DNA of 64,000 nt from Candidatus Azotimanducaceae bacterium (lineage in GTDB: Bacteria; Pseudomonadota; Gammaproteobacteria; Pseudomonadales; Azotimanducaceae), in assembly GCA_965217825.1 (NCBI GenBank), contig OZ244571.1, positions 1,248,882-1,312,881 on the forward strand, read 5' to 3'. The translations under genes were made by a program, and so were the position numbers. The notes under the pieces were generated by a model. It saw only the letters and a program-made list of their open reading frames with translations. It was not told the origin of the DNA and did no database searches. Of the stretch, positions 1 through 64,000 are shown in pieces. How positions within the stretch are numbered: position 1 is the first letter of the stretch; each line of letters opens with the position of its first letter.

Positions 1-1
1 C

Positions 2-838
2 GCGGAACGGTATGCCGTGCTGGAAATGTTCCTGAAGCTGCATTACGAAGACGTGCACCCCGTCACGCGCGAAATCATCGCCGGAGGTGCCGCGCCTTCG
101 GCGGCTTCCGCTTTCCACGCGCAGTACGAACTCGCCGAACTGAAGCGCCAAGCGTCTCGAATATTCGAAACGGCGGACGTGCTCATCCTGCCGACGGCGC
201 CGACGATATTCGCCGTCGAGGAGGTGGAGCGCGACCCCGTGGCGACGAACAGTCGACTGGGCGTCTTTGCCAACTTCGTCAATCTTCTCGACCTGTGCGC
301 GCTGGCCATTCCCGCGGGCAGATTGCCGTCCGGATTGCCGTTGGGTGTCACATTGATCGCGCCGGCGGGCCGGGACCATGCTCTGCTCGACTACGGTGCG
401 CGGTTGCTCGGCGAGTCCGCCGCAACCGGCGAGCGTCCCGGTGAGACCCACGTCGCGGTCTGCGGCGCGCACCTTTCGGGACAGCCACGCAACGGCGAGT
501 TGAGGCGACTCGGCGGCTATCTCGTCCGCAGCGCCCACACGAGCGCCCGCTATCGGCTCTACGCCCTGCCGGACGGCAAGCGACCCGCGCTGATTCGCGA
601 CGAAACCGACGGCGCAGCCATTGCGGTGGAGGTCTGGTCGCTTCCGACGACCGCTGTCGGTGCTTTTCTCACCGGTATCGGCCAGCCCCTCGGACTCGGC
701 AGGATCGAGTTGTCCGATGACGCCTGGGTCGGCGGCTTCATCGCGGAACCCGTCGCCGTAGTCGGCGCGACCGAGATTACCCGCTTCGGCGGCTGGCGCA
801 CCTACCGGGCTTCAGGGCGAGGACATGGATCAGGTTGA
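2..838 (+). CDS. allophanate hydrolase / amidase-signature family protein, C-terminal part (5' end outside window)
   Basis: The frame is open from base 2. The translation has the end of an amidase-signature core (ADVLILPTAP, FANFVNLLDLCALAIPAG). This is followed by the AtzF-type allophanate hydrolase C-terminal domain (VAVCGAHLSGQPRN...YRLYALPDGKRPALI...VEVWSLP). Confidence 0.8.
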   Translation, partial: AERYAVLEMFLKLHYEDVHPVTREIIAGGAAPSAASAFHAQYELAELKRQASRIFETADVLILPTAPTIFAVEEVERDPVATNSRLGVFANFVNLLDLCALAIPAGRLPSGLPLGVTLIAPAGRDHALLDYGARLLGESAATGERPGETHVAVCGAHLSGQPRNGELRRLGGYLVRSAHTSARYRLYALPDGKRPALIRDETDGAAIAVEVWSLPTTAVGAFLTGIGQPLGLGRIELSDDAWVGGFIAEPVAVVGATEITRFGGWRTYRASGRGHGSG

Positions 839-1708
839 CTCCGCCGAATCAAATTGCCTGCTCACGCGGCGCTTCGCTTCCTCATAGACGTCGTCAGATA
901 ACGGGCCTCTGCTCGCCGCGCGAACGTTGTCCGCCAGATGATCGAGACTCAACGTGCCGATGATCGTCGTGTTCACGTGCGAATGGCTGATGGTGAAGCG
1001 CAGCATGAACTCCATCATCGACATGTTCTCGCGCAAGTCGTCGGTAGCCGTGGTAGCCCGCGCGCTGCGCGCCACATCGCTCCGAATGACCGTGCCCGCG
1101 CCCCCACGCGATGCCCTGGTGATCCACTCGTGGTGCTGCGGCTGCGCCAGTGAATACGGAATCTGAAACGCATCGAACACGCCCATCTCGATCTGTTCCC
1201 TGAGGTTTGGCAGGTCGCCCGACATGCCCGTGAAGCGGATCTTGCCCTCGGCTCTTAACACGTCGAGCTCTGCAACCGAGTCGTTTTCCTCGAGCACTGA
1301 TCGCGTCGGGTTGTGGTGAAACTGCACGAGGTCCAGATGATCGGTCTTCATGCGCTCCAGGCTTTGCTCGACACAAGCGCGGATGTTCTGTCGCGTAAAC
1401 ACATGAGGAGGCCGCTCGCCCGATGCCGGTCGAGGTTGGTTGATCGGGCAGCCACATTTGCTCGCGAGAAAATACTGGTCGCGGCGATGAGAGATCGCCT
1501 CGCCGATTAGAGTCTCCGAGTCGCCGTAATCCGGTGAGGTGTCGATGAAGTTGATGCCGGCATCGAGGACGGCATTCAACAAACGCTTCGCGGGCTCTGC
1601 CTCTATCGCACGCCCCCTGAGGCCGGCCATCAGTTCCATTGCGCCATAGCCGAGCCGGGTGACCTCGAAACCGGTTCGCCCGAGCATCGTTTTTGGAAGA
1701 TCGCTCAT
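830..1708 (-). CDS. aldo/keto reductase
   Basis: 292-aa ORF with the typical AKR N-terminus (LGRTGFEVTRLGYGAMEL...GINFIDTSPDYGDSE). Its 3' end converges on and overlaps the upstream gene by 9 nt. Confidence 0.85.
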   Translation of the reverse strand: MSDLPKTMLGRTGFEVTRLGYGAMELMAGLRGRAIEAEPAKRLLNAVLDAGINFIDTSPDYGDSETLIGEAISHRRDQYFLASKCGCPINQPRPASGERPPHVFTRQNIRACVEQSLERMKTDHLDLVQFHHNPTRSVLEENDSVAELDVLRAEGKIRFTGMSGDLPNLREQIEMGVFDAFQIPYSLAQPQHHEWITRASRGGAGTVIRSDVARSARATTATDDLRENMSMMEFMLRFTISHSHVNTTIIGTLSLDHLADNVRAASRGPLSDDVYEEAKRRVSRQFDSAEST

Positions 1709-1726
1709 CTCGCATGCCCCGCGGGG

Positions 1727-2821
1727 TTGGGAGTCGTGGTGAAGGGTGGGAGATTTGGTCTCCGAAGCAGTTCTGTATTAGACAGCCTTCCCCAGCCGAA
1801 TGAAAAGCGGGATGATGGAGTGCGCTTGAGCGACGCGGATGGAGAAGTAATATTGGATGGCGAGTGGGCGTTTCCGGACGCGTTGCAGCCTGGTGCCGAG
1901 GATGTGAGCTTCGATCTCGACGCTGCCTTGAACGCCGTGGTCATGTTGCGAGCCGAGATCCCAGCCGATGCGTTTACCGCATCCGCGCTCGGAACGGAAC
2001 GCATCGGCAACGGCGTTGTCATCGACGACGACGGGTTGGTCTTGACCATTGGCTACCTGATCGCGGAAGCGAGCAGCATCTGGCTGACGAGCAACTTGGG
2101 CACGACCGTCGCTGCATATTCTCTGGCATACGATCACGTCACCGGATTCGGGCTGGTCCGTGCAGTGGAACCGTTGAGTGCCACGGTTCTCCAGCGCGGC
2201 AGCGCGGATTCGTGCGAACGCGGCGATCAAGTGTTCGTTATCGGCCAGGGCGGGCGATCGCATGCCTTGAAAGCCAGCCTGACCGACAAGCGGGAATTCG
2301 CGGGTTACTGGGAATACTTGCTCGACGAAGCTTTGTTCACCGCACCCGCACATCCGGAATGGGGCGGTGCGGCGCTGGTCGGAGAAGACGGCAAGCTGTT
2401 GGGGATCGGCTCTCTACTGGTACAGGAGGTCATCAGCGGAGAGAAGGTGCAAGGCAACATGCTCGTACCGATCGACCTCCTGAATCGCACGCTCGACAAC
2501 TTGTTGACCACTGGGCGTTCCCCGGGGCAGCCGCGACCATGGCTCGGAATGTTCACTGGGGAAGCGGGCGGCCGACTCGTGGTCAGCGGGCTCGCGCGCG
2601 GTGGTCCCGGGGCAACGGCCGGCATGCGGCCGGGCGATGTGGTTCGAGAGATCGACGGCGAACGTGTGTCGACCCTCGCGCAGATGCTATCCGCGGTCTG
2701 GAAACTCGGCCCGGTCGGGGTGACCGTTCCCGTGACGTTTGCGCGTGCAGGCCAAGTGCGGAGATGCAAGATCGAGTCCGCAGATCGCACCGACTTCCTG
2801 AAGAAGCCCGTACTGCATTGA
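1727..2821 (+). CDS. trypsin-like (S1C) serine protease with C-terminal PDZ domain
   Basis: Protease core motifs are present (GNGVVIDDDGLVLTIGYL, GGAALVGEDGKLLGIGS). A PDZ-like segment follows (GLARGGPGATAGMRPGDVVREIDGERVSTLAQM). The start codon is uncertain and the first ~40 aa are not conserved-looking. Confidence 0.7.
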   Translation: MGVVVKGGRFGLRSSSVLDSLPQPNEKRDDGVRLSDADGEVILDGEWAFPDALQPGAEDVSFDLDAALNAVVMLRAEIPADAFTASALGTERIGNGVVIDDDGLVLTIGYLIAEASSIWLTSNLGTTVAAYSLAYDHVTGFGLVRAVEPLSATVLQRGSADSCERGDQVFVIGQGGRSHALKASLTDKREFAGYWEYLLDEALFTAPAHPEWGGAALVGEDGKLLGIGSLLVQEVISGEKVQGNMLVPIDLLNRTLDNLLTTGRSPGQPRPWLGMFTGEAGGRLVVSGLARGGPGATAGMRPGDVVREIDGERVSTLAQMLSAVWKLGPVGVTVPVTFARAGQVRRCKIESADRTDFLKKPVLH

Positions 2822-3149
2822 GTCCGAGCGCGCCATCTCAGGTGCGCTACACCTTGGACGCCTTGCGGCCCCGACGACGGCACTTCAAGGACGTCTTGGT
2901 ACGGGGTCAGCGGCGACAACAGGCCCTTCGCTATCGACCAGCAATACCGGCACCCCGCCGTCTACTGTTTCCTCGACACGACTACGCGTGCTTGCAGCGC
3001 CCGCGATTGAGTACCGGGGCTTTCGTGTCGCAGCGGTAGCCGCGAAGTCGTGGGCGTCGAGCGCGCCAAGGCGCCAGAATCGCGTCGGGCGACAATCCCA
3101 CGGGGATTGCGGACATCGGCGATTGCGCGTTGCTCGGCGCGCATTCACG

Positions 3150-3316
3150 CTAGTGTTCCGTCAAGTCTAAAAATGCGAGTGTAGCTGCGAGGGATTTTTG
3201 GTTCCTGGCGAGGCGCGACGACGCGGTGTGGCAGGCACCACACAAGGAGGAGCAACGAAGCCAGGGGCCGAAAAGACCCGCAGATACCCGCAGATTTAGA
3301 CTTGACGGAGCACTAG
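3150..3316. repeat. MITE-like element / long hairpin: 22-bp terminal inverted repeats flanking ~123 bp
   Basis: CTAGTGTTCCGTCAAGTCTAAA (3150-3171) is the reverse complement of TTTAGACTTGACGGAGCACTAG (3295-3316) with one mismatch. It lies in an intergenic region and contains a 10-bp tandem (ACCCGCAGAT x2) near the right arm. Confidence 0.5.
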
Positions 3317-3407
3317 GCAAGGCGGTTTGAATGCGTAAACGAGCCCATGATATTTTCGCTGGCAATGCGCCGAAGGGCGCGGCGGTGCCTGACTGAGGGA
3401 CGTACCC

Positions 3408-4106
3408 ATGAAGCGAAACCCCGTTCTTTCCGCCGAAGACCCCATGTATCCGAGTTCCGACGGTCTGCCGTTGGCTGAAAACGACTGGCAGTTGAAGGCG
3501 ATCCACGACGCCTACGGCGCGCTGAACGTTCGCTACCTGGATCGACCTGACGTATACGTGTCGTGCGACCTGCTGATCTATTACGAGGAGGGCGACCCTC
3601 GCAAGTCCGTGGCGCCGGATGTTTTTGTCGTTTTCGGGGCGGCGAAGCGCAACCGCATGATCTACAAGCTGTGGGAGGAGCCGAAGGCGCCGGACTTCGT
3701 TCTGGAAGTGGCGTCCAAGAACACATGGCGGGAGGACTTGGGTCGGAAGCGCGCCCTCTATGCGCAATTTGGGGTGCGGGAGTATTGGCTTTTCGACCCG
3801 AAGGAGGAGTACTTCGATCCCGCGCTTCAGGGGCTCGGCTTGCGGGGGCGCGCCTATCGGCCGCTGCTGGCACGCGTGGAGAATGGCGCGCGGGTGATTC
3901 GGAGCGAAGTGCTTGGTCTCGATCTGCGCGTCGAGAACCAGACGCTGCGTTTTCGCGACTTCGCAACGGGCGAGCAGCTTCGCAGCCATGCGGAGGCGGC
4001 GACGGCTCTAGCGAACGCCACGACGGGCCTCGCGGAGGAGAAGGTCGCCCGCCGGATTGCCGAGGCTCGAATCGCCGAACTGGAAGCGCGCCTGCGCGAA
4101 CCGTAG
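3408..4106 (+). CDS. Uma2-family (DUF820) restriction-endonuclease-like protein
   Basis: Characteristic Uma2 pattern: PSSDGLPLAEN...VSCDLLIYYEEGDPRKSVAPDVFVVFG...PDFVLEVAS...K...Y...GVREYWLFDP. The tail is a coiled coil. Confidence 0.85.
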   Translation: MKRNPVLSAEDPMYPSSDGLPLAENDWQLKAIHDAYGALNVRYLDRPDVYVSCDLLIYYEEGDPRKSVAPDVFVVFGAAKRNRMIYKLWEEPKAPDFVLEVASKNTWREDLGRKRALYAQFGVREYWLFDPKEEYFDPALQGLGLRGRAYRPLLARVENGARVIRSEVLGLDLRVENQTLRFRDFATGEQLRSHAEAATALANATTGLAEEKVARRIAEARIAELEARLREP

Positions 4107-4121
4107 CGCGTGGCGTAACCG

Positions 4122-5966
4122 TCACGCGTTCCGCATACCGTAGCCCAATTTCCGTATCTCCTTGCGGAACCTCGGCTCGGCATGCGTCCGCACGACGAGG
4201 CTCCGCTCGCCGACGCGCTGGCAAAGATTGGCGGTGCGTTTATTTTTGGCGAGCAGGTTCGCCAGATCCGCATCGACGCACTCCACGATCAATGCCATGC
4301 CCGTTGGGCATAGCGCCGCGGCGCGCCGTTCCGTGTCCCGCAGAAACCGTTCGACGGTTTCCGGCAAGGGTTGATCGTCCCGCGCCTGAAGAAACTCGCG
4401 CAATACCCCCATGGGCTGCCCGCTCTCGACGCTGGACAGGGTCTTGTCGCGATCGAGGCGCCATACCTGTTCGGATTCCGCGGTCGCGAACGCTTCGAGC
4501 AACAGTCGCTCATCTGACGGGAGAGGCGCGTCCGAAACCTGAATCCGCAAATCCGGAAACAGGGTCAGCGATCCTCGACTTGTCGGTGTGCTCGGTTCGT
4601 AGCGATCAGTCAATCCAAGGCAGTAGGCCCCCAGCGCGTTAAGGCGGAAGCAATGCAGGCCGTCGTAGCGGCTCAAGAACGCGAGCTCGTCGCTTCCCGG
4701 CATCTCCCAATAGTCGCGTCGCGCGCCTTCGGGTTCGATATAGGCGATGTCGATCAGCCCCAAGGTGGCGGCGATTTCGAATAGGAAACACAGGATGTAG
4801 CGTTCCTGCAGTATGTTCCAGCCGTGGGAACCTCCATATCCGAGGCTGTCGTATCGCTGCTCGAAGAAATACAACTTCCATGGATCGCGAATCACGTCGA
4901 AATCGAACTCCGCCGCTTGCATGAACCGCGAAAACTCCTCGACGCGAACCCAGCGGCCCACCGGGCACTCCTCGAGGGCTGCGGCGACCATCCCTCGGCG
5001 CATGGATGGCGCGGTCATCGAGCGCTTGCCCCGGCCGCGCTGCCCCTTGATGGTGTCGACGCGATTGAATTCGTCGAGCAGCGAGCTCTTCAACCAGCGT
5101 TGCCAGAGTTTTTTCAAGGTTCCCGCCGCCGATGCGCGCAACGCGGCGTGCCCCGCCTTGGTCAGCGCGAGTTTTCGTCCCCGCAGTTCGACGAGTCTGG
5201 CGGCTTGCACCAACAATGGCCAAACGAAAGCTCTGATAGGTCCGACAACCTGATGCCAAGCCTTCTTTTTGTGCGCGACGGGGTGGAAAAAGTCCCCTTC
5301 CAACAGATTGTCGGCGATCAGTCGCACCGCTGCGGCGGAGGGTTGCGAAGTCTTCGCGCTCACGGCGATACCGCCGCGATCAATCAGTCGCAGGACGGTG
5401 AATAGATCCCGAAGCGCGGCGTGCTCCATGTTGCGCTGGATCAGCGGAACCATCTCGCTACTGTCCTGCGTCGTGTGGTAGCCGACAAATCGTCGAATTT
5501 CGTCGGGCGGCTCGTCCAGCGTTTCCAAGGTGGGTTCTTCGGGAGGCGGCACGAAGTCCCGCAGCCGCCCGGCAAGATCGGGGGGAATGGACTCCGGCTG
5601 GTATCCGTACCGAGTCTCGACGTAGACAAAAAGGCGCAACGGCGTGAGCGCGCAGTGGCCGTAATGGTCGACCGGGTATGGCGCGACGCCGTGCTTGGCG
5701 CGAAATCGCTCGACATCCAGTTTGCTGTCCAGCGAATACAGCGTTTCGCGCACGGCGAGTTGCTGGGTTTCGTCGAGGCCGTGCCAAAGGTGGCGCAGTC
5801 GATCACCGTCGAGTTGACGCTCGAGCGCGGCGATCAGGTCGGCTTTGCGGGTTGGTTTGGCGACTTCCGGCGTGAGCCGTAGGAGCTTCTTCAGATCCTC
5901 TACAGACAGCAGCCCCAGCGCTTCTGCGAGATTTGCTGGCGGCAAGTTGTAGCGGTAGCTCGGCAT
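4122..5966 (-). CDS. conserved-looking hypothetical protein (614 aa), no family recognised
   Basis: Long ORF with balanced amino-acid composition. The overlapping alternative-frame ORFs are Arg/Pro/Gly-rich artefacts. No motif I can name. Confidence 0.6.
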   Translation of the reverse strand: MPSYRYNLPPANLAEALGLLSVEDLKKLLRLTPEVAKPTRKADLIAALERQLDGDRLRHLWHGLDETQQLAVRETLYSLDSKLDVERFRAKHGVAPYPVDHYGHCALTPLRLFVYVETRYGYQPESIPPDLAGRLRDFVPPPEEPTLETLDEPPDEIRRFVGYHTTQDSSEMVPLIQRNMEHAALRDLFTVLRLIDRGGIAVSAKTSQPSAAAVRLIADNLLEGDFFHPVAHKKKAWHQVVGPIRAFVWPLLVQAARLVELRGRKLALTKAGHAALRASAAGTLKKLWQRWLKSSLLDEFNRVDTIKGQRGRGKRSMTAPSMRRGMVAAALEECPVGRWVRVEEFSRFMQAAEFDFDVIRDPWKLYFFEQRYDSLGYGGSHGWNILQERYILCFLFEIAATLGLIDIAYIEPEGARRDYWEMPGSDELAFLSRYDGLHCFRLNALGAYCLGLTDRYEPSTPTSRGSLTLFPDLRIQVSDAPLPSDERLLLEAFATAESEQVWRLDRDKTLSSVESGQPMGVLREFLQARDDQPLPETVERFLRDTERRAAALCPTGMALIVECVDADLANLLAKNKRTANLCQRVGERSLVVRTHAEPRFRKEIRKLGYGMRNA

Positions 5967-6032
5967 ATTGCGTGTGATCGTGAAAGCGTTTCGTGCCTGT
6001 ACGCCGCGCCCGCCGCTTGCGCTGCGCGCGCG

Positions 6033-7685
6033 CTAGTTGCTGCGCAGCACCCGTCCGGCGCACACGTCCGTCAGTTCGTCGTCGCGGAGAAGGACCTCGC
6101 CGTTGCACAGCGTCGCCTTGTAGCCGACAGCGCGCTGAATGAAGCGCGGCGCGCCGAACGGGAAGTCGTGGACGATTTTCGGCATCCGCTCCTCCAACCG
6201 GTCCAGGTCGAAGACATTGATATCGGCGCGTTTGCCCACGGCCAAGGTGCCCCGGTCGTCGAGACCGAGCACATCTGCTGGCACCGCGCTGATCCGGCGC
6301 ACGGCCTCCTGCAAGCTGTAGACACCTGCGTCGCGAGCCCAGTGGGACAGGACGAAAGTTGCCCATCCGGAGTCGATCATCTGGCTCACGTGCGCGCCGG
6401 CGTCGCCCAGACCCGGCATCGCCCAATCCATGGTGATCAGCTTTTGCAAGGCTTCCAGGTCGGTGTTGAAGCCGCGGAGATGGAACAGCGCCTCGCCGTC
6501 GGTCTGGTCGGTGATGCGCAACCAGGTCTCCACGGGATGCTCCCCCGCGGCTTGCGCCTTGTGATACAGGCTTTCATCAGGTTGGTGGGTGTAGCGTGGT
6601 CTTTGCGCGTCGCCCATCCAGAACCAGCGTTTCATCGTTTCCATCGCCGGTTCGCCCTGGGCCTTGACCTCGTCGATCAACTGGCGTCGGGTTTCGGCGT
6701 GCCGAATCGCCTTCAGACGACCGTCGAAGTCGTGCTTGCGCAGCGCGATCCACGCCGGCGTACGGAAGAAGTTGTTGGTCATCAAGCCGCCAACGCCCCC
6801 GCCGCTTCTCGGCACGGTGACGGAGGTCACCTTGAGGCCTTCGGCGCGCATGGCCATCACCTTTTCGTTCAGGCGTTCGGGGCCGAACTCGAGCGCCGAA
6901 CTGAATAGCGCGCCGCGGGCCAGGCGCGCCTCGTCGGCGATGAGCGCTATTTCCTCTTCGAATTCACGGAAGTCGGACACCGTCTGCATCAAACCGCCGT
7001 GCGCGCCGACTTCCCTGGCTACCGCCCGCAGCTCGTCGCGATGGGCGAAGGTGCCGGGAATTGAACGGCCGTCGGGCAGGCGGTGTTGCGGCAATCGGTT
7101 GGTGGAGAAACCGACCGCGCCTTCCTTGACCGACTGTCCGGCCAGCGCTGCGATTTGTTGGATTTCATCTTCGGTGGCGGGCTCTTCAACCGCGCGCTCG
7201 CCCATCACGTAAAACCGCGTGGCGCAATGGCCGACCAACCCGCAAATGTTGATCGAGGGTCCCAGTGCTTCAAGGGCGTCGAGATAGCTGCCATAGGACT
7301 CCCAGTTCCACGGTAATCCGTGCAGGATGGCCTTCTTGGGGATGTCCTCGACCGTCTCCATCATGCCGGCGAGAAACTCTCTGTCGGCAGGCTTGCAGGG
7401 CGCGAACGTCACGCCGCAGTTGCCGAGCAGGGCTGTCGTGACGCCGTGCCACGACACGGACGTGACCTGCGGGTCCCAACCGATCTGGGCATCGAGGTGT
7501 GTATGCAGGTCGACGAAGCCGGGCGATACGATCAATCCATCAGCTTGAATCTCTTCCTTGCCTCTGCCGTCGACCTTGCCGATCTCGACGATTTGATCGC
7601 CGTCCACGGCGACGTCCGCACGGAAGGGCTCGCTTCCCGTGCCGTCGACTACGTTGCCGCCCCGAATGACTAGATCGTGACTCAT
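6033..7685 (-). CDS. D-aminoacylase-type metal-dependent amidohydrolase
   Basis: MSHDLVIRGGNVVDGTGSEPFRADVAVDGDQIVEIG...GLIVSPGFVDLHTHLD is the N-acyl-D-amino-acid deacylase / amidohydrolase-3 signature. I place the start at the ATG at 7685, because the 603-aa track ORF has an unconserved 53-aa extension. Confidence 0.85.
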   Translation of the reverse strand: MSHDLVIRGGNVVDGTGSEPFRADVAVDGDQIVEIGKVDGRGKEEIQADGLIVSPGFVDLHTHLDAQIGWDPQVTSVSWHGVTTALLGNCGVTFAPCKPADREFLAGMMETVEDIPKKAILHGLPWNWESYGSYLDALEALGPSINICGLVGHCATRFYVMGERAVEEPATEDEIQQIAALAGQSVKEGAVGFSTNRLPQHRLPDGRSIPGTFAHRDELRAVAREVGAHGGLMQTVSDFREFEEEIALIADEARLARGALFSSALEFGPERLNEKVMAMRAEGLKVTSVTVPRSGGGVGGLMTNNFFRTPAWIALRKHDFDGRLKAIRHAETRRQLIDEVKAQGEPAMETMKRWFWMGDAQRPRYTHQPDESLYHKAQAAGEHPVETWLRITDQTDGEALFHLRGFNTDLEALQKLITMDWAMPGLGDAGAHVSQMIDSGWATFVLSHWARDAGVYSLQEAVRRISAVPADVLGLDDRGTLAVGKRADINVFDLDRLEERMPKIVHDFPFGAPRFIQRAVGYKATLCNGEVLLRDDELTDVCAGRVLRSN

Positions 7686-8028
7686 GGTTTCCCAACTTGG
7701 GCTGATATTCGTCTGCCTCGATGATAGGCGATGCACTTTACTGTCGCCATCGCGACGGCGGATAAGCTCTCGGCACCTCAGTGATCCACAACGAACCAAG
7801 GCGAGGTAGCGTAAAATAAAGGGTGGACGAGAACACTCGAACAAGTGATCGATTCGGAGCGCCCATAACCGATCAATCCGAGGCGCTTGCCCTCTCCCGA
7901 ACGGCTGGCGAACGACAGTTTCATGGACCAGCTACTACTACCGACGATCATCGCGGCGCTCCTCCGGCAAGCCGGCTGCGCGGCGGTGTGGCCGTTCGCG
8001 CTCGCGACGGCAAGCGTGGGAACCTGAA

Positions 8029-9348
8029 GTGAACGCAACCCCTCAATCGGAGGCGGTCATGCTGCTCACCGTCTCGTTCGGCAAAACCGACCGTGAGAGC
8101 GCCAGGCCACTGACTCCCAAAGAATGGGGCGAGCTCGCCGTATGGCTGAACGAACGGGACCTTGCGCCAGAGGATCTGCTCAAGGGCGATTTGCCAAGGC
8201 TGCTTGGCGACTGGCACCACCCAAAAGTGACAGGCGAGCGCATCGAAACCCTGCTGAGCCGGGGAGCGACGCTCGGATTCGCCCTGGAAAAGTGGCAGAG
8301 GGCGGGTTTGTGGGTGCTGATGCGGTCAGACCCCGAGTATCCAAAGCGCCTGAAACATCATCTTGGGTGGAAGGCGCCGGCGGTCCTGTTTGGCTGTGGT
8401 AACAAGAACCTTCTGGGCGCAGATAGCATAGCGGTAATTGGTTCCAGGCATGCTGACGATGCTGACATTCGCGTCGCAGAAAGCATCGGGCGACAAGCTG
8501 CTGAACGCGAACGGTCGGTCGTATCCGGCGGTGCCGCAGGCGTCGATCAGGCAGCGATGCGCGGTGCTCTTTGTGCCGAGGGGACGGCAATCGGCGTTCT
8601 GGCGGATAGCCTCCTTCGGTCCGCGACTTCGACGAAGTACCGCAAATACCTGATGTCGGGCGATCTGGCGTTGATTTCACCGTTCAACCCGGAAGCGCGT
8701 TTCCATGTAGGCAACGCCATGGCGCGCAACAAGTACATCTATTGCTTGGCCCAAGACGCTATCGTGATCAGCAGTACAGCCCACAACGGCGGAACATGGA
8801 ATGGTGCCGTCGAGAACCTGAATGGAGGATGGGTGCCTCTATGGGTCAAGCAGACTGAAACTCCAGGTTCAGGCAACCCCAAGCTTGTCGAGCTCGGGGG
8901 GCGGTGGCTGGAAGACCTCGATGATCCTGCGTTCGCTACGCAAGTGCATTGCCGGGACTCCGGTCGGGAGTCGAATCCAAACGGTGAAGCGTCGTGTCAA
9001 TTGCCCGGTGTCGGGCAAGAGGAATCGTCAGATGCGGCGAAGCAAGTCGAACACTCGCTTCGGCCCGTATCTTCAGGCTCGGACCGGCCGAATACGCGGA
9101 GCCGGGAAATCCAGCAATCGCCCCAGGGCGAGAGCGTCGACTTTGCCGAAGAACTTTATCGACAGGTCCGGTTGTTGGTGCCTGTCCTCTGCGCGGAACC
9201 GAAGAGGGCTGGAGCCATAGCGGATGCGCTTGGTGTGACCAAGCCTACGGCCGATGCCTGGATAAGGCGGCTTGTCCAGGAACGAATCTTGGTGAAGATT
9301 GCAAAGCCCGTGCGCTACGTTACCCGCGAGAGGGACCTCATCGGGTAA
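8029..9348 (+). CDS. DprA/Smf-family DNA-processing protein with N- and C-terminal extensions
   Basis: Rossmann-fold DprA core: IAVIGSRHADD...VVSGGAAGVDQAAMRGAL...GTAIGVLADSL...LISPFNPEARFHVGNAMARNKYIYCLA. The C-terminus has a winged-helix-like segment (AIADALGVTKPTADAWIRRLVQERIL). The start codon is GTG. Confidence 0.75.
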   Translation: MNATPQSEAVMLLTVSFGKTDRESARPLTPKEWGELAVWLNERDLAPEDLLKGDLPRLLGDWHHPKVTGERIETLLSRGATLGFALEKWQRAGLWVLMRSDPEYPKRLKHHLGWKAPAVLFGCGNKNLLGADSIAVIGSRHADDADIRVAESIGRQAAERERSVVSGGAAGVDQAAMRGALCAEGTAIGVLADSLLRSATSTKYRKYLMSGDLALISPFNPEARFHVGNAMARNKYIYCLAQDAIVISSTAHNGGTWNGAVENLNGGWVPLWVKQTETPGSGNPKLVELGGRWLEDLDDPAFATQVHCRDSGRESNPNGEASCQLPGVGQEESSDAAKQVEHSLRPVSSGSDRPNTRSREIQQSPQGESVDFAEELYRQVRLLVPVLCAEPKRAGAIADALGVTKPTADAWIRRLVQERILVKIAKPVRYVTRERDLIG

Positions 9349-9452
9349 TTGCCGTTGCGGAATGCCTGCCAGAGACTCCTTCCGGGAAAGTCCCACCCGA
9401 TAGCGGTAGCATCGCCCCGCAACGTGCTTGGTGTCGACACCAGGGGGTATTT

Positions 9453-11042
9453 ATGGAGGTTCCGCTCCTCACCGATGATTTTCTGCGCCGTCCGGTGCAG
9501 CTCTATCCAAACAAGATTGCGGTGGTGGACGGCGAGCGACGCTACACGTATGCGGAGCTGCAGGCGCGGGTAAACCGGCTGTCTCACGCGCTGTTGAGTC
9601 TCGGCGTGGAACCGGACGACCGCGTCTGCATCCTGAGCCCGAACTCCCACTTCTTTCTCGAGAGTTTTTATGCCACGAGCCAGATCGGGGCCGTGCTGGT
9701 GCCGCTCAACTACCGCCTGGTGGCGGCGGACCACGAATACATTCTGAACCACGCCGGCGTGACGGTGCTCCTGGTGGACTACGAGTACACGCGGGTGGTC
9801 GACGACATCCGCGCCAACCTCTCCGCGGTGCGCCATTTCGTGGTTGCCGAGGACCGGGACGAAACGTCCGCGGTCGCGGTGCCCCGGGGCTGGATCGACT
9901 GGGAAGGGCTGATTGCGGAGCAGCCCGACACCGCCCCCGCGCCAATCGAACGCGGCGAAAACGACCTGGTATCTATCAACTACACGTCAGGCACGACCGC
10001 GCGTCCCAAGGGCGTGATGATGACGCACCGCAACTGCTACGTGAACGCCTACAGCCTGATGACCCATCTGCGCGTCTGCCACGACGACGTCGAGCTATGG
10101 ACGCTACCGATGTTCCATTGCAACGGTTGGGGCGGCGTCTACGCGCTTACCGGCGTGGGCGGCACGCATGTGGTCTTGCGCGCCGTCGACGGCGCCGAAA
10201 TCTACGGCCTCATCGAGCGCGAAAAGGTGACGTTCGCCTGCATGGCGCCGGCGGTGCTGCGCACCATCCTGGACTATCGCGACAAGGACCGGCACGCCAT
10301 CACGACGAAGCCGCGTTTCACGGTCGCGGGAGCGCCGCCGCCGGCGGCATTCATCGAGCGGCTCGAACAAGAACTCGGGTGGGAGTTCATCCAGATCTAC
10401 GGTTTGACGGAAACGGCACCGTTGCTGACCGTGTCCCAACCCGACCATGAAACGGACCGGACCGACTACGCGCGCCGGGCGCGGGCGGGTGTGCCGGCGG
10501 TGGGCGTTGATATCGTGTTGCGGGATGAACAGGGCAGGCCGGTGCCGCAGGACGGTGTCACCGTGGGCGAGGTGTGCGCGCGTTCCAATGTTGTGTTCAA
10601 GGGTTACTGGAAACAGCCGGAGGAGACGGCGAAGGCGATCCAGGACGGCTATTTCCACACCGGCGATCTGGCCGTCTGCGACGCTTTCGGCAACATTCAT
10701 ATCGTTGACCGCAAGAAGGACGTGATCATCTCGGGGGGCGAGAACATCAGTTCTCCCGACATCGAGGATGCGCTGTACCGTCACCCGGCGGTGATGGAGT
10801 GCGCGGTCATCGGCGTCCCCCACGAGAAGTGGGGCGAGACGCCCAAGGCGCTGGTCGTCCTGCGCGAGGGCGAAGCAGCGACGGAAGCAGAAGTCATCGC
10901 CTTCTGCCGCGAGCGTCTGGCGCACTTCAAATGCCCCACCTCGGTGGAGTTCCGCGACGAGTTGCCGCGCACCGCCACGGGCAAGCTGCAGAAATTCAAG
11001 CTGCGCGAGCCCTATTGGGAAGGAGAACGTCGGGTAGGCTAA
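9453..11042 (+). CDS. AMP-dependent acyl-CoA synthetase/ligase
   Basis: AMP-binding motifs are present (INYTSGTTARPKGVMMTH, YGLTE, GYFHTGDL, SGGENISS, PRTATGKLQK). The start is set at the ATG at 9453 (MEVPLLTDDF...), because the upstream part of the 682-aa track ORF overlaps the DprA-like gene. Confidence 0.9.
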   Translation: MEVPLLTDDFLRRPVQLYPNKIAVVDGERRYTYAELQARVNRLSHALLSLGVEPDDRVCILSPNSHFFLESFYATSQIGAVLVPLNYRLVAADHEYILNHAGVTVLLVDYEYTRVVDDIRANLSAVRHFVVAEDRDETSAVAVPRGWIDWEGLIAEQPDTAPAPIERGENDLVSINYTSGTTARPKGVMMTHRNCYVNAYSLMTHLRVCHDDVELWTLPMFHCNGWGGVYALTGVGGTHVVLRAVDGAEIYGLIEREKVTFACMAPAVLRTILDYRDKDRHAITTKPRFTVAGAPPPAAFIERLEQELGWEFIQIYGLTETAPLLTVSQPDHETDRTDYARRARAGVPAVGVDIVLRDEQGRPVPQDGVTVGEVCARSNVVFKGYWKQPEETAKAIQDGYFHTGDLAVCDAFGNIHIVDRKKDVIISGGENISSPDIEDALYRHPAVMECAVIGVPHEKWGETPKALVVLREGEAATEAEVIAFCRERLAHFKCPTSVEFRDELPRTATGKLQKFKLREPYWEGERRVG

Positions 11043-11199
11043 CGCCGCCAATCCCCTCGCCTGATGGCTCGGTGCCTGGCCCCAGTAAGTCCGAAAGGTG
11101 AGCTGACTGGGTCGGCCCGGCCGAGGAAGCGTCGGTGCCGGCCGAGCCTGACACTTCGGACGCCCCAACGACGGAGTGATCGGCGCCGGGGATGCGCGG

Positions 11200-12534
11200 C
11201 TACCCGGACATCGCGACGTCGGCGAACCGTATACGCGCCATCAACGCCGAGCGCTCGGGGTTCCAGTGCTGCGTGTCGCCGACGGCGGCGATTTTCTTCA
11301 GCATTTCGTAGAAGTTCCCCGCCACGGTGATGTTGCGCACCGGGCGGATGCGTTCGCCGTCTCGGCATAGAAAGCCGGCAGCACCAAAGCTGAAGTCTCC
11401 GGAAACCGGATTCCCGCCCGAGTGCAAGCCAGCGAGATCGACGATTTCCAGGTATTCACCGCCGGTGAGCGTGTCCTCGTCGACATCGCCGGGACCGACC
11501 TCGAGTTGGTGCAATCCGACGCCGAGGGATGATCGGGGGGACCGGGCGGCGTTGCACGTATTGGGGACATCGAAGTGCGTCGCGGTGGCGCTGTTGTGGA
11601 CAAGCGTGCGCAGGATTCCGCCATCGACCAGCGTCGTCGTGGATGTGGGCAAGCCCTCGTCGTCGAACAGCGCGTAGCCCAGGCCGTCCGCGTCGAGCGG
11701 CGCGTCCCGAATGGTGAGTGTGTCCACGGCAATGCGCTCGCCCACCTTGTCGCGCAACGGATTGATTCCATCCCTCGCATTCTTCGCGGAGAACATATCG
11801 CGGAATACGGCGAACAGGTCCGCCTGGCGTTCGACGTCGAACAGGACGTCATGGTGTTTGCTCGGTATGGCCTCGCCCTGGAGCATCGCGACGCAGCGCC
11901 GGTAGGTCTCGTCGACGATCCAGGCGGTGTCGATTTCGTCGAACCGGCGCGCGCACCGCTGGACGCCTTCGAGCGCGTCCCTGTCGCCGTCACTCAAGAG
12001 GGCGTAGGCGTAAGCTCTGCAGATGCGGTTCCTGCTGTGCGCGGTGCGGCCGGTCGTCGCGAAGACGTGCCGTTCGGCCGTCAGGTCCCGGACACCGTTG
12101 TCGGGCACGCTGCGGACGTTGTCGCGGGCGGTGAGTTCCCGCTCGAGGTAGAGCGCCGCCTCGATCTTCGCTTCCACGGACGTGGGATCGTCGGGGCAGA
12201 GGATGGCGTCGTCGGTCACCAGGGCCGTGGCGCCGGCGGCGACTGATTCGGCGGGGTCGACGCGCGCGAACGTGGCGTTGACGAGCGCCTGCTCCACCAT
12301 GGAATCCAGGGCCGCGGGATCGCTGGCTTCGCTATAGGCGATGCCGGTGCGGTCATCCTTGACAACCCGCAAGCCGTAGACGCGGGTCGATGTAATCTTG
12401 TGCTCCTCGAGTTCTCCGTCGTGCGCCGTGAGGGATAGCGACGACTGCTCGCCGACGACGAGGTCACCGACCGCGCCGGCCGCAAGAACCCGGTCGAGGA
12501 TGCGCTCGGCGTTGGCTTCGACGCCGCCGGACAT
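11200..12534 (-). CDS. pmbA: PmbA/TldE-family metalloprotease subunit
   Basis: TldD/PmbA fold protein starting MSGGVEANAERILDRVL. Its ATG overlaps the TGA of the upstream tldD (ATGA at 12531-12536). Confidence 0.85.
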   Translation of the reverse strand: MSGGVEANAERILDRVLAAGAVGDLVVGEQSSLSLTAHDGELEEHKITSTRVYGLRVVKDDRTGIAYSEASDPAALDSMVEQALVNATFARVDPAESVAAGATALVTDDAILCPDDPTSVEAKIEAALYLERELTARDNVRSVPDNGVRDLTAERHVFATTGRTAHSRNRICRAYAYALLSDGDRDALEGVQRCARRFDEIDTAWIVDETYRRCVAMLQGEAIPSKHHDVLFDVERQADLFAVFRDMFSAKNARDGINPLRDKVGERIAVDTLTIRDAPLDADGLGYALFDDEGLPTSTTTLVDGGILRTLVHNSATATHFDVPNTCNAARSPRSSLGVGLHQLEVGPGDVDEDTLTGGEYLEIVDLAGLHSGGNPVSGDFSFGAAGFLCRDGERIRPVRNITVAGNFYEMLKKIAAVGDTQHWNPERSALMARIRFADVAMSG

Positions 12535-13919
12535 CAAGAGTTCCCGCCCACCAGGATGTCGTCCACCTTTAACGTCGCCTGGCCCACGGTGGTCGGCACC
12601 ATGCCGGAGACGGAGCCGCACATGCCGGTCGCCAAGGCAAAGTCGCGGCCGACCATCGATATGCGTTTCAGGACATCGGGGCCGGTGCTGATCAAGGTCG
12701 CTGCCTTGACAGGATGGCGAATCTTGCCGTCCTCGACGTAGTAGCCCTCGGTTACCGCGAAGTTGAATTCCCCGGTGCCGGGCTCGACCGAGCCCCCGCC
12801 CATATGCGAGGCATACACGCCGCGGTCGATCGAGGAGATCATGTCGTCGAAGCTCGCGGCGCCCGGTTCGATGAACGTGTTGCGCATCCGCGAGGCGGGC
12901 GCGAACCGGTAACCCTGGCGGCGGCCGGACCCGGTGCGCGGTAGCCCCGTCTGGGCGGCGCCGACGTGATCGGCAAGGAAGTTGACGAGCTTGCCGTCCT
13001 TGATGAGTTGCGTGCGCTCGGTGGGCATGCCCTCGTCGTCGATGTTGATGGAGCCCCATTCCCGAACCAGCGTACCGTCGTCGACGGCGTTCACCACCGG
13101 GTTGGCGATCATCTCGCCGAGCTTGTCGTGAAACACGGATGCCTTTTTGGCGACCGACGTGGTCTCCAAGAGATGCCCGCAGGCTTCGTGGAAGATCACG
13201 CCGCCGAAGCCGTTGCCGATCACGACCGGCATACGACCGGAAGGACAGGGCCTCGCCGATAGATTCATCAGGGCCTGGCGTGCTGCTTCGGCACCGCATT
13301 CCGCGGGGTCGAGGGTCTCGACGATTTCCCAGCCCAGGAGGCCGCCGTCGGTCTTCATGCCGGTGGCCTGTTCGGAGCCGTTGGACGCTATGGCTTGCAC
13401 CCGCGTGCGGATGTAGTGGCGCGTGTCGCGGATATGCAGGCCCTCGCTGTTGAAGATCTCGACCGCCTGTTCGCGCTGCCCGCAGACGCCCTGGGTCTGG
13501 GAGATGAGGTTGCTGGCTGCGCGCGCGGCCCGATCGGCCGCGAGCAGATAGCCCACCTTGTCGCGCACTTCCGAGTCCTTGGCAAGGGTCCGTTCCGCCC
13601 CGTGGACATCCGCCGCGGCGCGAAAGTCGAACGCCTGCGCGGTGGTGGCCGGATCGCGGCGGTCCTTGGCCGCGAGATCGGAGACGATGCGCTTGAGTTC
13701 TTCCGCATCCGTGCGGTTGGTGTAGCCGTAGAGCACCTTGGCGCCGTATACCAGCCGGACGCCGACGCCGAAGTCGATGCCGGAGGCGATGTCCCGGACC
13801 TGGTTCGACAGGGTGGCGATGTTGTTGACCTGGTTGCGCTCCACGAACACCTCGGCGAAGTCGGCGCCGAGGGCGATGGCGTGGTCGATGGCGGATTGCG
13901 CGACGCGGGTGTCGAGCAC
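12534..13919 (-). CDS. tldD: TldD-family metalloprotease
   Basis: HEACGHLLE metal-binding motif and TldD-like sequence throughout. The GTG start at 13919 is preceded by AAGGAG at a 6-nt spacing. The longer track ORF (to 14225) overlaps the ileS 3' end. Confidence 0.85.
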   Translation of the reverse strand: MLDTRVAQSAIDHAIALGADFAEVFVERNQVNNIATLSNQVRDIASGIDFGVGVRLVYGAKVLYGYTNRTDAEELKRIVSDLAAKDRRDPATTAQAFDFRAAADVHGAERTLAKDSEVRDKVGYLLAADRAARAASNLISQTQGVCGQREQAVEIFNSEGLHIRDTRHYIRTRVQAIASNGSEQATGMKTDGGLLGWEIVETLDPAECGAEAARQALMNLSARPCPSGRMPVVIGNGFGGVIFHEACGHLLETTSVAKKASVFHDKLGEMIANPVVNAVDDGTLVREWGSINIDDEGMPTERTQLIKDGKLVNFLADHVGAAQTGLPRTGSGRRQGYRFAPASRMRNTFIEPGAASFDDMISSIDRGVYASHMGGGSVEPGTGEFNFAVTEGYYVEDGKIRHPVKAATLISTGPDVLKRISMVGRDFALATGMCGSVSGMVPTTVGQATLKVDDILVGGNS

Positions 13920-14143
13920 GGGGTTCTCCTTTCGTACATGCGTTGTTTGGACCAAAGGCTCGTCGACCTCAAGCGGGGTACGGGCATGCGTACGCGATTG
14001 GAGGTACGTCGGGCTGGCTGGACGGGAGTTTGTCACAAGCCGGCGCGATGCTCGACCGCTGATCGCGACCCGGCGACCAGGGCACGAGGGAAGAAACTCG
14101 GCCGTCGGCCCGGACCGAATCTCCGGGCCAGGGCACCGGCCAG

Positions 14144-17100
14144 CTACCGCGGGTCGATTCGAGCGAGTCCGATCGTCCATCGCTCTTCGCCGAGCGCGTG
14201 CTCGGCCGAATGCGCGGGCGACCAATCCGGCTCGCGCCAGCGAGTCGCCAGGGTCTCCTCCATCACGTAGTCCCGATGCTGATCGAGCGCAGCGGCGATG
14301 TCGGACGATCCTTCGATGCTGAGCGCGATCCGATCCGAGACGTCAAGCCCCGCCTGCTTGCGGGCTTCCTGCACGGTGCGCACGAGTTCCCGCGCGAGGC
14401 CCTCTTGCACAAGGCCCTCTGTCAACGTGGTGTCGAGGCCCACGAGGTAGCCGCTTGCTTCGGCGCAGGCATAGCCCTCGGCCGACGTCGACTCAACCAG
14501 CACGTCCTCCGGTTCGAAGGTGAAGGTCTCGTTGTCCGCCACCACTTCGAAAGGCCGGCCATCGGTCACGGCCGCGGCGATGGCGCGGCCGTCCGCGTGC
14601 GCCAGCGCATCGCGGATCGCGGGGACGCGCCTACCGTAGCGCTTGCCGATGCGCGGCAGGTTCGGCTTGACGCGGTAGCTCAGGAGATCGGCATCCGAGC
14701 CAAGCACTTCCACCGCCTTGACGTTAAGTTCTTCGCTGATTTGATGCGCGTGGCGCGCAAGGATGCCGGCGTGCGCGGCGTCGGGTGTGCGCACCAACAG
14801 GCGCGAAAGCGGCTGGCGCACGCGCAGGCCGCTGCGGTTACGCGCCGCCCGGCCGAGTCCGACTACGCGCTGTACGACTTCGAGTTCGGCGAGCAGGGCG
14901 TCGTCGCGGGCTGCGGGATCGGGCACCGGCCACTCGCTCATATGGACGCTGATCGGTGCCGTCTCGTCGACTCCCCGCGCGAGGTTCTGGTGCGCCGTTT
15001 CGCTCAAGAAAGGCATGATCGGTGCCATCAGCCGGTTCACGGTGTGCAGGCACTCGTACAGCGTCAGGTAGGCGGCCTGTTTGTCGCTGCCCTCGGCGGC
15101 TTTCCAGAACCGCCGACGGTTGCGCCGCACGTACCAGTTGCTGAGCTGATCGACGAACGACTCGATCGCCCGGCCCGCCGCCAGCACGTCGTATGACTCC
15201 AGTGCCCGCGTGGCGACCGCCACCGTCTCATGCAGCGCCGCGAGCGCCCAACGGTCGATCTCGGGGCGTTCGGCGAGCGGCACGTCGCTCAAGATATCGA
15301 CTTCGTCGAGTCTTGCGTACATGACGAAGAACGCGTAGGTGTTCCAGTACGTATTGATGAATCCGGCCGCGACTTCGCGAACCAATTCGACCGATATGCG
15401 CTTTTGCGCCTCCGGCGCCAGTCGGCACGATAGGTACCAGCGCAGCGGGTCGGCGCCGACATGGTCGAAGACCTCGTACGGATCGAGCATGTTGCCCAGC
15501 GATTTCGACATCTTCTTGCCGTCCTTGTCGACGATGTGGGCGAGGCAGATGCAGTTCCTGTAGGCGACGCTGTCCGACACCAGCACTGAGATGGCGTGCA
15601 GCGAGTAGAACCAGCCGCGCGTCTGATCGATCGCCTCGCAGATGTAGTCGGCGGGGAATCGGCTTTCCAGCAGGTCGGCGTTCTCGAACGGGTAGTGGAA
15701 CTGCGCGTAGGGCATGGCGCCCGAATCGAACCAGCAGTCGATCACCTCGGGGACGCGCCGGTAAGTCCGCCCGTTGTCCGGGTGCGTGAAGGTGATCTCA
15801 TCGACTGCGGGCCGGTGGAGATCGACATCGGCCAGGCTCCGGCCACAGAGCGACTCGAGTTCCGCTATCGAGCCGATGCACATGTAATCGCCGTGGCCAT
15901 CGGTCCAGACGGGCAGCGGCGTGCCCCAGAATCGTTCGCGCGATAGCGCCCAATCGATGTTGTTCTCAAGCCAGTTGCCGAAGCGTCCGTCGCGGATCGT
16001 TTCCGGCACCCAGTTGATGGACTGGTTCAGCTCCGCCATGCGGTCCCGCAACCGGCTGGTCTCGATGAACCACGCGTCCTTCGCGTAGTAGATCAGCGGG
16101 TCGCCGGTGCGCCACCCGTGCGGATAGTTGTGCAAAACACGTTCGGAGCGGTACATGAGGCCGCGTTGTTCGAGCAGCGCGACGAGGATCGGGTCGGCGT
16201 CCTTGAAGAACTTCCCCGCCACGGGTTCCACCGCCGACACGAAACAGCCATCGAGACCGACGCCATGCACGACGGGCAGGCCGTTCTTCCGACCCAGTTG
16301 GAGGTCGTCCTCGCCATACGCCGGCGCGCAGTGCACGATGCCGGTACCTTCCTCGACGGTGACGAAGTCCGCCGTCCAGACCTGACAGATCGGGCCGTCG
16401 GCCGGCAGGTAGTCGAACGGTCGGGCGTAGCCGATCCCCGCCAGGTCAGCGCCCTTGACCCGCTTCTCGACGGTGTATTCGGCGCCGCGCAACGCGGGCT
16501 CGACCAGGGCCTCGGCAAGGATCAGGGTCTCGTCCCCGACGCGCGCGAAGATGTAGTCGACATCGGGGTGCGCCGCGAGCGCCAGGTTCGACGGGAGTGT
16601 CCATGGCGTGGTCGTCCAGACGAGGAAGGATGTGCGATGTTCGCCCTTGACTGGAAAGCGCACGTAGATCGAGGGATCGTCGACTTCCCTGTAGCCGAGG
16701 GCGACTTCGTGCGACGACAGCGTGGCGCCTATGTGCGGGTCGTAGGGGACCACCTTGTAGCCTCGGTAAATGAGACCCTTGTCCCATATTTGCCGGAGCA
16801 GCCACCAGACAGACTCTATGTAGGAGTCGTCGAAAGTGTAGTAGGCATCGGACATGTTCACCCAAAAACCCATGCGCTCGGTCATCCGCTCCCAATCGTC
16901 GATGTAGAGCTGTACCGACTCGCGGCACCTGCGCGTGAACTCCGCCACGCCAACCTGGCGTTCGATCTCTCCCTTGTCGAATATCCCGAGTTCCTTCTCG
17001 ATTTCGTGCTCGACCGGTAGGCCGTGGGTGTCCCAACCGGCCTTGCGCGGGCAGTGATAGCCCCGCATGTGCTTGAAGCGCGGAAAGATGTCCTTGAACG

Positions 17101-17290
17101 TGCGCGCGAGGACATGGTGGATGCCGGGCTTGCCGTTGGCGGTCGGCGGCCCTTCGTTCCAGATATACAGCGGCCGACCCTCGCTCTGTTGCTGGGCCGC
17201 GTTGAACACGTCATGCTCGCGCCACAGCGCGAGTATTTCCGCTTCGAGCTGCGTGCCGTCATAGCGGCTCGGCACGTCCTTGAATCCCAT
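14144..17290 (-). CDS. ileS: isoleucine--tRNA ligase
   Basis: The class I HIGH motif region (PPTANGKPGIHHVLAR) and KMSKS (KKMSKSLGN) are present. Length is ~1048 aa from MGFKDVPSRYDG. Confidence 0.95.
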   Translation of the reverse strand: MGFKDVPSRYDGTQLEAEILALWREHDVFNAAQQQSEGRPLYIWNEGPPTANGKPGIHHVLARTFKDIFPRFKHMRGYHCPRKAGWDTHGLPVEHEIEKELGIFDKGEIERQVGVAEFTRRCRESVQLYIDDWERMTERMGFWVNMSDAYYTFDDSYIESVWWLLRQIWDKGLIYRGYKVVPYDPHIGATLSSHEVALGYREVDDPSIYVRFPVKGEHRTSFLVWTTTPWTLPSNLALAAHPDVDYIFARVGDETLILAEALVEPALRGAEYTVEKRVKGADLAGIGYARPFDYLPADGPICQVWTADFVTVEEGTGIVHCAPAYGEDDLQLGRKNGLPVVHGVGLDGCFVSAVEPVAGKFFKDADPILVALLEQRGLMYRSERVLHNYPHGWRTGDPLIYYAKDAWFIETSRLRDRMAELNQSINWVPETIRDGRFGNWLENNIDWALSRERFWGTPLPVWTDGHGDYMCIGSIAELESLCGRSLADVDLHRPAVDEITFTHPDNGRTYRRVPEVIDCWFDSGAMPYAQFHYPFENADLLESRFPADYICEAIDQTRGWFYSLHAISVLVSDSVAYRNCICLAHIVDKDGKKMSKSLGNMLDPYEVFDHVGADPLRWYLSCRLAPEAQKRISVELVREVAAGFINTYWNTYAFFVMYARLDEVDILSDVPLAERPEIDRWALAALHETVAVATRALESYDVLAAGRAIESFVDQLSNWYVRRNRRRFWKAAEGSDKQAAYLTLYECLHTVNRLMAPIMPFLSETAHQNLARGVDETAPISVHMSEWPVPDPAARDDALLAELEVVQRVVGLGRAARNRSGLRVRQPLSRLLVRTPDAAHAGILARHAHQISEELNVKAVEVLGSDADLLSYRVKPNLPRIGKRYGRRVPAIRDALAHADGRAIAAAVTDGRPFEVVADNETFTFEPEDVLVESTSAEGYACAEASGYLVGLDTTLTEGLVQEGLARELVRTVQEARKQAGLDVSDRIALSIEGSSDIAAALDQHRDYVMEETLATRWREPDWSPAHSAEHALGEERWTIGLARIDPR

Positions 17291-17299
17291 CGCCCGTTG

Positions 17300-17620
17300 T
17301 TCTCCGAACAAAAACCAAAACGCCCCGACAACCGATGCTGCGAACCGTCGCGGATTCGTCAGGCATCTATTCTCGGGGCGAAGGTTCGGCCGACTTGCGC
17401 GGCCCAACGTCGCGGTACCACCCGGTTTCGCACGCGCCTCGCGACGCGAGCCTCAAGCGGTCACAGTACCTGATCGGCGCGATGACCCGGCCCGTTTACG
17501 GGGGCCCGCCGGCCGAGCCTACTGAAATGCGATACATCCGTTCGGTCGGCGGCTCCGGGGTGATCTTCGTCGGCGGCGCAACGCGGAGCTTCCACCATCC
17601 TCCGCTCGCTTCGGGCCCGC
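17300..17620 (-). promoter_or_regulatory. T-box leader (tRNA-Ile-responsive riboswitch) upstream of ileS
   Basis: The minus strand contains AAACCGGGTGGTACCGCG (complement of 17411-17428). This matches the conserved T-box sequence core GGGTGGTACCGCG. AUC (Ile) triplets lie upstream in a stem-loop region (complement of 17481-17483 and 17472-17474), and the terminator lies downstream. The 5' boundary is approximate. Confidence 0.7.
17307..17380 (-). terminator. intrinsic terminator of the ileS T-box leader
   Basis: The minus strand reads CGCCCCGA...(sub-helices GATGC/GCATC and GAATCCG/CGGTTC)...TCGGGGCG followed by TTTTGGTTTTTGTT. It lies 17 nt upstream of the ileS ATG. Confidence 0.65.
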
Positions 17621-17958
17621 TTCAGTCCGACTACTCGTCCCCTTCACTGCCTTTGCGATTGCCGGCGCCTCTCGATTTGGCGGGACGCGTCCCAAGTGCA
17701 GGAACCGGTAACCAGGGACGATCTTAACGCGGCGGGCGGTTGCAAACCACCGCGTCCTGATCGTCACTACCGGAATCAGTAGCGGACGAATTTTGACGGG
17801 AGCTGCGACCACCTGCCGTTTGTTCTTCCGCGACTACCGAATCTACGCATTGCGCGCGCACGCGGTCCCAAGGAAAATTTGGCTCCCGATGGACTGATCT
17901 CAATCCCGAGCAGGCCTGAATCGGGTTCCCCGATCTCTATCGGAATCGGGGGCAAGGA

Positions 17959-19035
17959 TTGGGATCGCGTCACACCAGCCTTTGCGCCGACAGGCTGCCC
18001 GTGCGCAGCGTGTGGACGCGTATGGCAATCGAATTTGTGATTGATGGACGCATGGACTTGCTGGGCGTTTTTGAAAGAAACCCGAACCGCGGCTTCTCCG
18101 GATGGATCGCGCGCACGGTCGTTTACCTCGCCCTCGCGGCGCCCGCGCATGGCGAGCCCATCAAGCCGATCCCCGCAGACAACCGCTTCGATGCCGCCAA
18201 GGCCGCGCTTGGCAGAATGCTGTTCCACGAGACAAGGCTTTCGAAGGACAACTCCGTGTCCTGCGCGAGTTGCCACGAACTCTCTTCGGGCGGCGACGAC
18301 GGCCGACAGGTTTCTGTGGGCATCAATAACACGCCCGGCGTTGTGAATTCGCCGACAGTGTTCAACGCGAGCTTCAACTTCAAACAGTTCTGGGACGGCC
18401 GCGCTGAAACGCTCCCCGACCAGATCGACGGTCCGGTGCAGTCTTTGATCGAAATGGGCAGTCTTTGGCCCGAGGTCGTCGCCAAGCTGTTTCAGGACGA
18501 GATCTACCCGCGGCTCTTCGCGAAACTCTACCCCGACGGCATAAACCGCGCGAATGTCAAGGACGCGCTGGCCGAATTCATGACGTCCCTGACCACTCCG
18601 AACGGCCGATTCGACCGCTGGCTGAACGGCGAATCCAATGCCATCAGCCCGCTGGAAAAGCGCGGCTACACCTTGTTCAAGTACTACGGTTGCGTGTCCT
18701 GCCACCAGGGCGCGAACGTGGGCGGCAACATGTTTCAGGTGTTCGGAGTCATCAACGAGTTTTTCAAACGCCGCGGCAACATCACGGAGGCTGATATGGG
18801 CCGCTACAACATCACCGGCAACGAAGCCGACATGCATGCATTCAAGGTTCCGAGCTTGAGAATGGCGGCCTACACCGCGCCCTATCTGCACGACGGCAGC
18901 GCCGCCACGTTGCGCGATGCCGTAGACGCCATGTTCGAGTTCCAGTTGGGGCGAGAAGCGCCGGACGAAGACAAGGACGCAATCGTTGCCTTTATCAAGA
19001 CATTGGCGGGAGAGTCCGAGGAGTTGACACAGTGA
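17959..19035 (+). CDS. di-haem cytochrome c peroxidase (CCP/MauG family)
   Basis: There are two CxxCH haem motifs (CASCHE, CVSCHQ), plus FWDGRAETL and PSLRMAAYTAPYLHDGS. The start is uncertain; a signal-peptide-like segment (TVVYLALAAPAHG) suggests an internal start is possible. Confidence 0.85.
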   Translation: MGSRHTSLCADRLPVRSVWTRMAIEFVIDGRMDLLGVFERNPNRGFSGWIARTVVYLALAAPAHGEPIKPIPADNRFDAAKAALGRMLFHETRLSKDNSVSCASCHELSSGGDDGRQVSVGINNTPGVVNSPTVFNASFNFKQFWDGRAETLPDQIDGPVQSLIEMGSLWPEVVAKLFQDEIYPRLFAKLYPDGINRANVKDALAEFMTSLTTPNGRFDRWLNGESNAISPLEKRGYTLFKYYGCVSCHQGANVGGNMFQVFGVINEFFKRRGNITEADMGRYNITGNEADMHAFKVPSLRMAAYTAPYLHDGSAATLRDAVDAMFEFQLGREAPDEDKDAIVAFIKTLAGESEELTQ

Positions 19036-20699
19036 AGTCCAACAATTCGATCAAGGTCGCGACCGTCCTGTCGCTCGTTCTTGTCGCGGCGGGCGTGTTT
19101 CTATACTGGCTTGTCCGCGAAAACGACCCGGAAGGCTACCGCTCGTCCATTTCCGGTGTGCAGCGAATCCAGCAGTTGGCGGCGGACTGGAGCATAGAAA
19201 CGGCCCGCGTCAGATCCGACCCGATGGCCGATTTCGACTCCCTGGTCGCCTTCATCCCGCAGATGAGCCAGCTCAAGGGAGCACTTCTGGCCAGGGTGCG
19301 AAGCATTCCCGACATTCCGGACAGATTGGCCAACGACGTGAGCGCCTATGTAAGCGCGGTCGACGCCAAGGAAGAACGCATCGAGCGCTTCAAGACGGGA
19401 TATGCCGTCATCAGGAACTCGTCGCGCTACCTGCCACTGGCGGCGTCGAATATCGTCCAGGTTCCGAACATCAACCCCGAACTGCTCGGCGAAGTGTCCA
19501 CCCTGACGAACGAAATCGACGCCTATCTGGCGGCCCCGACCGACGCTACAAAGGGCCGTCTGACGGTTGCGCTGGAGCGCCTGGGCGCGAGCGCCACAGC
19601 GCTGCCGGCGCCGCTGCCCAACTATTTCGCGAACTTCATCTCGCACGCGGAGGTGTTGCTCGCACGCCAGGCGCCCACAGGCGAACTGTTCTCGCTGGCT
19701 ACATCGAGCGAGATATCGGATCTCGCGGTGAAACTCGTGGACGATCTGGGATTCGAACTCGCGAGGAAACAGGAACGCAACGACTACTACTTGAACGGCA
19801 TCCTGGTGGCAGTCGCCGCCTTGTTGCTGCTGTGGATCGTATTCGCAGTGAGCAGAACCCGAGCCACCGTTGCTGAAGCAACCGCGACGCCTGCCGAATC
19901 GGCAACCGCTCCGGCGCAGCGTGTGGCTGTCGCCGGGGAACCGGCCGCCGGCGCTGGAAAACCGGCCGATGAGGCTGTGTCAACGAACGCCAAGCTTTTG
20001 ATGTCGCACAAGATCCTGTCGGACTTCGTGGGTCAGCACCTGGCCGTGACCGCGGACGAAATCGCAACGGGCATGGAATCGCTCAGCGAAGCGAACGACA
20101 AGGTCCAGGAATCTCAGAGTGATGCCGAACGCGCGGACGTGGTGGCGGCGGCGAACGCCATCGTCGGCAACGTGCGGGCGCAGGCGACGGAAATCGCCGA
20201 GGTCGCGGAACGCCTGTCGGCTTTCTCCAAACGTCAGGGCGAGGTGAGCTACAGCTTGCTCGACCTCAACGACTGTATTGACGAAGTCGTCGCCGCGACG
20301 CAGGCAGAGAACGTCGCGACGGTCGAGACGGACTGCGGCGACGTGCCCGACATATTCGCATCGAGAACGGAAATCTGCTTGATGCTGGAGAAGGTCGTCG
20401 AGAATTCGGCGCAAGCAATTCAGGACAAGGGCGAAGACGACAAAGGCGAAATCAGGATCGCGACGAGTGGAGAGAACGACAAGGCGTACATCACGATTAT
20501 CGACAACGGTGTCGGCATGTCGGCTGATGTCCGAGAGAGCATGTTCGAGCCTTTCTATGCGGCGACAAACGGCCGAACCGGTGTGGGGCTCACCTCCACG
20601 AGCTACCTGGTGGAGAAATACGGCGGGTCGATTTCGGTCAGTTCAATGCCGGGCGGGGGAACGGTAACGCGAATAACGCTGCCGGGTCTGCCGGAATAA
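19032..20699 (+). CDS. membrane sensor histidine kinase with large all-helical N-terminal sensor domain (possibly DAHL-type)
   Basis: It has an N-terminal TM helix, a ~230-aa helical periplasmic region, a second TM helix and a candidate H-box (LLMSHKILSDF). The HATPase_c domain is clear (ITIIDNGVGMS...GRTGVGL...GGSISVSS). The GTG start overlaps the CCP stop (GTGA). Confidence 0.75.
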   Translation: MKSNNSIKVATVLSLVLVAAGVFLYWLVRENDPEGYRSSISGVQRIQQLAADWSIETARVRSDPMADFDSLVAFIPQMSQLKGALLARVRSIPDIPDRLANDVSAYVSAVDAKEERIERFKTGYAVIRNSSRYLPLAASNIVQVPNINPELLGEVSTLTNEIDAYLAAPTDATKGRLTVALERLGASATALPAPLPNYFANFISHAEVLLARQAPTGELFSLATSSEISDLAVKLVDDLGFELARKQERNDYYLNGILVAVAALLLLWIVFAVSRTRATVAEATATPAESATAPAQRVAVAGEPAAGAGKPADEAVSTNAKLLMSHKILSDFVGQHLAVTADEIATGMESLSEANDKVQESQSDAERADVVAAANAIVGNVRAQATEIAEVAERLSAFSKRQGEVSYSLLDLNDCIDEVVAATQAENVATVETDCGDVPDIFASRTEICLMLEKVVENSAQAIQDKGEDDKGEIRIATSGENDKAYITIIDNGVGMSADVRESMFEPFYAATNGRTGVGLTSTSYLVEKYGGSISVSSMPGGGTVTRITLPGLPE

Positions 20700-20719
20700 C
20701 GTATGGGTGGCCTAATTCA

Positions 20720-21919
20720 ATGACCGCGAGAGCGAAATGGCCGGTACGAAAGCCGGAGATGCGGGCGCCGGGATTCGGGCGAATCCGCTGGACCCTCCTG
20801 TTGTTCATCTTCTTGCCGATACCCGTGCTTCTCCTGCTTGGGCCGTATTTGCGAAGTACGTTCAACGGCACGTCGGAGGACGTTGCTTGCCTGGTCGAAC
20901 CGGCTGATATCGCCGGCCACGCGGTCTATTTGCTGGACCTTCGCAAGCCGTTGAGCCCGGCCTATGGTTCGCTTCCCGGCAAGCTGCTACGCGATGTGAG
21001 CCACGACATCGAAGCGAACACCGAACTGAAGGTATACGCGCTCACCCGATATGCCGAATCGCCACGGATGCTGCTCGGACGCCTGTGCAAGCCCTACGAC
21101 AACGCAGACCTGATGATCGCTACCGCCAAGGACCAGGGCAACGGCAACGGCTCCCGGGACTGCGACGACGTGCCGGCCCAGGTGCCCGTATCGTTGCGCG
21201 ACAAGGCGAACCGGTTTTGCGCCCAGCGCGATACGCTGCAGCGCCGGATCGATGTGCTCGTCCAACAGGGTCAAAACGGGAGGGTGGCCAGTACCTATCT
21301 GGTCGAGGCCATGGAAGACACCTTCCGCGATCTTGAAGACCTCTCCGGGTCGCCATCGCTTTATGTGTTTTCGGACATGATGCAGCACGCCAGGTGGTAT
21401 TCGCACCTGGACCTTCGATGGGAAGACTGGAGCTCCGAAGAGTTTGCGGAAATACGCGAGGAACACGCGGCTCTGTTCGGTGCTCCCACGCGGGCGCGCG
21501 CGAATCTCCTGGTGAAGGTCTTCTACATCCCCCGAACGGGAGCCACGGAGAATCTGCGGTTGAGAGTGGCGCACAAACAGTTCTGGCAGGACTACTTCGC
21601 TGGCACAGCACTCGATTTCGAAGATCGCGCGGCGATGCTGGAGTACGCCCACGAGCCGCTGATGGACGTGCCTTCGGAAGCTGAGATCGCCGCGCAGGAG
21701 CGAGAGCGTGTCCGATACGAACGCGAAGCCGTGGAACGGTTGCGCGCCAGGATGGCGGAAGAGAAGCTCGCACTCCAATCGGTACGACAGCAGTTGACCG
21801 ACCAGACGCGACAGTTGGAAGCGCGCGAACGCGAGCTGCGCAGCCAGCGAGATCTGCTGCAGGAAGAGAAGACCCAGCTAGCGGCGCAGAGCCTACCTGC
21901 CGAAGCTGCCCGCGAGTAA
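20720..21919 (+). CDS. membrane-anchored hypothetical protein with C-terminal coiled coil
   Basis: It has one N-terminal TM helix (WTLLLFIFLPIPVLLLLG) and a globular middle. The tail is E/R/Q/L-rich and heptad-like. The opposite-strand ORFs are Arg/Pro-rich artefacts. Confidence 0.6.
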   Translation: MTARAKWPVRKPEMRAPGFGRIRWTLLLFIFLPIPVLLLLGPYLRSTFNGTSEDVACLVEPADIAGHAVYLLDLRKPLSPAYGSLPGKLLRDVSHDIEANTELKVYALTRYAESPRMLLGRLCKPYDNADLMIATAKDQGNGNGSRDCDDVPAQVPVSLRDKANRFCAQRDTLQRRIDVLVQQGQNGRVASTYLVEAMEDTFRDLEDLSGSPSLYVFSDMMQHARWYSHLDLRWEDWSSEEFAEIREEHAALFGAPTRARANLLVKVFYIPRTGATENLRLRVAHKQFWQDYFAGTALDFEDRAAMLEYAHEPLMDVPSEAEIAAQERERVRYEREAVERLRARMAEEKLALQSVRQQLTDQTRQLEARERELRSQRDLLQEEKTQLAAQSLPAEAARE

Positions 21920-22054
21920 ACAGCCACGCGCTCGCCGAAGCGCTCGCCGGATTCGTGCGCGAAACCCCGTATCTCGTTACGATGGGTGCTCTTGCCGCGC
22001 CCGCTAGCGCGGCCATCCACGACAATGGTGCATGGATCAACTGCCCATGCGTGA

Positions 22055-22420
22055 TGTGATCCTGACATTGGATTCCGAACGTGCGTCCCTGGAGGCGGTC
22101 GGGGGCGAGGGTCGGCGACCAGCCGCGAGGGATTCTATCTGCCCGCGCTGGAGGCGATGGCCCTCGGCGCGTTGACGATCTGCCCGGACGCCGGCGGCAA
22201 CGACTACTGCGTTGATCGCGTGAACTGCCTCAAGCCCGCCAATCGACTGAACGCGTTGATGAATGGATTGAAGGAAGCGGCGGGCATGACCGACTGGCGT
22301 GCAAAGGCCATGTCTGGCAATGCGCGGGTCACGGCATCGAGACACGACCTGCGCCACGAACGCGCGATGTTCCAGCGCCTGCTGCGCGAGATCATGAAGG
22401 CTGCCGGACCGGGCGCATGA
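22055..22420 (+). pseudogene. C-terminal remnant of a GT-B (family 1/4-like) glycosyltransferase
   Basis: SREGFYLPALEAMALGALTICPDAGGNDYCVDRVNCL is the E-x7-E/EAMA nucleotide-sugar-binding region. No N-terminal half is present in any frame upstream. Confidence 0.5.
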
Positions 22421-22522
22421 TGGTCCTGGAGCGTTCGAACGGACATCGCGCCCGCGAGAGCCATCCTTGACACGTTCGAGGTGCGTCACCACACTCGTTT
22501 GATTCTTCAACGGAACAAACGC

Positions 22523-23584
22523 ATGGGAACTTCCGGCGCTGGCGCCGTGCGTATCTTCCTCCTGACCGCCGTCGTCGCGTTTGGCCTGGAGCCGGCCATG
22601 GCCGCGATGGTCGACGGCCCGCGGCTATCGTGGGACGTATCCCTGTGGGGCAAGCCGCGCGCCGGCACCGCCGTGGCGGATGCGTTGGCAGCCGTCGTCG
22701 AGGAGAAGACCGGCGGTGCCTGGCAGATGACGCTGCATTACGGCGAGGCGCTGTCCAAGTCCCGAGAAAACCTGGACGGCATCGCCATCGAAGCGTTTCA
22801 GGCGGCGATGATCTGCAACTTCTATCATCCGAGGAAGAACGCGGCGCTGATGGTGTTGACGATGCCGTTTCTGCCGATGGCGGACTGGGACGCCAACCGC
22901 CGTATTCGCGAGGCGGTGTATGCGCATCCCGCGGTCGCCAGGGAAATGGCGCGGTGGAACGCCATGATCTACACCTCTACGTTCCTGCCGCAATACGAAC
23001 TCCTTGGCCGAGGTGAACCGCCGGTCGACCTGGAAGGCTGGAAAGGCCTGAGTGTGCGCGCCGGAGGAGGTCTCGGCCAGGCCATGAAGCTGCTCGGCGC
23101 AACGCCCGCGAGTTCCACGGCCACGGAGGTCTATACCGGTGTCCAGCAGGGCACCATGGATGCGGCATCCTTCCCGTTCACCTATGGCCACGTCTCCTAT
23201 CGCATCCACGAGGTGTCCGAGTGGTTCACCGGCAATCTCTCCCCGGGAACGGCTGATTGCCCGCTGGTGTTCGGCATCACGGCCTACGAGGCGCTTCCTT
23301 CACAATACAAGCAACTGCTGGCGGACGTGAAGGAGGAGGTCATTGCCGCGCAGATCCAGGCGTACGTCGATGTTGACGCCACGAACCTGCCGATGCTGAA
23401 GGCGTCGCTGCGGGAAGTCCGTTATACCGATGCGCAGCTTGCGCAGTTTCGTGCTCAGGCCGGCAAGCCGGTGATCGACGCCTGGATCACTGAAAACGCT
23501 GGTCGGTTCGACGCCGCTGGTTTGGTGGAGACCGTGTTCGGGGCGGTTGGGCGTACCTACCGGGAAGGTGCGGCGCCCGATTGA
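22523..23584 (+). CDS. TRAP transporter substrate-binding protein (DctP type)
   Basis: Signal peptide followed by a DctP-family pattern. It sits immediately upstream of small and large TRAP permease genes. Confidence 0.85.
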   Translation: MGTSGAGAVRIFLLTAVVAFGLEPAMAAMVDGPRLSWDVSLWGKPRAGTAVADALAAVVEEKTGGAWQMTLHYGEALSKSRENLDGIAIEAFQAAMICNFYHPRKNAALMVLTMPFLPMADWDANRRIREAVYAHPAVAREMARWNAMIYTSTFLPQYELLGRGEPPVDLEGWKGLSVRAGGGLGQAMKLLGATPASSTATEVYTGVQQGTMDAASFPFTYGHVSYRIHEVSEWFTGNLSPGTADCPLVFGITAYEALPSQYKQLLADVKEEVIAAQIQAYVDVDATNLPMLKASLREVRYTDAQLAQFRAQAGKPVIDAWITENAGRFDAAGLVETVFGAVGRTYREGAAPD

Positions 23585-23600
23585 TCGCGCCTCGCTGACT

Positions 23601-24209
23601 GTGAACGACGCCTTTGGTCGCCGCCTGGATCGGGCCGACCGCTTGCTCGGCCTGATCGAGAACGGCCTCAATCTCTGCGCTGGCGGACTCATCTTCGCGC
23701 TGATGCTGCTCGGCGTCGCGCAGATCGTCCTGCGCACGGTGTTCGAATCGCCGATCTTCGGGTACATCGACATCGTAGAGGTGTCGATGGTCGGCTTCGC
23801 CATACTGTCCATCGCTTTCGTGCAGCGCACCGGGGCGCATGTGCGCATGGAAATCCTGGTGGCCCGTCTCAGGGGCCGCTGGCTGTGGCTGACCGAGATG
23901 GCGGGAACGGCCGTCGCCGCGTTCATCGTCGGCGTGCTTATCCCGTACGCGTGGCGGCACTTCGAGCGCGCGTTCGAGTTCGGCGACAGCACCATCGACA
24001 TCGAACTCGCGACCTGGCCGGCGAAACTCGTCGTGCCTGTGGCCCTATCCGTTCTCCTGGTCCGGCTGCTGGTCCAGTTGGCGGGCTATTGGCGCCTTGT
24101 GCTGCATCCCGGACTGGAACCCGTCGCCGTGCCGACCCTCCAGGACGCGGCGACCCAGGCGGAAGCCGAGATCCGCCTTTCGGACACCGACAGTGAGGCG
24201 GTCCGATGA
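23601..24209 (+). CDS. TRAP transporter small permease (DctQ type)
   Basis: Four predicted TM helices, ~200 aa. The stop overlaps the next gene's start. I prefer the GTG start at 23601; the track start at 23547 overlaps dctP-like by 38 nt. Confidence 0.75.
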   Translation: MNDAFGRRLDRADRLLGLIENGLNLCAGGLIFALMLLGVAQIVLRTVFESPIFGYIDIVEVSMVGFAILSIAFVQRTGAHVRMEILVARLRGRWLWLTEMAGTAVAAFIVGVLIPYAWRHFERAFEFGDSTIDIELATWPAKLVVPVALSVLLVRLLVQLAGYWRLVLHPGLEPVAVPTLQDAATQAEAEIRLSDTDSEAVR

Positions 24210-25564
24210 GTGGGATCAGCGAGCTATGGGCCGGCATAGCGGGCGTGGTCCTGCTGGTCACCATGGTCGCCCTCGGGGTTCGCGTCTACATCGCCGCGGC
24301 GCTGACCGGTTTCCTGGGGCTGCTGGCGCTCAAGGGATGGAACGTCGCGGCCGCGGTGGCGGGCACCATTCCCCATTCCAAGACCGTGACCTATCCGCTA
24401 TCCGTACTGCCGCTCTTCATCCTGATTGGCTTTCTGGCATTCCACGCCGGCCTGACGACGCGATTGTTCGAGGCGGCGCGGCGTTGGGTAGGGTGGGTGC
24501 CGGGGGGCCTCGCCGTGTCCACGGTATTCGCCAGTGCCGGCTTCGCCGCGGTGTCCGGTGCCTCGACGGCGACGGCCGCGGTGTTTTCCCGGGTCGCGAT
24601 TCCCGACATGCTCCGGAATCGCTACAGCAAACGCCTTACGGCGGGCGTCATCGCGGCGGGAGGCACGCTGGCGTCGCTGATACCGCCGTCCGCGATCCTG
24701 GTGATCTACGCCATCATCGTCGAGGAGTCGGTGGGCAAGCTGTTGCTTGCCGGACTGCTCCCCGGTGTCGTCTCGGTGCTGATATACGTCGCATTGATCG
24801 TCGGCATGTGCGCTTATCGCCCGGATCTCGGTCGATCCATCGGCGGCTTCACATGGCGGCAGCGCTTTGCCAGTCTGCCGGGCGCGCTGCCCATATTCCT
24901 GGTTGTCGGCATCATCTTCGGGGCTCTCTATTCCGGCGCCGCGACGCCCACCGAAGCCGGTGCCCTGGGTGCCGCCGTAGTGTTCTGCCTCTACGCCCTG
25001 CGGGCCTATCGGGAGCGTTCGGTCAAGCAGATGGGCAGCCGTCTTCGGGAAGCCTTGATGGAGACCGCCAAGCTCACGGTAATGATCTTCACGTTGATCT
25101 GGGGCGTATTCCTGTTCGTGCGTTTCCTCGGCTTCGCCGGCCTGCCGGGGGCCTTCTCGGACTGGGTGGTGACACTCGACCTGCCCCCGCTACTGATTGT
25201 CGTCTGCATCCTGCTCGCCTACGCCGTGCTCGGAATGTTCATGGACGCCATCGGCATGTTGGTGCTCACGCTGCCGGTCGTGTACCCGGCCGTGATCGCG
25301 CTCGGCTACGACCCCATCTGGTTCGGCATCGTGGTCGTCAAGATGGCGGAAATCTGTCTCATCACGCCGCCCATCGGCCTCAACTGCTTTGTTGTCGCCG
25401 GCGTTGCGCGGGGCTTGCGCGACGACGACGGCACTTCGCTCGCGATACCGTTGCAGGATGTGTTCCGCGGAATCGGACCGTTCTTTGTCGCGGACGTGCT
25501 GACGGTCGCCGTGCTGCTGGCAGTGCCGGACATCGTCCTGTGGCTGCCGCGGATGATGGGATAG
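24206..25564 (+). CDS. TRAP transporter large permease (DctM type)
   Basis: 452-aa polytopic membrane protein with a DctM-like sequence. The ATGA overlap with the small permease gene indicates coupling. Confidence 0.9.
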   Translation: MSGISELWAGIAGVVLLVTMVALGVRVYIAAALTGFLGLLALKGWNVAAAVAGTIPHSKTVTYPLSVLPLFILIGFLAFHAGLTTRLFEAARRWVGWVPGGLAVSTVFASAGFAAVSGASTATAAVFSRVAIPDMLRNRYSKRLTAGVIAAGGTLASLIPPSAILVIYAIIVEESVGKLLLAGLLPGVVSVLIYVALIVGMCAYRPDLGRSIGGFTWRQRFASLPGALPIFLVVGIIFGALYSGAATPTEAGALGAAVVFCLYALRAYRERSVKQMGSRLREALMETAKLTVMIFTLIWGVFLFVRFLGFAGLPGAFSDWVVTLDLPPLLIVVCILLAYAVLGMFMDAIGMLVLTLPVVYPAVIALGYDPIWFGIVVVKMAEICLITPPIGLNCFVVAGVARGLRDDDGTSLAIPLQDVFRGIGPFFVADVLTVAVLLAVPDIVLWLPRMMG

Positions 25565-25597
25565 CTGAACGGGGATGTTTCGGCTTAACGAAATACG

Positions 25598-27199
25598 GTG
25601 GTGACGACCAGGACCTCTTCCGATGTCGTCATCATCGGCGGCGGCCACAATGGTCTCGTCTGCGCCTGCTACCTGGCCAGGGCGGGCTTGAGCGTGCGCG
25701 TGCTGGAACGCCGCCCCATCGTCGGCGGCGCCGCCGTGACGGAGGAATTCCACCCTGGATTCCGCAACTCCACGGCGAGCTACACCGTGGGCCTGCTGGC
25801 CCCGGAAATCATCCGCGACCTGCGGCTGAAGTCCCACGGTCTTCGCTTCGTACCTCGGCCGCAAGCCAATTTCCTGCCCTTGTCGGAAGGCGAGTCGCTG
25901 TCGATCTTCAACGATGACGCCGCGACCGCTCGCGAGTTTGCTCGCTTTTCTGCCAATGACGGCCGCGCCCTGGCGGGCTTCCGCGCCATGGTTCGTGAGA
26001 TCGGCGATATCGTCCGCCGACAGATGCGTCGCACACCTCCCAACGTCGGGGGCGGCGTCGGCGACTGGTTCAGCGCGGGATTCGCGGCCATGCATGTCAT
26101 GGGGCTGTCCATGGAACGTCGTCGGGATCTCAAGGACCTGTTCCTGAAACCCGTCGCCGATTTGCTCGACGCCTGGTTCGAAAGCGAACACGTCAAGGGG
26201 GCCCTCGCATTCGACGCCGTGGTCGGCAACTTCGCGTCGCCTCGCGCGCCCGGCACCGCCTATGGTCTCCTGCACCACGCGCTCGGCGAACTCGACGGGG
26301 TTCGCGGCGCATGGGGCCATGCGCTTGGCGGCATGGGCGCGATCAGCCAGGCGATGCTGGCAGAAGCGCTGGCCCTGGGAGTCGATGTCGAGATCGAGTC
26401 CGAAGTGGCCGAAGTGATGGTGGAGAATGGCCGCGCTGTCGGCGTTGTGCTTGCCGACGGCTCGACGTGCCTAGGTCGCGCAATCGCCGCCAATGCCGCG
26501 CCGAAGCACCTCTACCTTGATCTTGTTCGTGATACGCACCTTGCTGACGAGTTCCTGCGTCTAGTCCGTGCCACGCGTACGGAGTCGGCGACCTTGCGCA
26601 TGAACGTAGCGCTCGCCGAACTGCCTGACTTCGCTTGTCGTCCTGGCATCGAGGCCGGGGACCACCACCGCGCCGGTATCGTCATCGGTCCGACCCTGGA
26701 CTACCTGGAAAATGCCTATCTCGACGCCCGTCGCGGCGACTACTCACAGTTCCCGGTCATCGAGATGCTCATCCCGTCGACGGTAGATGATTCCCTCGCG
26801 CCCCCGGGGTGCCACGTCGCGAGCCTGTTCTGCCAGCACTTCCCGCGCGACCGGGACTGGGACACGCATCGGGATGCCGCCGCCGATACGGTATTCGCCG
26901 CCATCGACCGCTTTGCGCCGAACTTCAGCGATGCGGTGATCGCCCGGCAGGTGCTAACGCCGGCGGATCTGGAGGAGCGCTTCCGACTGCCCGGTGGCGA
27001 CATTTTCCACGGCGCGATGACCCCCGACCAGGTGTGGTCCAACCGGCCCATGATGGGCTACGCCGCTTACCGGGGTCCCATCGGCGGGCTCTACCACTGC
27101 GGTGCCGGCGCGCACCCCGGCGGCGGCGTGACAGGCCTGCCGGGACGCAACGCGGCGCGGGAGATAGTGCGGGACCTCACCTCGCGCCGACGCGGGTGA
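25598..27199 (+). CDS. CrtI/phytoene-desaturase-family NAD(P)/FAD-dependent oxidoreductase
   Basis: N-terminal dinucleotide fold DVVIIGGGHNGLVCACYLARAGLSVRVLERRPIVGGAA, and COG1233-like length (533 aa). Confidence 0.85.
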   Translation: MVTTRTSSDVVIIGGGHNGLVCACYLARAGLSVRVLERRPIVGGAAVTEEFHPGFRNSTASYTVGLLAPEIIRDLRLKSHGLRFVPRPQANFLPLSEGESLSIFNDDAATAREFARFSANDGRALAGFRAMVREIGDIVRRQMRRTPPNVGGGVGDWFSAGFAAMHVMGLSMERRRDLKDLFLKPVADLLDAWFESEHVKGALAFDAVVGNFASPRAPGTAYGLLHHALGELDGVRGAWGHALGGMGAISQAMLAEALALGVDVEIESEVAEVMVENGRAVGVVLADGSTCLGRAIAANAAPKHLYLDLVRDTHLADEFLRLVRATRTESATLRMNVALAELPDFACRPGIEAGDHHRAGIVIGPTLDYLENAYLDARRGDYSQFPVIEMLIPSTVDDSLAPPGCHVASLFCQHFPRDRDWDTHRDAAADTVFAAIDRFAPNFSDAVIARQVLTPADLEERFRLPGGDIFHGAMTPDQVWSNRPMMGYAAYRGPIGGLYHCGAGAHPGGGVTGLPGRNAAREIVRDLTSRRRG

Positions 27200-27235
27200 C
27201 CTGGGCGAAGTTTTCGATGCTTCGTGTAATGTCAG

Positions 27236-27285
27236 ATTGATGATTTGATCATCAATTTGACATTAGCGTATTGGGTCGCGAGAAT
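27236..27285 (+). promoter_or_regulatory. palindrome plus sigma70-like promoter upstream of the DUF4143 ATPase gene
   Basis: ATTGATGAT-TTG-ATCATCAAT (27236-27256) is a perfect 9-bp inverted repeat. It abuts TTGACA (27257-27262), then a 17-nt spacer, then GAGAAT (27280-27285). The ATG at 27294 is very close, so the leader would be short or absent. Confidence 0.35.
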
Positions 27286-27287
27286 CT

Positions 27288-28478
27288 TTGCCCATGCTCG
27301 CCCGCCACCTATCAAAGTCCGTGCTGTCCGCAGCCGCCCAGAATCCCGTCGTGACGCTCATGGGGCCGAGGCAATCCGGCAAGACGACCCTCTGCCAGAT
27401 GCTGTTCCCCGACCACGAGTATGTCTCCCTTGAAGCTCCCGATGTCAGGTCGCGAGCCATTGAGGATCCTCGCGGTTTCCTTGCTTCGGAAAACGACTTG
27501 GTCATCGACGAGATACAGCGGGCGCCCGACCTGTTGTCGTACATACAGGTCTTCGTCGACGAGGATCCCCGCCCGGGGCGATTTGTCCTCACGGGTTCGC
27601 AAAATCTGCTGCTGATGGAATCGGTCTCGCAGACGCTCGCCGGTCGCAGCGCGTTGCTGCGCCTCTTTCCGTTCTCGTTGCCGGAGTTGTTTGAGAGAGA
27701 CCCGTTCGATCCTGCGCGGTTGCCGGAGGCGACCGTAGCGGTGCCCGGCGCCGACCGCTGGGAGACCCTGTTTCGAGGATTCTATCCGCGGATACACGAC
27801 CGGAACCTGTCGCCTCGCGAGTGGCTCGGCGACTACTTTCGAACCTACGTCGAACGCGATCTCAGCGAAGTCCTGGCGGTGTCCGACCTGCGCGCTTTCG
27901 AGAATTTTGTCCGGCTGGCCGCCGCCAGCACCGCGATGGAACTGAACCTGAACCGGCTGGCGGGAGATGTCGGCGTGGGCCAGCAGACCGCTCGTCGGTG
28001 GCTCAATGTCCTCGAGATCGGGTATCTGGCTGTTACGCTGCCGCCGCACTACGCCAACTTCCGCAAGCGCCTGCGCAAACGACCTCGCCTGCACTTCCTG
28101 GACACCGGGCTTGTATGCTATCTCCTCGACATCCCCGATGCCCACACGCTGGCGCGACACCCGCTGCGGGGAGCGATCTTCGAATCGTTCGTCGTCTCTG
28201 AACTCATCAAGAGTTTCGCCAATCGCCGCCGCGAGGCGCCGATCTACTTTTGGCGCGATGCGACTGGCCGCGAGATCGATGCGCTGATCGACCTGGGCGA
28301 CAGGCTCGTCCCCGTCGAAGTCAAATCCGGGGAGACCGTTCCCGCCGACGCGGTGCAGAACCTGGAGTGGTGGACGGGCCTTCCGGACAACCCGACCACC
28401 GGCGGACTGCTCGTCCACGGCGGCAAGACGCGGTTTCGAATCAAGGGATTCGACGTGCTGCCCTGGTTTCTCGGCTGA
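27288..28478 (+). CDS. AAA-family ATPase with DUF4143 C-terminal domain (COG1373-like)
   Basis: Walker A is MGPRQSGKTT and Walker B is LVIDEIQ. The C-terminal half is PD-(D/E)xK-like DUF4143 (WRDATGREIDALIDLGDRLVPVEVKSG). Confidence 0.85.
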   Translation: MPMLARHLSKSVLSAAAQNPVVTLMGPRQSGKTTLCQMLFPDHEYVSLEAPDVRSRAIEDPRGFLASENDLVIDEIQRAPDLLSYIQVFVDEDPRPGRFVLTGSQNLLLMESVSQTLAGRSALLRLFPFSLPELFERDPFDPARLPEATVAVPGADRWETLFRGFYPRIHDRNLSPREWLGDYFRTYVERDLSEVLAVSDLRAFENFVRLAAASTAMELNLNRLAGDVGVGQQTARRWLNVLEIGYLAVTLPPHYANFRKRLRKRPRLHFLDTGLVCYLLDIPDAHTLARHPLRGAIFESFVVSELIKSFANRRREAPIYFWRDATGREIDALIDLGDRLVPVEVKSGETVPADAVQNLEWWTGLPDNPTTGGLLVHGGKTRFRIKGFDVLPWFLG

Positions 28479-28820
28479 CGTCACGCGAACGGATCGCGCC
28501 AATGGGGCGTGCGTTGCCCTTCCAAAACGTATCACCGCCTCGACCTTGACCATCGAGACTCGTCTGTCCGCGGGCTGCCACGTGACTCGGGACTACGCAG
28601 CCGTGCGCACGGTGCAGGAGCAGGTGGAACGAATCCTCGAAGAGTGGGAGCTTGTAGGCACCAGGGCTCGTTAGCAATATTCCCACATCAAATCGCGCTC
28701 GACGCCGCCATCCAGGGACAGCCCACGCCGACAGACACGTCGTCCGGCGTCTTCCAGCCTTATCGACCCAGGCTGATGCGGGCTGTGAGGATTGCTTCGA
28801 CCCGGCGGTGCCGACCGACA
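28479..28820 (+). mobile_element. solo copy of the ~340-bp region that precedes the IS91-family tnpA at 32705-33046 (IS end remnant)
   Basis: Near-identical to 32705-33046, with a handful of substitutions by eye. Here it is followed by a type III Res fragment instead of tnpA. Confidence 0.6.
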
Positions 28821-28823
28821 GTC

Positions 28824-29922
28824 TTACGAACTCAACGAAGAACACCGCTTCGATGTCGAGTATGCGGATGTATTGGGAATCCCGTTCGACTTTACCGCCA
28901 AACCCGTTCCGCGAAAGGCGAAGCCGCCGCGGGAGACCGTAAGCGCACGGGCCGTTCGACCCGAACGAGACGCGCTCGAAATCCGCTTTCCGAGGGTAGC
29001 CGGCTATCGAGTGGAACTGCCCGAAGCACGGCTGACCGCCGAGTTCAACGAGAATTCGGTGTTGGAATTGACGCCGGATATGGTCGGTCTGTCGATTACC
29101 GTAAACTAGGGGATCATCGGCGAAGGCGTCGACCTGAATCTGGTCCACACTAACGACTTGCGCTATTCAACGCTCGTGTTTCACCTCACGCAGCAACTGC
29201 TCTACACGAAGTGGCGCGACGCCGGCAAGGAGCCGAAACTCCATCTTTTCGGCCAACTGAAGCGCATTACCAGGCAGTGGCTCGATGGCTGTCTCGTTTG
29301 CAAGGGGGGCACGTACCCGGCACAACTCATGTACCAGGAGCTTGCGGACGTGGCCTGCGAGCGCATTACCAGGGCCATCACGCGGGCGGAGATCGGCAAG
29401 CGTCCCGTGAAGGCCGTGTTGGATCCGTACAATCCCACCGGTACAACGTGTAACGTACGCTTCACCACATCGAAAACTGATCGATGGGAGACCGACTCAC
29501 GCTGTTGCCACATTAACTGGGTTATCCTCGACAGTGGCTGGGAAAAAGAATTTTGCCGCGTGGCCGAATCGCATCCCCGGGTACGGGCGTACGTCAAGAA
29601 CCACGCTTTGGGTTTTGAGGTGCCCTACCGCTACGGCTCGGAAACGCGCACGTACCTTCCGGATTTCATCGTTCTCGTGGACGACGGCAAGGGCGTAGAC
29701 GATCCGTTGCATCTCATCGTGGAGATCAAGGGTTATCGAAGAGAAGACGCCAAGGAGAAGAAGGCCACCATGGACACGTATTGGGTGCCCGGTGTGAACA
29801 ATCACGGCGCTTACGTCCGCTGGGCCTTTGCCGAGTTCACGGACGTCTACACGATACAGTCGGACTTCAAGGCCGAGGTGGAATCCGCATTCGGCGAGAT
29901 GATCGAAAGAGCGGCAACGTGA
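28824..29922 (+). pseudogene. type III restriction enzyme Res subunit, C-terminal (endonuclease) part only; 5'-truncated, internal amber codon
   Basis: FDVEYADVLGIPFDF...GIIGEGVDL...STLVFHLTQQLLYTKWRD...YLPDFIVLV...LIVEIKG matches Res C-terminal / PD-(D/E)xK regions. Track ORFs 28792..29109 and 29158..29922 are in the same frame, separated by a single TAG (29107-29109). The helicase half is absent. Confidence 0.65.
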
Positions 29923-29963
29923 TGATCGGCCAGCACTCCAGAGCTTGCTGAAGGGGTCCGGTC

Positions 29964-31718
29964 ATGCCTTGGGATAGTGACAGCTTGATGACTCAACTCG
30001 CACTTGGCGAGGATAGCCGCGTCGAGTTCAAGGAAGTCGAGTTCGCCGGCAATCACGTTCGCGCCCCTCGTCGGGAGACGGTTGCCGACGAGTTGGCTGC
30101 TCTTGGCAACACCATCGGCGGAACGTTGATCTTCAGCGTGTCGGACGCTGGTGAAGTGCGATCGATGAACCGGCACCAGATGGATGCGCTGGAATCCCTT
30201 GTAGGCGAGATTTGCGCGGACAGCATCCGTCCACCACTGGCGTTCGTGACCCAGCGGCTGGCATTGCCGGATGGTTCGTCCGTGCTGGTCGTCGAAGTCG
30301 AACAGAGCGCGTTGGTCCACAAGAGCCCCGCGGGGTACCTTTCCCGGCAGGGCAGTTCCAAGCGTGAACTGGCGTCGGAAGCGCTGCATCGCCTGTTTCA
30401 ACAGCGGGGACGTTCCGGCCTGCTTGGTCCCGACGAAGCGATCATTGCCGGAACCGGGCCCAACACGCTCGATGCGACGCTGGTAGATCGATTCCTGAGT
30501 TCGCGCGCCACCGAACCCACCACGGTTCAACTCACGAAGCTGGGATTGGTGCGGGAGGATGACAGTGGCGTGACCCGTGCAACCGTGGCCGGCGTGCTGC
30601 TTTGCGCTGTGCGCCCGGACCAATACGTAAGCGGCGCCGTGATCGAAGCCGTTCGCTACCGGGGCACGGTGCTAGGCCGTGCAAACCAGCACGATGCAGC
30701 GTCCATCACCGGCCCCTTGGACCGGCAGATCCGGGATGCTGTCAACTTTGTCAGGCTCAACACGCATTTGGCCGCGCGCAAGGCTCCCGGGCGGGTGGAG
30801 ACCCCACAGTTCAGCCCACGGGCGGTGTTCGAAGCGATCGTCAATGCGGTGGTGCACCGCGATTACTCGATAGAGCACGCGAAGATACGGCTCTTCATAT
30901 TCGACGACCGGCTTGAGTTGTATTCGCCCGGCGCACTGCCCAACACGCTGCCCGTCGAAGCCATGCGCAATCGCCAAGCAACGCGCAACGAAACGCTAAC
31001 CTCCAGTCTACGCACGGTTGCGGTTGGGAATATCGACGGCGCAGGCGACCGGCAGTACTTTCTGGAGCAACGCGGCGAAGGCGTGCCGATCATCTACGAG
31101 CAAACTCGGGCTTTGACAGGGCGCGATCCGGAATACCAGCTACTCGGCGGCGCGGAACTGCGGTTGACCATTCCTTCCGCCCGCCCGCCGGTGGCGGGCA
31201 TCGAAGGCGAAGTGTCGGTATCCGTGGCCGGTCGACCGCTGGCAGGAGCCCAGGTCGTTGCGCTGTATCCCAACAAGACCTGGATGGAGGAAACTACCGA
31301 TACGTTCGGTCGAGTCGCTTTTGGGTTTCACTCGGAACTTCCCATTACCGTTTTCTGCGCCGCGCCGGGGCATGGCGGCCAGGTAGCGCGGGATTGGCGG
31401 CCGCCGGAACCGCTCTCTGTACAACTCGAACCGCTACCAGCAGGTGGCTCCATGGCATTCACGGAAGAAACCGGCCATTTGCCCAACTTAAACGGGCGAC
31501 TCAATCCGATCCTTGACAACCTCGACCGCATGTACCTGTATGCGACGAACGTCGCGATCGATGAGGGCAAGCAGCAACCCGTTCACTTCAAACTGAATCG
31601 GCCCTTGCGGCTCACCGATGTCAACGGTTTTGAATGGATCGTGCGGTTCATCGAGATGATCGGAACGTCGGCGCTATTGGACTACGAACGGCCTGGCCCG
31701 CAAAGGAAGGACCGATGA
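29964..31718 (+). CDS. Schlafen/AlbA_2-domain plus HATPase_c_4-like protein with unusual C-terminal beta-rich region
   Basis: The N-terminus GEDSRVEFKEVEF...GGTLIFSVSD...VLVVEVEQS is AlbA_2-like. AVFEAIVNAVVHRDYS...IRLFIFDDRLELYSPGALPN is the COG2865-type ATPase-like domain. The last ~190 aa are not the usual wHTH. Confidence 0.7.
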   Translation: MPWDSDSLMTQLALGEDSRVEFKEVEFAGNHVRAPRRETVADELAALGNTIGGTLIFSVSDAGEVRSMNRHQMDALESLVGEICADSIRPPLAFVTQRLALPDGSSVLVVEVEQSALVHKSPAGYLSRQGSSKRELASEALHRLFQQRGRSGLLGPDEAIIAGTGPNTLDATLVDRFLSSRATEPTTVQLTKLGLVREDDSGVTRATVAGVLLCAVRPDQYVSGAVIEAVRYRGTVLGRANQHDAASITGPLDRQIRDAVNFVRLNTHLAARKAPGRVETPQFSPRAVFEAIVNAVVHRDYSIEHAKIRLFIFDDRLELYSPGALPNTLPVEAMRNRQATRNETLTSSLRTVAVGNIDGAGDRQYFLEQRGEGVPIIYEQTRALTGRDPEYQLLGGAELRLTIPSARPPVAGIEGEVSVSVAGRPLAGAQVVALYPNKTWMEETTDTFGRVAFGFHSELPITVFCAAPGHGGQVARDWRPPEPLSVQLEPLPAGGSMAFTEETGHLPNLNGRLNPILDNLDRMYLYATNVAIDEGKQQPVHFKLNRPLRLTDVNGFEWIVRFIEMIGTSALLDYERPGPQRKDR

Positions 31719-32005
31719 ACAGAGATGAAATCCTGAGCGTCCTCCGAGCGCACAAGGGGACGCTAGCGCGGCGCTTTGGGGTCGCGGAACTCGCAGTGTT
31801 CGGTTCCTTCGCCCGAGACCGGGCCACGGACGACAGCGATCTCGACGTGCTGGTCCGTTTCGACGGCCCCATTCATTGGGAGCGGTATTTCGGCGCCCAG
31901 TTCTATCTGGAGGATCTTCTGGGCCGTCCGGTGGACCTAGTAACCGAAAAAGACTTGCGGCCCGAAGTGTGGCGCTATGTGGAGCGTGAGGTCGCCAATG
32001 TCTGA
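31715..32005 (+). CDS. mntA: MntA-type nucleotidyltransferase antitoxin (type VII TA)
   Basis: The minimal nucleotidyltransferase motif is present (LAVFGSFARDRATDDSDLDVLV). Its ATG overlaps the TGA of the upstream gene (ATGA at 31715-31718). Confidence 0.85.
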   Translation: MNRDEILSVLRAHKGTLARRFGVAELAVFGSFARDRATDDSDLDVLVRFDGPIHWERYFGAQFYLEDLLGRPVDLVTEKDLRPEVWRYVEREVANV

Positions 32006-32268
32006 TGCCGGCCACGAAGGCAGGGCGTGGCGTCACCACGTGCAGGACATGATCGATTTCGCGCGTAGGGCGGTTGCGTATACGCAGGGGAAGACGCAGG
32101 TGGATTTCGTTGCCGATGCGCTCACGTACGATGCCACCCTGCGCAATCTGGAATTGATCGGCGAGGCAGCTACCCATATTCCGAACAGGGTTCGCGAGGC
32201 CCACCCCGAGATTCCGTGGCGCGCGATCATCGGAGTGCGAAACCGCTTGGCGCATGGCTATCTGGGCA
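31998..32268 (+). pseudogene. hepT: HepT (DUF86/HEPN) toxin, 3'-truncated
   Basis: DUF86 sequence with the R-x4-H-x-Y motif (RNRLAHGY). The start overlaps the mntA stop (ATGTCTGA). Homology stops right after HGYLGI, where the duplicated crtI-like fragment begins, and the reading frame runs on into unrelated sequence. Confidence 0.75.
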
Positions 32269-32641
32269 TCGTGACACACACCTCGGCGACGAGTTCCTGC
32301 GTCGCGTCCGCGCCACACGCACCGAGTCGGCGACCTTGCGCATGAACGTGGCGCTCGTCGAACTGCCTGACTTCGCTTGTCGTCCTGGCATCGAGGCAGG
32401 GGACCACCACCGCGCCGGTATCGTCATCGGTCCGACCCTGGACTACCTGGAGCACGCCTGTCTCGAAGCCCGTCGCGGCGACTACTCACAGTTCCCGGTC
32501 ATCGAGATGCTCATCCCGTCGACGGTAGATGATTCCCTCGCGCCCCCGGGGCGCCACGTCGCGAGCCTGTTCTGCCAGCACTTCCCGCGCGACCGGGACT
32601 GGGACACGCATCGGGATGCCGCCGCCGATGCGGTATTCGCC
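32269..32641 (+). pseudogene. duplicated internal fragment of the CrtI-like oxidoreductase gene (copy of ~26528-26899)
   Basis: Alignable by eye base for base with 26528-26899. It is more diverged at its 5' end and nearly identical later. It is part of the chimeric 162-aa track ORF 32216..32704. Confidence 0.8.
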
Positions 32642-32647
32642 ATGATC

Positions 32648-33046
32648 GGCAAGACGCGGTTTCGAATCAAGGGATTCGACGTGCTGCCCTGGTTTCTCGG
32701 CTGACGTCACGCGAACGGGTCGCGCCAATGGGGCGTGCGTTGCCCTTCCAAAACGTATCACCGCCTCGACCTTGACCATCGAGACTCGTCTGTCCGCGGG
32801 CTGCCACGTGACTCGGGACTACGCAGCCGTGCGCACGGTGCAGGAGCGGGTGGAACGAATCCTCGAAGAGTGGGAGCTTGTAGGCACCAGGGCTCGTTGG
32901 CAACATTCCCACATCAAATCGCGCTCGACGCCGCCATCCGGGGACAGCCCACGCCGACAGACACGTTGTCCGGCGTCTTCCAGCCTTATCGACCCAGGCT
33001 GATGCGGGCTGTGAGGATTGCTTCGACCCGGTGGTGCCGACCGCGA
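32648..33046 (+). repeat. copy of 28422-28820: last ~57 bp of the DUF4143 ATPase gene plus the ~340-bp IS91-upstream region
   Basis: GGCAAGACGCGGTTTCGAATCAAGGGATTCGACGTGCTGCCCTGGTTTCTCGGCTGA and the following ~340 bp match 28422-28820 with a few substitutions. Confidence 0.85.
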
Positions 33047-34330
33047 CATCCACGAACGCCACCGACCGGAAGAGACGCCGCTCTATCGCATCGTCGAGAC
33101 CTGCTACCCGAAGTTTCTTGCCCGGCTGGAGGCCGAAGGCGCATCCCCGCCGCATTTCGTCCAGCGGGAGTTCGACGACCACCTGAAGTGCGGCTTGCTC
33201 GAACACGGGTTTCCGCGCGTCAAGTGCGACGCCCGCCGTCACGAGCACCCGGTGGCCTTTTCGTGCAAGCGACGCGGATTTTGTCCATCCCGCGGCGCAC
33301 GTCGGATGGTGGAGTCGGCCGCACATCTCGTCGATCACGTGCTGTCGGAGCAACCCATCCGGCAGTGGGTGCTGACCTTCCCCTACCCGTTACGCTTCCT
33401 GTTCGCCGCCCGGCCGCAAGTACCGAGCCAGATCCCGGGCGTCGTCCACCGTGCGATCTCGACTTGCCTCATCAAAAAGACGGGGTTCACCGTCGCCTCC
33501 GGCGCCAAGACCGGTGCGGTCACCCTGATCCAGGGTTCGGTTCGGCGCTGAACCTCAATATTCACTTCCATATGCTCCTTCTCGACGGGGCGTACAACTT
33601 CAAAGGACGCCGCCCGACGTTTCATCGGGCACCGCGGCCGACTCGCGCCGAGCTCGCGAAGCTGTTGCATACCATCGGCCAGCGGGTGGCCCGATTGCTC
33701 GAACGCCTTGGCCCGCTCGTGCGCGACGCAGACAGCGACCACCTCGACTTCGAGCCCGGTGAGGCTTTCGATCGGCTGGTCGGCGCCTCTATCCACTACC
33801 GGATCGCCATCGGGCCCAACGCCGGCAGGAAGGCATTGACCTCGCGCACCGTCCCGGGACAGTCCGAACCCTTCCCATCCACCTTGCTCGCCGGGCAGCC
33901 GGGCTTTTCGCTCCACGCCGCCACCGTCTGTGAAGCCGCCCAACGCGACAAGCTCGAAAAGCTCTGTCGCCACATCGCACGGCCCGCCATCGCCAACGAG
34001 CGGCTCTCGACCAACGATCGGGGACAAGTCGTCTATCGGTTCAAGCAGCCGTTTCGCGACGGCTCCACCCACGTCGTCCTCGACGCACTCGACTTCATCG
34101 CCCGCCTGGCGGCGTTGGTCCCGCGTCCGCGATCGAACCTCACCCGGTTCCACGGCGTGTTCGCGGCGAATCGCAAGCATCGTGAGTCCGTCGTGCCAAA
34201 ACGCAAACCTCGCCACGAAAAGCCGGATAAGCCCCTTGCCCCCATGACCCGGACGCAGCGCCTGAAACGCGTCTTCGCCATCGACATCGAGACCTGCCCC
34301 AAGTGCGGCGGCAAACTGCGCGTCATCGCC
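33047..34330 (+). mobile_element. IS91-family (Y2 HUH rolling-circle) transposase gene, decayed: frameshifted and 3'-truncated
   Basis: N-terminal zinc-binding region (FVQREFDDHLKCGLLEHGF.RVKCD...FSCKRRGFCPS) and Y2 core (LNLNIHFHMLLLDGAY...LTRFHGVFA). Relative to the copy at 47579-48912, it has a 1-nt deletion near 33531 and loses homology after 34330. Two zinc-ligand Cys are Arg here. Confidence 0.8.
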
Positions 34331-36810
34331 TATTGGTCCAGATCAAATGTTCCCATCGACCGCTGCAAGATTTTGTGGCCCAGACTCACGCGATAGGACT
34401 TGGGCCGTGCATTTCCGCTTTCCAAACCGAAAGATCCCAATACGTTGACTATTCGCTTTATCAGCAATTTAGCATCCTCCTCCCGTTTGGTTCGGTGTAG
34501 CAGTATCGACAGGTTAATTAAATCTGCCGCCACGATCGGGTGTTGGGTGCCAAACGCAGCCTCATCGATCTCCAAGGCACGGCGCGCGAGTTGCTCGGCT
34601 TCCTCCATCCGATTGGTGTCACGATGCAATCGCGCCAAGTTGCTCAAAATAGGTGCCATGGTCCGGTGTTGGGCACCGAAGGCGGACTCAGTGATCGCCA
34701 ACGCTCTCCGCAACAGTGACTCAGCTTCCTCGATCCGATTGGTTCTGTGCAGAAAAATTGCCAAATTGTTCAAGACTATCGCCATATTCGAATGTTCATT
34801 GCCGAAGCTGACCTCATCGACTTCCAGTGCTCTGCGCAATAGCGTCTCAGCTTCCTCGTTTCGGTTGGCGTCATGTAGCAGAAACGCCAACTTATTGAGC
34901 AACGGTGACAAGATTGGGTGCTGTTTGCCGTAGGCGGCTTCACTTATGTCCAGCGCTCTGCGCAATATGGGTTCAGCTTCATCGATCCCCTGGGTGTCGT
35001 GCAGCAATGCGGCCAAGTCGTTCGAAGCCCATGCTATAAGGCCGGTATCGGCGATACCGGTCGCCTCGGCAAGGGCGGGGCGCAATTGATCCTCAGAGTC
35101 CTCCAATCGTGCGAGTTCCTTCAATATCGCGGCGATTCTGAGGCGTTGCCGGATTCGTTCTTTGCCATCGCCCATGCTTTCAAGCGAATCTTGGAGGAAT
35201 GAGAGTTTCGTCTCGGAGAACGTGCGCAGCGTAAGCGTTTTGCCCATCTCCGTAAGCCGGTAGGCGAACTCTTCTAGTTCACCGCTTCGGTGCATTTCCC
35301 AGCATGCGATCATTTCCTCAACTTCTGAAAGATAGTCGCGAGCGGACGGGGTGCTTGTAATGATGCGAGCAATGGATTGGCTTACGGTGTCACCAGCCAG
35401 CGGTGCGGCTTCGAGTATGTAGTTCACTACTTGTTCGGCAACTCCACGGGAGGCGTAGAGCCTAGCCATACTGAACTTCGCGATCGCCTTTTCCTTGGCG
35501 TTGCCGATTTCACTCAGGTAATCGAGGGCCTTTTCCGCATCGAAATTCCCATCTTGGACGACTTTTCCGCGCAGTAGACGCCGTTTTTCTTCTCGCGCGT
35601 CGATGCTCGGGTAGAAGAGGTTGAAAAACTTGAGCAGAAACGGCAGACGTTTGCGCGCACCGCGGGAAAGGTTCATTGCGAGCCAGATATCGAAGAACCC
35701 CTCGCGAATCGTGTAAAGATGCGAGCGTTTGTCTCGCGGGTTCTGGGTTGAGCGAAGGTAGTGGGCATCGGAGAGGCGTTTCAGCAGTGAGGAAGTTTCC
35801 TGCTGGCTCATGCGCATTCGTGCAGCGATTGCGGCCGGCGTCTTTTCCTGGTCGCGCATGCCGGCCAGGCATTCCAGTAGCGCGCGTTGGCCGGGCGGCA
35901 GGTCGTTCAGTCGTCCTTGATAGAACGGCGAAATCCTGTCGAGCAGCAGGTGGAATTGGTCCTGTACGCCGGTGACCGATTCCTGGGCGATCAATTCGTA
36001 GAGCATCATCGTCAGTCGTGGGTTTCCCCCCGTCATTCGATAGAGGGCTTGGAAACGAGGACGCAAGTCATCAAACGTATCGAGAATATCCTTTCGTTCA
36101 TCCCACTGCAGATTCAGCCGGATGACTTCAACGGATTCTTCAAAGCTCAAGTTGTCCAGGATCTGAATGTCAAAGAAGTCGTAAAACGGTTGCCGTATGT
36201 CGGTGATTCCGTCGAAGTGCATCGGTGCGGTGGCCAACAGCAGGCAGCCATTGTCGGCCATTAGGAACTTCCGTAGTGAGGCGATGTCATCCTTGCTACG
36301 GATTTGCCGGGTAAAGATTTCTCCCAGATTTTCGAGCATCACGAGCATCGTGCGATTGCACCGGCGATTCTGTTCGCGGATTGCGGGGACGAGTGTGTCG
36401 ACTACAGTGTCGTTGTCTTCCTCGGTTTCCACGTCGGCAAACAAGTCCGACCATATCGGCTCGTCTTCGAAGACATCTTTCAAAATTCGACAAAGACCGA
36501 TCAGGAAGTCGGCGAAGGAACGCGTCCGATTCGATTCCTCCGGGAATCGCACAACCACCGCCCTCGCACTTAGTGCTTTGTCCGATCGAACAGCGTCTTC
36601 AATGCATGAGAGCAGGTGGGTCTTGCCAATTCCGCGCGGGCCGACAAACAACATGTGATGTTTCGACTTTCTGCCCAAGGAATTTCGCAAGGATTCGATG
36701 GCGTTGTCGAGCAGGTGTTGACGCCCGACGCTGGTTCGGCGCAAGCGCTCCGGACTGGTCACGCCCGACCGGTACAGCCCGATGTTCGTATTGAGGGGCG
36801 GCTCAGGCAT
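34330..36810 (-). CDS. STAND/ORC-Cdc6-like P-loop NTPase with winged-helix segment and C-terminal TPR array (826 aa)
   Basis: Contains VGRQHLL...FVGPRGIGKTH (Walker A), MLVMLENL (Walker B-like), GGNPR, and an HTH-like segment (MSQQETSSLLKRLSDAHYL). There are at least four tandem 42-aa TPR units (LRRALEIDEAAFGTQHP..., LRRALAITESAFGAQH..., LRRALEVDEVSFGNEH..., LRRALDISEAAYGKQH...). The TAG stop straddles the IS91 junction. Confidence 0.75.
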   Translation of the reverse strand: MPEPPLNTNIGLYRSGVTSPERLRRTSVGRQHLLDNAIESLRNSLGRKSKHHMLFVGPRGIGKTHLLSCIEDAVRSDKALSARAVVVRFPEESNRTRSFADFLIGLCRILKDVFEDEPIWSDLFADVETEEDNDTVVDTLVPAIREQNRRCNRTMLVMLENLGEIFTRQIRSKDDIASLRKFLMADNGCLLLATAPMHFDGITDIRQPFYDFFDIQILDNLSFEESVEVIRLNLQWDERKDILDTFDDLRPRFQALYRMTGGNPRLTMMLYELIAQESVTGVQDQFHLLLDRISPFYQGRLNDLPPGQRALLECLAGMRDQEKTPAAIAARMRMSQQETSSLLKRLSDAHYLRSTQNPRDKRSHLYTIREGFFDIWLAMNLSRGARKRLPFLLKFFNLFYPSIDAREEKRRLLRGKVVQDGNFDAEKALDYLSEIGNAKEKAIAKFSMARLYASRGVAEQVVNYILEAAPLAGDTVSQSIARIITSTPSARDYLSEVEEMIACWEMHRSGELEEFAYRLTEMGKTLTLRTFSETKLSFLQDSLESMGDGKERIRQRLRIAAILKELARLEDSEDQLRPALAEATGIADTGLIAWASNDLAALLHDTQGIDEAEPILRRALDISEAAYGKQHPILSPLLNKLAFLLHDANRNEEAETLLRRALEVDEVSFGNEHSNMAIVLNNLAIFLHRTNRIEEAESLLRRALAITESAFGAQHRTMAPILSNLARLHRDTNRMEEAEQLARRALEIDEAAFGTQHPIVAADLINLSILLHRTKREEDAKLLIKRIVNVLGSFGLESGNARPKSYRVSLGHKILQRSMGTFDLDQ

Positions 36811-38032
36811 AGTATTTCCTCCACCACAACTTCAGCACGCCGCTGGCGAAATCGTATTTTGAATTTTCGATTTCGACGATGTAGAAATCGTTCTCGAGGT
36901 CGAGCAATAGACGATTGAATAGTTGTTTGCGTTCATGCGACGGGAGTTCGAGGCCAAGGTCCGCCAGCAGGCGTTCCGTTTCCTGCAACAGCGTTTCACG
37001 CCGCAGCCCTGACGCGGACATGCTGATCTGGCCGAGCAAGGCAGGGGCAATCGAACGCTCCGGGTCCTTGTAGTATTGCCGTATCCGCGAATGGAAGTGT
37101 TGTAGCCGGGTGCGGGCGCCGGAACTGACAATGAGCGCGTCGAACACGGCATCGACATCCGACGCTAGGATTTTGCGATGCTCACGTTTCCACAACCGGT
37201 AGAGATCCTGGGTAAGCATCTGCATGAACAGCGGGATGGGACGGCCCAGGCGAACGATTAGCCGTTCCGAAACGTCTTCTTCAAATGGGACGCCTCGCCC
37301 TCCTAGCATATCGTTCACGAAGGTTCCAATGTCACCGTCGGAGAGCGGAGGCAGAGGCATGTCTTCAAGGTCGTTGATGAGATCTACCAGCCCGAGCGCG
37401 TCGAGAGTCGATGCCAAGTTGACCGAGCCGCCAACCAGCCAACGAATTGAGTCTCTGGCCGGTGCGGGGCCTAGCCGTTGGGTGCGAAACCAGCCGAGGA
37501 ACTCGCGCAGCAAGGGTTCGTTTTGCCGGGACAGGTTGAGCAGCATGTCGGGAAATTCGTCGACGATGAACAGAATAGGCACGCGGGTTTTGCGTGCTTG
37601 GGCGAGAAACCGGTCACCGTGGTGTCGCCAGTTTTCGCGCCAATCGGGGGCGCCTTGGCGTAGCGCGAGTTTGAAACCTCCTACTCCAATTTCATCGATC
37701 CTTCCAAGCACACCATTCACGAGCCCCCAACCTGCAGCAAGTTGGTCGCGGACGAAGTTCGGGTGCCCATCATGCAATGCATCGATCAGCACTTGGAAGA
37801 AGTCGGCTGGATGGGTCAGATCCTGGGTATTGATCGAAACCACCGAGAATCCGTTTTCGGGATGGTCACGCATGTGGTCCATAACGCTGGTTTTGCCGGT
37901 TCGTCGGGGTGCCGTCAGTACCACATGCCCGGCGCGCAACGTTTGCCAGAGTTCCCTCAGAAACGCACCGCGAAATCGCAGGTCAACAGGGTCGATGGGA
38001 GCCCCGGTATAGAATTCGGGCATCTGGTCCAT
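36803..38032 (-). CDS. AAA_16/Arch_ATPase-like P-loop NTPase (409 aa)
   Basis: FRGAFLRELWQTL...LTAPRRTGKTS (Walker A) and ILFIVDEFP (Walker B), with a helical C-terminal half. The start is set at MDQMPEF (ATG 38032). The stop overlaps the downstream gene's start by 8 nt (ATGCCTGA). Confidence 0.75.
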   Translation of the reverse strand: MDQMPEFYTGAPIDPVDLRFRGAFLRELWQTLRAGHVVLTAPRRTGKTSVMDHMRDHPENGFSVVSINTQDLTHPADFFQVLIDALHDGHPNFVRDQLAAGWGLVNGVLGRIDEIGVGGFKLALRQGAPDWRENWRHHGDRFLAQARKTRVPILFIVDEFPDMLLNLSRQNEPLLREFLGWFRTQRLGPAPARDSIRWLVGGSVNLASTLDALGLVDLINDLEDMPLPPLSDGDIGTFVNDMLGGRGVPFEEDVSERLIVRLGRPIPLFMQMLTQDLYRLWKREHRKILASDVDAVFDALIVSSGARTRLQHFHSRIRQYYKDPERSIAPALLGQISMSASGLRRETLLQETERLLADLGLELPSHERKQLFNRLLLDLENDFYIVEIENSKYDFASGVLKLWWRKYYA

Positions 38033-38075
38033 TTGCACATCAATTTTGTTGTAAAACAGAGTTGCCGGATAAATA

Positions 38076-38103
38076 ACTATACGACGATATTGATGTATGT
38101 CAA
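38076..38103 (-). promoter_or_regulatory. near-consensus sigma70-type promoter for the NTPase pair
   Basis: The minus strand reads TTGACA (38103-38098), 16 nt, then TATAGT (38081-38076). It sits in an AT-rich spacer ~45 nt upstream of the ATG. Confidence 0.45.
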
Positions 38104-38284
38104 TTCTGTCTAGAAAATGCAAACTGGCGCAGTCGCGCCCCAACAGTAACGTTGATCTCGAACTTCGAGTACATGCTCGCGCGCGTGAAGTCCGATTTCG
38201 GGCTGGACAAGTCCCCCGGAGACCGATTTCGTGTTCTTCTCGATGGCCGAGACCGCGGAGGCGGTCAGCGCAGAGGCGGGCTGA

Positions 38285-38463
38285 CCCCGACGTTTCATCG
38301 GGCACCGCGGCCGACTCGCGCCGAGCTCACGAAGCTGTTGCACACCATCGGCCGGCGGGTGGCCCGTTTGCTCGAACGCCTTGGCCCGCTCGCGCGCGAC
38401 GCAGACAGCGACCACCTCGACTTCGAGCCCGGTGAGGCTTTCGATCGGCTCGTCGGCGCCTCG
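38285..38463 (+). mobile_element. internal 180-bp fragment of an IS91-family transposase gene
   Basis: TFHRAPRPTRAELTKLLHTIGRRVARLLERLGPLARDADSDHLDFEPGEAFDRLVGAS matches 33612-33790 and 48060-48238 at the DNA level. Confidence 0.8.
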
Positions 38464-38592
38464 AGCGAGCCTTTGCGATCCGACCTCCTGGCAAAGCGTC
38501 GGAACCTGATGGACGCATGGGCGCAGTTCGTCACGGGAACGCCCGAGGACGTGCTCAACTTCGATGACCGGGTGCGCCAGGGAACCGCTTGA
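38464..38592 (+). pseudogene. probable C-terminal tail of a tyrosine (P4-type) integrase
   Basis: ...RSDLLAKRRNLMDAWAQFVTG... resembles the Y-x-R-x-x-x-L-x-x-RR-x-x-M-x-x-WA tail of P4-like integrases. It is fused in frame behind the IS91 fragment. This is recognition from memory only. Confidence 0.4.
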
Positions 38593-38689
38593 ACCATCCG
38601 GTCCGCAGATGCCGGCTCCCCTTCCGGTCGTCACCAACGTTTTCGCCTCGGGTCCCGCCGTATCACCCGAAGCGCTGCGGCGAACCGCC

Positions 38690-38973
38690 GGTTCATCCGC
38701 GGCCAGAACCACTCGCGAAGATAGGCCGTTCGCGTCCGATGTCCCGGTGATCCCGCCCAGGGCCAGTTTCCGCGGCAGACGCCCCTGCGCCGTCCCGAAC
38801 CAGCGTTGCGACCGACCGCGCGACTTCGTCGAGTACGACGGGATCATCTCGATCCCCAACTCCCCGATCGCCCTGCCGAACTGCGTCGGGTTGGCCCTGC
38901 ACACCTTCCCGCCCGCCGCCGGCGCCCAGTAGTGCGACCCCGGTCCGTGTACAGGGTGCTCGAGGTTCCCCAC
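38690..38973 (-). pseudogene. fragment of an rve-superfamily (DDE) transposase/integrase
   Basis: TQFGRAIGELGIEMIPSYSTKSRGRSQRWFGTAQGRLPRKLALGGITGTSDAN parallels the TQFGRAL.ELGI..I.A.SPQAKGR.ER..GTLQDRL..EL...GI motif block. No N-terminal part is present. Confidence 0.5.
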
Positions 38974-39006
38974 TCGAGCGGCCCGGTGGGTGTCGTTGAA
39001 GGGACC

Positions 39007-42000
39007 TTAGCGGTCCGGCGCGTCGTCCGCGCGTAGCTCCGCCACCACGTTCGCCCCCCATCGGTGCCACCAGCTCGGGAGCGGCTCCACCGTCACCGCG
39101 AAGGTCGCCTCGACGACGCGGCCCTCGCCGTCCTCGGCCTTCACCGTCACCGTCGTCTCGCCGTCCTCGCCAACGTCGTTCGGCGTGATGACCAGCACGT
39201 CCCCGGCCACCCGCACGCGGACCAGGGTCGGATCCGCGGTCACCGCCGTGTACGTCAACCTGCCGCCCGGTACGACGGCGAAGAAACGCGAGAGACGCAG
39301 GCTCTCCCCGTCTCCCAGTGCCGAAAACTCCAGGTCGGGGATCGCCGCGGCCAAGGCGGGTGGCGTCCGCGCGCCTACGCGCGCCGCGGCGCCGGGTCCC
39401 TGCATATTGACGGCCCGCACTTCGAACGTGTACGCAGTGGCATTGGCGAGCCCCTGGACCACGTGACTCTCGACCGCGGCATCCGGCAAATCCGTCCAAT
39501 CCGGCGCCCAGGTGCCGCCCCCGTCCGCGCTCTGCCGGAACTGGTAGCCGGTGATGGCCGCTCCACCGGGATTCCCGGGTGGCGACCACCGCAGGGTCAC
39601 CCGGTGCTCGCGGGGCGTTGCCGAGAGATCCTGGGGCGGACCCGGGGTGCCGACAATGATGGTCGCCCGCGCCGAACCGGCGCCGGGTCCGCTCGCGTTC
39701 ACGGCGCGCACCTCGAAGCCGTAGCGCAACCCGTCGGTCAGTCCGCCGACCTCGAACACCCGCGTCTCGGCGTTGTTGTCCGGCACGTCGATCCAGGCGG
39801 GATCCCAGGTGTCGCCGCCGTCGGCGGTGCGCTGGTACTGGTAGCCGGCCACGGGCGAGAGGCCCGTGTCGTCGGGACGCGACCAGGTCAACGTCGCCCG
39901 GCCCGACCCCACCTCGGCCTCGAGCCGCGGTGGACCGGGCGCGGTCGAGGCGGGCGGCGACCAGTGGGTCGCGCCGATCGGGGTGACCGCCCTGACGCGG
40001 TACGTGTGCGGGGTGCCATTCGGGGGCGCCGAATCGGCATGGGACGTTCCCGCTCCCGCGTGCGGGGGATCGACGTCGGCGAAGGGTCCGCCGCCAACCC
40101 TGCGCTGCAGCTCGTAGCGCGTGATCTCGTCACCCGCATCGAGCGGGGCGTCCCACGTCACGACGATCCCGTCGGCGTCGGTGTCGCTTGCCCCTACCGC
40201 AACGCCGGACGGCCCGCGCTGCGGACCGAACTCCCGAGCGGTCGCTTCGCCGTCGGCGTCCGCGTCGATCTTGAGTGCCGGGTATGCGCCGGCCTCGAAC
40301 GACCAGGGGCCGTCGGGTTCGCCGTCGCCGTCGAGATCGATGTTCCAGTCCCGGTAGATGCCGTCGTACCCCGACGGATCCACAAGATCCGCGGTCGTGC
40401 GGCTGCCGACCGACGAGGCGGGGAAGCCCACGGCGATTTCCCCCGCAGCGTGGCGCTCCGAGTAGCTCCGCGCAACCTCCGCTCCGTTGTCTACCCGTTC
40501 GCCTACGACGCCGCCGCCGCGCTCCCGGGCAATGACGGCGCCCGTCGCGTAGCTGGCGACGATGCGGCCTTCCACGTTCAGTCGACCGACGAGACCGCCG
40601 ACGCTTCGGTCGCCCGAGATGGTCCCCGTGGCATAGCTGCCGGAGATGGTCCCGCCGGAGAGCCCGGCCAAGCCCCCGACGTACGCGTCGCCCGCCACGC
40701 GGCCAGTTGCGTAGCTGGCGACGATCGGTCCGGCATTCCTCCCTACCAGACCACCGACGATCCCGTCGCCCGTTACGTCTGTATGAGCACGGGTGTTGTG
40801 GATTGAGCCTCCCGCATCATCGGACGTGGAAACGTAGCCCACCACTCCCCCGACGTCCACGTGGCCCTCAACGGTCCCGGTGGTAACGACGCCGTGCACG
40901 CGCCCCGCGCTGCTACCGGCTATCGTGCCGACGTTCTCTCCGCCGGCAACGGCGACCCCGACCACGCGTAGGTTCCGCACGGTTCCTCCCCGCTCGACGC
41001 TCGCGAACAGACCGACGCGGAACGAGGCAAGTGTCCCGACAGCCGATTCGCCGCGGTCGATGAACAGGCGCGAAATCGCATGACCGTTGCCCTCGAAAAC
41101 CGCGTGAAAGAAATCCTTCGTGTAGCGGGCGAACAGGCCTTCCCCAAAGAGAAACGACACACCGCCGATCGGTTCCCAGCCGAGGCCGTCGTTCCAGAAC
41201 CGGTCGCCCGCGTCGGCGGCGCCGCTGCCGTTCGTGTCGAAGTCGAGGTCCGCGGCCAGTTCGTAGCCGATGCAGCCGCCAACGCACCCCATGCCGTGCA
41301 GGCGATCGGGGTAGGCCGCGTCGTACGCATCCGCCATCGCGGGCGTGGGAACGCGAGGTGATCCCGCGCTCCCGACGGTGGCATCGCCGTCCGGATCGAA
41401 GCGGATGGCATCGAGCTGACCGAGATCCGCGACCTCGATCAGGCCGTCGTCGTCGCGGTCGTAGTCCACCCGGACGGTGACCTCCACCGCCTGCTGCGCG
41501 GTCTCGCCGGACCCTTCCCCGTCGGTCGCCGACACGCTCACGGTCGCCGCGCCTCCGGCCACCGGCGTCGCGGTCACCGTCGAGTCCCGGACGCCGACCG
41601 ACACGACATCCGGATCGGAGGACTCCGCAGCGTAGGACAGATCGTCACGGTCGGGGTCGTGGAAGTGCGGCGACGCATCGAAGCGCCACGGCGTCCCGGA
41701 TAGAACGAGCGTACGCCCATCGATGGGTTCGCCCGGCCGCGGCGCAGCGTTGACGACTTCGACCTCGAAGTCCAGTTCGGCGGTCTGTTCCCCGTCGCTT
41801 GCCGTCACCGTCACCGTCGCGACGCCCGCGCCGACGGCCTCGACCAACAGCCCGTCTCCGGACGGACCGGCAACCGCGACATCCGGGTCCGTGACGCGGG
41901 CGGCGTACGACAGCGCATCGCCCTCGGGATCGACGAATACCGACGCGACGTCCGCCGTCTCCTGCTCCCCCGTCTTGAGCGATACGGCGGGAATGGCGCC

Positions 42001-45000
42001 TTCCACGGTCGGCGCCCGGTTGTCGTCCGCCGCCGGATTGACCGTCAGCCTGAACGTCGCCGTTGCCGACAGAGGCGGCGTTCCCGCGTCGGTGGCCGTC
42101 ACACGGACGTCCGTCGTCGCCGCATCGGTTTCTCCCGGCGTACCCGAGAACGTCCGCGTCGCCGCGTCGAACGCCAGCCACCCGGGCGTCCCCGGGGCGA
42201 GGTAGGCAACCGCGTCGCCGTCGGGGTCGCCACCGGGCGGGAACACGTACCGGAACGACTCGCCGACCCGCGCCGCCCGGTGAGCCACGTGGGGAGCGGC
42301 GGGCCGCCGGTTGACCACTGCGACGGGGGCACTGCGCACCGGCTCGCCGCCATCGACCTCCGCGGCGACCTGGTACTCGTAGCGCACGGCAACCCCGCTT
42401 CCCTGCGGCGTGGCCGTCGAAGGTGGTCGGTCCTCGTACGCCGTCTCGGCGACATCGGCGGCAAGGAGCTCGCCGTTCCGGTAGATGTTGTAGCGGATGC
42501 CGCGAGGCGCCGGCCAATGGGCAGGGGATTCGCTCCAGGCCAGTCTCGCCCGGCCGTTCGAGGCGGTCATGGCGAGGCGTGGTGGTTCGCGGAGCTGACG
42601 GCCGAACTCCTGCCACGTGCGCGCGCCGTCGGCGTCGAGGTCCGCTTTGAGCCCCGGATACTGCTCCGGAGTGCCGAAGTCCCAGGGGTCGTAGCCGTCC
42701 GACGCCGACCCGTCGCCGCGCGGAGCGGGGAACCCGCCCGGGTAGGAGCCGTTGTCCTTCTTCGCCGCGACCCGCCAGTTCGCGTAGATGCCGCGGTAGC
42801 CCCGTGGACCGGTCAGTTCCGCGGTCGTCTTCCCGGTGACGCCCCTCGATCTCGTCTCGACGCCATCCACGCGTCCGTTGCCGTCCGCGTCGTCCGAGCC
42901 GACGCCGACCGCCGTATCGGAGGTCTCCACGTCCCAGTAGCTCGTGTAGATCGGTGCCGAGAAGCGCACGTGCCCGACCAGACCGCCGACACGGCGCCTG
43001 CCGGCCACCGGACCGGTGCTGAAGCTGGCCCACACCTCCAGCCTGTCCAATCCTAAACCGACCAAGCCGCCGACATCCTCCACACCGGAGACCGGCCCCG
43101 TCGCATACGAGCCGATGATCGCCCCGTTGAACCATCCCGCGAGGCCCCCTACCCTGTACTGGCCCGTCACGATCCCGGTGGCGTACGACCCCCCGATCGA
43201 CGCGAACAACAAGCCTTTGCCGACGAGCCCGCCGACATCGTCGCGGCCGGACACCTCGGCCGCGGCATGGCTGTGGACGACCTCCGATTGACTGTAGCCG
43301 GCCAGGCCGCCGACGAAATCGAGTCCCGCAACCCGCCCGGTGACCCTCACGCCTTCGACGCTGTTCCTGCCGCAGCCCCGGTTGCCGCAGTTGCGAAGGC
43401 CGCCCGCCAGGCCACCGACGTACCGTCGGCCCTCGACGTCCACGTCGACAACCCCCAGGCTCTGAATTCTCCTGTCCTGGTATTCGACCGTCTTGCCTCC
43501 CCAGAACCCGCCGAAGAGCCCCACGTTGTCCCGGTCACTCCGGTCGATGAACAGGCTGGCGATGGCACGGCCGTTGCCGTGGAAATCCCCGGCGAAACAG
43601 TCCTCGGGCCGCACCAGTCCCTGATAGTCGGCGCGCGAATTCCCGATCGGTACCCAGCCCGCGCCGCCCTCGCTCCGGCTCCAGCCCCGGTCGACCCGGC
43701 CGGACGCGTAGCTCCCCGCCTCGTCGAAGTCCAAGTCCCGGGTCAGTTCGTAGCCCGTGCAGCCCGTCTTGCAGCCCATGTCCCGGACCGCGTCCGGAAA
43801 CGCCTCGAAATACCGGTCCTGAGCCGCCAGTGCGTCCTCCACGCCGTCCCCGTCGAGGTCGAGGCGCACGGCGTCGAGCTGCTCCAGCGTCGCGATCTCG
43901 ATCAGGCCGTCGCCGTCCGTATCGTAGTCCGTCTCGCCCCACTCGCGATCCACCGCCACTGCGAAGGTCTCGAGCACGCTGAGTCCCCCGGCATCGGTCG
44001 CCCGCACGGTGACCGCCGCCGTCCCGCGCCGGGTCGGCGTCAGCGTCAGCATCGATCCTTCGATGCCGGTCCGCACGACTTCGGGGTCGCCGGTGAGCGC
44101 CGAGTAGGCGAGTTCGTCGCCGTCGGCATTCTCGAAGTGCGCGGAGAGGTCGACGGTCTCGCCGTCCAGCCCGAGCAGCGTGCGCTCGCCGATCCGCACG
44201 GCGACGGTCGGCGCGCGGTGCTCGTCCGGCGAGTCCAGCGCCGCGACCGCCGACGGCGCCACGACGATCCCGGCCCCCGCGTTGCGGTCCGCGCCCTCGG
44301 ACCCGATGTCAAGCGCGCCGGCTGTCAGCGCGGCACGGAGTTCCGCCGGGGACACCCGCCTCGGGCCGCCCGCGGCCTGCAACGCCAGCGCGGCGATCGC
44401 CGCCGCGTGCGGCGCCGCCGCCGACGTGCCGTGGAAGTCGCGGAACCCGGGCGTCGCCGTCGACACTCCGTCCGCCGCCGCGATGTCCGGCTTCGCGACC
44501 AGGACGCCGCCGTCGGCGCCGAAGTTGCCGGGGGTGACCGGCGTGCCGTCGGGCTCGTAGAACATCCGCCGCGGACCGTCGGAGCTGAAGCTCTCGACCG
44601 CCTCCGAGCCGTCGAACGCCCCGTCCGCGCCGCCGGCGGTGCGGGCGTCCACCGCTGCCGCGGTGACCGCGCTCTTCGCGCCCAGGTGGCCGAAGATCTG
44701 TCCCTCGGTGGCTTGCTCCAGCCGGCCGCGCAGGGTGTTTAGCCGGAGGTAGCGGTCCTCGCCGGACGCCTTCACCACCACCAGCCGCGATCCGACTTCC
44801 GCTGCGGACAACGGAACCCGCTCGTACGGGTCCGAGCCCCCCTCCTGCGTGTCCGTCGAATTCGCCAGCAGTTCGGTCAGCGTCTCGTCGAACAGATACA
44901 GGTCGTAGTCGTTCGCCGATGCGCCCAGCGGGTCCGCCCACTTCAACTGCAGCGCCAGACCCAGCGCGGCGATGGCGTTGGAGTTGGATCCACCGAAGTC

Positions 45001-46683
45001 GTGCACGGTACCCTCGATACCCGGCGGCGCATCGCCGTCCGCGGGCGCGAAGTCGCCCTCCCAGACGCCCGCCGTGCCCGCGTCAAGCCGGCCCGAGTTG
45101 CCGGCGGGACTGAAATGGAAGCAGCCGTCCGCGACCGCGTCGTTGATCGCCCGGGCCGCCGTGTCGTCCTGGAACGCGCCTTCGGCGAAGTAGAAGACGT
45201 CGTCCACGACGACGTCCGCCCCCGCCTCGCAGAGCGCTTCGACGTTCGCCGCGAACCGCTCCTGGCCGCCGAACGCGGTGGCGAAGTAGAGATGCGCGCC
45301 CGGCGCCAGATCGTGGACGATCTCCAGCATCGCCGTCCCCTCGTCCCCGTGGTCGCCCGCCTGGCCGGCCAGCACCGTCACGTGGGGCGGCAGGTCGCCC
45401 GTCGCCTGCCGGTCCGCCAGCGTCTCGACGCCGTTCGACAGCACGCCGATGCCGATGCCGGCGCCGTCGACCCCGAAACTCTCGCGCGCCGCTGCCGCAC
45501 CATGTCCGATGTCGCCCTCGGAGGTGTTCTCCTTCTCGGACCCGTCCGCTTCCGATTTCGGTGCGCCCGAGTCGCCCGGCGCACGCCCGACCGATCGCCC
45601 GGCGACGCCACCGGATCCGGGCACGCCTCGCGGGACTGACACACCCGGCCACGCGTCCGAGGGCCACCGGACCAGGTCGCCGGACGACACTTCATTGGAC
45701 GTCCGGTCGAGGCGTCCTGCCTCATCCGCATTGGTAACTGCGACGTCGGCAGGCTCGATCCGGCTCACCGCATCCTCCGCGGCCAGCGCTTCCAGGGCGT
45801 CCGCGGGCACCCGCGCCCGTACCGCGCGGTAACGCTCGAAGCTGTCCACGACCGACCCGCCCAGCGCGGTGATCCGATCCAGCAGGGCTTGGGAGACGTC
45901 CGCGGCGATGTCGACCAGCACACGGCCGGCGTCGTCCAGATCGAGACCGCGCGGCACGGCGGGATCGCGCAGCACGCCGAGGAGAAGCGAGCCAATCTTG
46001 CGCTGCGCCGGCGTGCGACGCGCCTTCTCGGCCATCGCCGTCTCGATCCGGCGCACCGCCACGAGCGGCAACTCGCCCCCCGCCACCAGCGGCCGGCCCG
46101 CGTCCCGGGCGTGGTACGCGACGTGTCCCCCCGGGCCGGCGGAAGCATCGGGATCCACGAACACGGCGTCGTCGGGCCCGGTCACCACCGCGTGGAGGCC
46201 CGCCGACGTCCACTCGATCCGCGCCGAGAGATCACCGGAAAGACTCCGGCCGCGGAACCCCCGAACCGCAGGCACCCGATCCGGCGGCAACGCCGCGTGC
46301 TCAAGGCGGAAACGCACGAAAGAGCCATCGGGCATGGGCAGCGGCAACACCGCGCGGGACCCGTCAACGCCCGGTGTCCCGGCGAGGATTTCGTCGAGCC
46401 GTGTGGTGTCGAGTAGCGCCGCAAAGCGTACGCCAGTCGACGTCAGTTCCGCCGGTACCGGACCGCTCGGTGCGGGTCGCCAGATTGCGCCGACCGCCTG
46501 TTGGGCCAACCCGGGGGGCGGTGTGTCGGCTTCCCCCGTCTCGTCATCGACAGCACCGGCCGCAACGAGTCCTGCGGCAACGGCCACATTGGCGAGCCAA
46601 AAGCCGGCCACGCGACCGCCCCGCCCCGGAATCTGGGTGTCCCCGGCGCAACGATGCCCACTCATGCCTCGCGAATTGATCAC
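39007..46683 (-). CDS. giant secreted/surface protein (2558 aa): clan-SB peptidase-like domain, Ig/cadherin-like domains, Ca-binding DxDxDG motifs, GLUG repeat blocks, FN3 domains
   Basis: N-terminal hydrophobic segment (VAGFWLANVAVAAGLVAAGAV). The peptidase block contains SPAGNSG and GTSAAAPHAAAIAAL. Repeated VGGL(A/V)G units are GLUG-type. There are two DYD(T/R)D(G/D)DGLIE(I/V)A.L.QLDA(V/I)R motifs. FN3-like units occur (e.g. ATLTWSRPDDTGLSPVAGYQYQ...YGFEVRAVN), along with He_PIG/cadherin-like units. Confidence 0.85.
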   Translation of the reverse strand: MINSRGMSGHRCAGDTQIPGRGGRVAGFWLANVAVAAGLVAAGAVDDETGEADTPPPGLAQQAVGAIWRPAPSGPVPAELTSTGVRFAALLDTTRLDEILAGTPGVDGSRAVLPLPMPDGSFVRFRLEHAALPPDRVPAVRGFRGRSLSGDLSARIEWTSAGLHAVVTGPDDAVFVDPDASAGPGGHVAYHARDAGRPLVAGGELPLVAVRRIETAMAEKARRTPAQRKIGSLLLGVLRDPAVPRGLDLDDAGRVLVDIAADVSQALLDRITALGGSVVDSFERYRAVRARVPADALEALAAEDAVSRIEPADVAVTNADEAGRLDRTSNEVSSGDLVRWPSDAWPGVSVPRGVPGSGGVAGRSVGRAPGDSGAPKSEADGSEKENTSEGDIGHGAAAARESFGVDGAGIGIGVLSNGVETLADRQATGDLPPHVTVLAGQAGDHGDEGTAMLEIVHDLAPGAHLYFATAFGGQERFAANVEALCEAGADVVVDDVFYFAEGAFQDDTAARAINDAVADGCFHFSPAGNSGRLDAGTAGVWEGDFAPADGDAPPGIEGTVHDFGGSNSNAIAALGLALQLKWADPLGASANDYDLYLFDETLTELLANSTDTQEGGSDPYERVPLSAAEVGSRLVVVKASGEDRYLRLNTLRGRLEQATEGQIFGHLGAKSAVTAAAVDARTAGGADGAFDGSEAVESFSSDGPRRMFYEPDGTPVTPGNFGADGGVLVAKPDIAAADGVSTATPGFRDFHGTSAAAPHAAAIAALALQAAGGPRRVSPAELRAALTAGALDIGSEGADRNAGAGIVVAPSAVAALDSPDEHRAPTVAVRIGERTLLGLDGETVDLSAHFENADGDELAYSALTGDPEVVRTGIEGSMLTLTPTRRGTAAVTVRATDAGGLSVLETFAVAVDREWGETDYDTDGDGLIEIATLEQLDAVRLDLDGDGVEDALAAQDRYFEAFPDAVRDMGCKTGCTGYELTRDLDFDEAGSYASGRVDRGWSRSEGGAGWVPIGNSRADYQGLVRPEDCFAGDFHGNGRAIASLFIDRSDRDNVGLFGGFWGGKTVEYQDRRIQSLGVVDVDVEGRRYVGGLAGGLRNCGNRGCGRNSVEGVRVTGRVAGLDFVGGLAGYSQSEVVHSHAAAEVSGRDDVGGLVGKGLLFASIGGSYATGIVTGQYRVGGLAGWFNGAIIGSYATGPVSGVEDVGGLVGLGLDRLEVWASFSTGPVAGRRRVGGLVGHVRFSAPIYTSYWDVETSDTAVGVGSDDADGNGRVDGVETRSRGVTGKTTAELTGPRGYRGIYANWRVAAKKDNGSYPGGFPAPRGDGSASDGYDPWDFGTPEQYPGLKADLDADGARTWQEFGRQLREPPRLAMTASNGRARLAWSESPAHWPAPRGIRYNIYRNGELLAADVAETAYEDRPPSTATPQGSGVAVRYEYQVAAEVDGGEPVRSAPVAVVNRRPAAPHVAHRAARVGESFRYVFPPGGDPDGDAVAYLAPGTPGWLAFDAATRTFSGTPGETDAATTDVRVTATDAGTPPLSATATFRLTVNPAADDNRAPTVEGAIPAVSLKTGEQETADVASVFVDPEGDALSYAARVTDPDVAVAGPSGDGLLVEAVGAGVATVTVTASDGEQTAELDFEVEVVNAAPRPGEPIDGRTLVLSGTPWRFDASPHFHDPDRDDLSYAAESSDPDVVSVGVRDSTVTATPVAGGAATVSVSATDGEGSGETAQQAVEVTVRVDYDRDDDGLIEVADLGQLDAIRFDPDGDATVGSAGSPRVPTPAMADAYDAAYPDRLHGMGCVGGCIGYELAADLDFDTNGSGAADAGDRFWNDGLGWEPIGGVSFLFGEGLFARYTKDFFHAVFEGNGHAISRLFIDRGESAVGTLASFRVGLFASVERGGTVRNLRVVGVAVAGGENVGTIAGSSAGRVHGVVTTGTVEGHVDVGGVVGYVSTSDDAGGSIHNTRAHTDVTGDGIVGGLVGRNAGPIVASYATGRVAGDAYVGGLAGLSGGTISGSYATGTISGDRSVGGLVGRLNVEGRIVASYATGAVIARERGGGVVGERVDNGAEVARSYSERHAAGEIAVGFPASSVGSRTTADLVDPSGYDGIYRDWNIDLDGDGEPDGPWSFEAGAYPALKIDADADGEATAREFGPQRGPSGVAVGASDTDADGIVVTWDAPLDAGDEITRYELQRRVGGGPFADVDPPHAGAGTSHADSAPPNGTPHTYRVRAVTPIGATHWSPPASTAPGPPRLEAEVGSGRATLTWSRPDDTGLSPVAGYQYQRTADGGDTWDPAWIDVPDNNAETRVFEVGGLTDGLRYGFEVRAVNASGPGAGSARATIIVGTPGPPQDLSATPREHRVTLRWSPPGNPGGAAITGYQFRQSADGGGTWAPDWTDLPDAAVESHVVQGLANATAYTFEVRAVNMQGPGAAARVGARTPPALAAAIPDLEFSALGDGESLRLSRFFAVVPGGRLTYTAVTADPTLVRVRVAGDVLVITPNDVGEDGETTVTVKAEDGEGRVVEATFAVTVEPLPSWWHRWGANVVAELRADDAPDR

Positions 46684-47079
46684 ACTTCACCTTTCGCCGG
46701 AAGTCTAGCCGATCACGCGTCTGCGGTACGTTGGCAGAGTTGGCAGAAAGGTTTGCCGCGTTCGACCGGAGGGCTCGACCGGCAAATGCGAACCTCGCAC
46801 CACCGACCTGCTCGGCGCACTCCGAGAACTTCGAGCGTTTGCCACGACATCGGTTCCGGTCCAGCGGCATGCCGCTCGACATCGGCAGCACGTGCCTGTC
46901 GACCGCGACGCAGTTGCCTGCCGAAGAGGGCATTGCGTCACACGCGTGTATGCGGCGCAGACGCTAGCGCCGGCAGTCTCCCCGAGGGTCGTGCCGAGGC
47001 GAAGTGGACGAAAGACCGCAGGCAGCGGGAAATCCCGAGCCGGTAGGCGTCGCAGCGGCAAGTCCTGGAAGGATTCGTC

Positions 47080-47578
47080 GACGGGGACGGCGCTGGAGAC
47101 GCGCACGGCGATGGACGCCTACGGCAACGTGACCGGAGTGACCTACGGCAACGGCGTCGAGACGACGCGGTCGTTCGACCCGAAGACGGGCCGGACGACG
47201 GACATCGACACCGTCGCGAGCGGCGGGACGAAGATCCAGGACAACGCCTACGTGTGGCGCAGCGACGGCCTGCTCGACAGCCGGGCGAGCCACGTCGGCG
47301 GGGCCAACGCGAAGAAGGAGACGTTCGCGTACGATCCGCTGGGGCGGCTGAAGACTGCGACCACGAAGCTGAGCAACGTGACGCGCCGGACGCTGAGCCA
47401 TACGTACGACGCGAAAGGCAATCTTCAGACGAAGACCAGCTCGGTGAACGCGGACATCGACGTGTCCGACTACGATTACGACCTGTCGGCCAAGCCAAAC
47501 AGGCTGACGGACGCGACCATCGGCGGCGCGGGACGAGTTCGCCTACGGCCCGGACGGGGCGCGCTACCACAGGAAGAC
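47080..47578 (+). pseudogene. RHS/YD-repeat protein fragment (internal piece, frameshifted, truncated by IS91)
   Basis: YD-repeat periodicity is visible: AMDAYGNVTGVTYGNGVETTRSFDPKTGR..., AYVWRSDGLL..., ETFAYDPLGRLK..., HTYDAKGNLQ..., then (other frame) DEFAYGPDGARYHRKT. There is no N-terminus and no C-terminal toxin tip. Confidence 0.65.
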
Positions 47579-48912
47579 AAGGCGCATCCCTGCCGCATTT
47601 CGTCGAGCAGGAGTTCGACGACCACCTGAAGTGCGGCTTGCTCGAACACGGGTTTCTGCGCGTCAAGTGCGACGCCTGCCGTCACGAGCACCTGGTGGCC
47701 TTTTCGTGCGAGCGACGCGGATTTTGTCCATCCTGCGGCGCACGTCGGATGGTGGAGTCGGCCGCGCATCTCGTCGATCACGTCCTGCCGGAGCAACCCA
47801 TCCGGCAGCGGGTGCTGACCTTCCCCCACCCGTTACGCTTCCTGTTCGCCGCCCGGCCGCAAGTGCTGAGCCAGGTCCTGGGCGTCGTCCACCGTGCGAT
47901 CTCGACTTGCCTCATCAAAAAGACGGGGTTCACCGTCGCCTCCGGCGCCAAGACCGGTGCGGTCACCCTGATCCAGCGGTTCGGTTCGGCGCTGAACCTC
48001 AACATTCACTTCCATATGCTCCTTCTCGACGGGGCGTACGACTTCAAAGGACGCCGCCCGACGTTTCATCGGGGACCGCGGCCGACTCCCGCCGAACTCA
48101 CGAAGCTGTTGCACACCATCGGCCAGCGGGTGGCCCGTTTGCTCGAACGCCTTGGCCCGCCCGTGCGCGACGCAGACAGCGACCACCTCGACTTCGAGCC
48201 CGGTGAGGCTTTCGATCAGCTCGTCGGCGCCTCGATTCACTACCGGATCGCCATCGGGCCCAACGCCGGCAGGAAGGCATTGACCTCGCGCACCGTCCCG
48301 GGACAGTCCGAACCCTTCCCATCCACCTTGCTCGCCGGGCAGCCGGGCTTTTCGCTCCACGCCGCCACCGTCTGTGAAGCCGCCCAACGCGACAAGCTCG
48401 AAAAGCTCTGTCGCCACATCGCGCGGCCCGCCATCGCCAACGAGCGGCTCTCGACCAACGATCGGGGACAAGTCATCTATCGGTTCAAGCAGCCGTTTCG
48501 CGACGGCTCCACCCACGTCGTCCTCGACCCACTCGACTTCATCGCCCGCCTGGCGGCGTTGGTCCCGCGTCCGCGATTGAACCTCACCCGGTTCCACGGC
48601 GTGTTCGCGCCGAATTGCAAGCATCGTGAGTCCGTCGCGCCAAAACGCAAACCTCGCCACGAAAAGCCGGATAAGCCCCTTGCCCCCATGACCCGGATGC
48701 GGCGCCTGAAACGCGTCTTCGCCATCGACATCGAGACCCGCCCCAAGTGCGGCGGCAAACTGCGCGTCATCGCCCGCATCGAAAATCCCGATGTCATCGC
48801 CGCGATCCTCGAGCACGTTCGCGCTCGCGAGGCAGCCACAACTACCCATGCGAGAGCACCTCCGCTCAACACAGAGCACCCCGCCGCGCGATACCAAGAC
48901 AGGCTCCCGTAG
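47579..48912 (+). mobile_element. IS91-family transposase gene, 5'-truncated (lacks ~35 N-terminal codons), otherwise open to its stop
   Basis: Reads from ...PHFVEQEFDDHLKCGLLEHGF through LNLNIHFHMLLLDGAY and LTRFHGVFAPN to the stop at 48912. The upstream part of track ORF 47254..48912 is an out-of-frame read of the RHS fragment. Confidence 0.8.
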
Positions 48913-49175
48913 AAAACGACCGCCCGACGCCATGCCGCGACCGCTACACAAGTAACCGCCGTTTCGCGCGACCTTTCCTCTCCAGCGTCCACCGCCACAT
49001 CCTCAACGGGCCCAACGGACGCCTCTGAAGACTTCCCCCGAGCGCCCCGTCAATCAACCGTACTTCGCAACTATCCCGTTTCGAGCGGTTATTCGTCCTA
49101 TCCGCGTCAGTGGCGCGAAACCGAAGGGGCTACGCAAGCGATCGAAGCCGCACAAACCCATTTTGTTTGACGGCC

Positions 49176-49211
49176 AAGTGTATTAAGTGTATTAATGCTA
49201 CTAGTACACTT
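49176..49211 (+). promoter_or_regulatory. candidate GntR/YtrA operator upstream of the GntR-ABC operon
   Basis: AAGTGTATTAAGTGTATTAATGCTACTAGTACACTT has a tandem AAGTGTA x2 and the inverted partner TACACTT. It is AT-rich, lies 19 nt upstream of the GntR start, and is flanked by TTGAC-like hexamers. Confidence 0.35.
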
Positions 49212-49229
49212 TGACAGGCCGAGCAGCGG

Positions 49230-49622
49230 ATGTTCGCTCTCAATCCCTCGTCGGGCGTACCGATCTACCGCCAGATCGTCCAGCAGGCCCGGTATGCAAT
49301 CGCAAGCGGTCGGGTGGAGCCCGGTGAACGGTTGCCATCCGTACGCGCTATTGCCATACAACTCGGCATCAACCCGATGACGGTGTCGAAGGCCTACTCG
49401 ATGCTTGAGCAACTGGGCGTGGTCGTACGCCGACCCGGCATCGGCATGGTGGTATCGGACACCGGTGCGAGTCCGGCCGAAGCCATCGACGACGACGCGC
49501 GAACGCTGGTGCAGACAGCGAAGCAGGTCGGTCTGTCGCGCAGGGAACTCGTCGCGCAAATCAACAAGATCTGGGAGGAAGAATGGATCGATCGACCGAT
49601 CCGCCTGCGCCGCTCGCGCTGA
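49230..49622 (+). CDS. GntR-family (YtrA-like, short) transcriptional regulator
   Basis: The winged HTH is PIYRQIVQQARYAIASGRVEPGERLPSVRAIAIQLGINPMTVSKAYSMLE. The short 130-aa length is typical of the YtrA subfamily. Confidence 0.85.
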   Translation: MFALNPSSGVPIYRQIVQQARYAIASGRVEPGERLPSVRAIAIQLGINPMTVSKAYSMLEQLGVVVRRPGIGMVVSDTGASPAEAIDDDARTLVQTAKQVGLSRRELVAQINKIWEEEWIDRPIRLRRSR

Positions 49623-50436
49623 ATGGCGTTTCCGCCGGCTACGAGCGGAGCAAAACGGATCGCGTCCTCGGCGATGTCGACCTGGAACTGGCGCCGGGGA
49701 CCATCACGGGGCTGTTGGGACGCAACGGCAGCGGCAAGACGACGCTCATGCGGGTCGCTATCGGATTGATGCGGGCGCGCACCGGCACGGCAAAGCTGTT
49801 CGGCGTGGACTCCTGGGACTCCCCGGCGAGGTTCGCAAGCGGATCGGATACGTGCCGCAACGGTTCTCGGGCTTCGGCTGGATGACGGTGGACGCCTGCC
49901 TGGCCATGATCGGCGGCCATTACGACTCCTGGGACCAGGCGTTCATCAATGACCTCAAGCGGGAGTGGCGATTGGCGAACCGCAGGATCGACAAGCTCTC
50001 GCCCGGCGACCAGCAAAAAGTGGCCATCTTGCTCGCCGTCGGGCACAAGCCGGACCTGCTGCTCCTCGACGAGCCCGCCGCGAGCCTCGACGCCGCCGCT
50101 CGACGGAACTTCATGAAGGCGCTGGCGGAACTGAACGTCGACCGCCGCCAGACCGTGCTGCTATCGAGCCACATCATTAGCGACATTGAGCGCGTCGCCT
50201 CTCACATCGCGGTGCTGCATAACGGACGCATCACCTGTCACGAAGCCCTCGACGAGATCAGGGAGCGGGTGGGTTTCGTGACCTTGACAGAACCACCGTC
50301 AGCGCAGCAAAAGGTCCTCGCGTCCCATGGCGACCGCTATTGGGTCTGGGATCCTGATCAGTACGAGTTCACTCCGGACGTACGCGTAGACAAAGTCGTG
50401 CTGGAGGATCTGTTCGAGGGGATCACGTCTCGATGA
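49583..50436 (+). pseudogene. ABC transporter ATP-binding protein interrupted by a frameshift near 49815-49825
   Basis: Walker A (GRNGSGKTT) is in track ORF 49583..49885. The Q-loop (IGYVPQ), signature (LSPGDQQK), Walker B (LLLLDEP) and H-loop (SSH) are in the frame of ORF 49405..50436. The switch is at a C4 run (49821-49824) and could be a sequencing error. Confidence 0.75.
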
Positions 50437-51764
50437 CCCCCCCTGTGGACAGTGTCGCGCGTAGAGATCGTGCCATGAATGGCGCCCTCGGGTCGTGGAT
50501 CGCGACATTGAAACCAACCGTGGAGGTGCTACGGTCATTCCACCCGGAGGCTTGGCCTGTCTTCGTCATACTGGCGACTTGCCTCATGATGGCAGGCCTG
50601 TATCAGTTCTTCGCCGCCAGCAACGCGATGCTGGTATTCACCGTCGCGAGTCTTGCCTATCTCGTGGGAAGTCGTATCGGCCAGTTAGCGGTTTGGTCAG
50701 GTAGCATTCTTGTCCCCCGGTACACCCGGTCGTTGTTTGCCCTGTGCGTCTCCGGTGTTGTGCTGGCGACGCTGCTGACCGGACTGGTGTGCTGGTCCCT
50801 GGGCAACCCGGCGCCGGCCGTGGCGCCGGCCATGCTGGTTGGCGCCGCCGTGATGCGCCGTGCCATTCGCCGCCCCGTCGCCCCATGGGGCGTGGCCGTC
50901 TGGTGGGTAATCCTGGCATTCGCCACGTTATGCGGTGCGGCCTTCGACGGAGCACGACAGCCCCTGGTCCAACTGGCTCACGCCTCGTCCGCGCTCTCCC
51001 ATGTCTGGATACAGCTAAGTGCTCTGGTGGGTGTGGGTTTGATCGTTCCTGGCACGCGACGTGCCATGGCCCTGCCAACGACTGGCATCGACCGGGCCGT
51101 CCAATCGCCGATCGGGTTCGGAAGCTTGTCCCGAGAGGATCTCCGGAAGGGAGTTTCGGGCGCTGCCTCTGCGCTCGGCATGCTCGTCTTGATGTGGTAC
51201 TTCTTTCCCAGGACTGCCGGCGAGTTTTTTTTCATGCTCTTATGGTTCAGTACGCTTGGCGGTGCTGTCTGCAACTGGTGGGAATCCACGGTCCACGTCC
51301 AACTGTCACGAGACTGGATTTTCGGTGTCGCGCAGGATCGCAAGGAACTCGGGCGTCGAGCAGCGGCTCGCGTCCTTTGGATATCACTCCCATGGCTCGT
51401 ACTCGGAACCGGTTGGTCGGCTATTCATGCCTTTGCAAGGGCCCCGGCGGAGGGACTTCTTCTCGATGAAGTTCTGATCGTCCACAGCAGCGCGCTCCTG
51501 ACCGGCACGTCGCTATGCCTTGTGACTGGCCGGTTGCCGCCATCCGTTCCTTATCGGCGATGGGCGGGTTGTCTGTTGATGGGTTTGGGCGCGGGCGTGT
51601 GCGGGTACTTTACTTTTTTCGAATACCATTCGTGGGACTATGCGGTGCTCGTGCTCGTGCTGATGGGCACTGCGGTATTGACCGTGTTCCTGGGCGGTCG
51701 CGCCCTGGCGCGAGCGGAGGTTCTGACGGAGATTCCCGTTCCTCGTCGAGGTAGCGTTCGATAG
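50433..51764 (+). CDS. polytopic membrane protein (putative permease partner of the ABC ATPase)
   Basis: 443 aa with about 10 or more hydrophobic helices. The ATGA overlap with the ABC gene stop indicates coupling. No family name recognised. Confidence 0.6.
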   Translation: MTPPVDSVARRDRAMNGALGSWIATLKPTVEVLRSFHPEAWPVFVILATCLMMAGLYQFFAASNAMLVFTVASLAYLVGSRIGQLAVWSGSILVPRYTRSLFALCVSGVVLATLLTGLVCWSLGNPAPAVAPAMLVGAAVMRRAIRRPVAPWGVAVWWVILAFATLCGAAFDGARQPLVQLAHASSALSHVWIQLSALVGVGLIVPGTRRAMALPTTGIDRAVQSPIGFGSLSREDLRKGVSGAASALGMLVLMWYFFPRTAGEFFFMLLWFSTLGGAVCNWWESTVHVQLSRDWIFGVAQDRKELGRRAAARVLWISLPWLVLGTGWSAIHAFARAPAEGLLLDEVLIVHSSALLTGTSLCLVTGRLPPSVPYRRWAGCLLMGLGAGVCGYFTFFEYHSWDYAVLVLVLMGTAVLTVFLGGRALARAEVLTEIPVPRRGSVR

Positions 51765-51787
51765 GGCTGTTGAGCTTCAGCCTTTTT

Positions 51788-52183
51788 CTACGACCACACG
51801 CGTCCCCGCCATCCTCGAGTTCCGTCGAGCGCATCGAATTCCGTATCTTTGGAAATCAGTGTCCAGCCCATTTCGATTGCGGTTGCGGCGATGAATCGGT
51901 CGAATGGATCCCGGTGCGTCCAGTCGAGGTCCCCAGCCCGCGCAGCGACCGCGCGCGTGAGGGGAGCGGACACGGTCTGCGTCTCGGTCATGAGCGCGTC
52001 GATGTGCGGTACGATTTCGGGCCATTTGCCCAGGCGCGCTTTGCGAACGATTTCGTAGACGCTGATGGGACTGACGTGGACCGCGTCCGCCTCGAGGATT
52101 GCTGTCTTAACACCTCTGCCGAGACGCGTGGAGTCCATGAGGCCCCAAATCCACGCGTGCGTGTCGAGCAAGACAGCACTCAT
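51788..52183 (-). CDS. vapC: PIN-domain toxin, VapC family
   Basis: Reads MSAVLLDTHAWIW...SPISVYEI...DPFDRFIAATA with acidic PIN residues. Its ATG overlaps the antitoxin stop (ATGA). Confidence 0.85.
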   Translation of the reverse strand: MSAVLLDTHAWIWGLMDSTRLGRGVKTAILEADAVHVSPISVYEIVRKARLGKWPEIVPHIDALMTETQTVSAPLTRAVAARAGDLDWTHRDPFDRFIAATAIEMGWTLISKDTEFDALDGTRGWRGRVWS

Positions 52184-52410
52184 GCCTTGCCTTCCCAAAG
52201 AGCCAACTCGCCCTCGTCCATGGGTTCATCGAATTCGGGAACGGTGTCGACCAGGTTCGCCAAGGTGTCGAACTGGAACCCGCCCGGCTTCACAGGCACG
52301 AGACGAACCGCTGGCTTGCCCTTGCGTGCGATCACCACGTCGTCGCCGGCTTCGGCGGCGGCGATGAGTTTCGAGAGCTGGGACTTTGCATTATGCACGT
52401 TTACAAGCAT
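52180..52410 (-). CDS. Phd/YefM-family type II antitoxin
   Basis: MLVNVHNAKSQLSKLIAAAEAGDDVVIARKGKPAVRLVPV is the Phd/YefM N-terminal fold signature. Length is 76 aa. Confidence 0.8.
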   Translation of the reverse strand: MLVNVHNAKSQLSKLIAAAEAGDDVVIARKGKPAVRLVPVKPGGFQFDTLANLVDTVPEFDEPMDEGELALWEGKA

Positions 52411-52424
52411 GATTGGCCTTCATC

Positions 52425-52441
52425 TAGCTAGACTAGCTAGT
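52425..52441. promoter_or_regulatory. perfect palindrome, candidate TA operator
   Basis: TAGCTAG-A-CTAGCTA lies 15 nt upstream of the antitoxin ATG. On the minus strand it is adjacent to a TATACT -10-like hexamer. Confidence 0.4.
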
Positions 52442-52538
52442 ATATGCGCGACCTACCGTTGCGGCAAACGGTAGTCACCGCCGAGATGGTCCTCCGGGGC
52501 AACCCACCCCCGACTCGGTTCCGGCGGTCCTTGACGAC

Positions 52539-52836
52539 TCAATCGAATTGCAGTCCGCCGTTCAGATCCACGACTTCGCCGGTGATGAACCCCGCCAGCG
52601 GATACGTCAGGAATGTCACGACGTGGGCGAATTCCTCGGCCTCGCAGAATCGCCCGACCGGGATCTGCTCCAGCAGCTCCTGCCGTTGAGACTCGGTTAA
52701 CTGTTCGGTCCACCATCGGCGTCTTCACGTAGGCGGGAGCGATGCCATTGACCGTCACCCCGTCACCGGCGACCTCCCTAGCCAGAGAGAACGTCAATGC
52801 GGCCAGAGCGCCCTTGGATGTGCTGTACGCGGTGCC
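52539..52836 (-). pseudogene. short-chain dehydrogenase/reductase (FabG-like) 3' fragment, 5'-truncated and frameshifted
   Basis: YSTSKGALAALTFSLAREVAGDGVTVNGIAPAYVKTPM contains the YxxxK active-site region. After a frameshift it continues ...QELLEQIPVGRFCEAEEFAHVVTFLTYPLAGFITGEVVDLNGGLQFD*. The N-terminal half is missing at the junction with the ATPase-gene repeat. Confidence 0.6.
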
Positions 52837-53097
52837 GCCAATCGCCGCCGCGAGGCGCCGATCTACTTTTGGCGCGATGCGACTGGCCGCGAGATTGATG
52901 CGCTGATCGACCTGGGCGGCAGGCTCGTCCCCGTCGAAGTCAAATCCGGGGAGACCGTTCCCGCCGACGCGGTGCAGAACCTGGAGTGGTGGACGGGCCT
53001 TCCAGACAACCCGACCACCGGCGGACTGCTGGTCCACGGTGGCAAGACGCGGTTTCGAATCAAGGGATTCGACGTGCTGCCCTGGTTTCTCGGCTGA
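52837..53097 (+). repeat. direct repeat of the last ~260 bp of the DUF4143 ATPase gene (copy of ~28217-28478)
   Basis: Alignable by eye with about five substitutions. It ends exactly at the TGA equivalent to 28476-28478, after which the sequences diverge. Confidence 0.85.
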
Positions 53098-53120
53098 AGT
53101 CTAAAGGTCCCGGACGCCTA

Positions 53121-53585
53121 TCAGTCTGCTCGCAGTTCCTTCAGCTTGGCAACCGCCTCCGCGGGATCGGGCAGCGTGCCCCGGTAGCTTTCCGTGTGCC
53201 GCACGACACCCGCGGGATCGATGATGATGAGCGAGCGATTCACGATTCCCGCCGACTCGTTGAAGATCCCGAGCGAACGGGCGACCGCGCCGTGGGGCCA
53301 GAAGTCCGAAAGCAGCGGGTGCCGCATGCCGCCCATGGCGGTGGACCAGGCGTTCAGGGCCGGGGCAGAGTCTACGCTTAAGCCCACAAGCGCCGCGCCA
53401 GCGTCGGTGAATTGATTCAACGCACGGTTGAAATTATTGGTCTGGTTGCTTCAGCCGCCGGTGAAAGCCAGGGGAAAGGTATGCAGGACGACCCACTTAT
53501 CGCCCTTGAACTGGCTGAGCGATAGCTCCTCGCCCGCGTGGCTTCTCAAGGCGAAATCCGGGGCTTCGGCTCCGACTTCGATCAT
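53121..53585 (-). CDS. AhpE-like 1-Cys peroxiredoxin with in-frame UGA at the peroxidatic-Cys position (candidate selenoprotein; alternatively a Cys->stop pseudogene)
   Basis: Track ORFs 53451..53669 and 53121..53420 are in the same frame and separated only by a TGA (53451-53453). The joined product is MIEVGAEAPDFALR...VVLHTFPLAFTGG[UGA]SNQTNNF...LLSDFWPHGAVARSLGIFNESAGIVNRSLIIID.... The RBS GGGAGGA lies 4 nt upstream of the ATG at 53585. Confidence 0.6.
53416..53453 (-). other. UGA plus downstream hairpin (candidate bacterial SECIS)
   Basis: On the minus strand, UGA is followed by 18 nt and then UUCAAC-CGUGC-GUUGAA (6-bp stem, 5-nt G/U-containing loop). The stem is extendable by AAU/AUU after a 3x3 internal loop. 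Confidence 0.4.
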
Positions 53586-53675
53586 GGGATCCTCCCGTGT
53601 GGTTCGCTGCGAAGCATACAGGCAAAGCGTTTCCAGAGGATACGTCCGGGCGCGTCGCGACCAGATCACCCGATA

Positions 53676-54725
53676 TCAGAACGCCGGAAACACTTCCTCG
53701 GCGAACCTTCGCGCGTAGTCATAGCCGCCCTCCGACAGTGGCGGCGGCGTTGGCATCGGGTGCGGCACGATGATTTCTATCGGCAGGCCGTACCCGAGGA
53801 TGGTCTTGATCTGGTCCGTGATCGCCTGGAAGGATCCGTGCAGGACGAATGCATCGACGGCGGCGTCCGGCAGGAAGGAAACCACGTCGCCGGCGGCTTC
53901 GAGGTCCTGGGCGTGGTGGAAATCCGGCCAGACGCGCCGCTTCAGGACGGCCACGTCTTCGCCGGTCCAGGGCATGTCGATGTTGTCGAATAGCGCCCGC
54001 GAGTACTCGTAGTATCCGGCGGCGGCGGCGCGGCCGATCCGTCCCGCGCGCTCGGCATCTTCGTCGACGATGGTGTGGAAAACGCAGCCGATGCGGATTT
54101 CTTTCGGATCCCGACCTGCCTCTGCGGCGCCCGCGTGAACAGCCTCGACAGCGCGGCGCAGGTTGGTCTCGTGAACGCCGACCCGGATAAAGACGCCGTC
54201 GGCGACGCGGCCAGCCATGCGCAACGTCCTGGGACCTTGGGTGGCTACCCACACAGGCACGTGCGCGGAGTGGCGGAGCACGGCGGGTCGCGCGGCGTCG
54301 ACGGCTACCTGCTCGCCGGCACCGAGCGACCGAATAGTGACGATCGCTTCTTCGAATGCCGCCACCGTGGCGGGTCGCCTGCCCATGAGGCGGACTGCGG
54401 TATCACCCACGCCCATGCCCAATATCGTGCGTCCGGGATCCAGCCGGTCGACCGTCGCGATCGACCCGGCGATGACCGCGGGATGACGCATCACGGGGTT
54501 TTCTATCAGCGTGCCCAGCATGATGGAATGCGTCTCCCGCAAGGCTTGCGCGAGCAAGACGTACGGATCCAGTACCAGGAGCGGCGAAGAAGCAATGAAC
54601 CCGTAGTGCCAACCCAACCCTTCGAGCCGCGCCGCGTCTGCGGCGAAGCGCAGGGGCGATCGGTGATCAAGTCGATTCAGGCCGAACGCCAGGCCATCTC
54701 GAATAGTCGTGGGATTGCCGTTCAT
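53676..54725 (-). CDS. luciferase-like monooxygenase (LLM) family oxidoreductase
   Basis: The LLM pattern is present (GLGWHYGFIASS..., ILGMGVGD, VPVWVATQGPRTLRMAGRVADGVFI). The start is set at MNGNPTT (ATG 54725), which overlaps the stop of the upstream MFS gene. Confidence 0.85.
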   Translation of the reverse strand: MNGNPTTIRDGLAFGLNRLDHRSPLRFAADAARLEGLGWHYGFIASSPLLVLDPYVLLAQALRETHSIMLGTLIENPVMRHPAVIAGSIATVDRLDPGRTILGMGVGDTAVRLMGRRPATVAAFEEAIVTIRSLGAGEQVAVDAARPAVLRHSAHVPVWVATQGPRTLRMAGRVADGVFIRVGVHETNLRRAVEAVHAGAAEAGRDPKEIRIGCVFHTIVDEDAERAGRIGRAAAAGYYEYSRALFDNIDMPWTGEDVAVLKRRVWPDFHHAQDLEAAGDVVSFLPDAAVDAFVLHGSFQAITDQIKTILGYGLPIEIIVPHPMPTPPPLSEGGYDYARRFAEEVFPAF

Positions 54726-55990
54726 CTTTCCACTCCCTTTGATCCTTCGTGTCTCGCCCGGTCGGTGGCCGCTTGCCGGCGGAGCGTCTCGGGCACGAAG
54801 ACTACCAGCAAACAGATGCCCACGAAGGCCATCCCGCCGGTGGATGTGCAGGCGATGGCAAGCGACGTCAATTGCGCTACCCACCCCATGATGAAAGGTC
54901 CCACCGCCGCGCCCACGTCGCCCACCAGACGCCAGACGCCGAGAAATTCACCGCGTCCCTGCGCGGGAGACAGGTCTCCGCCGAGCGTCATGAAGATGCC
55001 GGTGCCGAAACCGTTGCCGAGCCCGGCAAGGATGCCTACCGCAGCGAAGGTCCAGAAGCTGCCAGCGAACGGCAGGGCGGCGACGCCGAGGCCCAGCAGC
55101 AGCATCGCGGGTCCCAACGCCCACCTGCGGCCGACAAGGTCGATGATCATGCCCGCGGGGTAGAACATCGCCATGTCGACCGCGGCGGAGAGGCTGAACG
55201 CCAGTCCGATTTCGGCGGCGGAGAACCCCATCTCGGCACCGATCAGCGGAATCATCAGCAAACGCCCGGCTCGCAGGAACATCAGTACGATCATGACGCT
55301 TCCAGCCGTTGCAAAGGTTCGTCTATGCGTCCCGACGACATGTGCGAGGCGGGTTGGCTCAAGCCCCTGAGCCGGTCTGGGCTGGCCTGCGAAGATCAGC
55401 ACCATCACAAGGGAAACCGCGAACAACGCGCCGGCGGCTGCAAACACGGACCGATATCCGATCAAGTCGGCACCAATACCTGCAAGCAGCGGACCAACAA
55501 GCGCCCCAGCGCGTTGCAGCCCCGCCATCAGGGAGATCACGCGGCCGCGCTGGTCGAGGCGCACCGTGTCGGTAATGAATGTCACCCTTCCGAGCACCCA
55601 GATGCCAGCACCGGCGCCGAAGCCGAGGGCAGCGAAAGAGAGCACGGGAACGCCGGTTGCGGCTGCGGGCGCAAAGGTGGCGAGCGTGGCCAACACGAGT
55701 CCCAGGATCATGACACCGCGGTCGCCGATGCGCGCCACCAACATGCCGGCGGGTACGTCCATCAACATCGTCCCGGCGCCACGCAAACCCACAATCGTGG
55801 CGGCCAACGCCGGACCGCCGCCGATTTCGAGGGCATAAAGCGGCAACATGATCTGCACGGCGTTCTGGGCGATCGCGGAGAAGAACGACGGCATGTAGAC
55901 CGGCAGGGCTATGCCGCGCATCACCGACAGGACGGTATCCCGATCACCGGGTTCCGCCGAATACGAAGTCCTTCGCCTTGGTCCTAACAT
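54722..55990 (-). CDS. MFS transporter
   Basis: 12-TM-like hydrophobic profile with an MFS loop motif (GMLVARIGDRG). The start is uncertain; the track ORF extends to 56110. Confidence 0.8.
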   Translation of the reverse strand: MLGPRRRTSYSAEPGDRDTVLSVMRGIALPVYMPSFFSAIAQNAVQIMLPLYALEIGGGPALAATIVGLRGAGTMLMDVPAGMLVARIGDRGVMILGLVLATLATFAPAAATGVPVLSFAALGFGAGAGIWVLGRVTFITDTVRLDQRGRVISLMAGLQRAGALVGPLLAGIGADLIGYRSVFAAAGALFAVSLVMVLIFAGQPRPAQGLEPTRLAHVVGTHRRTFATAGSVMIVLMFLRAGRLLMIPLIGAEMGFSAAEIGLAFSLSAAVDMAMFYPAGMIIDLVGRRWALGPAMLLLGLGVAALPFAGSFWTFAAVGILAGLGNGFGTGIFMTLGGDLSPAQGRGEFLGVWRLVGDVGAAVGPFIMGWVAQLTSLAIACTSTGGMAFVGICLLVVFVPETLRRQAATDRARHEGSKGVER

Positions 55991-56109
55991 GACATGACTC
56001 GTCCCGCCTCTAGAGGCGACCCAGGTCGAGTCGCCCTCCGCCGTCCACGCCGCCGCGGTCTTCGCGTCGACGCGGAGCGGCGTCAAGGTCAGTCCGACAT
56101 GGCCTTCCA

Positions 56110-57243
56110 ATGGACAAGGGTGAGCCGAGCACGCCCCCGGGGCCCAGGCGCGAGTGCCGGGTGTGGCTCGGCGTCACGTCATTCTCGCATCGTTTCACGC
56201 GCGTGGAAAACGACACTGCCGGGGAGCGAATCCTGGCGGGCGCAACGGCGCCAATCAATTGTGGCGCAGTTCCTGATAGGGGCCAAGCGGGGCTGCCTGC
56301 GGGAACCTATGGCAGAGCGATCCTCAACCGCCTGCTGATTGATTTGTCCTGGGCATCCAGTTATCTCGAAGGCAACACCTACAGTCGGCGCGATACGCGC
56401 GAACTGATCGAGCATGGCAAGGTCGCTGAGGGCAAGGCCTTGATTGAGACTCAGATGATCCTGAACCACAAGGGGGCAATCGAGCTGTTGGTGGACAATG
56501 CCGATGCGGCGGCGTTCAACCGTCACACCCTCCTCAATCTTCACAGTGCTCTGTCCGAAAACCTGCTGCCCAACCCGGCGGACGAGGGTCGTGTGCGCCG
56601 CCACATCGTGGAGATCGGCCGAAGCGTTTACCAGCCCCTCTCGGTGCCGGCGCAGACCGACGAAATGCTGGGGACACTGTTGGACAAGGCGAACCGGATT
56701 GCGGACCCGTTCGAACAGTCCTTCTTCGCCATGGTGCATTTGCCGTACTTGCAGCCTTTTGCGGACATTAACAAACGCACGTCCCGACTTATCGCCAATC
56801 TTCCCTTGATCCGCGCGAACCTATGCCCGCTGACTTTTCTCGACGTGCCCGAACGCGCGTACAGCCGTGCCATCCTCGGCGTATACGAGTTGACCCGCGT
56901 TGAACCACTTCGAGACCTGTACCTGTGGGCCTATGAACGGTCGACGCAGGAGTACGTCGCCGTCACGCGGGATCCGGTGCAACCGGATCCCGCGCGGCTT
57001 ACCTACCGCGATGTCATCAAACAAACTGTTCGAGATGTTGTCGAACATCCGAATGATGACCCTCTCGACAGGATCCGGCGGTTCCTCGCGAACAATTCGG
57101 GAACGCTGGACGACGTCGCCATGGCCGATGTGGAAGCTCTCGTTATCGAAGAACTACGGCGGCTGCACGCAGGGAGCTTGGCCCGATACGGCCTGCGCCT
57201 CGCGCAATATGCGATTTGGAGAGAACGTCGGCGGGAGACTTGA
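56110..57243 (+). CDS. Fic/DOC-family protein with degenerate active-site motif
   Basis: The Fic fold blocks are present (SSYLEGNTYS, MILNHKGAIELL, FEQSFFAMVHLPYLQPFADINKRTSRLIANLPL). The motif position reads QPFADINKRTSR instead of HxFx(D/E)GNGRxxR. The N-terminal ~70 aa and the start codon are uncertain. Confidence 0.65.
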   Translation: MDKGEPSTPPGPRRECRVWLGVTSFSHRFTRVENDTAGERILAGATAPINCGAVPDRGQAGLPAGTYGRAILNRLLIDLSWASSYLEGNTYSRRDTRELIEHGKVAEGKALIETQMILNHKGAIELLVDNADAAAFNRHTLLNLHSALSENLLPNPADEGRVRRHIVEIGRSVYQPLSVPAQTDEMLGTLLDKANRIADPFEQSFFAMVHLPYLQPFADINKRTSRLIANLPLIRANLCPLTFLDVPERAYSRAILGVYELTRVEPLRDLYLWAYERSTQEYVAVTRDPVQPDPARLTYRDVIKQTVRDVVEHPNDDPLDRIRRFLANNSGTLDDVAMADVEALVIEELRRLHAGSLARYGLRLAQYAIWRERRRET

Positions 57244-57308
57244 GTAGCGACTCTTGGTGAATTCGTGCGGGCTTGGCGTGCGACGGCGGGTCGAGGGCAC
57301 CGCACGTT

Positions 57309-58367
57309 TCAGGACAGTGCGGCGGCGATGATCCGGCGAGCCTGATCCACGATATCGCCTTCCAGCGCCGCGTCGTGGCCGGAGAGCGACGGCGTATGCA
57401 GGTGTCCCAGGGGAAACTCAACCCCGAGCTGTTTCTGCAGCAGCAGGCTGCGATACGTGATCTCGTTCGACAGGTAGCCCCCGCTCGCGCCTCGCACAGC
57501 GGTGTCCCGCGACAGTTCCTTCAAGGACCGCGCGGCGAACGAACCGCGCTCAATGCTCGCGACGCGCCGGTTGTCGTGGATGCGCCAGCGGCCCTGGACT
57601 GCGGACATCATGGCCGCTGGCAGGGAGAACGCGAGGAATTCCGGCGCCCCTGTGCCGTCGAGGTCCGGCGGTACGAGCGGATTCGATGCCGAAGCGCCGC
57701 TTACCGCGTTGCTGTTATCCGCCGTTTCCGCGGAGCGGCGAAGGCCCGGGAAACGTTCCAGATCGAAGCGGTCGCGTCCCATGCTTACCGTCAATGCCAG
57801 CGCCAGGCCGCGTTGGAACAGCGGCCGGAGCAAGTCTTCGACAACGCCCCGGTCGAAGGCACCGAAACGCACCGGCAGGATCGCGGTGCGCACGTGGGCG
57901 CCGGCGATGGTCGTGCCGTCGAGGGCAAGCGCGACCAGTCCCGAGGGATTGCTCTGCTCGACCATGTCGTCCAGGTGGAAGGGATCGAAGCCGGTCACCA
58001 ATACCCTGGGGACTCCGGCCGGATAAGTCGGTTCGAAGTTTCGGGACAGCCGTTCCGCGAGGCCGGCGTCCGGTTGTCCGAGGGTCCGGCACAGCTTGAG
58101 TCGCGCCCAGTAGAGGGGCCGATCATCCAGATGGCCGGACTGGACGTCGGCAACCGCTCGCCGCCACAGGCGCGCGCCGTCGCCCAACCGGACGATGTCG
58201 TCGTAACGTCCCGTCACGGACGGCATCGCCTGCGCGGCGCTTTCGAGGCGTGCTTCTTCAACTTCCATCGTCACGGTTGGCGTTCCCTGCCGTTGTCTTG
58301 CCGAATCTTGCGTCGCTGGTCGATACTCGATCGGGAAGCGACCAAGGACACCCATGCCCGGAACCAT
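57309..58367 (-). CDS. pyroglutamyl-peptidase (C15)-like protein, Ser at the nucleophile position
   Basis: VLVTGFDPF...SNPSG...LPVRF...SMGRDRFDLERF...SGGYLSNEITY...LGHLHTP parallels the PCP blocks (VLVTGFEPF, ...ER.A.N, GTFVCN..FY, FIHIP). The N-terminal ~110 aa extension is unassigned. Confidence 0.55.
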   Translation of the reverse strand: MVPGMGVLGRFPIEYRPATQDSARQRQGTPTVTMEVEEARLESAAQAMPSVTGRYDDIVRLGDGARLWRRAVADVQSGHLDDRPLYWARLKLCRTLGQPDAGLAERLSRNFEPTYPAGVPRVLVTGFDPFHLDDMVEQSNPSGLVALALDGTTIAGAHVRTAILPVRFGAFDRGVVEDLLRPLFQRGLALALTVSMGRDRFDLERFPGLRRSAETADNSNAVSGASASNPLVPPDLDGTGAPEFLAFSLPAAMMSAVQGRWRIHDNRRVASIERGSFAARSLKELSRDTAVRGASGGYLSNEITYRSLLLQKQLGVEFPLGHLHTPSLSGHDAALEGDIVDQARRIIAAALS

Positions 58368-58560
58368 TATCGACGCTCAGATCCACCTGTGGGAGCGGGA
58401 ATCCCCGGATCGTCCGTGGCCGGACTATGGCCGCGCATACGCGCATGGGGAGGAGTTGACCGCCGAGCAGGCGCCCGCGCGCATGGACGAGGCGGGAGTG
58501 CATCGGTCGGTGATGGTGCCGCCGTCCCGGGAGGGCGACTGGAACCGATCAGTCGATTAA
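58354..58560 (+). pseudogene. N-terminal fragment of an amidohydrolase_2-family protein
   Basis: IIDAQIHLWE...RMDEAGVHRSVMV is the typical N-terminus of PF04909-type amidohydrolases. The ORF stops after 68 aa. Confidence 0.45.
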
Positions 58561-58582
58561 GCCACGCGAAACGCTCTGTCTG

Positions 58583-59350
58583 TCATGGATCGTAGCGGGC
58601 GAACCAGACCTCCTCCGAAGGCCAGGATTGCGCCCATTCGGCATCCGCCCAGGCATAGGTCGTCGTCGCGCCAGACGGCGCGCCGAGTTCCAGAAGTCGT
58701 TCCACGACGAAACCGTTGCCCGTCAGCAATTCGATCCACTGCCCGTGGGTCAGGTAGAACTCTACTTCATCGCCTTCCGGCCACTGGACGCTGTAAAGGC
58801 CGAGATAGGGGCGTTGCAGCGCCGCTGTCATCTTCAACCCGTCGACATCCGGCATGCATGCGACGGCGAAACCGGCGTTGGTCATGAACACCAATTGGCT
58901 GCCGGGCCGTAGCACCCGCGCGGCTTCCGGAATCCAACGCAGTGGATCGGCCCAGAGCGCGGCGCCGTATTCCGAGATCGCGAAATCGAAACTGTCGTCG
59001 CCGAACGGCAGTTGTTCGCCTATACCCTCGACGAGCGATATGGGCAGTCCGTGCCGCGCGCGCAGGCTATCCGCCGTCGCAAGCTGGTTTGGCGTAGGGT
59101 CGATGCCGACGACTTCTCCGCCTCGCCGGGCCATCCAGGCCGAGACATAGGCGGTGCCGCAGCCGATCTCGAGGCATCGTTTGCCCGCAAGGTCCTCCGG
59201 CAGCAGCCTGAGTTCGCTTTCCGCCAGCTTCCAGATGCCCCAATACGGATCGGTACTGGCCCACGCGCTACGGCCAGATTCGGCGTAGCGCGCGGCGAAC
59301 TGCTGCCAGGCGTCGCGGTTGCGGCGCACATGCTCCTGCGGCGCCTTCAC
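58583..59350 (-). CDS. class I SAM-dependent methyltransferase
   Basis: Motif I is CLEIGCGTAYVSAWMARRGGEVVGIDP. The GTG start overlaps the stop of the upstream M28 gene. Confidence 0.8.
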   Translation of the reverse strand: MKAPQEHVRRNRDAWQQFAARYAESGRSAWASTDPYWGIWKLAESELRLLPEDLAGKRCLEIGCGTAYVSAWMARRGGEVVGIDPTPNQLATADSLRARHGLPISLVEGIGEQLPFGDDSFDFAISEYGAALWADPLRWIPEAARVLRPGSQLVFMTNAGFAVACMPDVDGLKMTAALQRPYLGLYSVQWPEGDEVEFYLTHGQWIELLTGNGFVVERLLELGAPSGATTTYAWADAEWAQSWPSEEVWFARYDP

Positions 59351-61548
59351 TCGGCGGCTAGCGCCTTGATGTCTTCGATGCGGCCGGCCAACGTGTCCAA
59401 AGCCGCGGCGAGCGCGTCTACTCCTGGCGCCACCTGCTCGTATTGCCGGTGTTCCATGGCTTCGCGAATCCAGGGCAGCGTCTTCGCGCCATAGCCGGTG
59501 TAGAAGCCGGGGGCATAGATCTGATGGCGGTACCAGGGCCGTCCCGGCAAACCTTCCGCGCGGGTGAGCAACCGTTCGCTGGTGAAGAGCAGGCGATTGA
59601 CTTCGGCAAGCACGGCATCGTCGACTTCGGGCGTGACGGCGTAGCCGTCGAGGGCCTCACCGATGCGAGCCAGGGCGTTGTGTATCGGCGCGAAATTGAA
59701 GTGGGGCACGCTCTGCCGCCGAGCCGGGGGACGTAGTGCCTTGGTGGGGTCGAGCGCCGCCGAAAAAGCACCGCTGTCGATGAGGTCGTTGACCCGCGCG
59801 ACCTCCTGGCGCTCGGTCTCGGCCAAGGCTTCGAGTTCTTCCACGTAGCCCCGCACCGTCTCGACGAGATTGGTGAAGTCGAAGGGCAGCAACCGCGCGT
59901 TGGCCATGCGCAGCGTCGCGCGGCCGGTGACTTTGGCCAATACCACTCCGTACACGTGCCCCGGGTCGACGAAACGTTCGTAGTGCTCCACCGTGTCGTA
60001 GAGCGTGTGGTAGCTCCCGCTCTCGCCCTCACCGCCGATGGATACGTTGGCCGAGGCGATGCCGACGTGATGTATGAACGTCGTGTAGTCGGAGCCGGAG
60101 CCAAGTGCCGAGATGCGAAGATCGGCGCGTGCGTTCAGATCCTGGATGGCCGTTTCATCGCCGTTCACACGAATGCGCGCGCGGTTGCGCTCGGCCATGG
60201 ACAGCCCGGTTTGCGGGTCGATCACATCGCGTTGCACCGCATTGAAGAATTTCTCGAGCGAGTGACTGCCGCCGATGCGCACGAAGCCTCGCGAATTGCC
60301 GTCCGTGTTGGTGTAGAGCACCGCCTTCTCCGCGAGTTCCTGGCGGTTCTCCTCCACCCACTCCGTGGAACCCATGAGACCCTGTTCTTCCGCGTCCCAG
60401 GCGGCGAACACCACTGTGCGCGCCGGCGTTTCGGGCAGCTTGGAGATAGCTTTCGCCTCCGCCAACAGGGAGATCAGCCCTGAAATGGGATCCCGCGCGC
60501 CGTGGTTCCAGGCATCGTGATGGTTACCCCGAATCACCCACTGGTCCGGCCATACCGCCCCTTTGCGCCGCGCCACGACGTTCTTCGCGGTGACGGTCTT
60601 CCACTCGAACTCGAGCTGCAGGTGAGCTGTCGCTGGTCCGGGTCCGATGCGATAGGTGATGGGCAAGCCGCCGCGCCACTCCGGCGGCGCAACCGGGCCT
60701 TCGATCGCGTCGAGCAGCGGCAGCGCATCGCCATAGCTGATGGGTAGCGTCGGTATGGTCGCAATGGATGGGGCGTCATGTCTTTCGAGGCGTTTCGCGT
60801 CGGCGGTGGCGGCCCAGCCCGGCGTCAGCGCATCGCCGGCATATAGTGGCGTGTACTTGATCGAACCGCGTTGAACGCCGCTGTCGTTCTTGTACGGGCC
60901 TTTGGGGTACACCTCGCCCGGGACATAGCCGTCGTCGCCGGGATCGGAGTAGATGAGGCAGCCGATGGCACCGCGTTCCGCGGCGAGCCGCGACTTGATG
61001 GCGCGAAAGGCGTTGCCGTATCGGACGATCACGATCTTGCCCGCGACGCCGACGCCGTAACGCTCGAGCTGCTCGTAGTCTTCTCGCAGGCCGTAGTTGA
61101 CATACACGAGCTGACCCGTGACATCGCCATCCGGCGAAAAGGCGTTATAGGGCGGCAGCACATCCGGCGACGCGCTGCTCTCATCCCCGGCCACGCTACG
61201 TTCCACCAGGGAAGCGGAGAAGGAGTGCGGTTCGATCATTTCAAGGCGCCGGGTCTTTGGCACTGGAAACAGCACGTCGTAACTCGTGATTTCGGTGTCG
61301 TATCCCCATTCGGTGAACAGGCGCTTCAGGGTCTCGACGTTGCGTTGCCCGTGAGTGGAACCGACGTGGTGGGGTTGTCCAGCCAGTTCGTGCATCCAGG
61401 CGCGCAAGTCGGATGCGTCGAGATGGCGGTCGAAAGCTGCTTCAAGGCGGCGCTGAACCTGCGCGCCGTCGTCCGTAAATCCTGGTAGTGGCTCGCTGGC
61501 AGCGGCGTTAAGGGTCAGGGCCGAGACGAGTGCGATTGCTCGGAGCAT
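59347..61548 (-). CDS. M28-family peptidase of the glutamate-carboxypeptidase-II / transferrin-receptor-like type (PA + M28 + dimerisation domains)
   Basis: The signal peptide is MLRAIALVSALTLNAAAS. PA-domain and M28 zinc-site blocks are present (RGNHHDAW, AWDAEEQGLMGS), with a C-terminal TFR-dimer-like helical region. The start is set at the ATG at 61548. Confidence 0.85.
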   Translation of the reverse strand: MLRAIALVSALTLNAAASEPLPGFTDDGAQVQRRLEAAFDRHLDASDLRAWMHELAGQPHHVGSTHGQRNVETLKRLFTEWGYDTEITSYDVLFPVPKTRRLEMIEPHSFSASLVERSVAGDESSASPDVLPPYNAFSPDGDVTGQLVYVNYGLREDYEQLERYGVGVAGKIVIVRYGNAFRAIKSRLAAERGAIGCLIYSDPGDDGYVPGEVYPKGPYKNDSGVQRGSIKYTPLYAGDALTPGWAATADAKRLERHDAPSIATIPTLPISYGDALPLLDAIEGPVAPPEWRGGLPITYRIGPGPATAHLQLEFEWKTVTAKNVVARRKGAVWPDQWVIRGNHHDAWNHGARDPISGLISLLAEAKAISKLPETPARTVVFAAWDAEEQGLMGSTEWVEENRQELAEKAVLYTNTDGNSRGFVRIGGSHSLEKFFNAVQRDVIDPQTGLSMAERNRARIRVNGDETAIQDLNARADLRISALGSGSDYTTFIHHVGIASANVSIGGEGESGSYHTLYDTVEHYERFVDPGHVYGVVLAKVTGRATLRMANARLLPFDFTNLVETVRGYVEELEALAETERQEVARVNDLIDSGAFSAALDPTKALRPPARRQSVPHFNFAPIHNALARIGEALDGYAVTPEVDDAVLAEVNRLLFTSERLLTRAEGLPGRPWYRHQIYAPGFYTGYGAKTLPWIREAMEHRQYEQVAPGVDALAAALDTLAGRIEDIKALAAE

Positions 61549-61636
61549 GGTCGTGGTACGGGAAATGGCGGACGAAGATTGTAACCGCGTAGCGGCAGTT
61601 GCGGAGGGGACTCCCGAGTCCCGTGCGCTGCGCCGA

Positions 61637-62110
61637 CTATTCGCCGGGGGTTGGCTCGGAACCGATCCAGGCGCGGGCGCGGCGCACATGTTCCATCGGC
61701 TTAAAGATCGATGAGAAGATGTCACGCACTACGCCGTTCTCATCCAGCAGGTAGGTGACCCGCCCCGGCAGCGGTCCGGTGAAGGCACCGTAGAGTCGGC
61801 GCACCTTGTTGCCGGCGTCACTCAGGACGGGGAAGGGGAGTGCGTGATGATCGGCGAATCGCTCATGCGACGCGACTGCACCGCTATTGATGCCAACCAC
61901 TTCCGTGCCCGAGGTGACGAACTCCTCGTAGTGATCGCGGAACCCGCGCGCCTCGAGAGCACAGCCCGGAGAGTCATCCATGGGGTAGAAGAACAGCACG
62001 ACTTTTCGGCCGTGCAGGGAGGTGAGCGAAAATGTTTCTCCGCCCGCTGCGGGCAGGACAAAGTCAGGTGCTTCATCGCCGATGGCAACTTTCGTTCTAC
62101 GCACAGCCAT
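61637..62110 (-). CDS. bcp: thioredoxin-dependent thiol peroxidase (Bcp-type peroxiredoxin)
   Basis: Reads GDEAPDFVLP...GRKVVLFFYPMDDSPGCALEA...FPVLSD. The start is set at MAVRRTK. Confidence 0.85.
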   Translation of the reverse strand: MAVRRTKVAIGDEAPDFVLPAAGGETFSLTSLHGRKVVLFFYPMDDSPGCALEARGFRDHYEEFVTSGTEVVGINSGAVASHERFADHHALPFPVLSDAGNKVRRLYGAFTGPLPGRVTYLLDENGVVRDIFSSIFKPMEHVRRARAWIGSEPTPGE

Positions 62111-62169
62111 ATCGGAGCTTCGAAAGTCGAGTTGATCGAAAAGCATACCCGTTCACGGGCTTCCGCGCG

Positions 62170-62290
62170 CTAGTAGATTCCCGGCACGATGCGCCAGCGT
62201 GCGTGCCGTCGATACTCCTCCCACAGCGGTCCGTATTTCTTCGCGCAGCGCCGGTCGTCGTCGCGCTCGCGCGGGTAGCGCGAGATGCGA
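62170..62290 (-). pseudogene. C-terminal tail fragment of an ERG4/ERG24 (sterol-reductase-like)/DUF1295-type membrane protein
   Basis: ...RERDDDRRCAKKYGPLWEEYRRHARWRIVPGIY* matches the family tail pattern RD(E/D)xRCxxKYGxxWxxYxxxVPYRxxPGI(F/Y). There is no upstream body in frame. Confidence 0.4.
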
Positions 62291-62793
62291 CCTGGATATG
62301 GCGCGGGCCCTTCCCCAGCGCGTCCAGGGTCTGGCGCGCGACGGCGTCGGGAGTCATCGTGCCCGATGCTATCCGGGTGGTGGATTTCAGATAGCGGGGC
62401 GTACTGATCGCCCCGGGGCAGGAGACCACGACATCGATGCCCCGCCCGCTCAGTTCGTACCAGAGACCCTCGGCGAGGACGGTGTTGAATGCCTTGCTGG
62501 CCACATAGGCGGCGAGGCGAGGAGCGCCCTGCATACCCGCCAGCGACGACATCATCACTACCGCGCCGCGCCCGCGCTCGTGCATGGGCGGCAGCAGCGC
62601 GCGCAGGAACGTCAGCGGACCATGTACGTTGACGCGCATGAGTTGGTCGAGGGCATCGTCTTCGAGTTCGAGGAAGTTGGCCACCGGCACGAATGCCGCG
62701 TTTGGCGAGTTCGGTGGCGAAAGCAGCGCCAAGACCCTCCGAAGCCCCTGCGACCACAGCCCAATTGCCGTAACGCGTTAGAAAGTCACGCAT
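62290..62793 (-). pseudogene. SDR-family oxidoreductase remnant (internal deletion/frameshift, 3' end replaced)
   Basis: The N-terminus MRDFLTRYGNWAVVAGASEGLGAAFATELAKRG is in one frame. NAAFVPV...MMSSLAGMQGAPRLAAYVASKAF... is in another frame, with the ~50 residues normally between them missing. Confidence 0.6.
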
Positions 62794-62866
62794 TTCAACT
62801 CGCTCCTGTTCGTGCTCGGGTGTGAATCGATTGTTAGCGTCGGCGCACTGAACTACATTACACCTC

Positions 62867-63772
62867 GTGCCAGTAATGATCCCATCGAGCTGCGCGCCGG
62901 CGGTTGTATGTCATGCTGGCTCCGGTTCGAATCCGGCCCATTCAGACGGCCCCCGGAATGCGTCTCTCGCTGGCCTCGACGCTATCGCCCGTGGCAAGGG
63001 GGCGCTGGACGCCGCCATCGCCGCGACACAATTTCTCGAGGACGACGAACGTTTCAACGCCGGAACCGGCTCGAACCTCCGCCTGGACGGGACCATCCAG
63101 ATGGATGCGTCATGCATGACGAGCGGCGGGAACTTTGCCGCAGTGGCTGCCATCGAGCGCGTCAGGAACCCCGTCGCTGTCGCCAGACGCCTGCTTGGGA
63201 CCCCTCATATTCTGCTTGTGGCGGACGGCGCCACTGCATTTGCCCGTCGTTGTGGCTTTGCCGACTATGACCCAGTGACACCGGCAGCGCAGTCGCGGCT
63301 CCGGAAAGTATTGGCTGTTACCGATCCGCTTGGGGAATGGTCGCATTCCGAGCTGGAACGAGCCTGGAACTACGATACCCCGTTACGCCACGTTCTGGGC
63401 AGTGACACGGTAGGCAGTGTCGTACGGGATGGTCAGGGATTTGCGTGCGCCCTCAGCACCGGCGGCACAACGATGGTTCTGCGCGGGCGCGTGGGGGATG
63501 TCCCCTTGCCTGGTTGCGGTTTATTTGCCGGCATACACGGCGCTATCGCCGCGACTGGCGACGGCGAATACATCGCTAGATCCCTGCTGGCCTATCGGGC
63601 CTATGCCGAGCTTGAACGGGGGCGAAGCCCGGAGCAGGTTGTCGAATGGGCTCTCGACGAACTCGCCGAAGGCGTGGATATTGGAGTCATCGCCATCAAT
63701 CAGACCGGCTTCGCGGGCGGAGCCAGACAAGGCATGGCTTGGTACGGCCAGTGCGGCCAGGCGCACGCTTGA
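62867..63772 (+). CDS. isoaspartyl peptidase / L-asparaginase (Ntn hydrolase, asparaginase-2 family)
   Basis: Family blocks are present (HAGSGS, RFNAGTGSNL, the autoprocessing site GSDTVGSVV, GDGEYIARSLLAYR). An ATG at 62876 is an alternative start. Confidence 0.85.
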   Translation: MPVMIPSSCAPAVVCHAGSGSNPAHSDGPRNASLAGLDAIARGKGALDAAIAATQFLEDDERFNAGTGSNLRLDGTIQMDASCMTSGGNFAAVAAIERVRNPVAVARRLLGTPHILLVADGATAFARRCGFADYDPVTPAAQSRLRKVLAVTDPLGEWSHSELERAWNYDTPLRHVLGSDTVGSVVRDGQGFACALSTGGTTMVLRGRVGDVPLPGCGLFAGIHGAIAATGDGEYIARSLLAYRAYAELERGRSPEQVVEWALDELAEGVDIGVIAINQTGFAGGARQGMAWYGQCGQAHA

Positions 63773-63789
63773 AGATCCTCGAGCGCTAT

Positions 63790-63866
63790 TGCGACCACAC
63801 CCAGTTGCCGTAACGCTTTAGAAAGTCAGGCATTTCAACTCGCTCCTCGTTCGTGCTCCGGTGTCG
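63790..63866. repeat. second copy (~90% by eye) of the SDR-gene 5' end plus upstream leader (copy of ~62749-62824)
   Basis: TGCGACCACA.CCCA.TTGCCGTAACGC.TTAGAAAGTCA.GCATTTCAACTCGCTCCT..GTTCGTGCTC.GGTGT occurs at both sites. On the minus strand this copy encodes only MPDFLKRYGNWVWSQ*. Confidence 0.65.
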
Positions 63867-63936
63867 GGAACGCATCATTCGGCATCATACCCAAGGTCCG
63901 GCCCGTCAATATTTGGAGCAAGTTTGGAGAAAGTGT

Positions 63937-63964
63937 TTGACAAGCCGACCGGCACCCCTATACT
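63937..63964 (+). promoter_or_regulatory. sigma70-like promoter facing the right window edge
   Basis: TTGACA (63937-63942), a 16-nt spacer, then TATACT (63959-63964). The target gene is outside the window. Confidence 0.3.
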
Positions 63965-64000
63965 CGCCCGCCCTTGATCGGGACAAACAGTCTTTCAGGA

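Follow-up and report, generated by a model that had tools for sequence, protein, structure and literature searches.

An ORC/Cdc6-Like NTPase Gene Pair with a Putative Repeat Sensor Forms a Mobile Cassette with a Possible Role in Biological Conflict

Results

Two Coupled Paralogous Genes Encode ORC/Cdc6-Like NTPases

The window, a 64,000-nt stretch of a Candidatus Azotimanducaceae genome, carries two genes on the reverse strand, gene A (36803..38032, 409 aa) and gene B (34330..36810, 826 aa), whose ORFs overlap by 8 nt (ATGCCTGA, 36803..36810), such that the stop of A runs into the start of B. An ORF check found genes and overlap exactly as a first-pass annotation of this DNA had described them. 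The identical 8-nt overlap is present in 59 of 93 loci, with most remaining loci lying within ±11 nt, and constitutes translational coupling. The homologues of A measure 409-411 aa, which supports the start at 38032; some gene callers choose an inner Met, three codons in, giving 406 aa.

Aligning the A family with the B N terminus (hhalign probability 97.7%, E 2e-12, 320 columns) shows that A is a paralogue of the N-terminal ~390 aa of B, each comprising an AAA+ core, a lid and a winged helix. The fold is that of an ORC/Cdc6-like AAA+ core followed by a winged helix, nearest to the PF01637-type ATPases (PDB 2qen), as judged in part from AF2 models of moderate confidence (pLDDT 72-75) built from shallow alignments. 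The motifs listed previously were all found in the translations, namely RFRG...L, APRRTGKTS and ILFIVDEF in A, and SVGR...LL, GPRGIGKTH, MLVMLENL and GGNPRL in B.

The product of gene A is a stand-alone ORC/Cdc6-like AAA+ ATPase with a C-terminal winged helix. It matches AAA_22 (Pfam, E 4.6e-7) and displays a Walker A motif (APRRTGKTS) and a Walker B motif with the canonical DE (IVDEF), D158 and E159 being near-invariant among 77 diverse relatives. The closest PDB match of its model (pLDDT 72) is 2qen (Foldseek E 6e-10, TM 0.60/0.69), with archaeal Orc1/Cdc6 next, and the best sequence-profile matches of the A family are 2qen and 2fna (E ~1e-7). These are the solved structures (PABY2304 and SSO1545, respectively) of the PF01637 (ATPase_2, “archaeal ATPase”)/DUF234-type family, which has the same layout of N-terminal hhGR motif, P-loop, lid and C-terminal winged helix, and whose model is matched above cut-off by 35 of the 77 diverse A relatives and by one B relative, whereas A and B of the window fall below that threshold. 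The PF01637 family has no assigned function, and we know of no description of obligate pairing or repeat sensors in it.

Gene B Combines a Modified NTPase, a MarR-Type Winged Helix and a Variable Repeat Array

According to Pfam, hhalign and AF2, the product of gene B consists of an NTPase with lid and winged helix-turn-helix (wHTH), a helical linker, five 42-aa TPR units of the kinesin light chain (KLC) type and a native C-terminal cap. Its NTPase gives weak AAA_22 and AAA_16 matches in Pfam, and an alignment of 21 diverse B N termini shows an intact Walker A motif (GPRGIGKT, aa 57-64, 36619..36642) and five invariant residues (R59, G60, G62, K63 and N161). The last of these replaces the catalytic Glu in the Walker B motif, which reads MLENL. 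In every one of the 69 loci with a matchable motif, this position pair reads EN or DN and never DE or DD, which predicts that B binds ATP but hydrolyses it poorly, in contrast to A with its canonical DE.

The segment previously noted as “HTH-like” proved to be a genuine MarR-type domain (aa 303-367, 35710..35904), which matches MarR_2 at aa 303-363 with 36.7 bits (cut-off 27) and also HTH_27. Its wing bears a D-K-R-S motif and its recognition helix is near-invariant (S340, L343, R345). Solved MarR regulators are among the matches of the B profile, with E values of 1e-5 to 1e-3.

Downstream of the linker, aa 587-796 (34423..35052) form the tandem 42-aa units, matched five times by TPR_12 (E 5e-53); the earlier assignment to KLC-type TPRs thus holds, the number being five rather than “at least four.” The best fold matches of this region are the TPR domains of KLC1/2, and the whole model (pLDDT 75) matches KLC TPRs and the STAND-TPR protein 6mfv. 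Several observations mark the array as a putative ligand sensor. The number of units varies between close B homologues, whose lengths of 699, 741, 783 and 825 aa differ in 42-aa steps. Within the unit, positions 4, 7, 8, 14, 17, 18 and 22 are hypervariable (2.4-3.2 bits) and fall on one helix (helix A), in an otherwise near-invariant scaffold. Across the family, the whole C-terminal part is swapped between KLC-type TPRs (TPR_12), classical TPRs (TPR_1), HEAT repeats (HEAT_2) or none, on top of a constant N-terminal module, and in a distant subclade B becomes a giant 2,500-aa form carrying a PIN domain. Degraded copies of B are frequent, as in L008, L012, L014, L023 and a Methylomonas plasmid.

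The first-pass annotation had placed an IS91 junction at the TAG of gene B, and this junction does adjoin the stop codon. The suggestion that IS91 had cut off the native C terminus, and with it possibly an effector, was rejected: full-length homologues end with the same cap residues, and the TAG and the next two bases are common to L001-L003 even though their DNA further downstream differs, indicating that the stop is native and nothing was removed. The common cap also argues against a hidden effector in the clade of the window copy.

The Gene Pair Is Conserved Across Phyla

Whether B is a conserved neighbour of A had been posed as the main check on the first-pass proposal, and in virtually all loci inspected the two genes do lie side by side. 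The ~95 informative loci span six or more phyla, with A identity falling to 28%, and with a single exception A is immediately followed in them by a B-like gene. This applies to 20 of 20 genome loci (Gammaproteobacteria, Alphaproteobacteria, Latescibacterota, Verrucomicrobiota and Planctomycetota). Among 80 metagenome loci containing distant A relatives, L076 is the only informative one in which it does not, and the pair is also found on Clostridium tagluense plasmids. The identities of A and B correlate (r = 0.95); the two genes are co-inherited and co-evolving. No conserved third gene was found across the loci examined.

The closest clade consists, by record titles, of MAGs from lineages regarded as sponge-associated. 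Given also that the TPR units most resemble those of animal kinesin light chains, one could envisage a “eukaryotic-like” host-interaction factor of sponge symbionts, whose KLC/NPHP3-type TPR array would act on sponge proteins. We regard this already disfavoured reading as very improbable: the pair is also carried by Verrucomicrobiota and Planctomycetota MAGs from peat, soil and freshwater and by plasmids of cultured Clostridium and Methylomonas, the sensor is HEAT, classical TPR or absent in other clades, what is conserved is a cytoplasmic NTPase-wHTH module together with an operator, and neither a secretion signal nor linkage to a secretion system was seen, as judged without formal signal-peptide prediction.

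A Promoter and Predicted Operator Sites Accompany the Pair

The proposed sigma-70-type promoter of gene A was confirmed (38076..38103, reverse strand), with TTGACA (38103-38098) and TATAGT (38081-38076) separated by 16 nt and 11 of 12 consensus matches. Both hexamers are kept across phyla in the sponge-associated clade, and the 85 nt upstream of A are conserved beyond the third codon positions of A itself. Over the −35 box lies a clade-specific palindrome, ATTGACATACATCAAT (38089..38104), whose conservation among 23 upstream regions is partly achieved by arm changes that keep the symmetry, e.g., TTGACATACGTCAA in L013, and which presumably acts as an operator.

Between the −10 box and the start codon of A, a motif scan revealed two further palindromes 16 nt apart (38032..38057), with one and two mismatches, respectively, to GTTGYRCAAC (GTTTTACAAC, 38048-38057, and GATGTGCAAA, 38032-38041). 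Arrays of this motif occupy the same place in most family members, with a lattice consensus of 16-nt period (CAACAAwwwwTTGTTGyrCAACAAwwwwTTGTTG). In 89 non-redundant upstream regions we counted 46 exact sites versus 0.13±0.36 in dinucleotide shuffles, and 90 sites with at most one mismatch versus 2.7±1.8. The density is 3.45/kb upstream of A versus 0.008/kb in the remaining locus DNA, the few exact extra sites being inside gene A. This predicted palindromic operator is kept along with the gene pair across at least six bacterial phyla. Since a genuine MarR-type HTH coincides with a family-wide operator upstream of A, serious weight is due to an output through DNA binding or regulation. A MarR-type wHTH together with a conserved operator would be equally expected of a plain ligand-gated transcription factor.

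The Cassette Is Foreign to Its Surroundings and Mobile

The lower GC content of the block, previously estimated by eye, was borne out by windowed GC (0.51-0.60 over 34250-38250 vs. 0.64-0.77 on both sides), in support of the view that the cassette is foreign to its surroundings. Beyond the module, the downstream flank holds a frameshifted, 3′-truncated IS91-family transposase gene on the forward strand (33018..34330; Zn_Tnp_IS91 E 4e-13, Y2_Tnp E 8e-29), a high-copy repeat with a depth of 100-1000 in the source metagenomes versus 19-35 for the cassette. The junction lies at or just 3′ of the native TAG of B (34328..34330): homology of the cassette to L001-L003 stops at 34328, that of IS91 at 34330, and the native 3′ hairpin of L001-L003 is replaced. 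The upstream flank contains an IS91 tnpA fragment of ~55 aa, identified by self-similarity; the reported “integrase” and “DDE” fragments are plausible from motifs and have no Pfam match. The limits of DNA homology, which is 72-99% across phyla, lie ~70-110 nt ahead of A on one side and at the stop codon of B on the other. In L001 the IS91 copies lie on different sides, and some copies of the cassette are plasmid-borne.

A compact autoregulated cassette that resembles type II/IV toxin-antitoxin (TA) operons, lies among TA pairs, adjoins IS91 and occurs on plasmids might serve mobile DNA by promoting its own retention, for instance as an addiction or TA-like pair in which the DNA-binding B keeps the active ATPase A in check, as an ORC-like replication or partition factor, or as an IstB/TniB/TnsC-type transposition helper. 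The fold likeness to Orc1/Cdc6 initiators, the membership of TniB-like proteins in AAA_22 and weak IstB P-loop matches point the same way. We judge such a selfish function unlikely, as matches to IstB and TniB do not extend beyond the P-loop (E ≥ 0.02), linkage to a transposase, integrase or replication gene is not consistent (IS91 adjoins the Azotimanducaceae copies only), junction comparison, without a dedicated repeat search, revealed no terminal repeats, and viral contigs and phage genomes gave no match. Moreover, it is not obvious what a large protein-binding sensor that diversifies would do in partition or addiction.

Concerning the neighbourhood, the window also encodes MNT/HepT and a Schlafen AlbA_2 protein, and a hotspot between xdhC and xdh also gathers MazE/PIN and an Eco57I-type RM system; HEPN/MNT pairs and SIR2/Dsr1-like genes adjoin other loci, and around many loci the flanking genes are ordinary housekeeping ones. 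Defence models matched only a minority of 127 sampled flanking ORFs (a raw count without background rate), so that the association with known defence genes, which the first-pass annotation had proposed to examine, is only modest.

Searches with Pfam, PADLOC and NCBIfam detected no nuclease, protease, TIR, SIR2 or membrane domain in A or B, as the first-pass annotation had observed for this copy. Neither protein significantly matched a PADLOC or NCBIfam defence model, and no literature match was found. The absence of an effector domain in the clade of the window, together with that of any PADLOC or NCBIfam defence match, is a counterpoint to a role in defence.

Discussion

The proposal of a coupled, self-contained ORC/STAND-like NTPase pair with its own promoter is thus supported. 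We consider it an evenly balanced judgement, and our leading one, that positions 34330-38104 hold a self-contained mobile two-gene module encoding a heteromeric ORC/Cdc6-like (STAND-related) NTPase switch with a sensor, its most likely role being in biological conflict. Such a role, e.g., in anti-phage or anti-mobile-element defence, is likely but unproven; it is fitted by the mobility, the sensor swapping, the hypervariable repeats, the frequent decay and the PIN subclade.

As to its relatives, B has the NTPase-winged helix-TPR order of STAND-TPR proteins (PH0952/PDB 6mfv, MalT, AfsR), and 6mfv, a protein described as autoinhibited through its TPRs, is its sole full-length fold match (E 2.5e-8, 818 columns, TM-score only 0.25-0.31). 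However, B lies far under the cut-offs of TPR_MalT (36.6 vs. 45 bits) and AfsR (39.5 vs. 1430 bits), has neither a LuxR nor a SARP output domain, carries [D/E]N in Walker B, and is always accompanied by a paralogous partner gene, which it may require. An ordinary MalT/AfsR-like signalling pair, with B as a STAND-type transcription factor gated by ligand and ATP and A as its paralogous co-ATPase, would autoregulate its operon and, on a cellular or environmental signal, control host genes located elsewhere, with no part in immunity. We rate this possibility well below a conflict role and still worth serious consideration: it would account for the MarR-type wHTH above the Pfam cut-off and its solved MarR matches, the family-wide palindromic predicted operator upstream of A, the lack of an effector domain, the many loci in housekeeping surroundings and the weak TPR_MalT and AfsR similarity. 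Nevertheless, the neighbourhood offers no conserved target genes, the flanks are almost free of the operator motif (0.008/kb), and no tie to a regulon of housekeeping or MalT-like regulators, the origin against which the first-pass annotation had weighed its proposal, was seen among the loci. Crossing phyla at 72-80% nucleotide identity with promoter and operator is unlikely for a regulator of a host-specific regulon, and sensor swapping, repeat hypervariability, PIN fusion and frequent pseudogenization are atypical of housekeeping regulators.

Avs and related bacterial NLR-like defence proteins combine an NTPase switch, a diversifying C-terminal repeat sensor, protein sensing and horizontal mobility (PMC13581612). 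The cassette follows the common logic of switch, diversifying repeats and mobility, but Avs are single polypeptides with an N-terminal effector (PMC13581612), whereas here two NTPase genes come without effector or PADLOC Avs match. The statement that this is not a described system is close to right, given the lack of PADLOC and NCBIfam matches; there is, however, a published precedent for a two-STAND operon, nSTAND2, predicted to be mobile, with a constant NTPase core in both partners, a proposed hetero-multimer and one catalytically compromised partner, which has eroded NTP-binding motifs and carries fused GT4 or HEPN effectors (Kaur et al. 2021, PMC8195603). Our cassette is likewise a mobile two-gene NTPase operon with one altered partner, but both P-loops are intact, only the Walker B Glu of B being replaced, and B bears a wHTH and repeats, usually without an effector; this comparison is by description: among the model hits none could be recognised as nSTAND2, and nSTAND models 1, 5 and 6 matched only weakly. 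Archaeal Orc1/Cdc6 pairs (2qby, a heterodimer on origin DNA) also have two paralogues acting together and an array of repeated DNA sites beside their genes, with a common AAA+ core with β2-β3 insertion and a C-terminal winged helix, yet TM-scores are only 0.32-0.49, there is no origin context, and the cassette has a sensor array and belongs to mobile accessory bacterial DNA. Plant sensor/helper NLR pairs, adjacent paralogous NTPase genes of which one has a recognition module, carry signalling domains and are cited as an analogy only, with no homology claimed.

Under the conflict reading, B, probably via its MarR-like wHTH, would sit on the operator lattice in the resting state and repress the operon, while its TPR array would keep it autoinhibited, like other STAND-TPR proteins. 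The NTPase module would be released once a protein ligand docks on the concave side of the TPRs, and ATP-bound B could then nucleate a hetero-oligomer with the hydrolysis-competent A. The output would come through DNA binding by this assembly, as derepression, transcriptional reprogramming, or a block of replication or transcription, without a fused enzyme save in the distant subclade whose B has a PIN RNase domain. In this scheme hetero-oligomerization, the choice of B as the protein on the operator, and the ligand are all inferred. As read from sequence, a DNA-binding sensor pair that is autoregulated, mobile and NLR-like is likely the best description, and as a possible new module of immunity or signalling the cassette is a well-defined candidate.

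Results

The first-pass annotation had proposed that two adjacent NTPase genes set amid IS91 debris form a candidate conflict or defence module. Gene A lies at 36803-38032 (409 aa) and gene B at 34330-36810 (826 aa), both on the minus strand with an 8-nt overlap, in agreement with that annotation, and the start of A at 38032 is backed by the lengths of its homologues (409-411 aa). The promoter TTGACA-16-TATAGT was likewise found, at 38103-38076, with transcription predicted to start near 38069, and a windowed computation bore out the lower GC content of the block (0.51-0.60 inside vs 0.64-0.77 outside). Downstream, the IS91 tnpA remnant (Zn_Tnp_IS91 and Y2_Tnp, frameshifted) does end at 34330. 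Of the debris described upstream, the short IS91 tnpA fragment is present, but the supposed integrase and DDE fragments gave 0 Pfam matches. An Rfam scan of 28000-40000 returned no RNA family.

The adjacency of A and B is conserved well beyond this genome. In a one-genome-per-species scan, B lies directly 3′ of A in 20/20 loci, which belong to Gammaproteobacteria (Azotimanducaceae, Rariloculaceae, Pseudomonadales), Paracoccaceae, Latescibacterota, Verrucomicrobiota and Thermoguttaceae. A metagenome scan made with alignment A4 of A relatives yielded 80 further loci, whose A is 28-53% identical to the query, and here a B-like gene follows A wherever the contig continues, with the single exception of L076, in which a NifU-like gene takes the place of B. 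The 8-nt overlap is present in 59 of 93 loci, A and the N terminus of B track each other in pairwise identity (r = 0.95), and an all-against-all comparison of flanking ORFs revealed no third conserved gene or effector neighbour. The A-B pair is an obligate unit. At 50% identity the A family falls into ~1,560 representative clusters, of which 841 have E ≤ 1e-10, and nearly all full-length representatives among those listed measure ~380-420 aa. A repeat-less pair, annotated “ATP-binding protein” and “hypothetical protein,” resides on Clostridium tagluense plasmids; the copy on pCM008-C of the cultured isolate CM008 (L110, NZ_CP077608.1, 6953-9713) has an 11-nt overlap and encodes WP_220323089.1 (A, “ATP-binding protein”) and WP_220323088.1 (B, 530 aa, without repeats, Walker B DN), and could serve as an experimental handle.

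Source records name A “AAA family ATPase” and B “tetratricopeptide repeat protein.” Pfam assigns AAA_22 to A and, to B, weak AAA_22/AAA_16, a MarR-type winged helix at aa 303-363 above the curated cut-off, and TPR_12/TPR_10 (E 5e-53). A profile-profile comparison aligned A with B residues ~26-380 over 320 columns spanning the ATPase, lid and winged helix (probability 97.7%, E 2e-12), and by this comparison A is a paralogue of that part of B. Neither A nor B, searched as a single sequence, matched any PDB chain; profiles alone reached known structures, that of 77 diverse A relatives matching 2qen and 2fna at ~1e-7 and that of B matching solved MarR proteins. In the AlphaFold2 models, which are of moderate confidence, A (pLDDT 72) has 2qen as its top structure (PABY2304, a Walker-type ATPase; E 6e-10, TM 0.60/0.69), with Orc1/Cdc6 of archaea and eukaryotes next, and B (pLDDT 75) matches the TPR domains of KLC1/2, its one full-length match being the STAND-TPR protein 6mfv at a low TM-score. 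In both models several helices intervene between β2 and β3 and may represent an initiator-type insertion.

Across the 77 A relatives, Pfam recovered PF01637 (ATPase_2) in 35/77 at E ≤ 0.01 (best 3.9e-10), AAA_22 in 47/77, nSTAND1 in 11/77 and nSTAND6 in 1/77, and B of the homologous locus L082 scored 46.2 bits against PF01637. The gathering threshold of that family (33.2 bits) is not reached in the window, where A has no match and B scores 16.4 bits, so that by the curated cut-off these profile scores make the two proteins superfamily-level relatives, not members. A NACHT match to B (E 0.004) and matches of nSTAND5 and nSTAND1 to B relatives all fell below cut-off. As the closest matches in structure are ORC/Cdc6 and PF01637, we place the pair at the ORC-STAND boundary. 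The MarR domain of B exceeds both relevant cut-offs (MarR_2, 36.7 vs 27 bits; MarR, 26.8 vs 24.6 bits), a relation that holds at the level of the domain only, as B is no stand-alone MarR protein of ~150 aa.

STAND NTPases are characterized by a Walker A motif GxxxxGK[ST] and a Walker B motif hhhhD[DE], with a helical lid bearing GxP, then a winged helix, and then superstructure-forming repeats. The definition by Leipe et al. in 2004 reportedly includes an N-terminal hhGR(E) motif directly preceding the P-loop strand. Such a motif precedes Walker A in both proteins (LRFRGAFL in A, TSVGRQHLL in B), its arginine being near-invariant (R21 in A, R30 in B), and Walker A is intact in both. Downstream of the ATPase core, B displays GGNPRL, in which G262, R265 and L266 do not vary, followed by a wHTH (303-367) and the TPRs; A displays GRPIP and a winged helix, without repeats. 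The two proteins differ at Walker B: A has a near-invariant hhhhDE (DE in 80/80 matched sequences), whereas B has hhhh[D/E]N, atypical for STAND, with N161 invariant and EN or DN in 69/69 matched sequences. Substitutions of the Walker B glutamate in AAA+ proteins preserve ATP binding and leave hydrolysis poor; by analogy, B should bind ATP yet hydrolyse it poorly.

The repeats of B form a KLC-type array (TPR_12, E 5e-53 with five stretches; TPR_10, E 1e-31), in which the tandem 42-aa units described earlier are indeed present, their number being five (aa 587-796) instead of “at least four.” No enzymatic or membrane effector domain was detected in A or B with Pfam, PADLOC or NCBIfam, as first noted. 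The accompanying suggestion that IS91 had cut off the native C terminus of B, possibly along with an effector, did not survive comparison with relatives. The cassette DNA is 92.8-99.3% identical to that of L001-L003, homologous loci from Candidatus Azotimanducaceae and Azophilus MAGs, and this homology spans the TAG stop plus 2 bases, beyond which lies hairpin-forming DNA unrelated to IS91. In addition, a C-terminal cap (…F..TG.EHP……NY.AL..AMG…) is common, within a few residues, to full-length B homologues of other phyla. Because both stop and cap are kept in relatives, IS91 displaced the 3′ untranslated end and no coding sequence, which rules out a C-terminal effector lost to IS91. Among the 120 B homologues listed, retrieved with residues 1-480 as query, Pfam families were limited to AAA, MarR/HTH and TPR, save for a handful of stray accessions, presumed spurious, and no extra C-terminal domain was found in the sponge-associated clade to which the window copy belongs. 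The native 3′ end in L001-L003 carries a hairpin, GGCAAC-N9-GTTGCC, ~1-25 nt past the B stop, which could function either in termination or in recombination; as IS91 has replaced it in the window, no terminator-like site follows B there.

On a constant N-terminal module, the C terminus of B varies by clade: KLC-type TPR_12 in the sponge-associated clade, and elsewhere classical TPR_1/TPR_11, HEAT_2/PBS-HEAT, a region without any Pfam repeat or domain match, or a form of ~2,500 aa. The latter (L058:2404-9987 and L061:2649-10190; also L060 and L078) has a normal NTPase-wHTH head and a few TPRs, and in two independent loci it matches PIN-TPR-GreABC (34.1 and 35.9 bits; gathering score 27.8). In these long homologues the PIN domain is of the “TPR-GreAB-C-PIN” type, and >1,000 other residues match no family. 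Within the TPR_12 clade, B lengths cluster at 699, 741, 783 and 825 aa, that is, in steps of one 42-aa unit. Among 169 distinct TPR units, positions 4, 7, 8, 14, 17, 18 and 22 show 2.4-3.2 bits of entropy vs mostly <0.7 bits at the others, and the spacing of the variable positions fits a single helix face, from which we infer a putative ligand-binding face. That the pair is a sponge-specific, eukaryotic-like effector acting on the sponge host is highly improbable, and we rejected this reading given the relatives in non-sponge metagenomes and on plasmids and their other C termini (HEAT, classical TPR or none).

The region preceding A is itself conserved. Its 85 nt are 73-87% identical between phyla vs 53-70% at third codon positions of A, a range that excludes two mis-registered comparisons. 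Within 150 nt upstream of A, 37 of the 89 non-redundant loci have an exact copy of the palindrome GTTGYRCAAC, and 65 have one with ≤1 mismatch. Exact sites number 46, where 200 dinucleotide-preserving shuffles give 0.13±0.36, and ≤1-mismatch sites number 90, where the shuffles give 2.7±1.8; these counts come from phylogenetically related loci and do not represent independent events. The density is 3.45/kb upstream of A vs 0.008/kb in the other 832 kb of the loci. This kinship notwithstanding, unconstrained non-coding DNA would lose a 10-mer at 28-50% protein identity, and GTTGYRCAAC is kept. The palindromes cluster 20-50 nt before the start codon, often at 16-nt spacing, and flanks not used in their selection show the lattice CAACAAwwwwTTGTTGyrCAACAAwwwwTTGTTG; the consensus operator array can be written as GTTGTACAAC-N6. 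In the window, the stretch from the -10 box to the ATG of A holds two putative operator sites, site 1 at 38048-38057 (GTTTTACAAC) and the weaker site 2 at 38032-38041, and a further palindrome, kept in the clade, covers the -35 box at 38089-38104. No operator copies precede neighbouring genes in the loci searched.

The few extra exact sites, GTTGCRCAAC, fall inside the A coding sequence in several sponge-clade loci (L004:8760, L005:8760, L055:1432, L057:1703, L067:1718), at one shared codon position (…DVAQR…), and are missing from the window copy; they could reflect chance codon choice or an internal operator.

In the wHTH of B, the MarR wing motif is present and the recognition helix is almost invariant, and the winged helix of A is acidic, from which we infer that B would be the protein that binds the lattice, thereby autoregulating the operon. 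A plain pair of STAND-type transcription factors, the main rival explanation, would also be expected to bind DNA in this way, but no conserved regulon accompanies the genes and the cassette crosses phyla with its own control region, so that we consider this reading somewhat unlikely.

Cross-phylum DNA homology (72-82%) starts ~70-110 nt upstream of A and stops in the TPR region or at the B stop. The closest record to the window cassette is L001 (OZ242179.1; 99.3% at the nucleotide level), where IS91 copies lie on both cassette sides in an arrangement unlike that of the window. An exact look-up of the window A protein retrieved no record, and the window is thus not identical to any indexed contig. 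The possibility that the pair is an IS91 transposition helper was rejected, as it has no conserved neighbour and the IS91 arrangement differs between copies. Public runs show the cassette to be present, with exact identity in four runs, together with co-occurring variants. Assembler depth reaches 100-1000 over IS91-derived sequence (32500-34371, 38116-38583) vs 19-35 over the cassette, indicating that the IS91 family is highly repeated in the community, and the raised depth of conserved cassette sub-blocks points to several variants of the cassette within a single sample.

The genomic surroundings of the pair are diverse. In one lineage (L022, L107, L108, L023-L025) it occupies an integration hotspot flanked by xdhC and the gene for the xanthine dehydrogenase large subunit; the variable cargo there includes MazE/PIN, Phd/PIN, Transposase_31, a truncated dehydrogenase gene copy and an Eco57I-type RM system, which in L107 comes with an additional methyltransferase. 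Locus L021 is surrounded by HEPN/MNT pairs, a SIR2 fragment and a DDE transposase, and L106 by dnaK-dnaJ-dapB and further housekeeping genes. Of 127 sampled flanking ORFs, a minority match defence models (type I RM, type II methyltransferase, Dsr1-like, PDC candidates) and most are metabolic or transport genes; as raw counts, these are no more than suggestive of proximity to defence genes. In the window, the plus strand left of the IS91 remnant encodes an overlapping toxin-antitoxin pair (31634-32345) of an MNT protein (NTP_transf_2, 123 aa) and a HepT-like HEPN RNase (122 aa), which the pairs adjoining A-B in L021 resemble. Also on the plus strand, a 584-aa Schlafen AlbA_2 protein with HATPase_c_4 is encoded at 29964-31718, an architecture common in defence or mobilome islands. 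A 2,558-aa ORF on the minus strand at 39007-46683, with subtilase (Peptidase_S8), He_PIG, Big_9 and three fn3 domains in DNA of 70-77% GC, probably encodes a host-genome protein that is secreted or displayed at the surface and has no relation to the cassette.

Decay of B is common. B is frameshifted or shortened in three loci (L008, L012, L023); in L014 (8881-9612, 16567-16884) B is split by a ~7 kb insertion and A is 5′-truncated. On a plasmid of Methylomonas sp. AM2-LC (L109, CP157006.1, 8998-10700), A is intact (52% identity) and B is cut after ~residue 62, inside Walker A; the interrupting insertion is MITE-like, with inverted repeats of ~30 nt at its ends. Upstream on this plasmid (4126-7385), three large adjacent ORFs may be recombinases, and downstream lies a probable type I RM system, judged by ORF size and layout only. 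Relatives carried by phages were not found in a viral-contig scan, a tblastn search of phage genomes or a fold search of BFVD; all that came back were generic AAA+ proteins. A selfish maintenance function of the cassette is a further reading, and we hold it to be quite unlikely.

Discussion

The first-pass annotation had called the pair a system not yet described, a statement that needs tempering. No PADLOC 2023 or NCBIfam 2026 model corresponds to it, scans of A and B giving P-loop- or TPR-level noise only, and no published equivalent was found in the literature; the sole related item, the predicted nSTAND2 two-gene operon, is a near precedent. There, two STAND NTPases are predicted to form an operon in which an inactive partner carries GT4 or HEPN effectors (PMC8195603). 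A-B shares with nSTAND2 the two adjacent paralogous NTPase genes but differs in that both P-loops are intact, the nSTAND2 partner having eroded NTP-binding motifs, and in that neither protein has a GT4 or HEPN domain. Avs proteins, whose sensor logic A-B shares, are single polypeptides bearing effectors (PMC13581612), with an N-terminal effector, a central STAND and a C-terminal sensor, whereas A-B consists of two genes without an effector domain, the NTPase of B begins at residue ~30, and no PADLOC Avs model matched. Unlike MalT/LuxR-type STAND regulators with an adjacent regulon, B has no LuxR domain, scores 36.6 bits against TPR_MalT (cut-off 45), and has no conserved neighbouring genes. 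The likeness to Orc1/Cdc6 initiators is at the level of fold only (TM 0.32-0.49), ORC-CDC6-like PF24389 gave P-loop-only, sub-threshold matches, and the genomic contexts of A-B are variable, unlike those of initiators at origins. For IS21 IstB/TniB/TnsC, only IstB P-loop matches were obtained (E 0.02-1), and no transposase is conserved beside the pair. We therefore class the A-B module with NTPase-plus-repeat-sensor switches.

Taken together, the data best fit an autoregulated, mobile, two-component NLR-like switch. In such a switch, a repeat sensor would gate B as an ATP-binding nucleator, B would team up with its active paralogue A, and the output would pass through DNA binding, save where a PIN domain is fused; complex formation between A and B, operator binding and the existence of a ligand are all presumed in this scheme. 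Of the readings weighed, a role in conflict or defence is the most probable, at about even odds; in its favour are the mobility and patchy distribution of the cassette, the swapping and hypervariability of its sensor, the decay of copies, and the defence-island setting of some loci. An unlikely though specific version is a new kind of NLR-like immune system without enzymatic effector, in which the ligand-gated, hydrolysis-deficient sensor B would nucleate an ORC-like hetero-oligomer with active A that acts directly on DNA. This oligomer might clamp or remodel invader or host DNA, halting replication or transcription, or alternatively use its own operator lattice to trigger a response, and the swappable TPR/HEAT arrays would constitute a pattern-recognition repertoire for phage proteins.

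The pair is unusually testable, as the cassette measures 3.8 kb and comes with its own promoter, candidate operator GTTGYRCAAC arrays, a DE vs [D/E]N Walker B asymmetry and natural sensor variants, and plasmid copies are on record from cultured Clostridium tagluense and Methylomonas. If the pair proves to be a plain regulator, its family-wide operator and obligate paralogue pairing would represent a new architecture for STAND-type transcription control. If it is a true immune or conflict system, it would add to the bacterial NLR-like repertoire a widespread family, in which a pair of ORC/Cdc6-type ATPases works without a fused effector, and would provide the first functional handle on the large, functionless group of PF01637-like ATPases.

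Follow-up and report, generated by a model that had tools for sequence, protein, structure and literature searches.

An AhpE-type peroxiredoxin gene with UGA at the peroxidatic codon: a very probable selenoprotein gene in a Candidatus Azotimanducaceae bacterium

Organization of the locus

The window, i.e. the whole 64,000-nucleotide stretch that was analysed, corresponds to positions 1248882–1312881 of a single 4.67-Mb contig. On its minus strand, at 53121–53585, lies a frame of 155 codons that starts with ATG at 53585 and ends with TGA (53123–53121), with TAG (53120–53118) directly after. Reading of the frame, Pfam and PDB matches, a structural model and 64 orthologues together indicate that this is the complete coding sequence of a 154-residue AhpE-type peroxiredoxin, very probably containing selenocysteine (Sec). 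The frame has a sole interruption, a TGA at 53451–53453 (minus strand), which is codon 45 and occupies the peroxidatic position of the motif P38-x-x-x-T42-x-x-U45; this codon is TGA in 65 of 65 orthologous genes. The list of open reading frames cuts the gene into two parts in the same frame, one of 72 residues that begins at an upstream GTG (53451–53669) and one of 99 residues that begins at a TTG (53121–53420).

The original prediction, that two same-frame open reading frames are split only by the TGA at 53451–53453, is borne out by direct reading of the frame, and translation returns the joined 154-residue product with the blocks it had quoted (...HTFPLAFTGG-U-SNQTNNFNRAL...LLSDFWPHGAV...GIFNESAGIVNR...). 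The fuller sequence around the UGA in the joined product is ...WVVLHTFPLAFTGG-U-SNQTNNFNRALNQF...LLSDFWPHGAV...GIFNESAGIVNR..., and the protein contains no cysteine at all. The good ribosome-binding site that had been claimed, GGGAGGA, is present on the minus strand at 53590–53596, 4 nt before the ATG as read directly from the sequence, and the start is common to the orthologues, with ATG at the aligned codon in 64 of 65.

On the upstream side lie a luciferase-like monooxygenase gene (53676–54884, minus strand) and an MFS transporter gene; the downstream neighbours are fragments of genes for a DUF4143 protein and a short-chain dehydrogenase. The monooxygenase gene lies upstream in 6 of the 64 orthologous loci, all of them in the closest relatives, and there is therefore no conserved partner gene. 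A scan for promoters and terminators around the gene found none.

Protein family and predicted structure

The joined protein matches the Pfam AhpC-TSA domain (PF00578) with E = 7e-31 and 107 bits, above the cut-off of 26; Redoxin follows at 3e-18. A sequence search of the PDB returns Mycobacterium tuberculosis AhpE (Rv2238c) as its seven best matches, including 1XXU, with E-values of 7e-32 to 7e-31, and the next peroxiredoxin subgroup follows at only 5e-16. An AlphaFold2 model, for which 73 relatives were aligned and U was replaced by C, has a mean pLDDT of 97.1 and a pTM of 0.92, and places residue 45 in the first turn of the helix at 43–54. In a Foldseek comparison with the PDB the top 12 matches are AhpE chains (TM 0.92–0.93, rmsd 1.4–1.6 Å over 152–153 columns). 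The protein is thus nearest to the AhpE type protein in both sequence and structure, ahead of Prx1, Prx5, Prx6, PrxQ and Tpx, and the subgroup assigned in the original prediction holds up (E = 7e-32; best structural match TM 0.93).

In the alignment with M. tuberculosis AhpE, U45 falls exactly on the peroxidatic Cys (FPLAFTGIC), as predicted. Across Sec and Cys relatives P38, C/U45 and R117 do not vary and T42 hardly does; the protein has the Pxxx(T/S)xxC(U) motif, the conserved Arg, the thioredoxin-type fold and the domain match by which peroxiredoxins are recognized. Full-length identity to the M. tuberculosis protein (1XXU, 1XVW, 4X0X) is ~40 %, with a TM of 0.93 and an rmsd of 1.5 Å, and the two share the register of Cys45 and U45 in FPLAFTG-x-C/U, the LLSDFWPHGAV and G(V/I)FNExxGxxNR blocks, and the lack of a resolving cysteine. 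They differ in that the window protein has Sec for Cys and Gly for Ile/Val before the catalytic residue, and in that the hosts of the Sec forms are Gammaproteobacteria and Chloroflexota whereas those of AhpE are Actinobacteria.

No NCBIfam model matches the protein at its curated cut-off; PrxU (NF040737) reaches 60.3 bits against 270 and Prx-SUH (NF045827) 29 against 298. PrxU of Eubacterium acidaminophilum, which is experimentally characterised, likewise has Sec at the peroxidatic position but belongs to a separate subgroup and is longer (a 233-position model).

Conservation of the UGA codon among orthologues

A pattern scan that covered each species by a single genome identified 64 orthologous loci in the genomes of other species, 47–96 % identical to the window gene and all with TGA at the same codon. 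The carriers span at least three phyla and include Candidatus Azotimanducaceae, other Pseudomonadales and Gammaproteobacteria, Ectothiorhodospiraceae, Burkholderiaceae, 'Deltaproteobacteria' and Dehalococcoidia/SAR202/Chloroflexota. Conserved blocks flank the UGA on both sides (WVVLHTFPLAFTGG before and LLSDFWPHG after), and synonymous positions outside the hairpin described below vary freely, which is the pattern of a translated gene. In the 64 orthologues the two halves of the gene, before and after the UGA, are equally conserved, and the second half again shows synonymous variation of the coding type, so the relaxed conservation that had been named as a point against the prediction is absent.

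Cys forms are confined to the more distant actinobacterial AhpE proteins and a small soil group. Cys aligns with the UGA in actinobacterial AhpE (FTG[IMV]C) and in one further protein (P0039; FTGGC). Closest orthologues that all have Cys and lack a comparable hairpin, which would have told against the prediction, are not what was found; all of them have TGA, and the hairpin is common to them. In a maximum-likelihood tree a single long branch (SH-aLRT 97, length 0.76) separates 60 Sec rows from 23 Cys AhpE rows, and the deep branching order among the Sec rows is without resolution.

Within the family of the window organism the gene is present in 5 of 60 other sampled genomes, all five with TGA; it is accessory and patchy there and never occurs as a Cys version. 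A search of 400 genomes sampled phylum-wide (E <= 1e-20) gave no match beyond the window's own genome; taken with the 64 orthologues from the pattern scan, this makes the gene rare and patchy and not unique. SelA was found in each of five diverse carrier genomes, compared with 2 of 14 control genomes. In a large protein collection the gene is represented by dozens of clusters of 85–106 residues that correspond exactly to the part after the UGA, while two full-length public entries (P0002 and P0003) read W at the site and are miscalls of TGA as Trp.

A hairpin downstream of the UGA

A candidate SECIS core hairpin is located at 53416–53432 on the minus strand, identified from synonymous-site invariance and bSECIS geometry. 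It has a 6-bp stem, UUCAAC (53432–53427) with GUUGAA (53421–53416), and a 5-nt loop, CGUGC (53426–53422); its stem begins 18 nt and its loop 24 nt after the UGA. The hairpin is encoded by codons 52–56 (F-N-R-A-L), and over the 65 genes these are nearly fixed at the nucleotide level (TTC 65/65, AAC 61/61, CGT 62/65, GCG 60/60 and TTG 61/61). Leu, Arg and Ala columns outside the hairpin show 1.3–2.2 bits of synonymous entropy in these genes, mostly with CTG/CTC and CGC/CGG, so that the TTG and CGT of the hairpin are in the minority in the remainder of the genes. Over the five codons from codon 52 the normalised synonymous entropy falls to 0.024, the minimum of the gene, against 0.689 for the median window. 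This invariance reflects selection on the RNA and neither on the protein nor on codon usage. The combination of TGA in 65 of 65 genes with hairpin codons that are the least synonymously variable of the gene is more than chance. In the orthologue alignment 96 % of the cells in the stem are paired, and covariation is nearly nil because the stem hardly varies; covariation therefore gives little signal, and synonymous-site entropy was used in its place.

The published bSECIS criteria (PMC13188914) specify a loop of 3–9 nt, an upper stem of 4–16 bp, a G in the first two loop positions, 16–37 nt from the UGA to the loop and a minimum free energy (MFE) of -7.5 kcal/mol or lower. The geometry of the hairpin agrees, with a loop of 5 nt, a stem of 6 bp, G-U at loop positions 2–3, and a spacing of 24 nt. 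The core hairpin alone has -4.2 kcal/mol against the threshold of -7.5 kcal/mol; with the hairpin enforced, 63 nt reach -8.8 kcal/mol, but do so via non-conserved helices. Unconstrained MFE folds of the 72 nt and 56 nt that follow the UGA are without the hairpin and their z-scores are not significant, RNAalifold returned no consensus structure for 59 aligned SECIS regions, and an Rfam scan of 53100–53650 at a permissive E-value gave chance snoRNA-like matches only and no SECIS family. Like the bSECIS consensus (bSECISearch; prototype E. coli fdhF), the element is a stem-loop within the coding sequence with a 6-bp stem, a 5-nt loop and a 24-nt spacing; it differs in that the stem is AU-rich and weak, no lower stem is conserved in the lineage of the window, and no bulged U is evident.

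A possible lower extension of 3 bp across a 3x3 internal loop (53410–53435, minus strand) pairs AAU (53435–53433) with AUU (53412–53410). It pairs in only 34–74 % of orthologues, with weak covariation. The hairpin that had been proposed 18 nt after the UGA is thus conserved, and its proposed extension past an internal loop is present in the window but poorly conserved. A distal closing helix, CCAG/CUGG, around the hairpin also occurs in the window; it is non-conserved and was rejected as a component of the element. In the most divergent Chloroflexota orthologues the site forms a hairpin of another sequence (CCGC-AUGA-GCGG or CAUCG-UGC-GAUG), supplemented by a 7-bp lower stem, CUCCUCG/CGAGGAG.

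Selenocysteine decoding and other candidate selenoprotein genes

The genome encodes all four components of Sec decoding that had been proposed for a search. The selA (3167555–3168649; 495 bits), selB (3168697–3170529; 414 bits) and tRNA-Sec (3170567–3170660; anticodon UCA) genes adjoin one another (3167555–3170660), and selD is located at 3257417–3258325 (272 bits); SelA, SelB and SelD each score above the curated cut-off, and the lack of decoding machinery that would have spoken against the prediction does not apply. A tRNA scan of the genome found no UCA anticodon besides that of tRNA-Sec. Among 4128 open frames of at least 300 codons, 2221 end in TGA; this makes it the most frequent ordinary stop and excludes a general reassignment of the codon.

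Five further redox genes of the genome contain an in-frame TGA followed by a similar hairpin, four of them in the peroxiredoxin superfamily and one SelW-like. Two are PrxQ-like (217687 and 228806; FFPKAFTGG-U-TMQC) with the hairpin GGCGCUG-CGUGA-CAGCGCC, and two are Prx-like with a UxxC motif (1609443 and 1607408; W-U-PFC) and the hairpin CAGCUC-GUC-GAGCUG. The SelW-like gene (38134–38334) has the CxxU motif C-T-S-U and a 7-bp stem with the loop GUU. The loops of these five have G-U at positions 1–2 or 2–3, 21–22 nt from the UGA, and that of the AhpE-like gene is comparable (G-U at positions 2–3, 24 nt). The Sargasso Sea supplement already shows the PrxQ-like U form together with its hairpin. 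A Sec-containing formate dehydrogenase, sought in the genome as an independent sign of Sec use, was not found; with redox selenoproteins present and no such dehydrogenase, the Sec system of the organism appears to serve redox selenoproteins, as it does in marine communities (PMC2398784).

Relationship to known selenoproteins

The TxxU peroxiredoxins (PF00578) are an established family of prokaryotic selenoproteins, the second most abundant in the Sargasso Sea and represented by 253 GOS sequences (PMC13188914, PMC1088965, PMC2398784). The window gene resembles the catalogued family in its AhpC/TSA domain, its PxxxTxxU motif and a SECIS hairpin in the coding sequence just past the UGA, and in its setting among marine, aerobic, selenoprotein-rich bacteria. 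It differs in that the catalogue does not separate subgroups and that most of the U forms listed are PrxQ/BCP-like (FPKAFTGGUTMQC). The GOS 2008 supplement contains AhpE-like U forms of unnamed subgroup, e.g. ...PFAFTGGUTNQV...LLSDFWPHGAVGKAYGIFNEERG... with the LLSDFWPHGAV block, and a Sec AhpE-like kind is therefore already known. The clade with FTGGU[ST]xQ..FNRAL was not found in the part of the catalogue's supplementary text that was searched, and no paper was found in which 'AhpE' is connected with a selenoprotein. In atlases of the peroxiredoxins AhpE figures as a subgroup of very small size, previously known from Actinobacteria alone, and selenocysteine is left unmentioned (PMC5302317).

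Interpretation of the in-frame UGA

The gene is very probably a single intact gene for a Sec-containing peroxiredoxin of the AhpE subgroup in which UGA-45 specifies Sec. The caution that the TGA may mark a dead gene, i.e. an ordinary Cys peroxiredoxin in which TGC or TGT mutated to a nonsense codon and from which fragments at most are made, is answered by the comparative data, which effectively refute a pseudogene. A single substitution would suffice for such an origin, pieces of other genes (the C-terminal piece of the DUF4143 gene and the short-chain dehydrogenase, SDR, piece) lie directly downstream, and one metagenomic relative (L090) looks damaged. Yet TGA is retained in 65 of 65 genes down to 47 % identity with both halves under purifying selection and starts and stops intact, every relative in the family that carries the gene has TGA, and a nucleotide-invariant hairpin is not expected of a pseudogene; loss of function is scarcely conceivable.

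Separate synthesis of a 44-residue N-terminal peptide and a 99-residue protein from the TTG at 53420 is extremely unlikely as well, although dozens of database entries are fragments of 98–101 residues. The fold and the active site straddle the UGA (Pro38 and Thr42 before it, Arg117 after it), so that division into two products would be structurally meaningless; the joined sequence folds as a single AhpE-like domain with a pLDDT of 97. The starts assigned to the fragments (TTG, ATG or GTG) are at varying positions, and no ribosome-binding site was identified before the TTG at 53420; the fragments in public databases are gene-caller artefacts. Recoding of UGA to an amino acid other than Sec, either Cys through the Sec pathway at low selenium or Trp through near-cognate read-through, is very unlikely. 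In other systems tRNA-Sec is known to be misloaded when selenium is limiting, and automated calls place W at the site in P0002 and P0003, which says nothing about the biology. A UCA anticodon is present on tRNA-Sec only and TGA is the main stop, and Trp at the catalytic Cys/Sec site would kill activity; moreover, the gene co-occurs with SelA, and the SECIS-type hairpin points to SelB-dependent decoding.

With UGA-45 read as Sec, SelB carrying Sec-tRNA(Sec) would bind the 17-nt hairpin that starts 18 nt past the codon, and the bound complex would direct insertion of selenocysteine in place of termination; the true stop would be the later TGA-TAG pair, which is without such a hairpin after it. 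U45 is predicted to lie in the first turn of helix alpha2 beside Thr42 and Arg117, the universal active site of peroxiredoxins. Its selenolate would attack the hydroperoxide, yielding a selenenic acid, and an external thiol would then regenerate the enzyme in the style of a 1-Cys peroxiredoxin; an external thiol would be needed because the protein is without any cysteine. Candidate reductants in a gammaproteobacterium would be glutathione/glutaredoxin or thioredoxin, and the mycothiol/mycoredoxin system is not expected because the hosts are Gammaproteobacteria and Chloroflexota and not Actinobacteria. The identities given here for substrate and reductant are those that we infer.

Implications for the AhpE subgroup

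The clade with the signature FTGG-U-[ST]xQ...FNRAL may form a distinct, formally undescribed Sec-using branch of AhpE, patchily distributed in Gammaproteobacteria, a 'Deltaproteobacteria' MAG and Chloroflexota; we offer this tentatively, as a proposal whose chances fall slightly short of even. If it is correct, the clade would escape peroxiredoxin classifications, every member being cut short by gene callers, and its 17-nt SECIS core would be nucleotide-invariant across phyla. Such invariance would mean that the gene moves horizontally with its SECIS, or that the SelB proteins of distant phyla recognise one minimal hairpin. A cysteine-free peroxiredoxin with a single Sec would also need a reductant other than the mycothiol system.

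The gene leaves the current understanding of selenoproteins unchanged, and its practical value is one of annotation. In the public protein collection that was searched, most members of the clade are entered as fragments of 85–106 residues or with Trp at the catalytic site, and as a result at least 64 species genomes appear to be without an enzyme that is very probably made. The presence of a Sec sister clade among environmental, including marine, Gammaproteobacteria and in SAR202/Dehalococcoidia modestly widens the range of AhpE beyond Actinobacteria. The clade provides a natural Sec/Cys pair for studying the use of selenium at a peroxidatic site, and the 17-nt hairpin is a compact and strongly conserved candidate for a minimal SECIS element.

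Neighborhood and additional copies of the AhpE-type peroxiredoxin gene

Directly downstream of the AhpE-type peroxiredoxin gene (window 53121–53585, leftwards transcribed) are two fragments, a rightwards-transcribed DUF4143 C-terminal fragment (window 52690–53097) and a leftwards-transcribed short-chain dehydrogenase fragment (window 52453–53037), both of which are kept in the closest relatives (loci L013, L014, and L016). The interval adjoining the 3′ side of the gene (window 52453–53097) is occupied by gene debris. A second, 5′-truncated peroxiredoxin copy encoding only residues 71–153 is present in the same MAG as locus L020 (L077: 1501–1749) and shares its downstream neighborhood, which suggests that the accessory region underwent duplication or rearrangement. 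Another sampled genome, G413, likewise contains a second truncated copy.

Cysteine-containing relatives

A soil metagenome homologue (L091: 1633–1700, and L092) that is 44% identical has a Cys codon in the motif FTGG-TGC-TNQ, followed after 15 nt by a strong 10 bp hairpin (GGAUUCCGCG-AUAACUA-CGCGGGAUUC; z = −2.4) at the position of the SECIS in the Sec forms. This could be a chance structure, or it may be a fossil SECIS remaining from a Sec-to-Cys change, as the GOS marine selenoproteome supplement contains very similar U forms. The SAR202-like orthologue L090 (556–760 of a 1724 bp marine metagenome contig) has TGT (Cys) at the Sec codon, a nearly intact hairpin (AUCAAC-CGUGC-GUUGAA), and a TGA at the Trp31 codon; either this copy was converted and broken recently, or these differences are read errors in a low-coverage contig.

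Other peroxiredoxins and candidate selenoprotein genes in the genome

AhpC/TSA-type matches number 19 across the genome; another such peroxiredoxin gene within the window, leftwards transcribed (61721–62083; 122 bits), is without any internal stop. ARAGORN reports two tRNA-like genes, at contig coordinates 1313294–1313363 (~400 nt beyond the window's end) and 2065029–2065122, both with two-base 'anticodons' and no tRNA identity called; these may be pseudo-tRNAs or integration-site remnants.

Five further TGA-containing genes are located outside the window on the same contig. Two rightwards-transcribed PrxQ/BCP-like paralogues (217687–218052 and 228806–229171), both probably exported, carry their TGA in frame where the peroxidatic residue is encoded (FFPKAFTGG-U-TMQC) and have a strong hairpin (GGCGCUG-CGUGA-CAGCGCC) starting 14 nt 3′ of it; the Sargasso Sea selenoproteome supplement already lists this protein type and hairpin. 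Two leftwards-transcribed Prx-like thiol:disulfide oxidoreductases (1609443–1609835 and 1607408–1607791), also paralogues of each other, contain W-U-P-F-C (UxxC, with U as TGA) and the hairpin CAGCUC-GUC-GAGCUG 3′ of the TGA. The fifth is a rightwards-transcribed SelW-like (Rdx) gene (38134–38334) with a C-T-S-U motif, in which U is TGA, and a 7 bp hairpin with a GUU loop. Because a Sec-containing formate dehydrogenase was not found in the genome, the Sec machinery of this organism seems to serve redox selenoproteins only.
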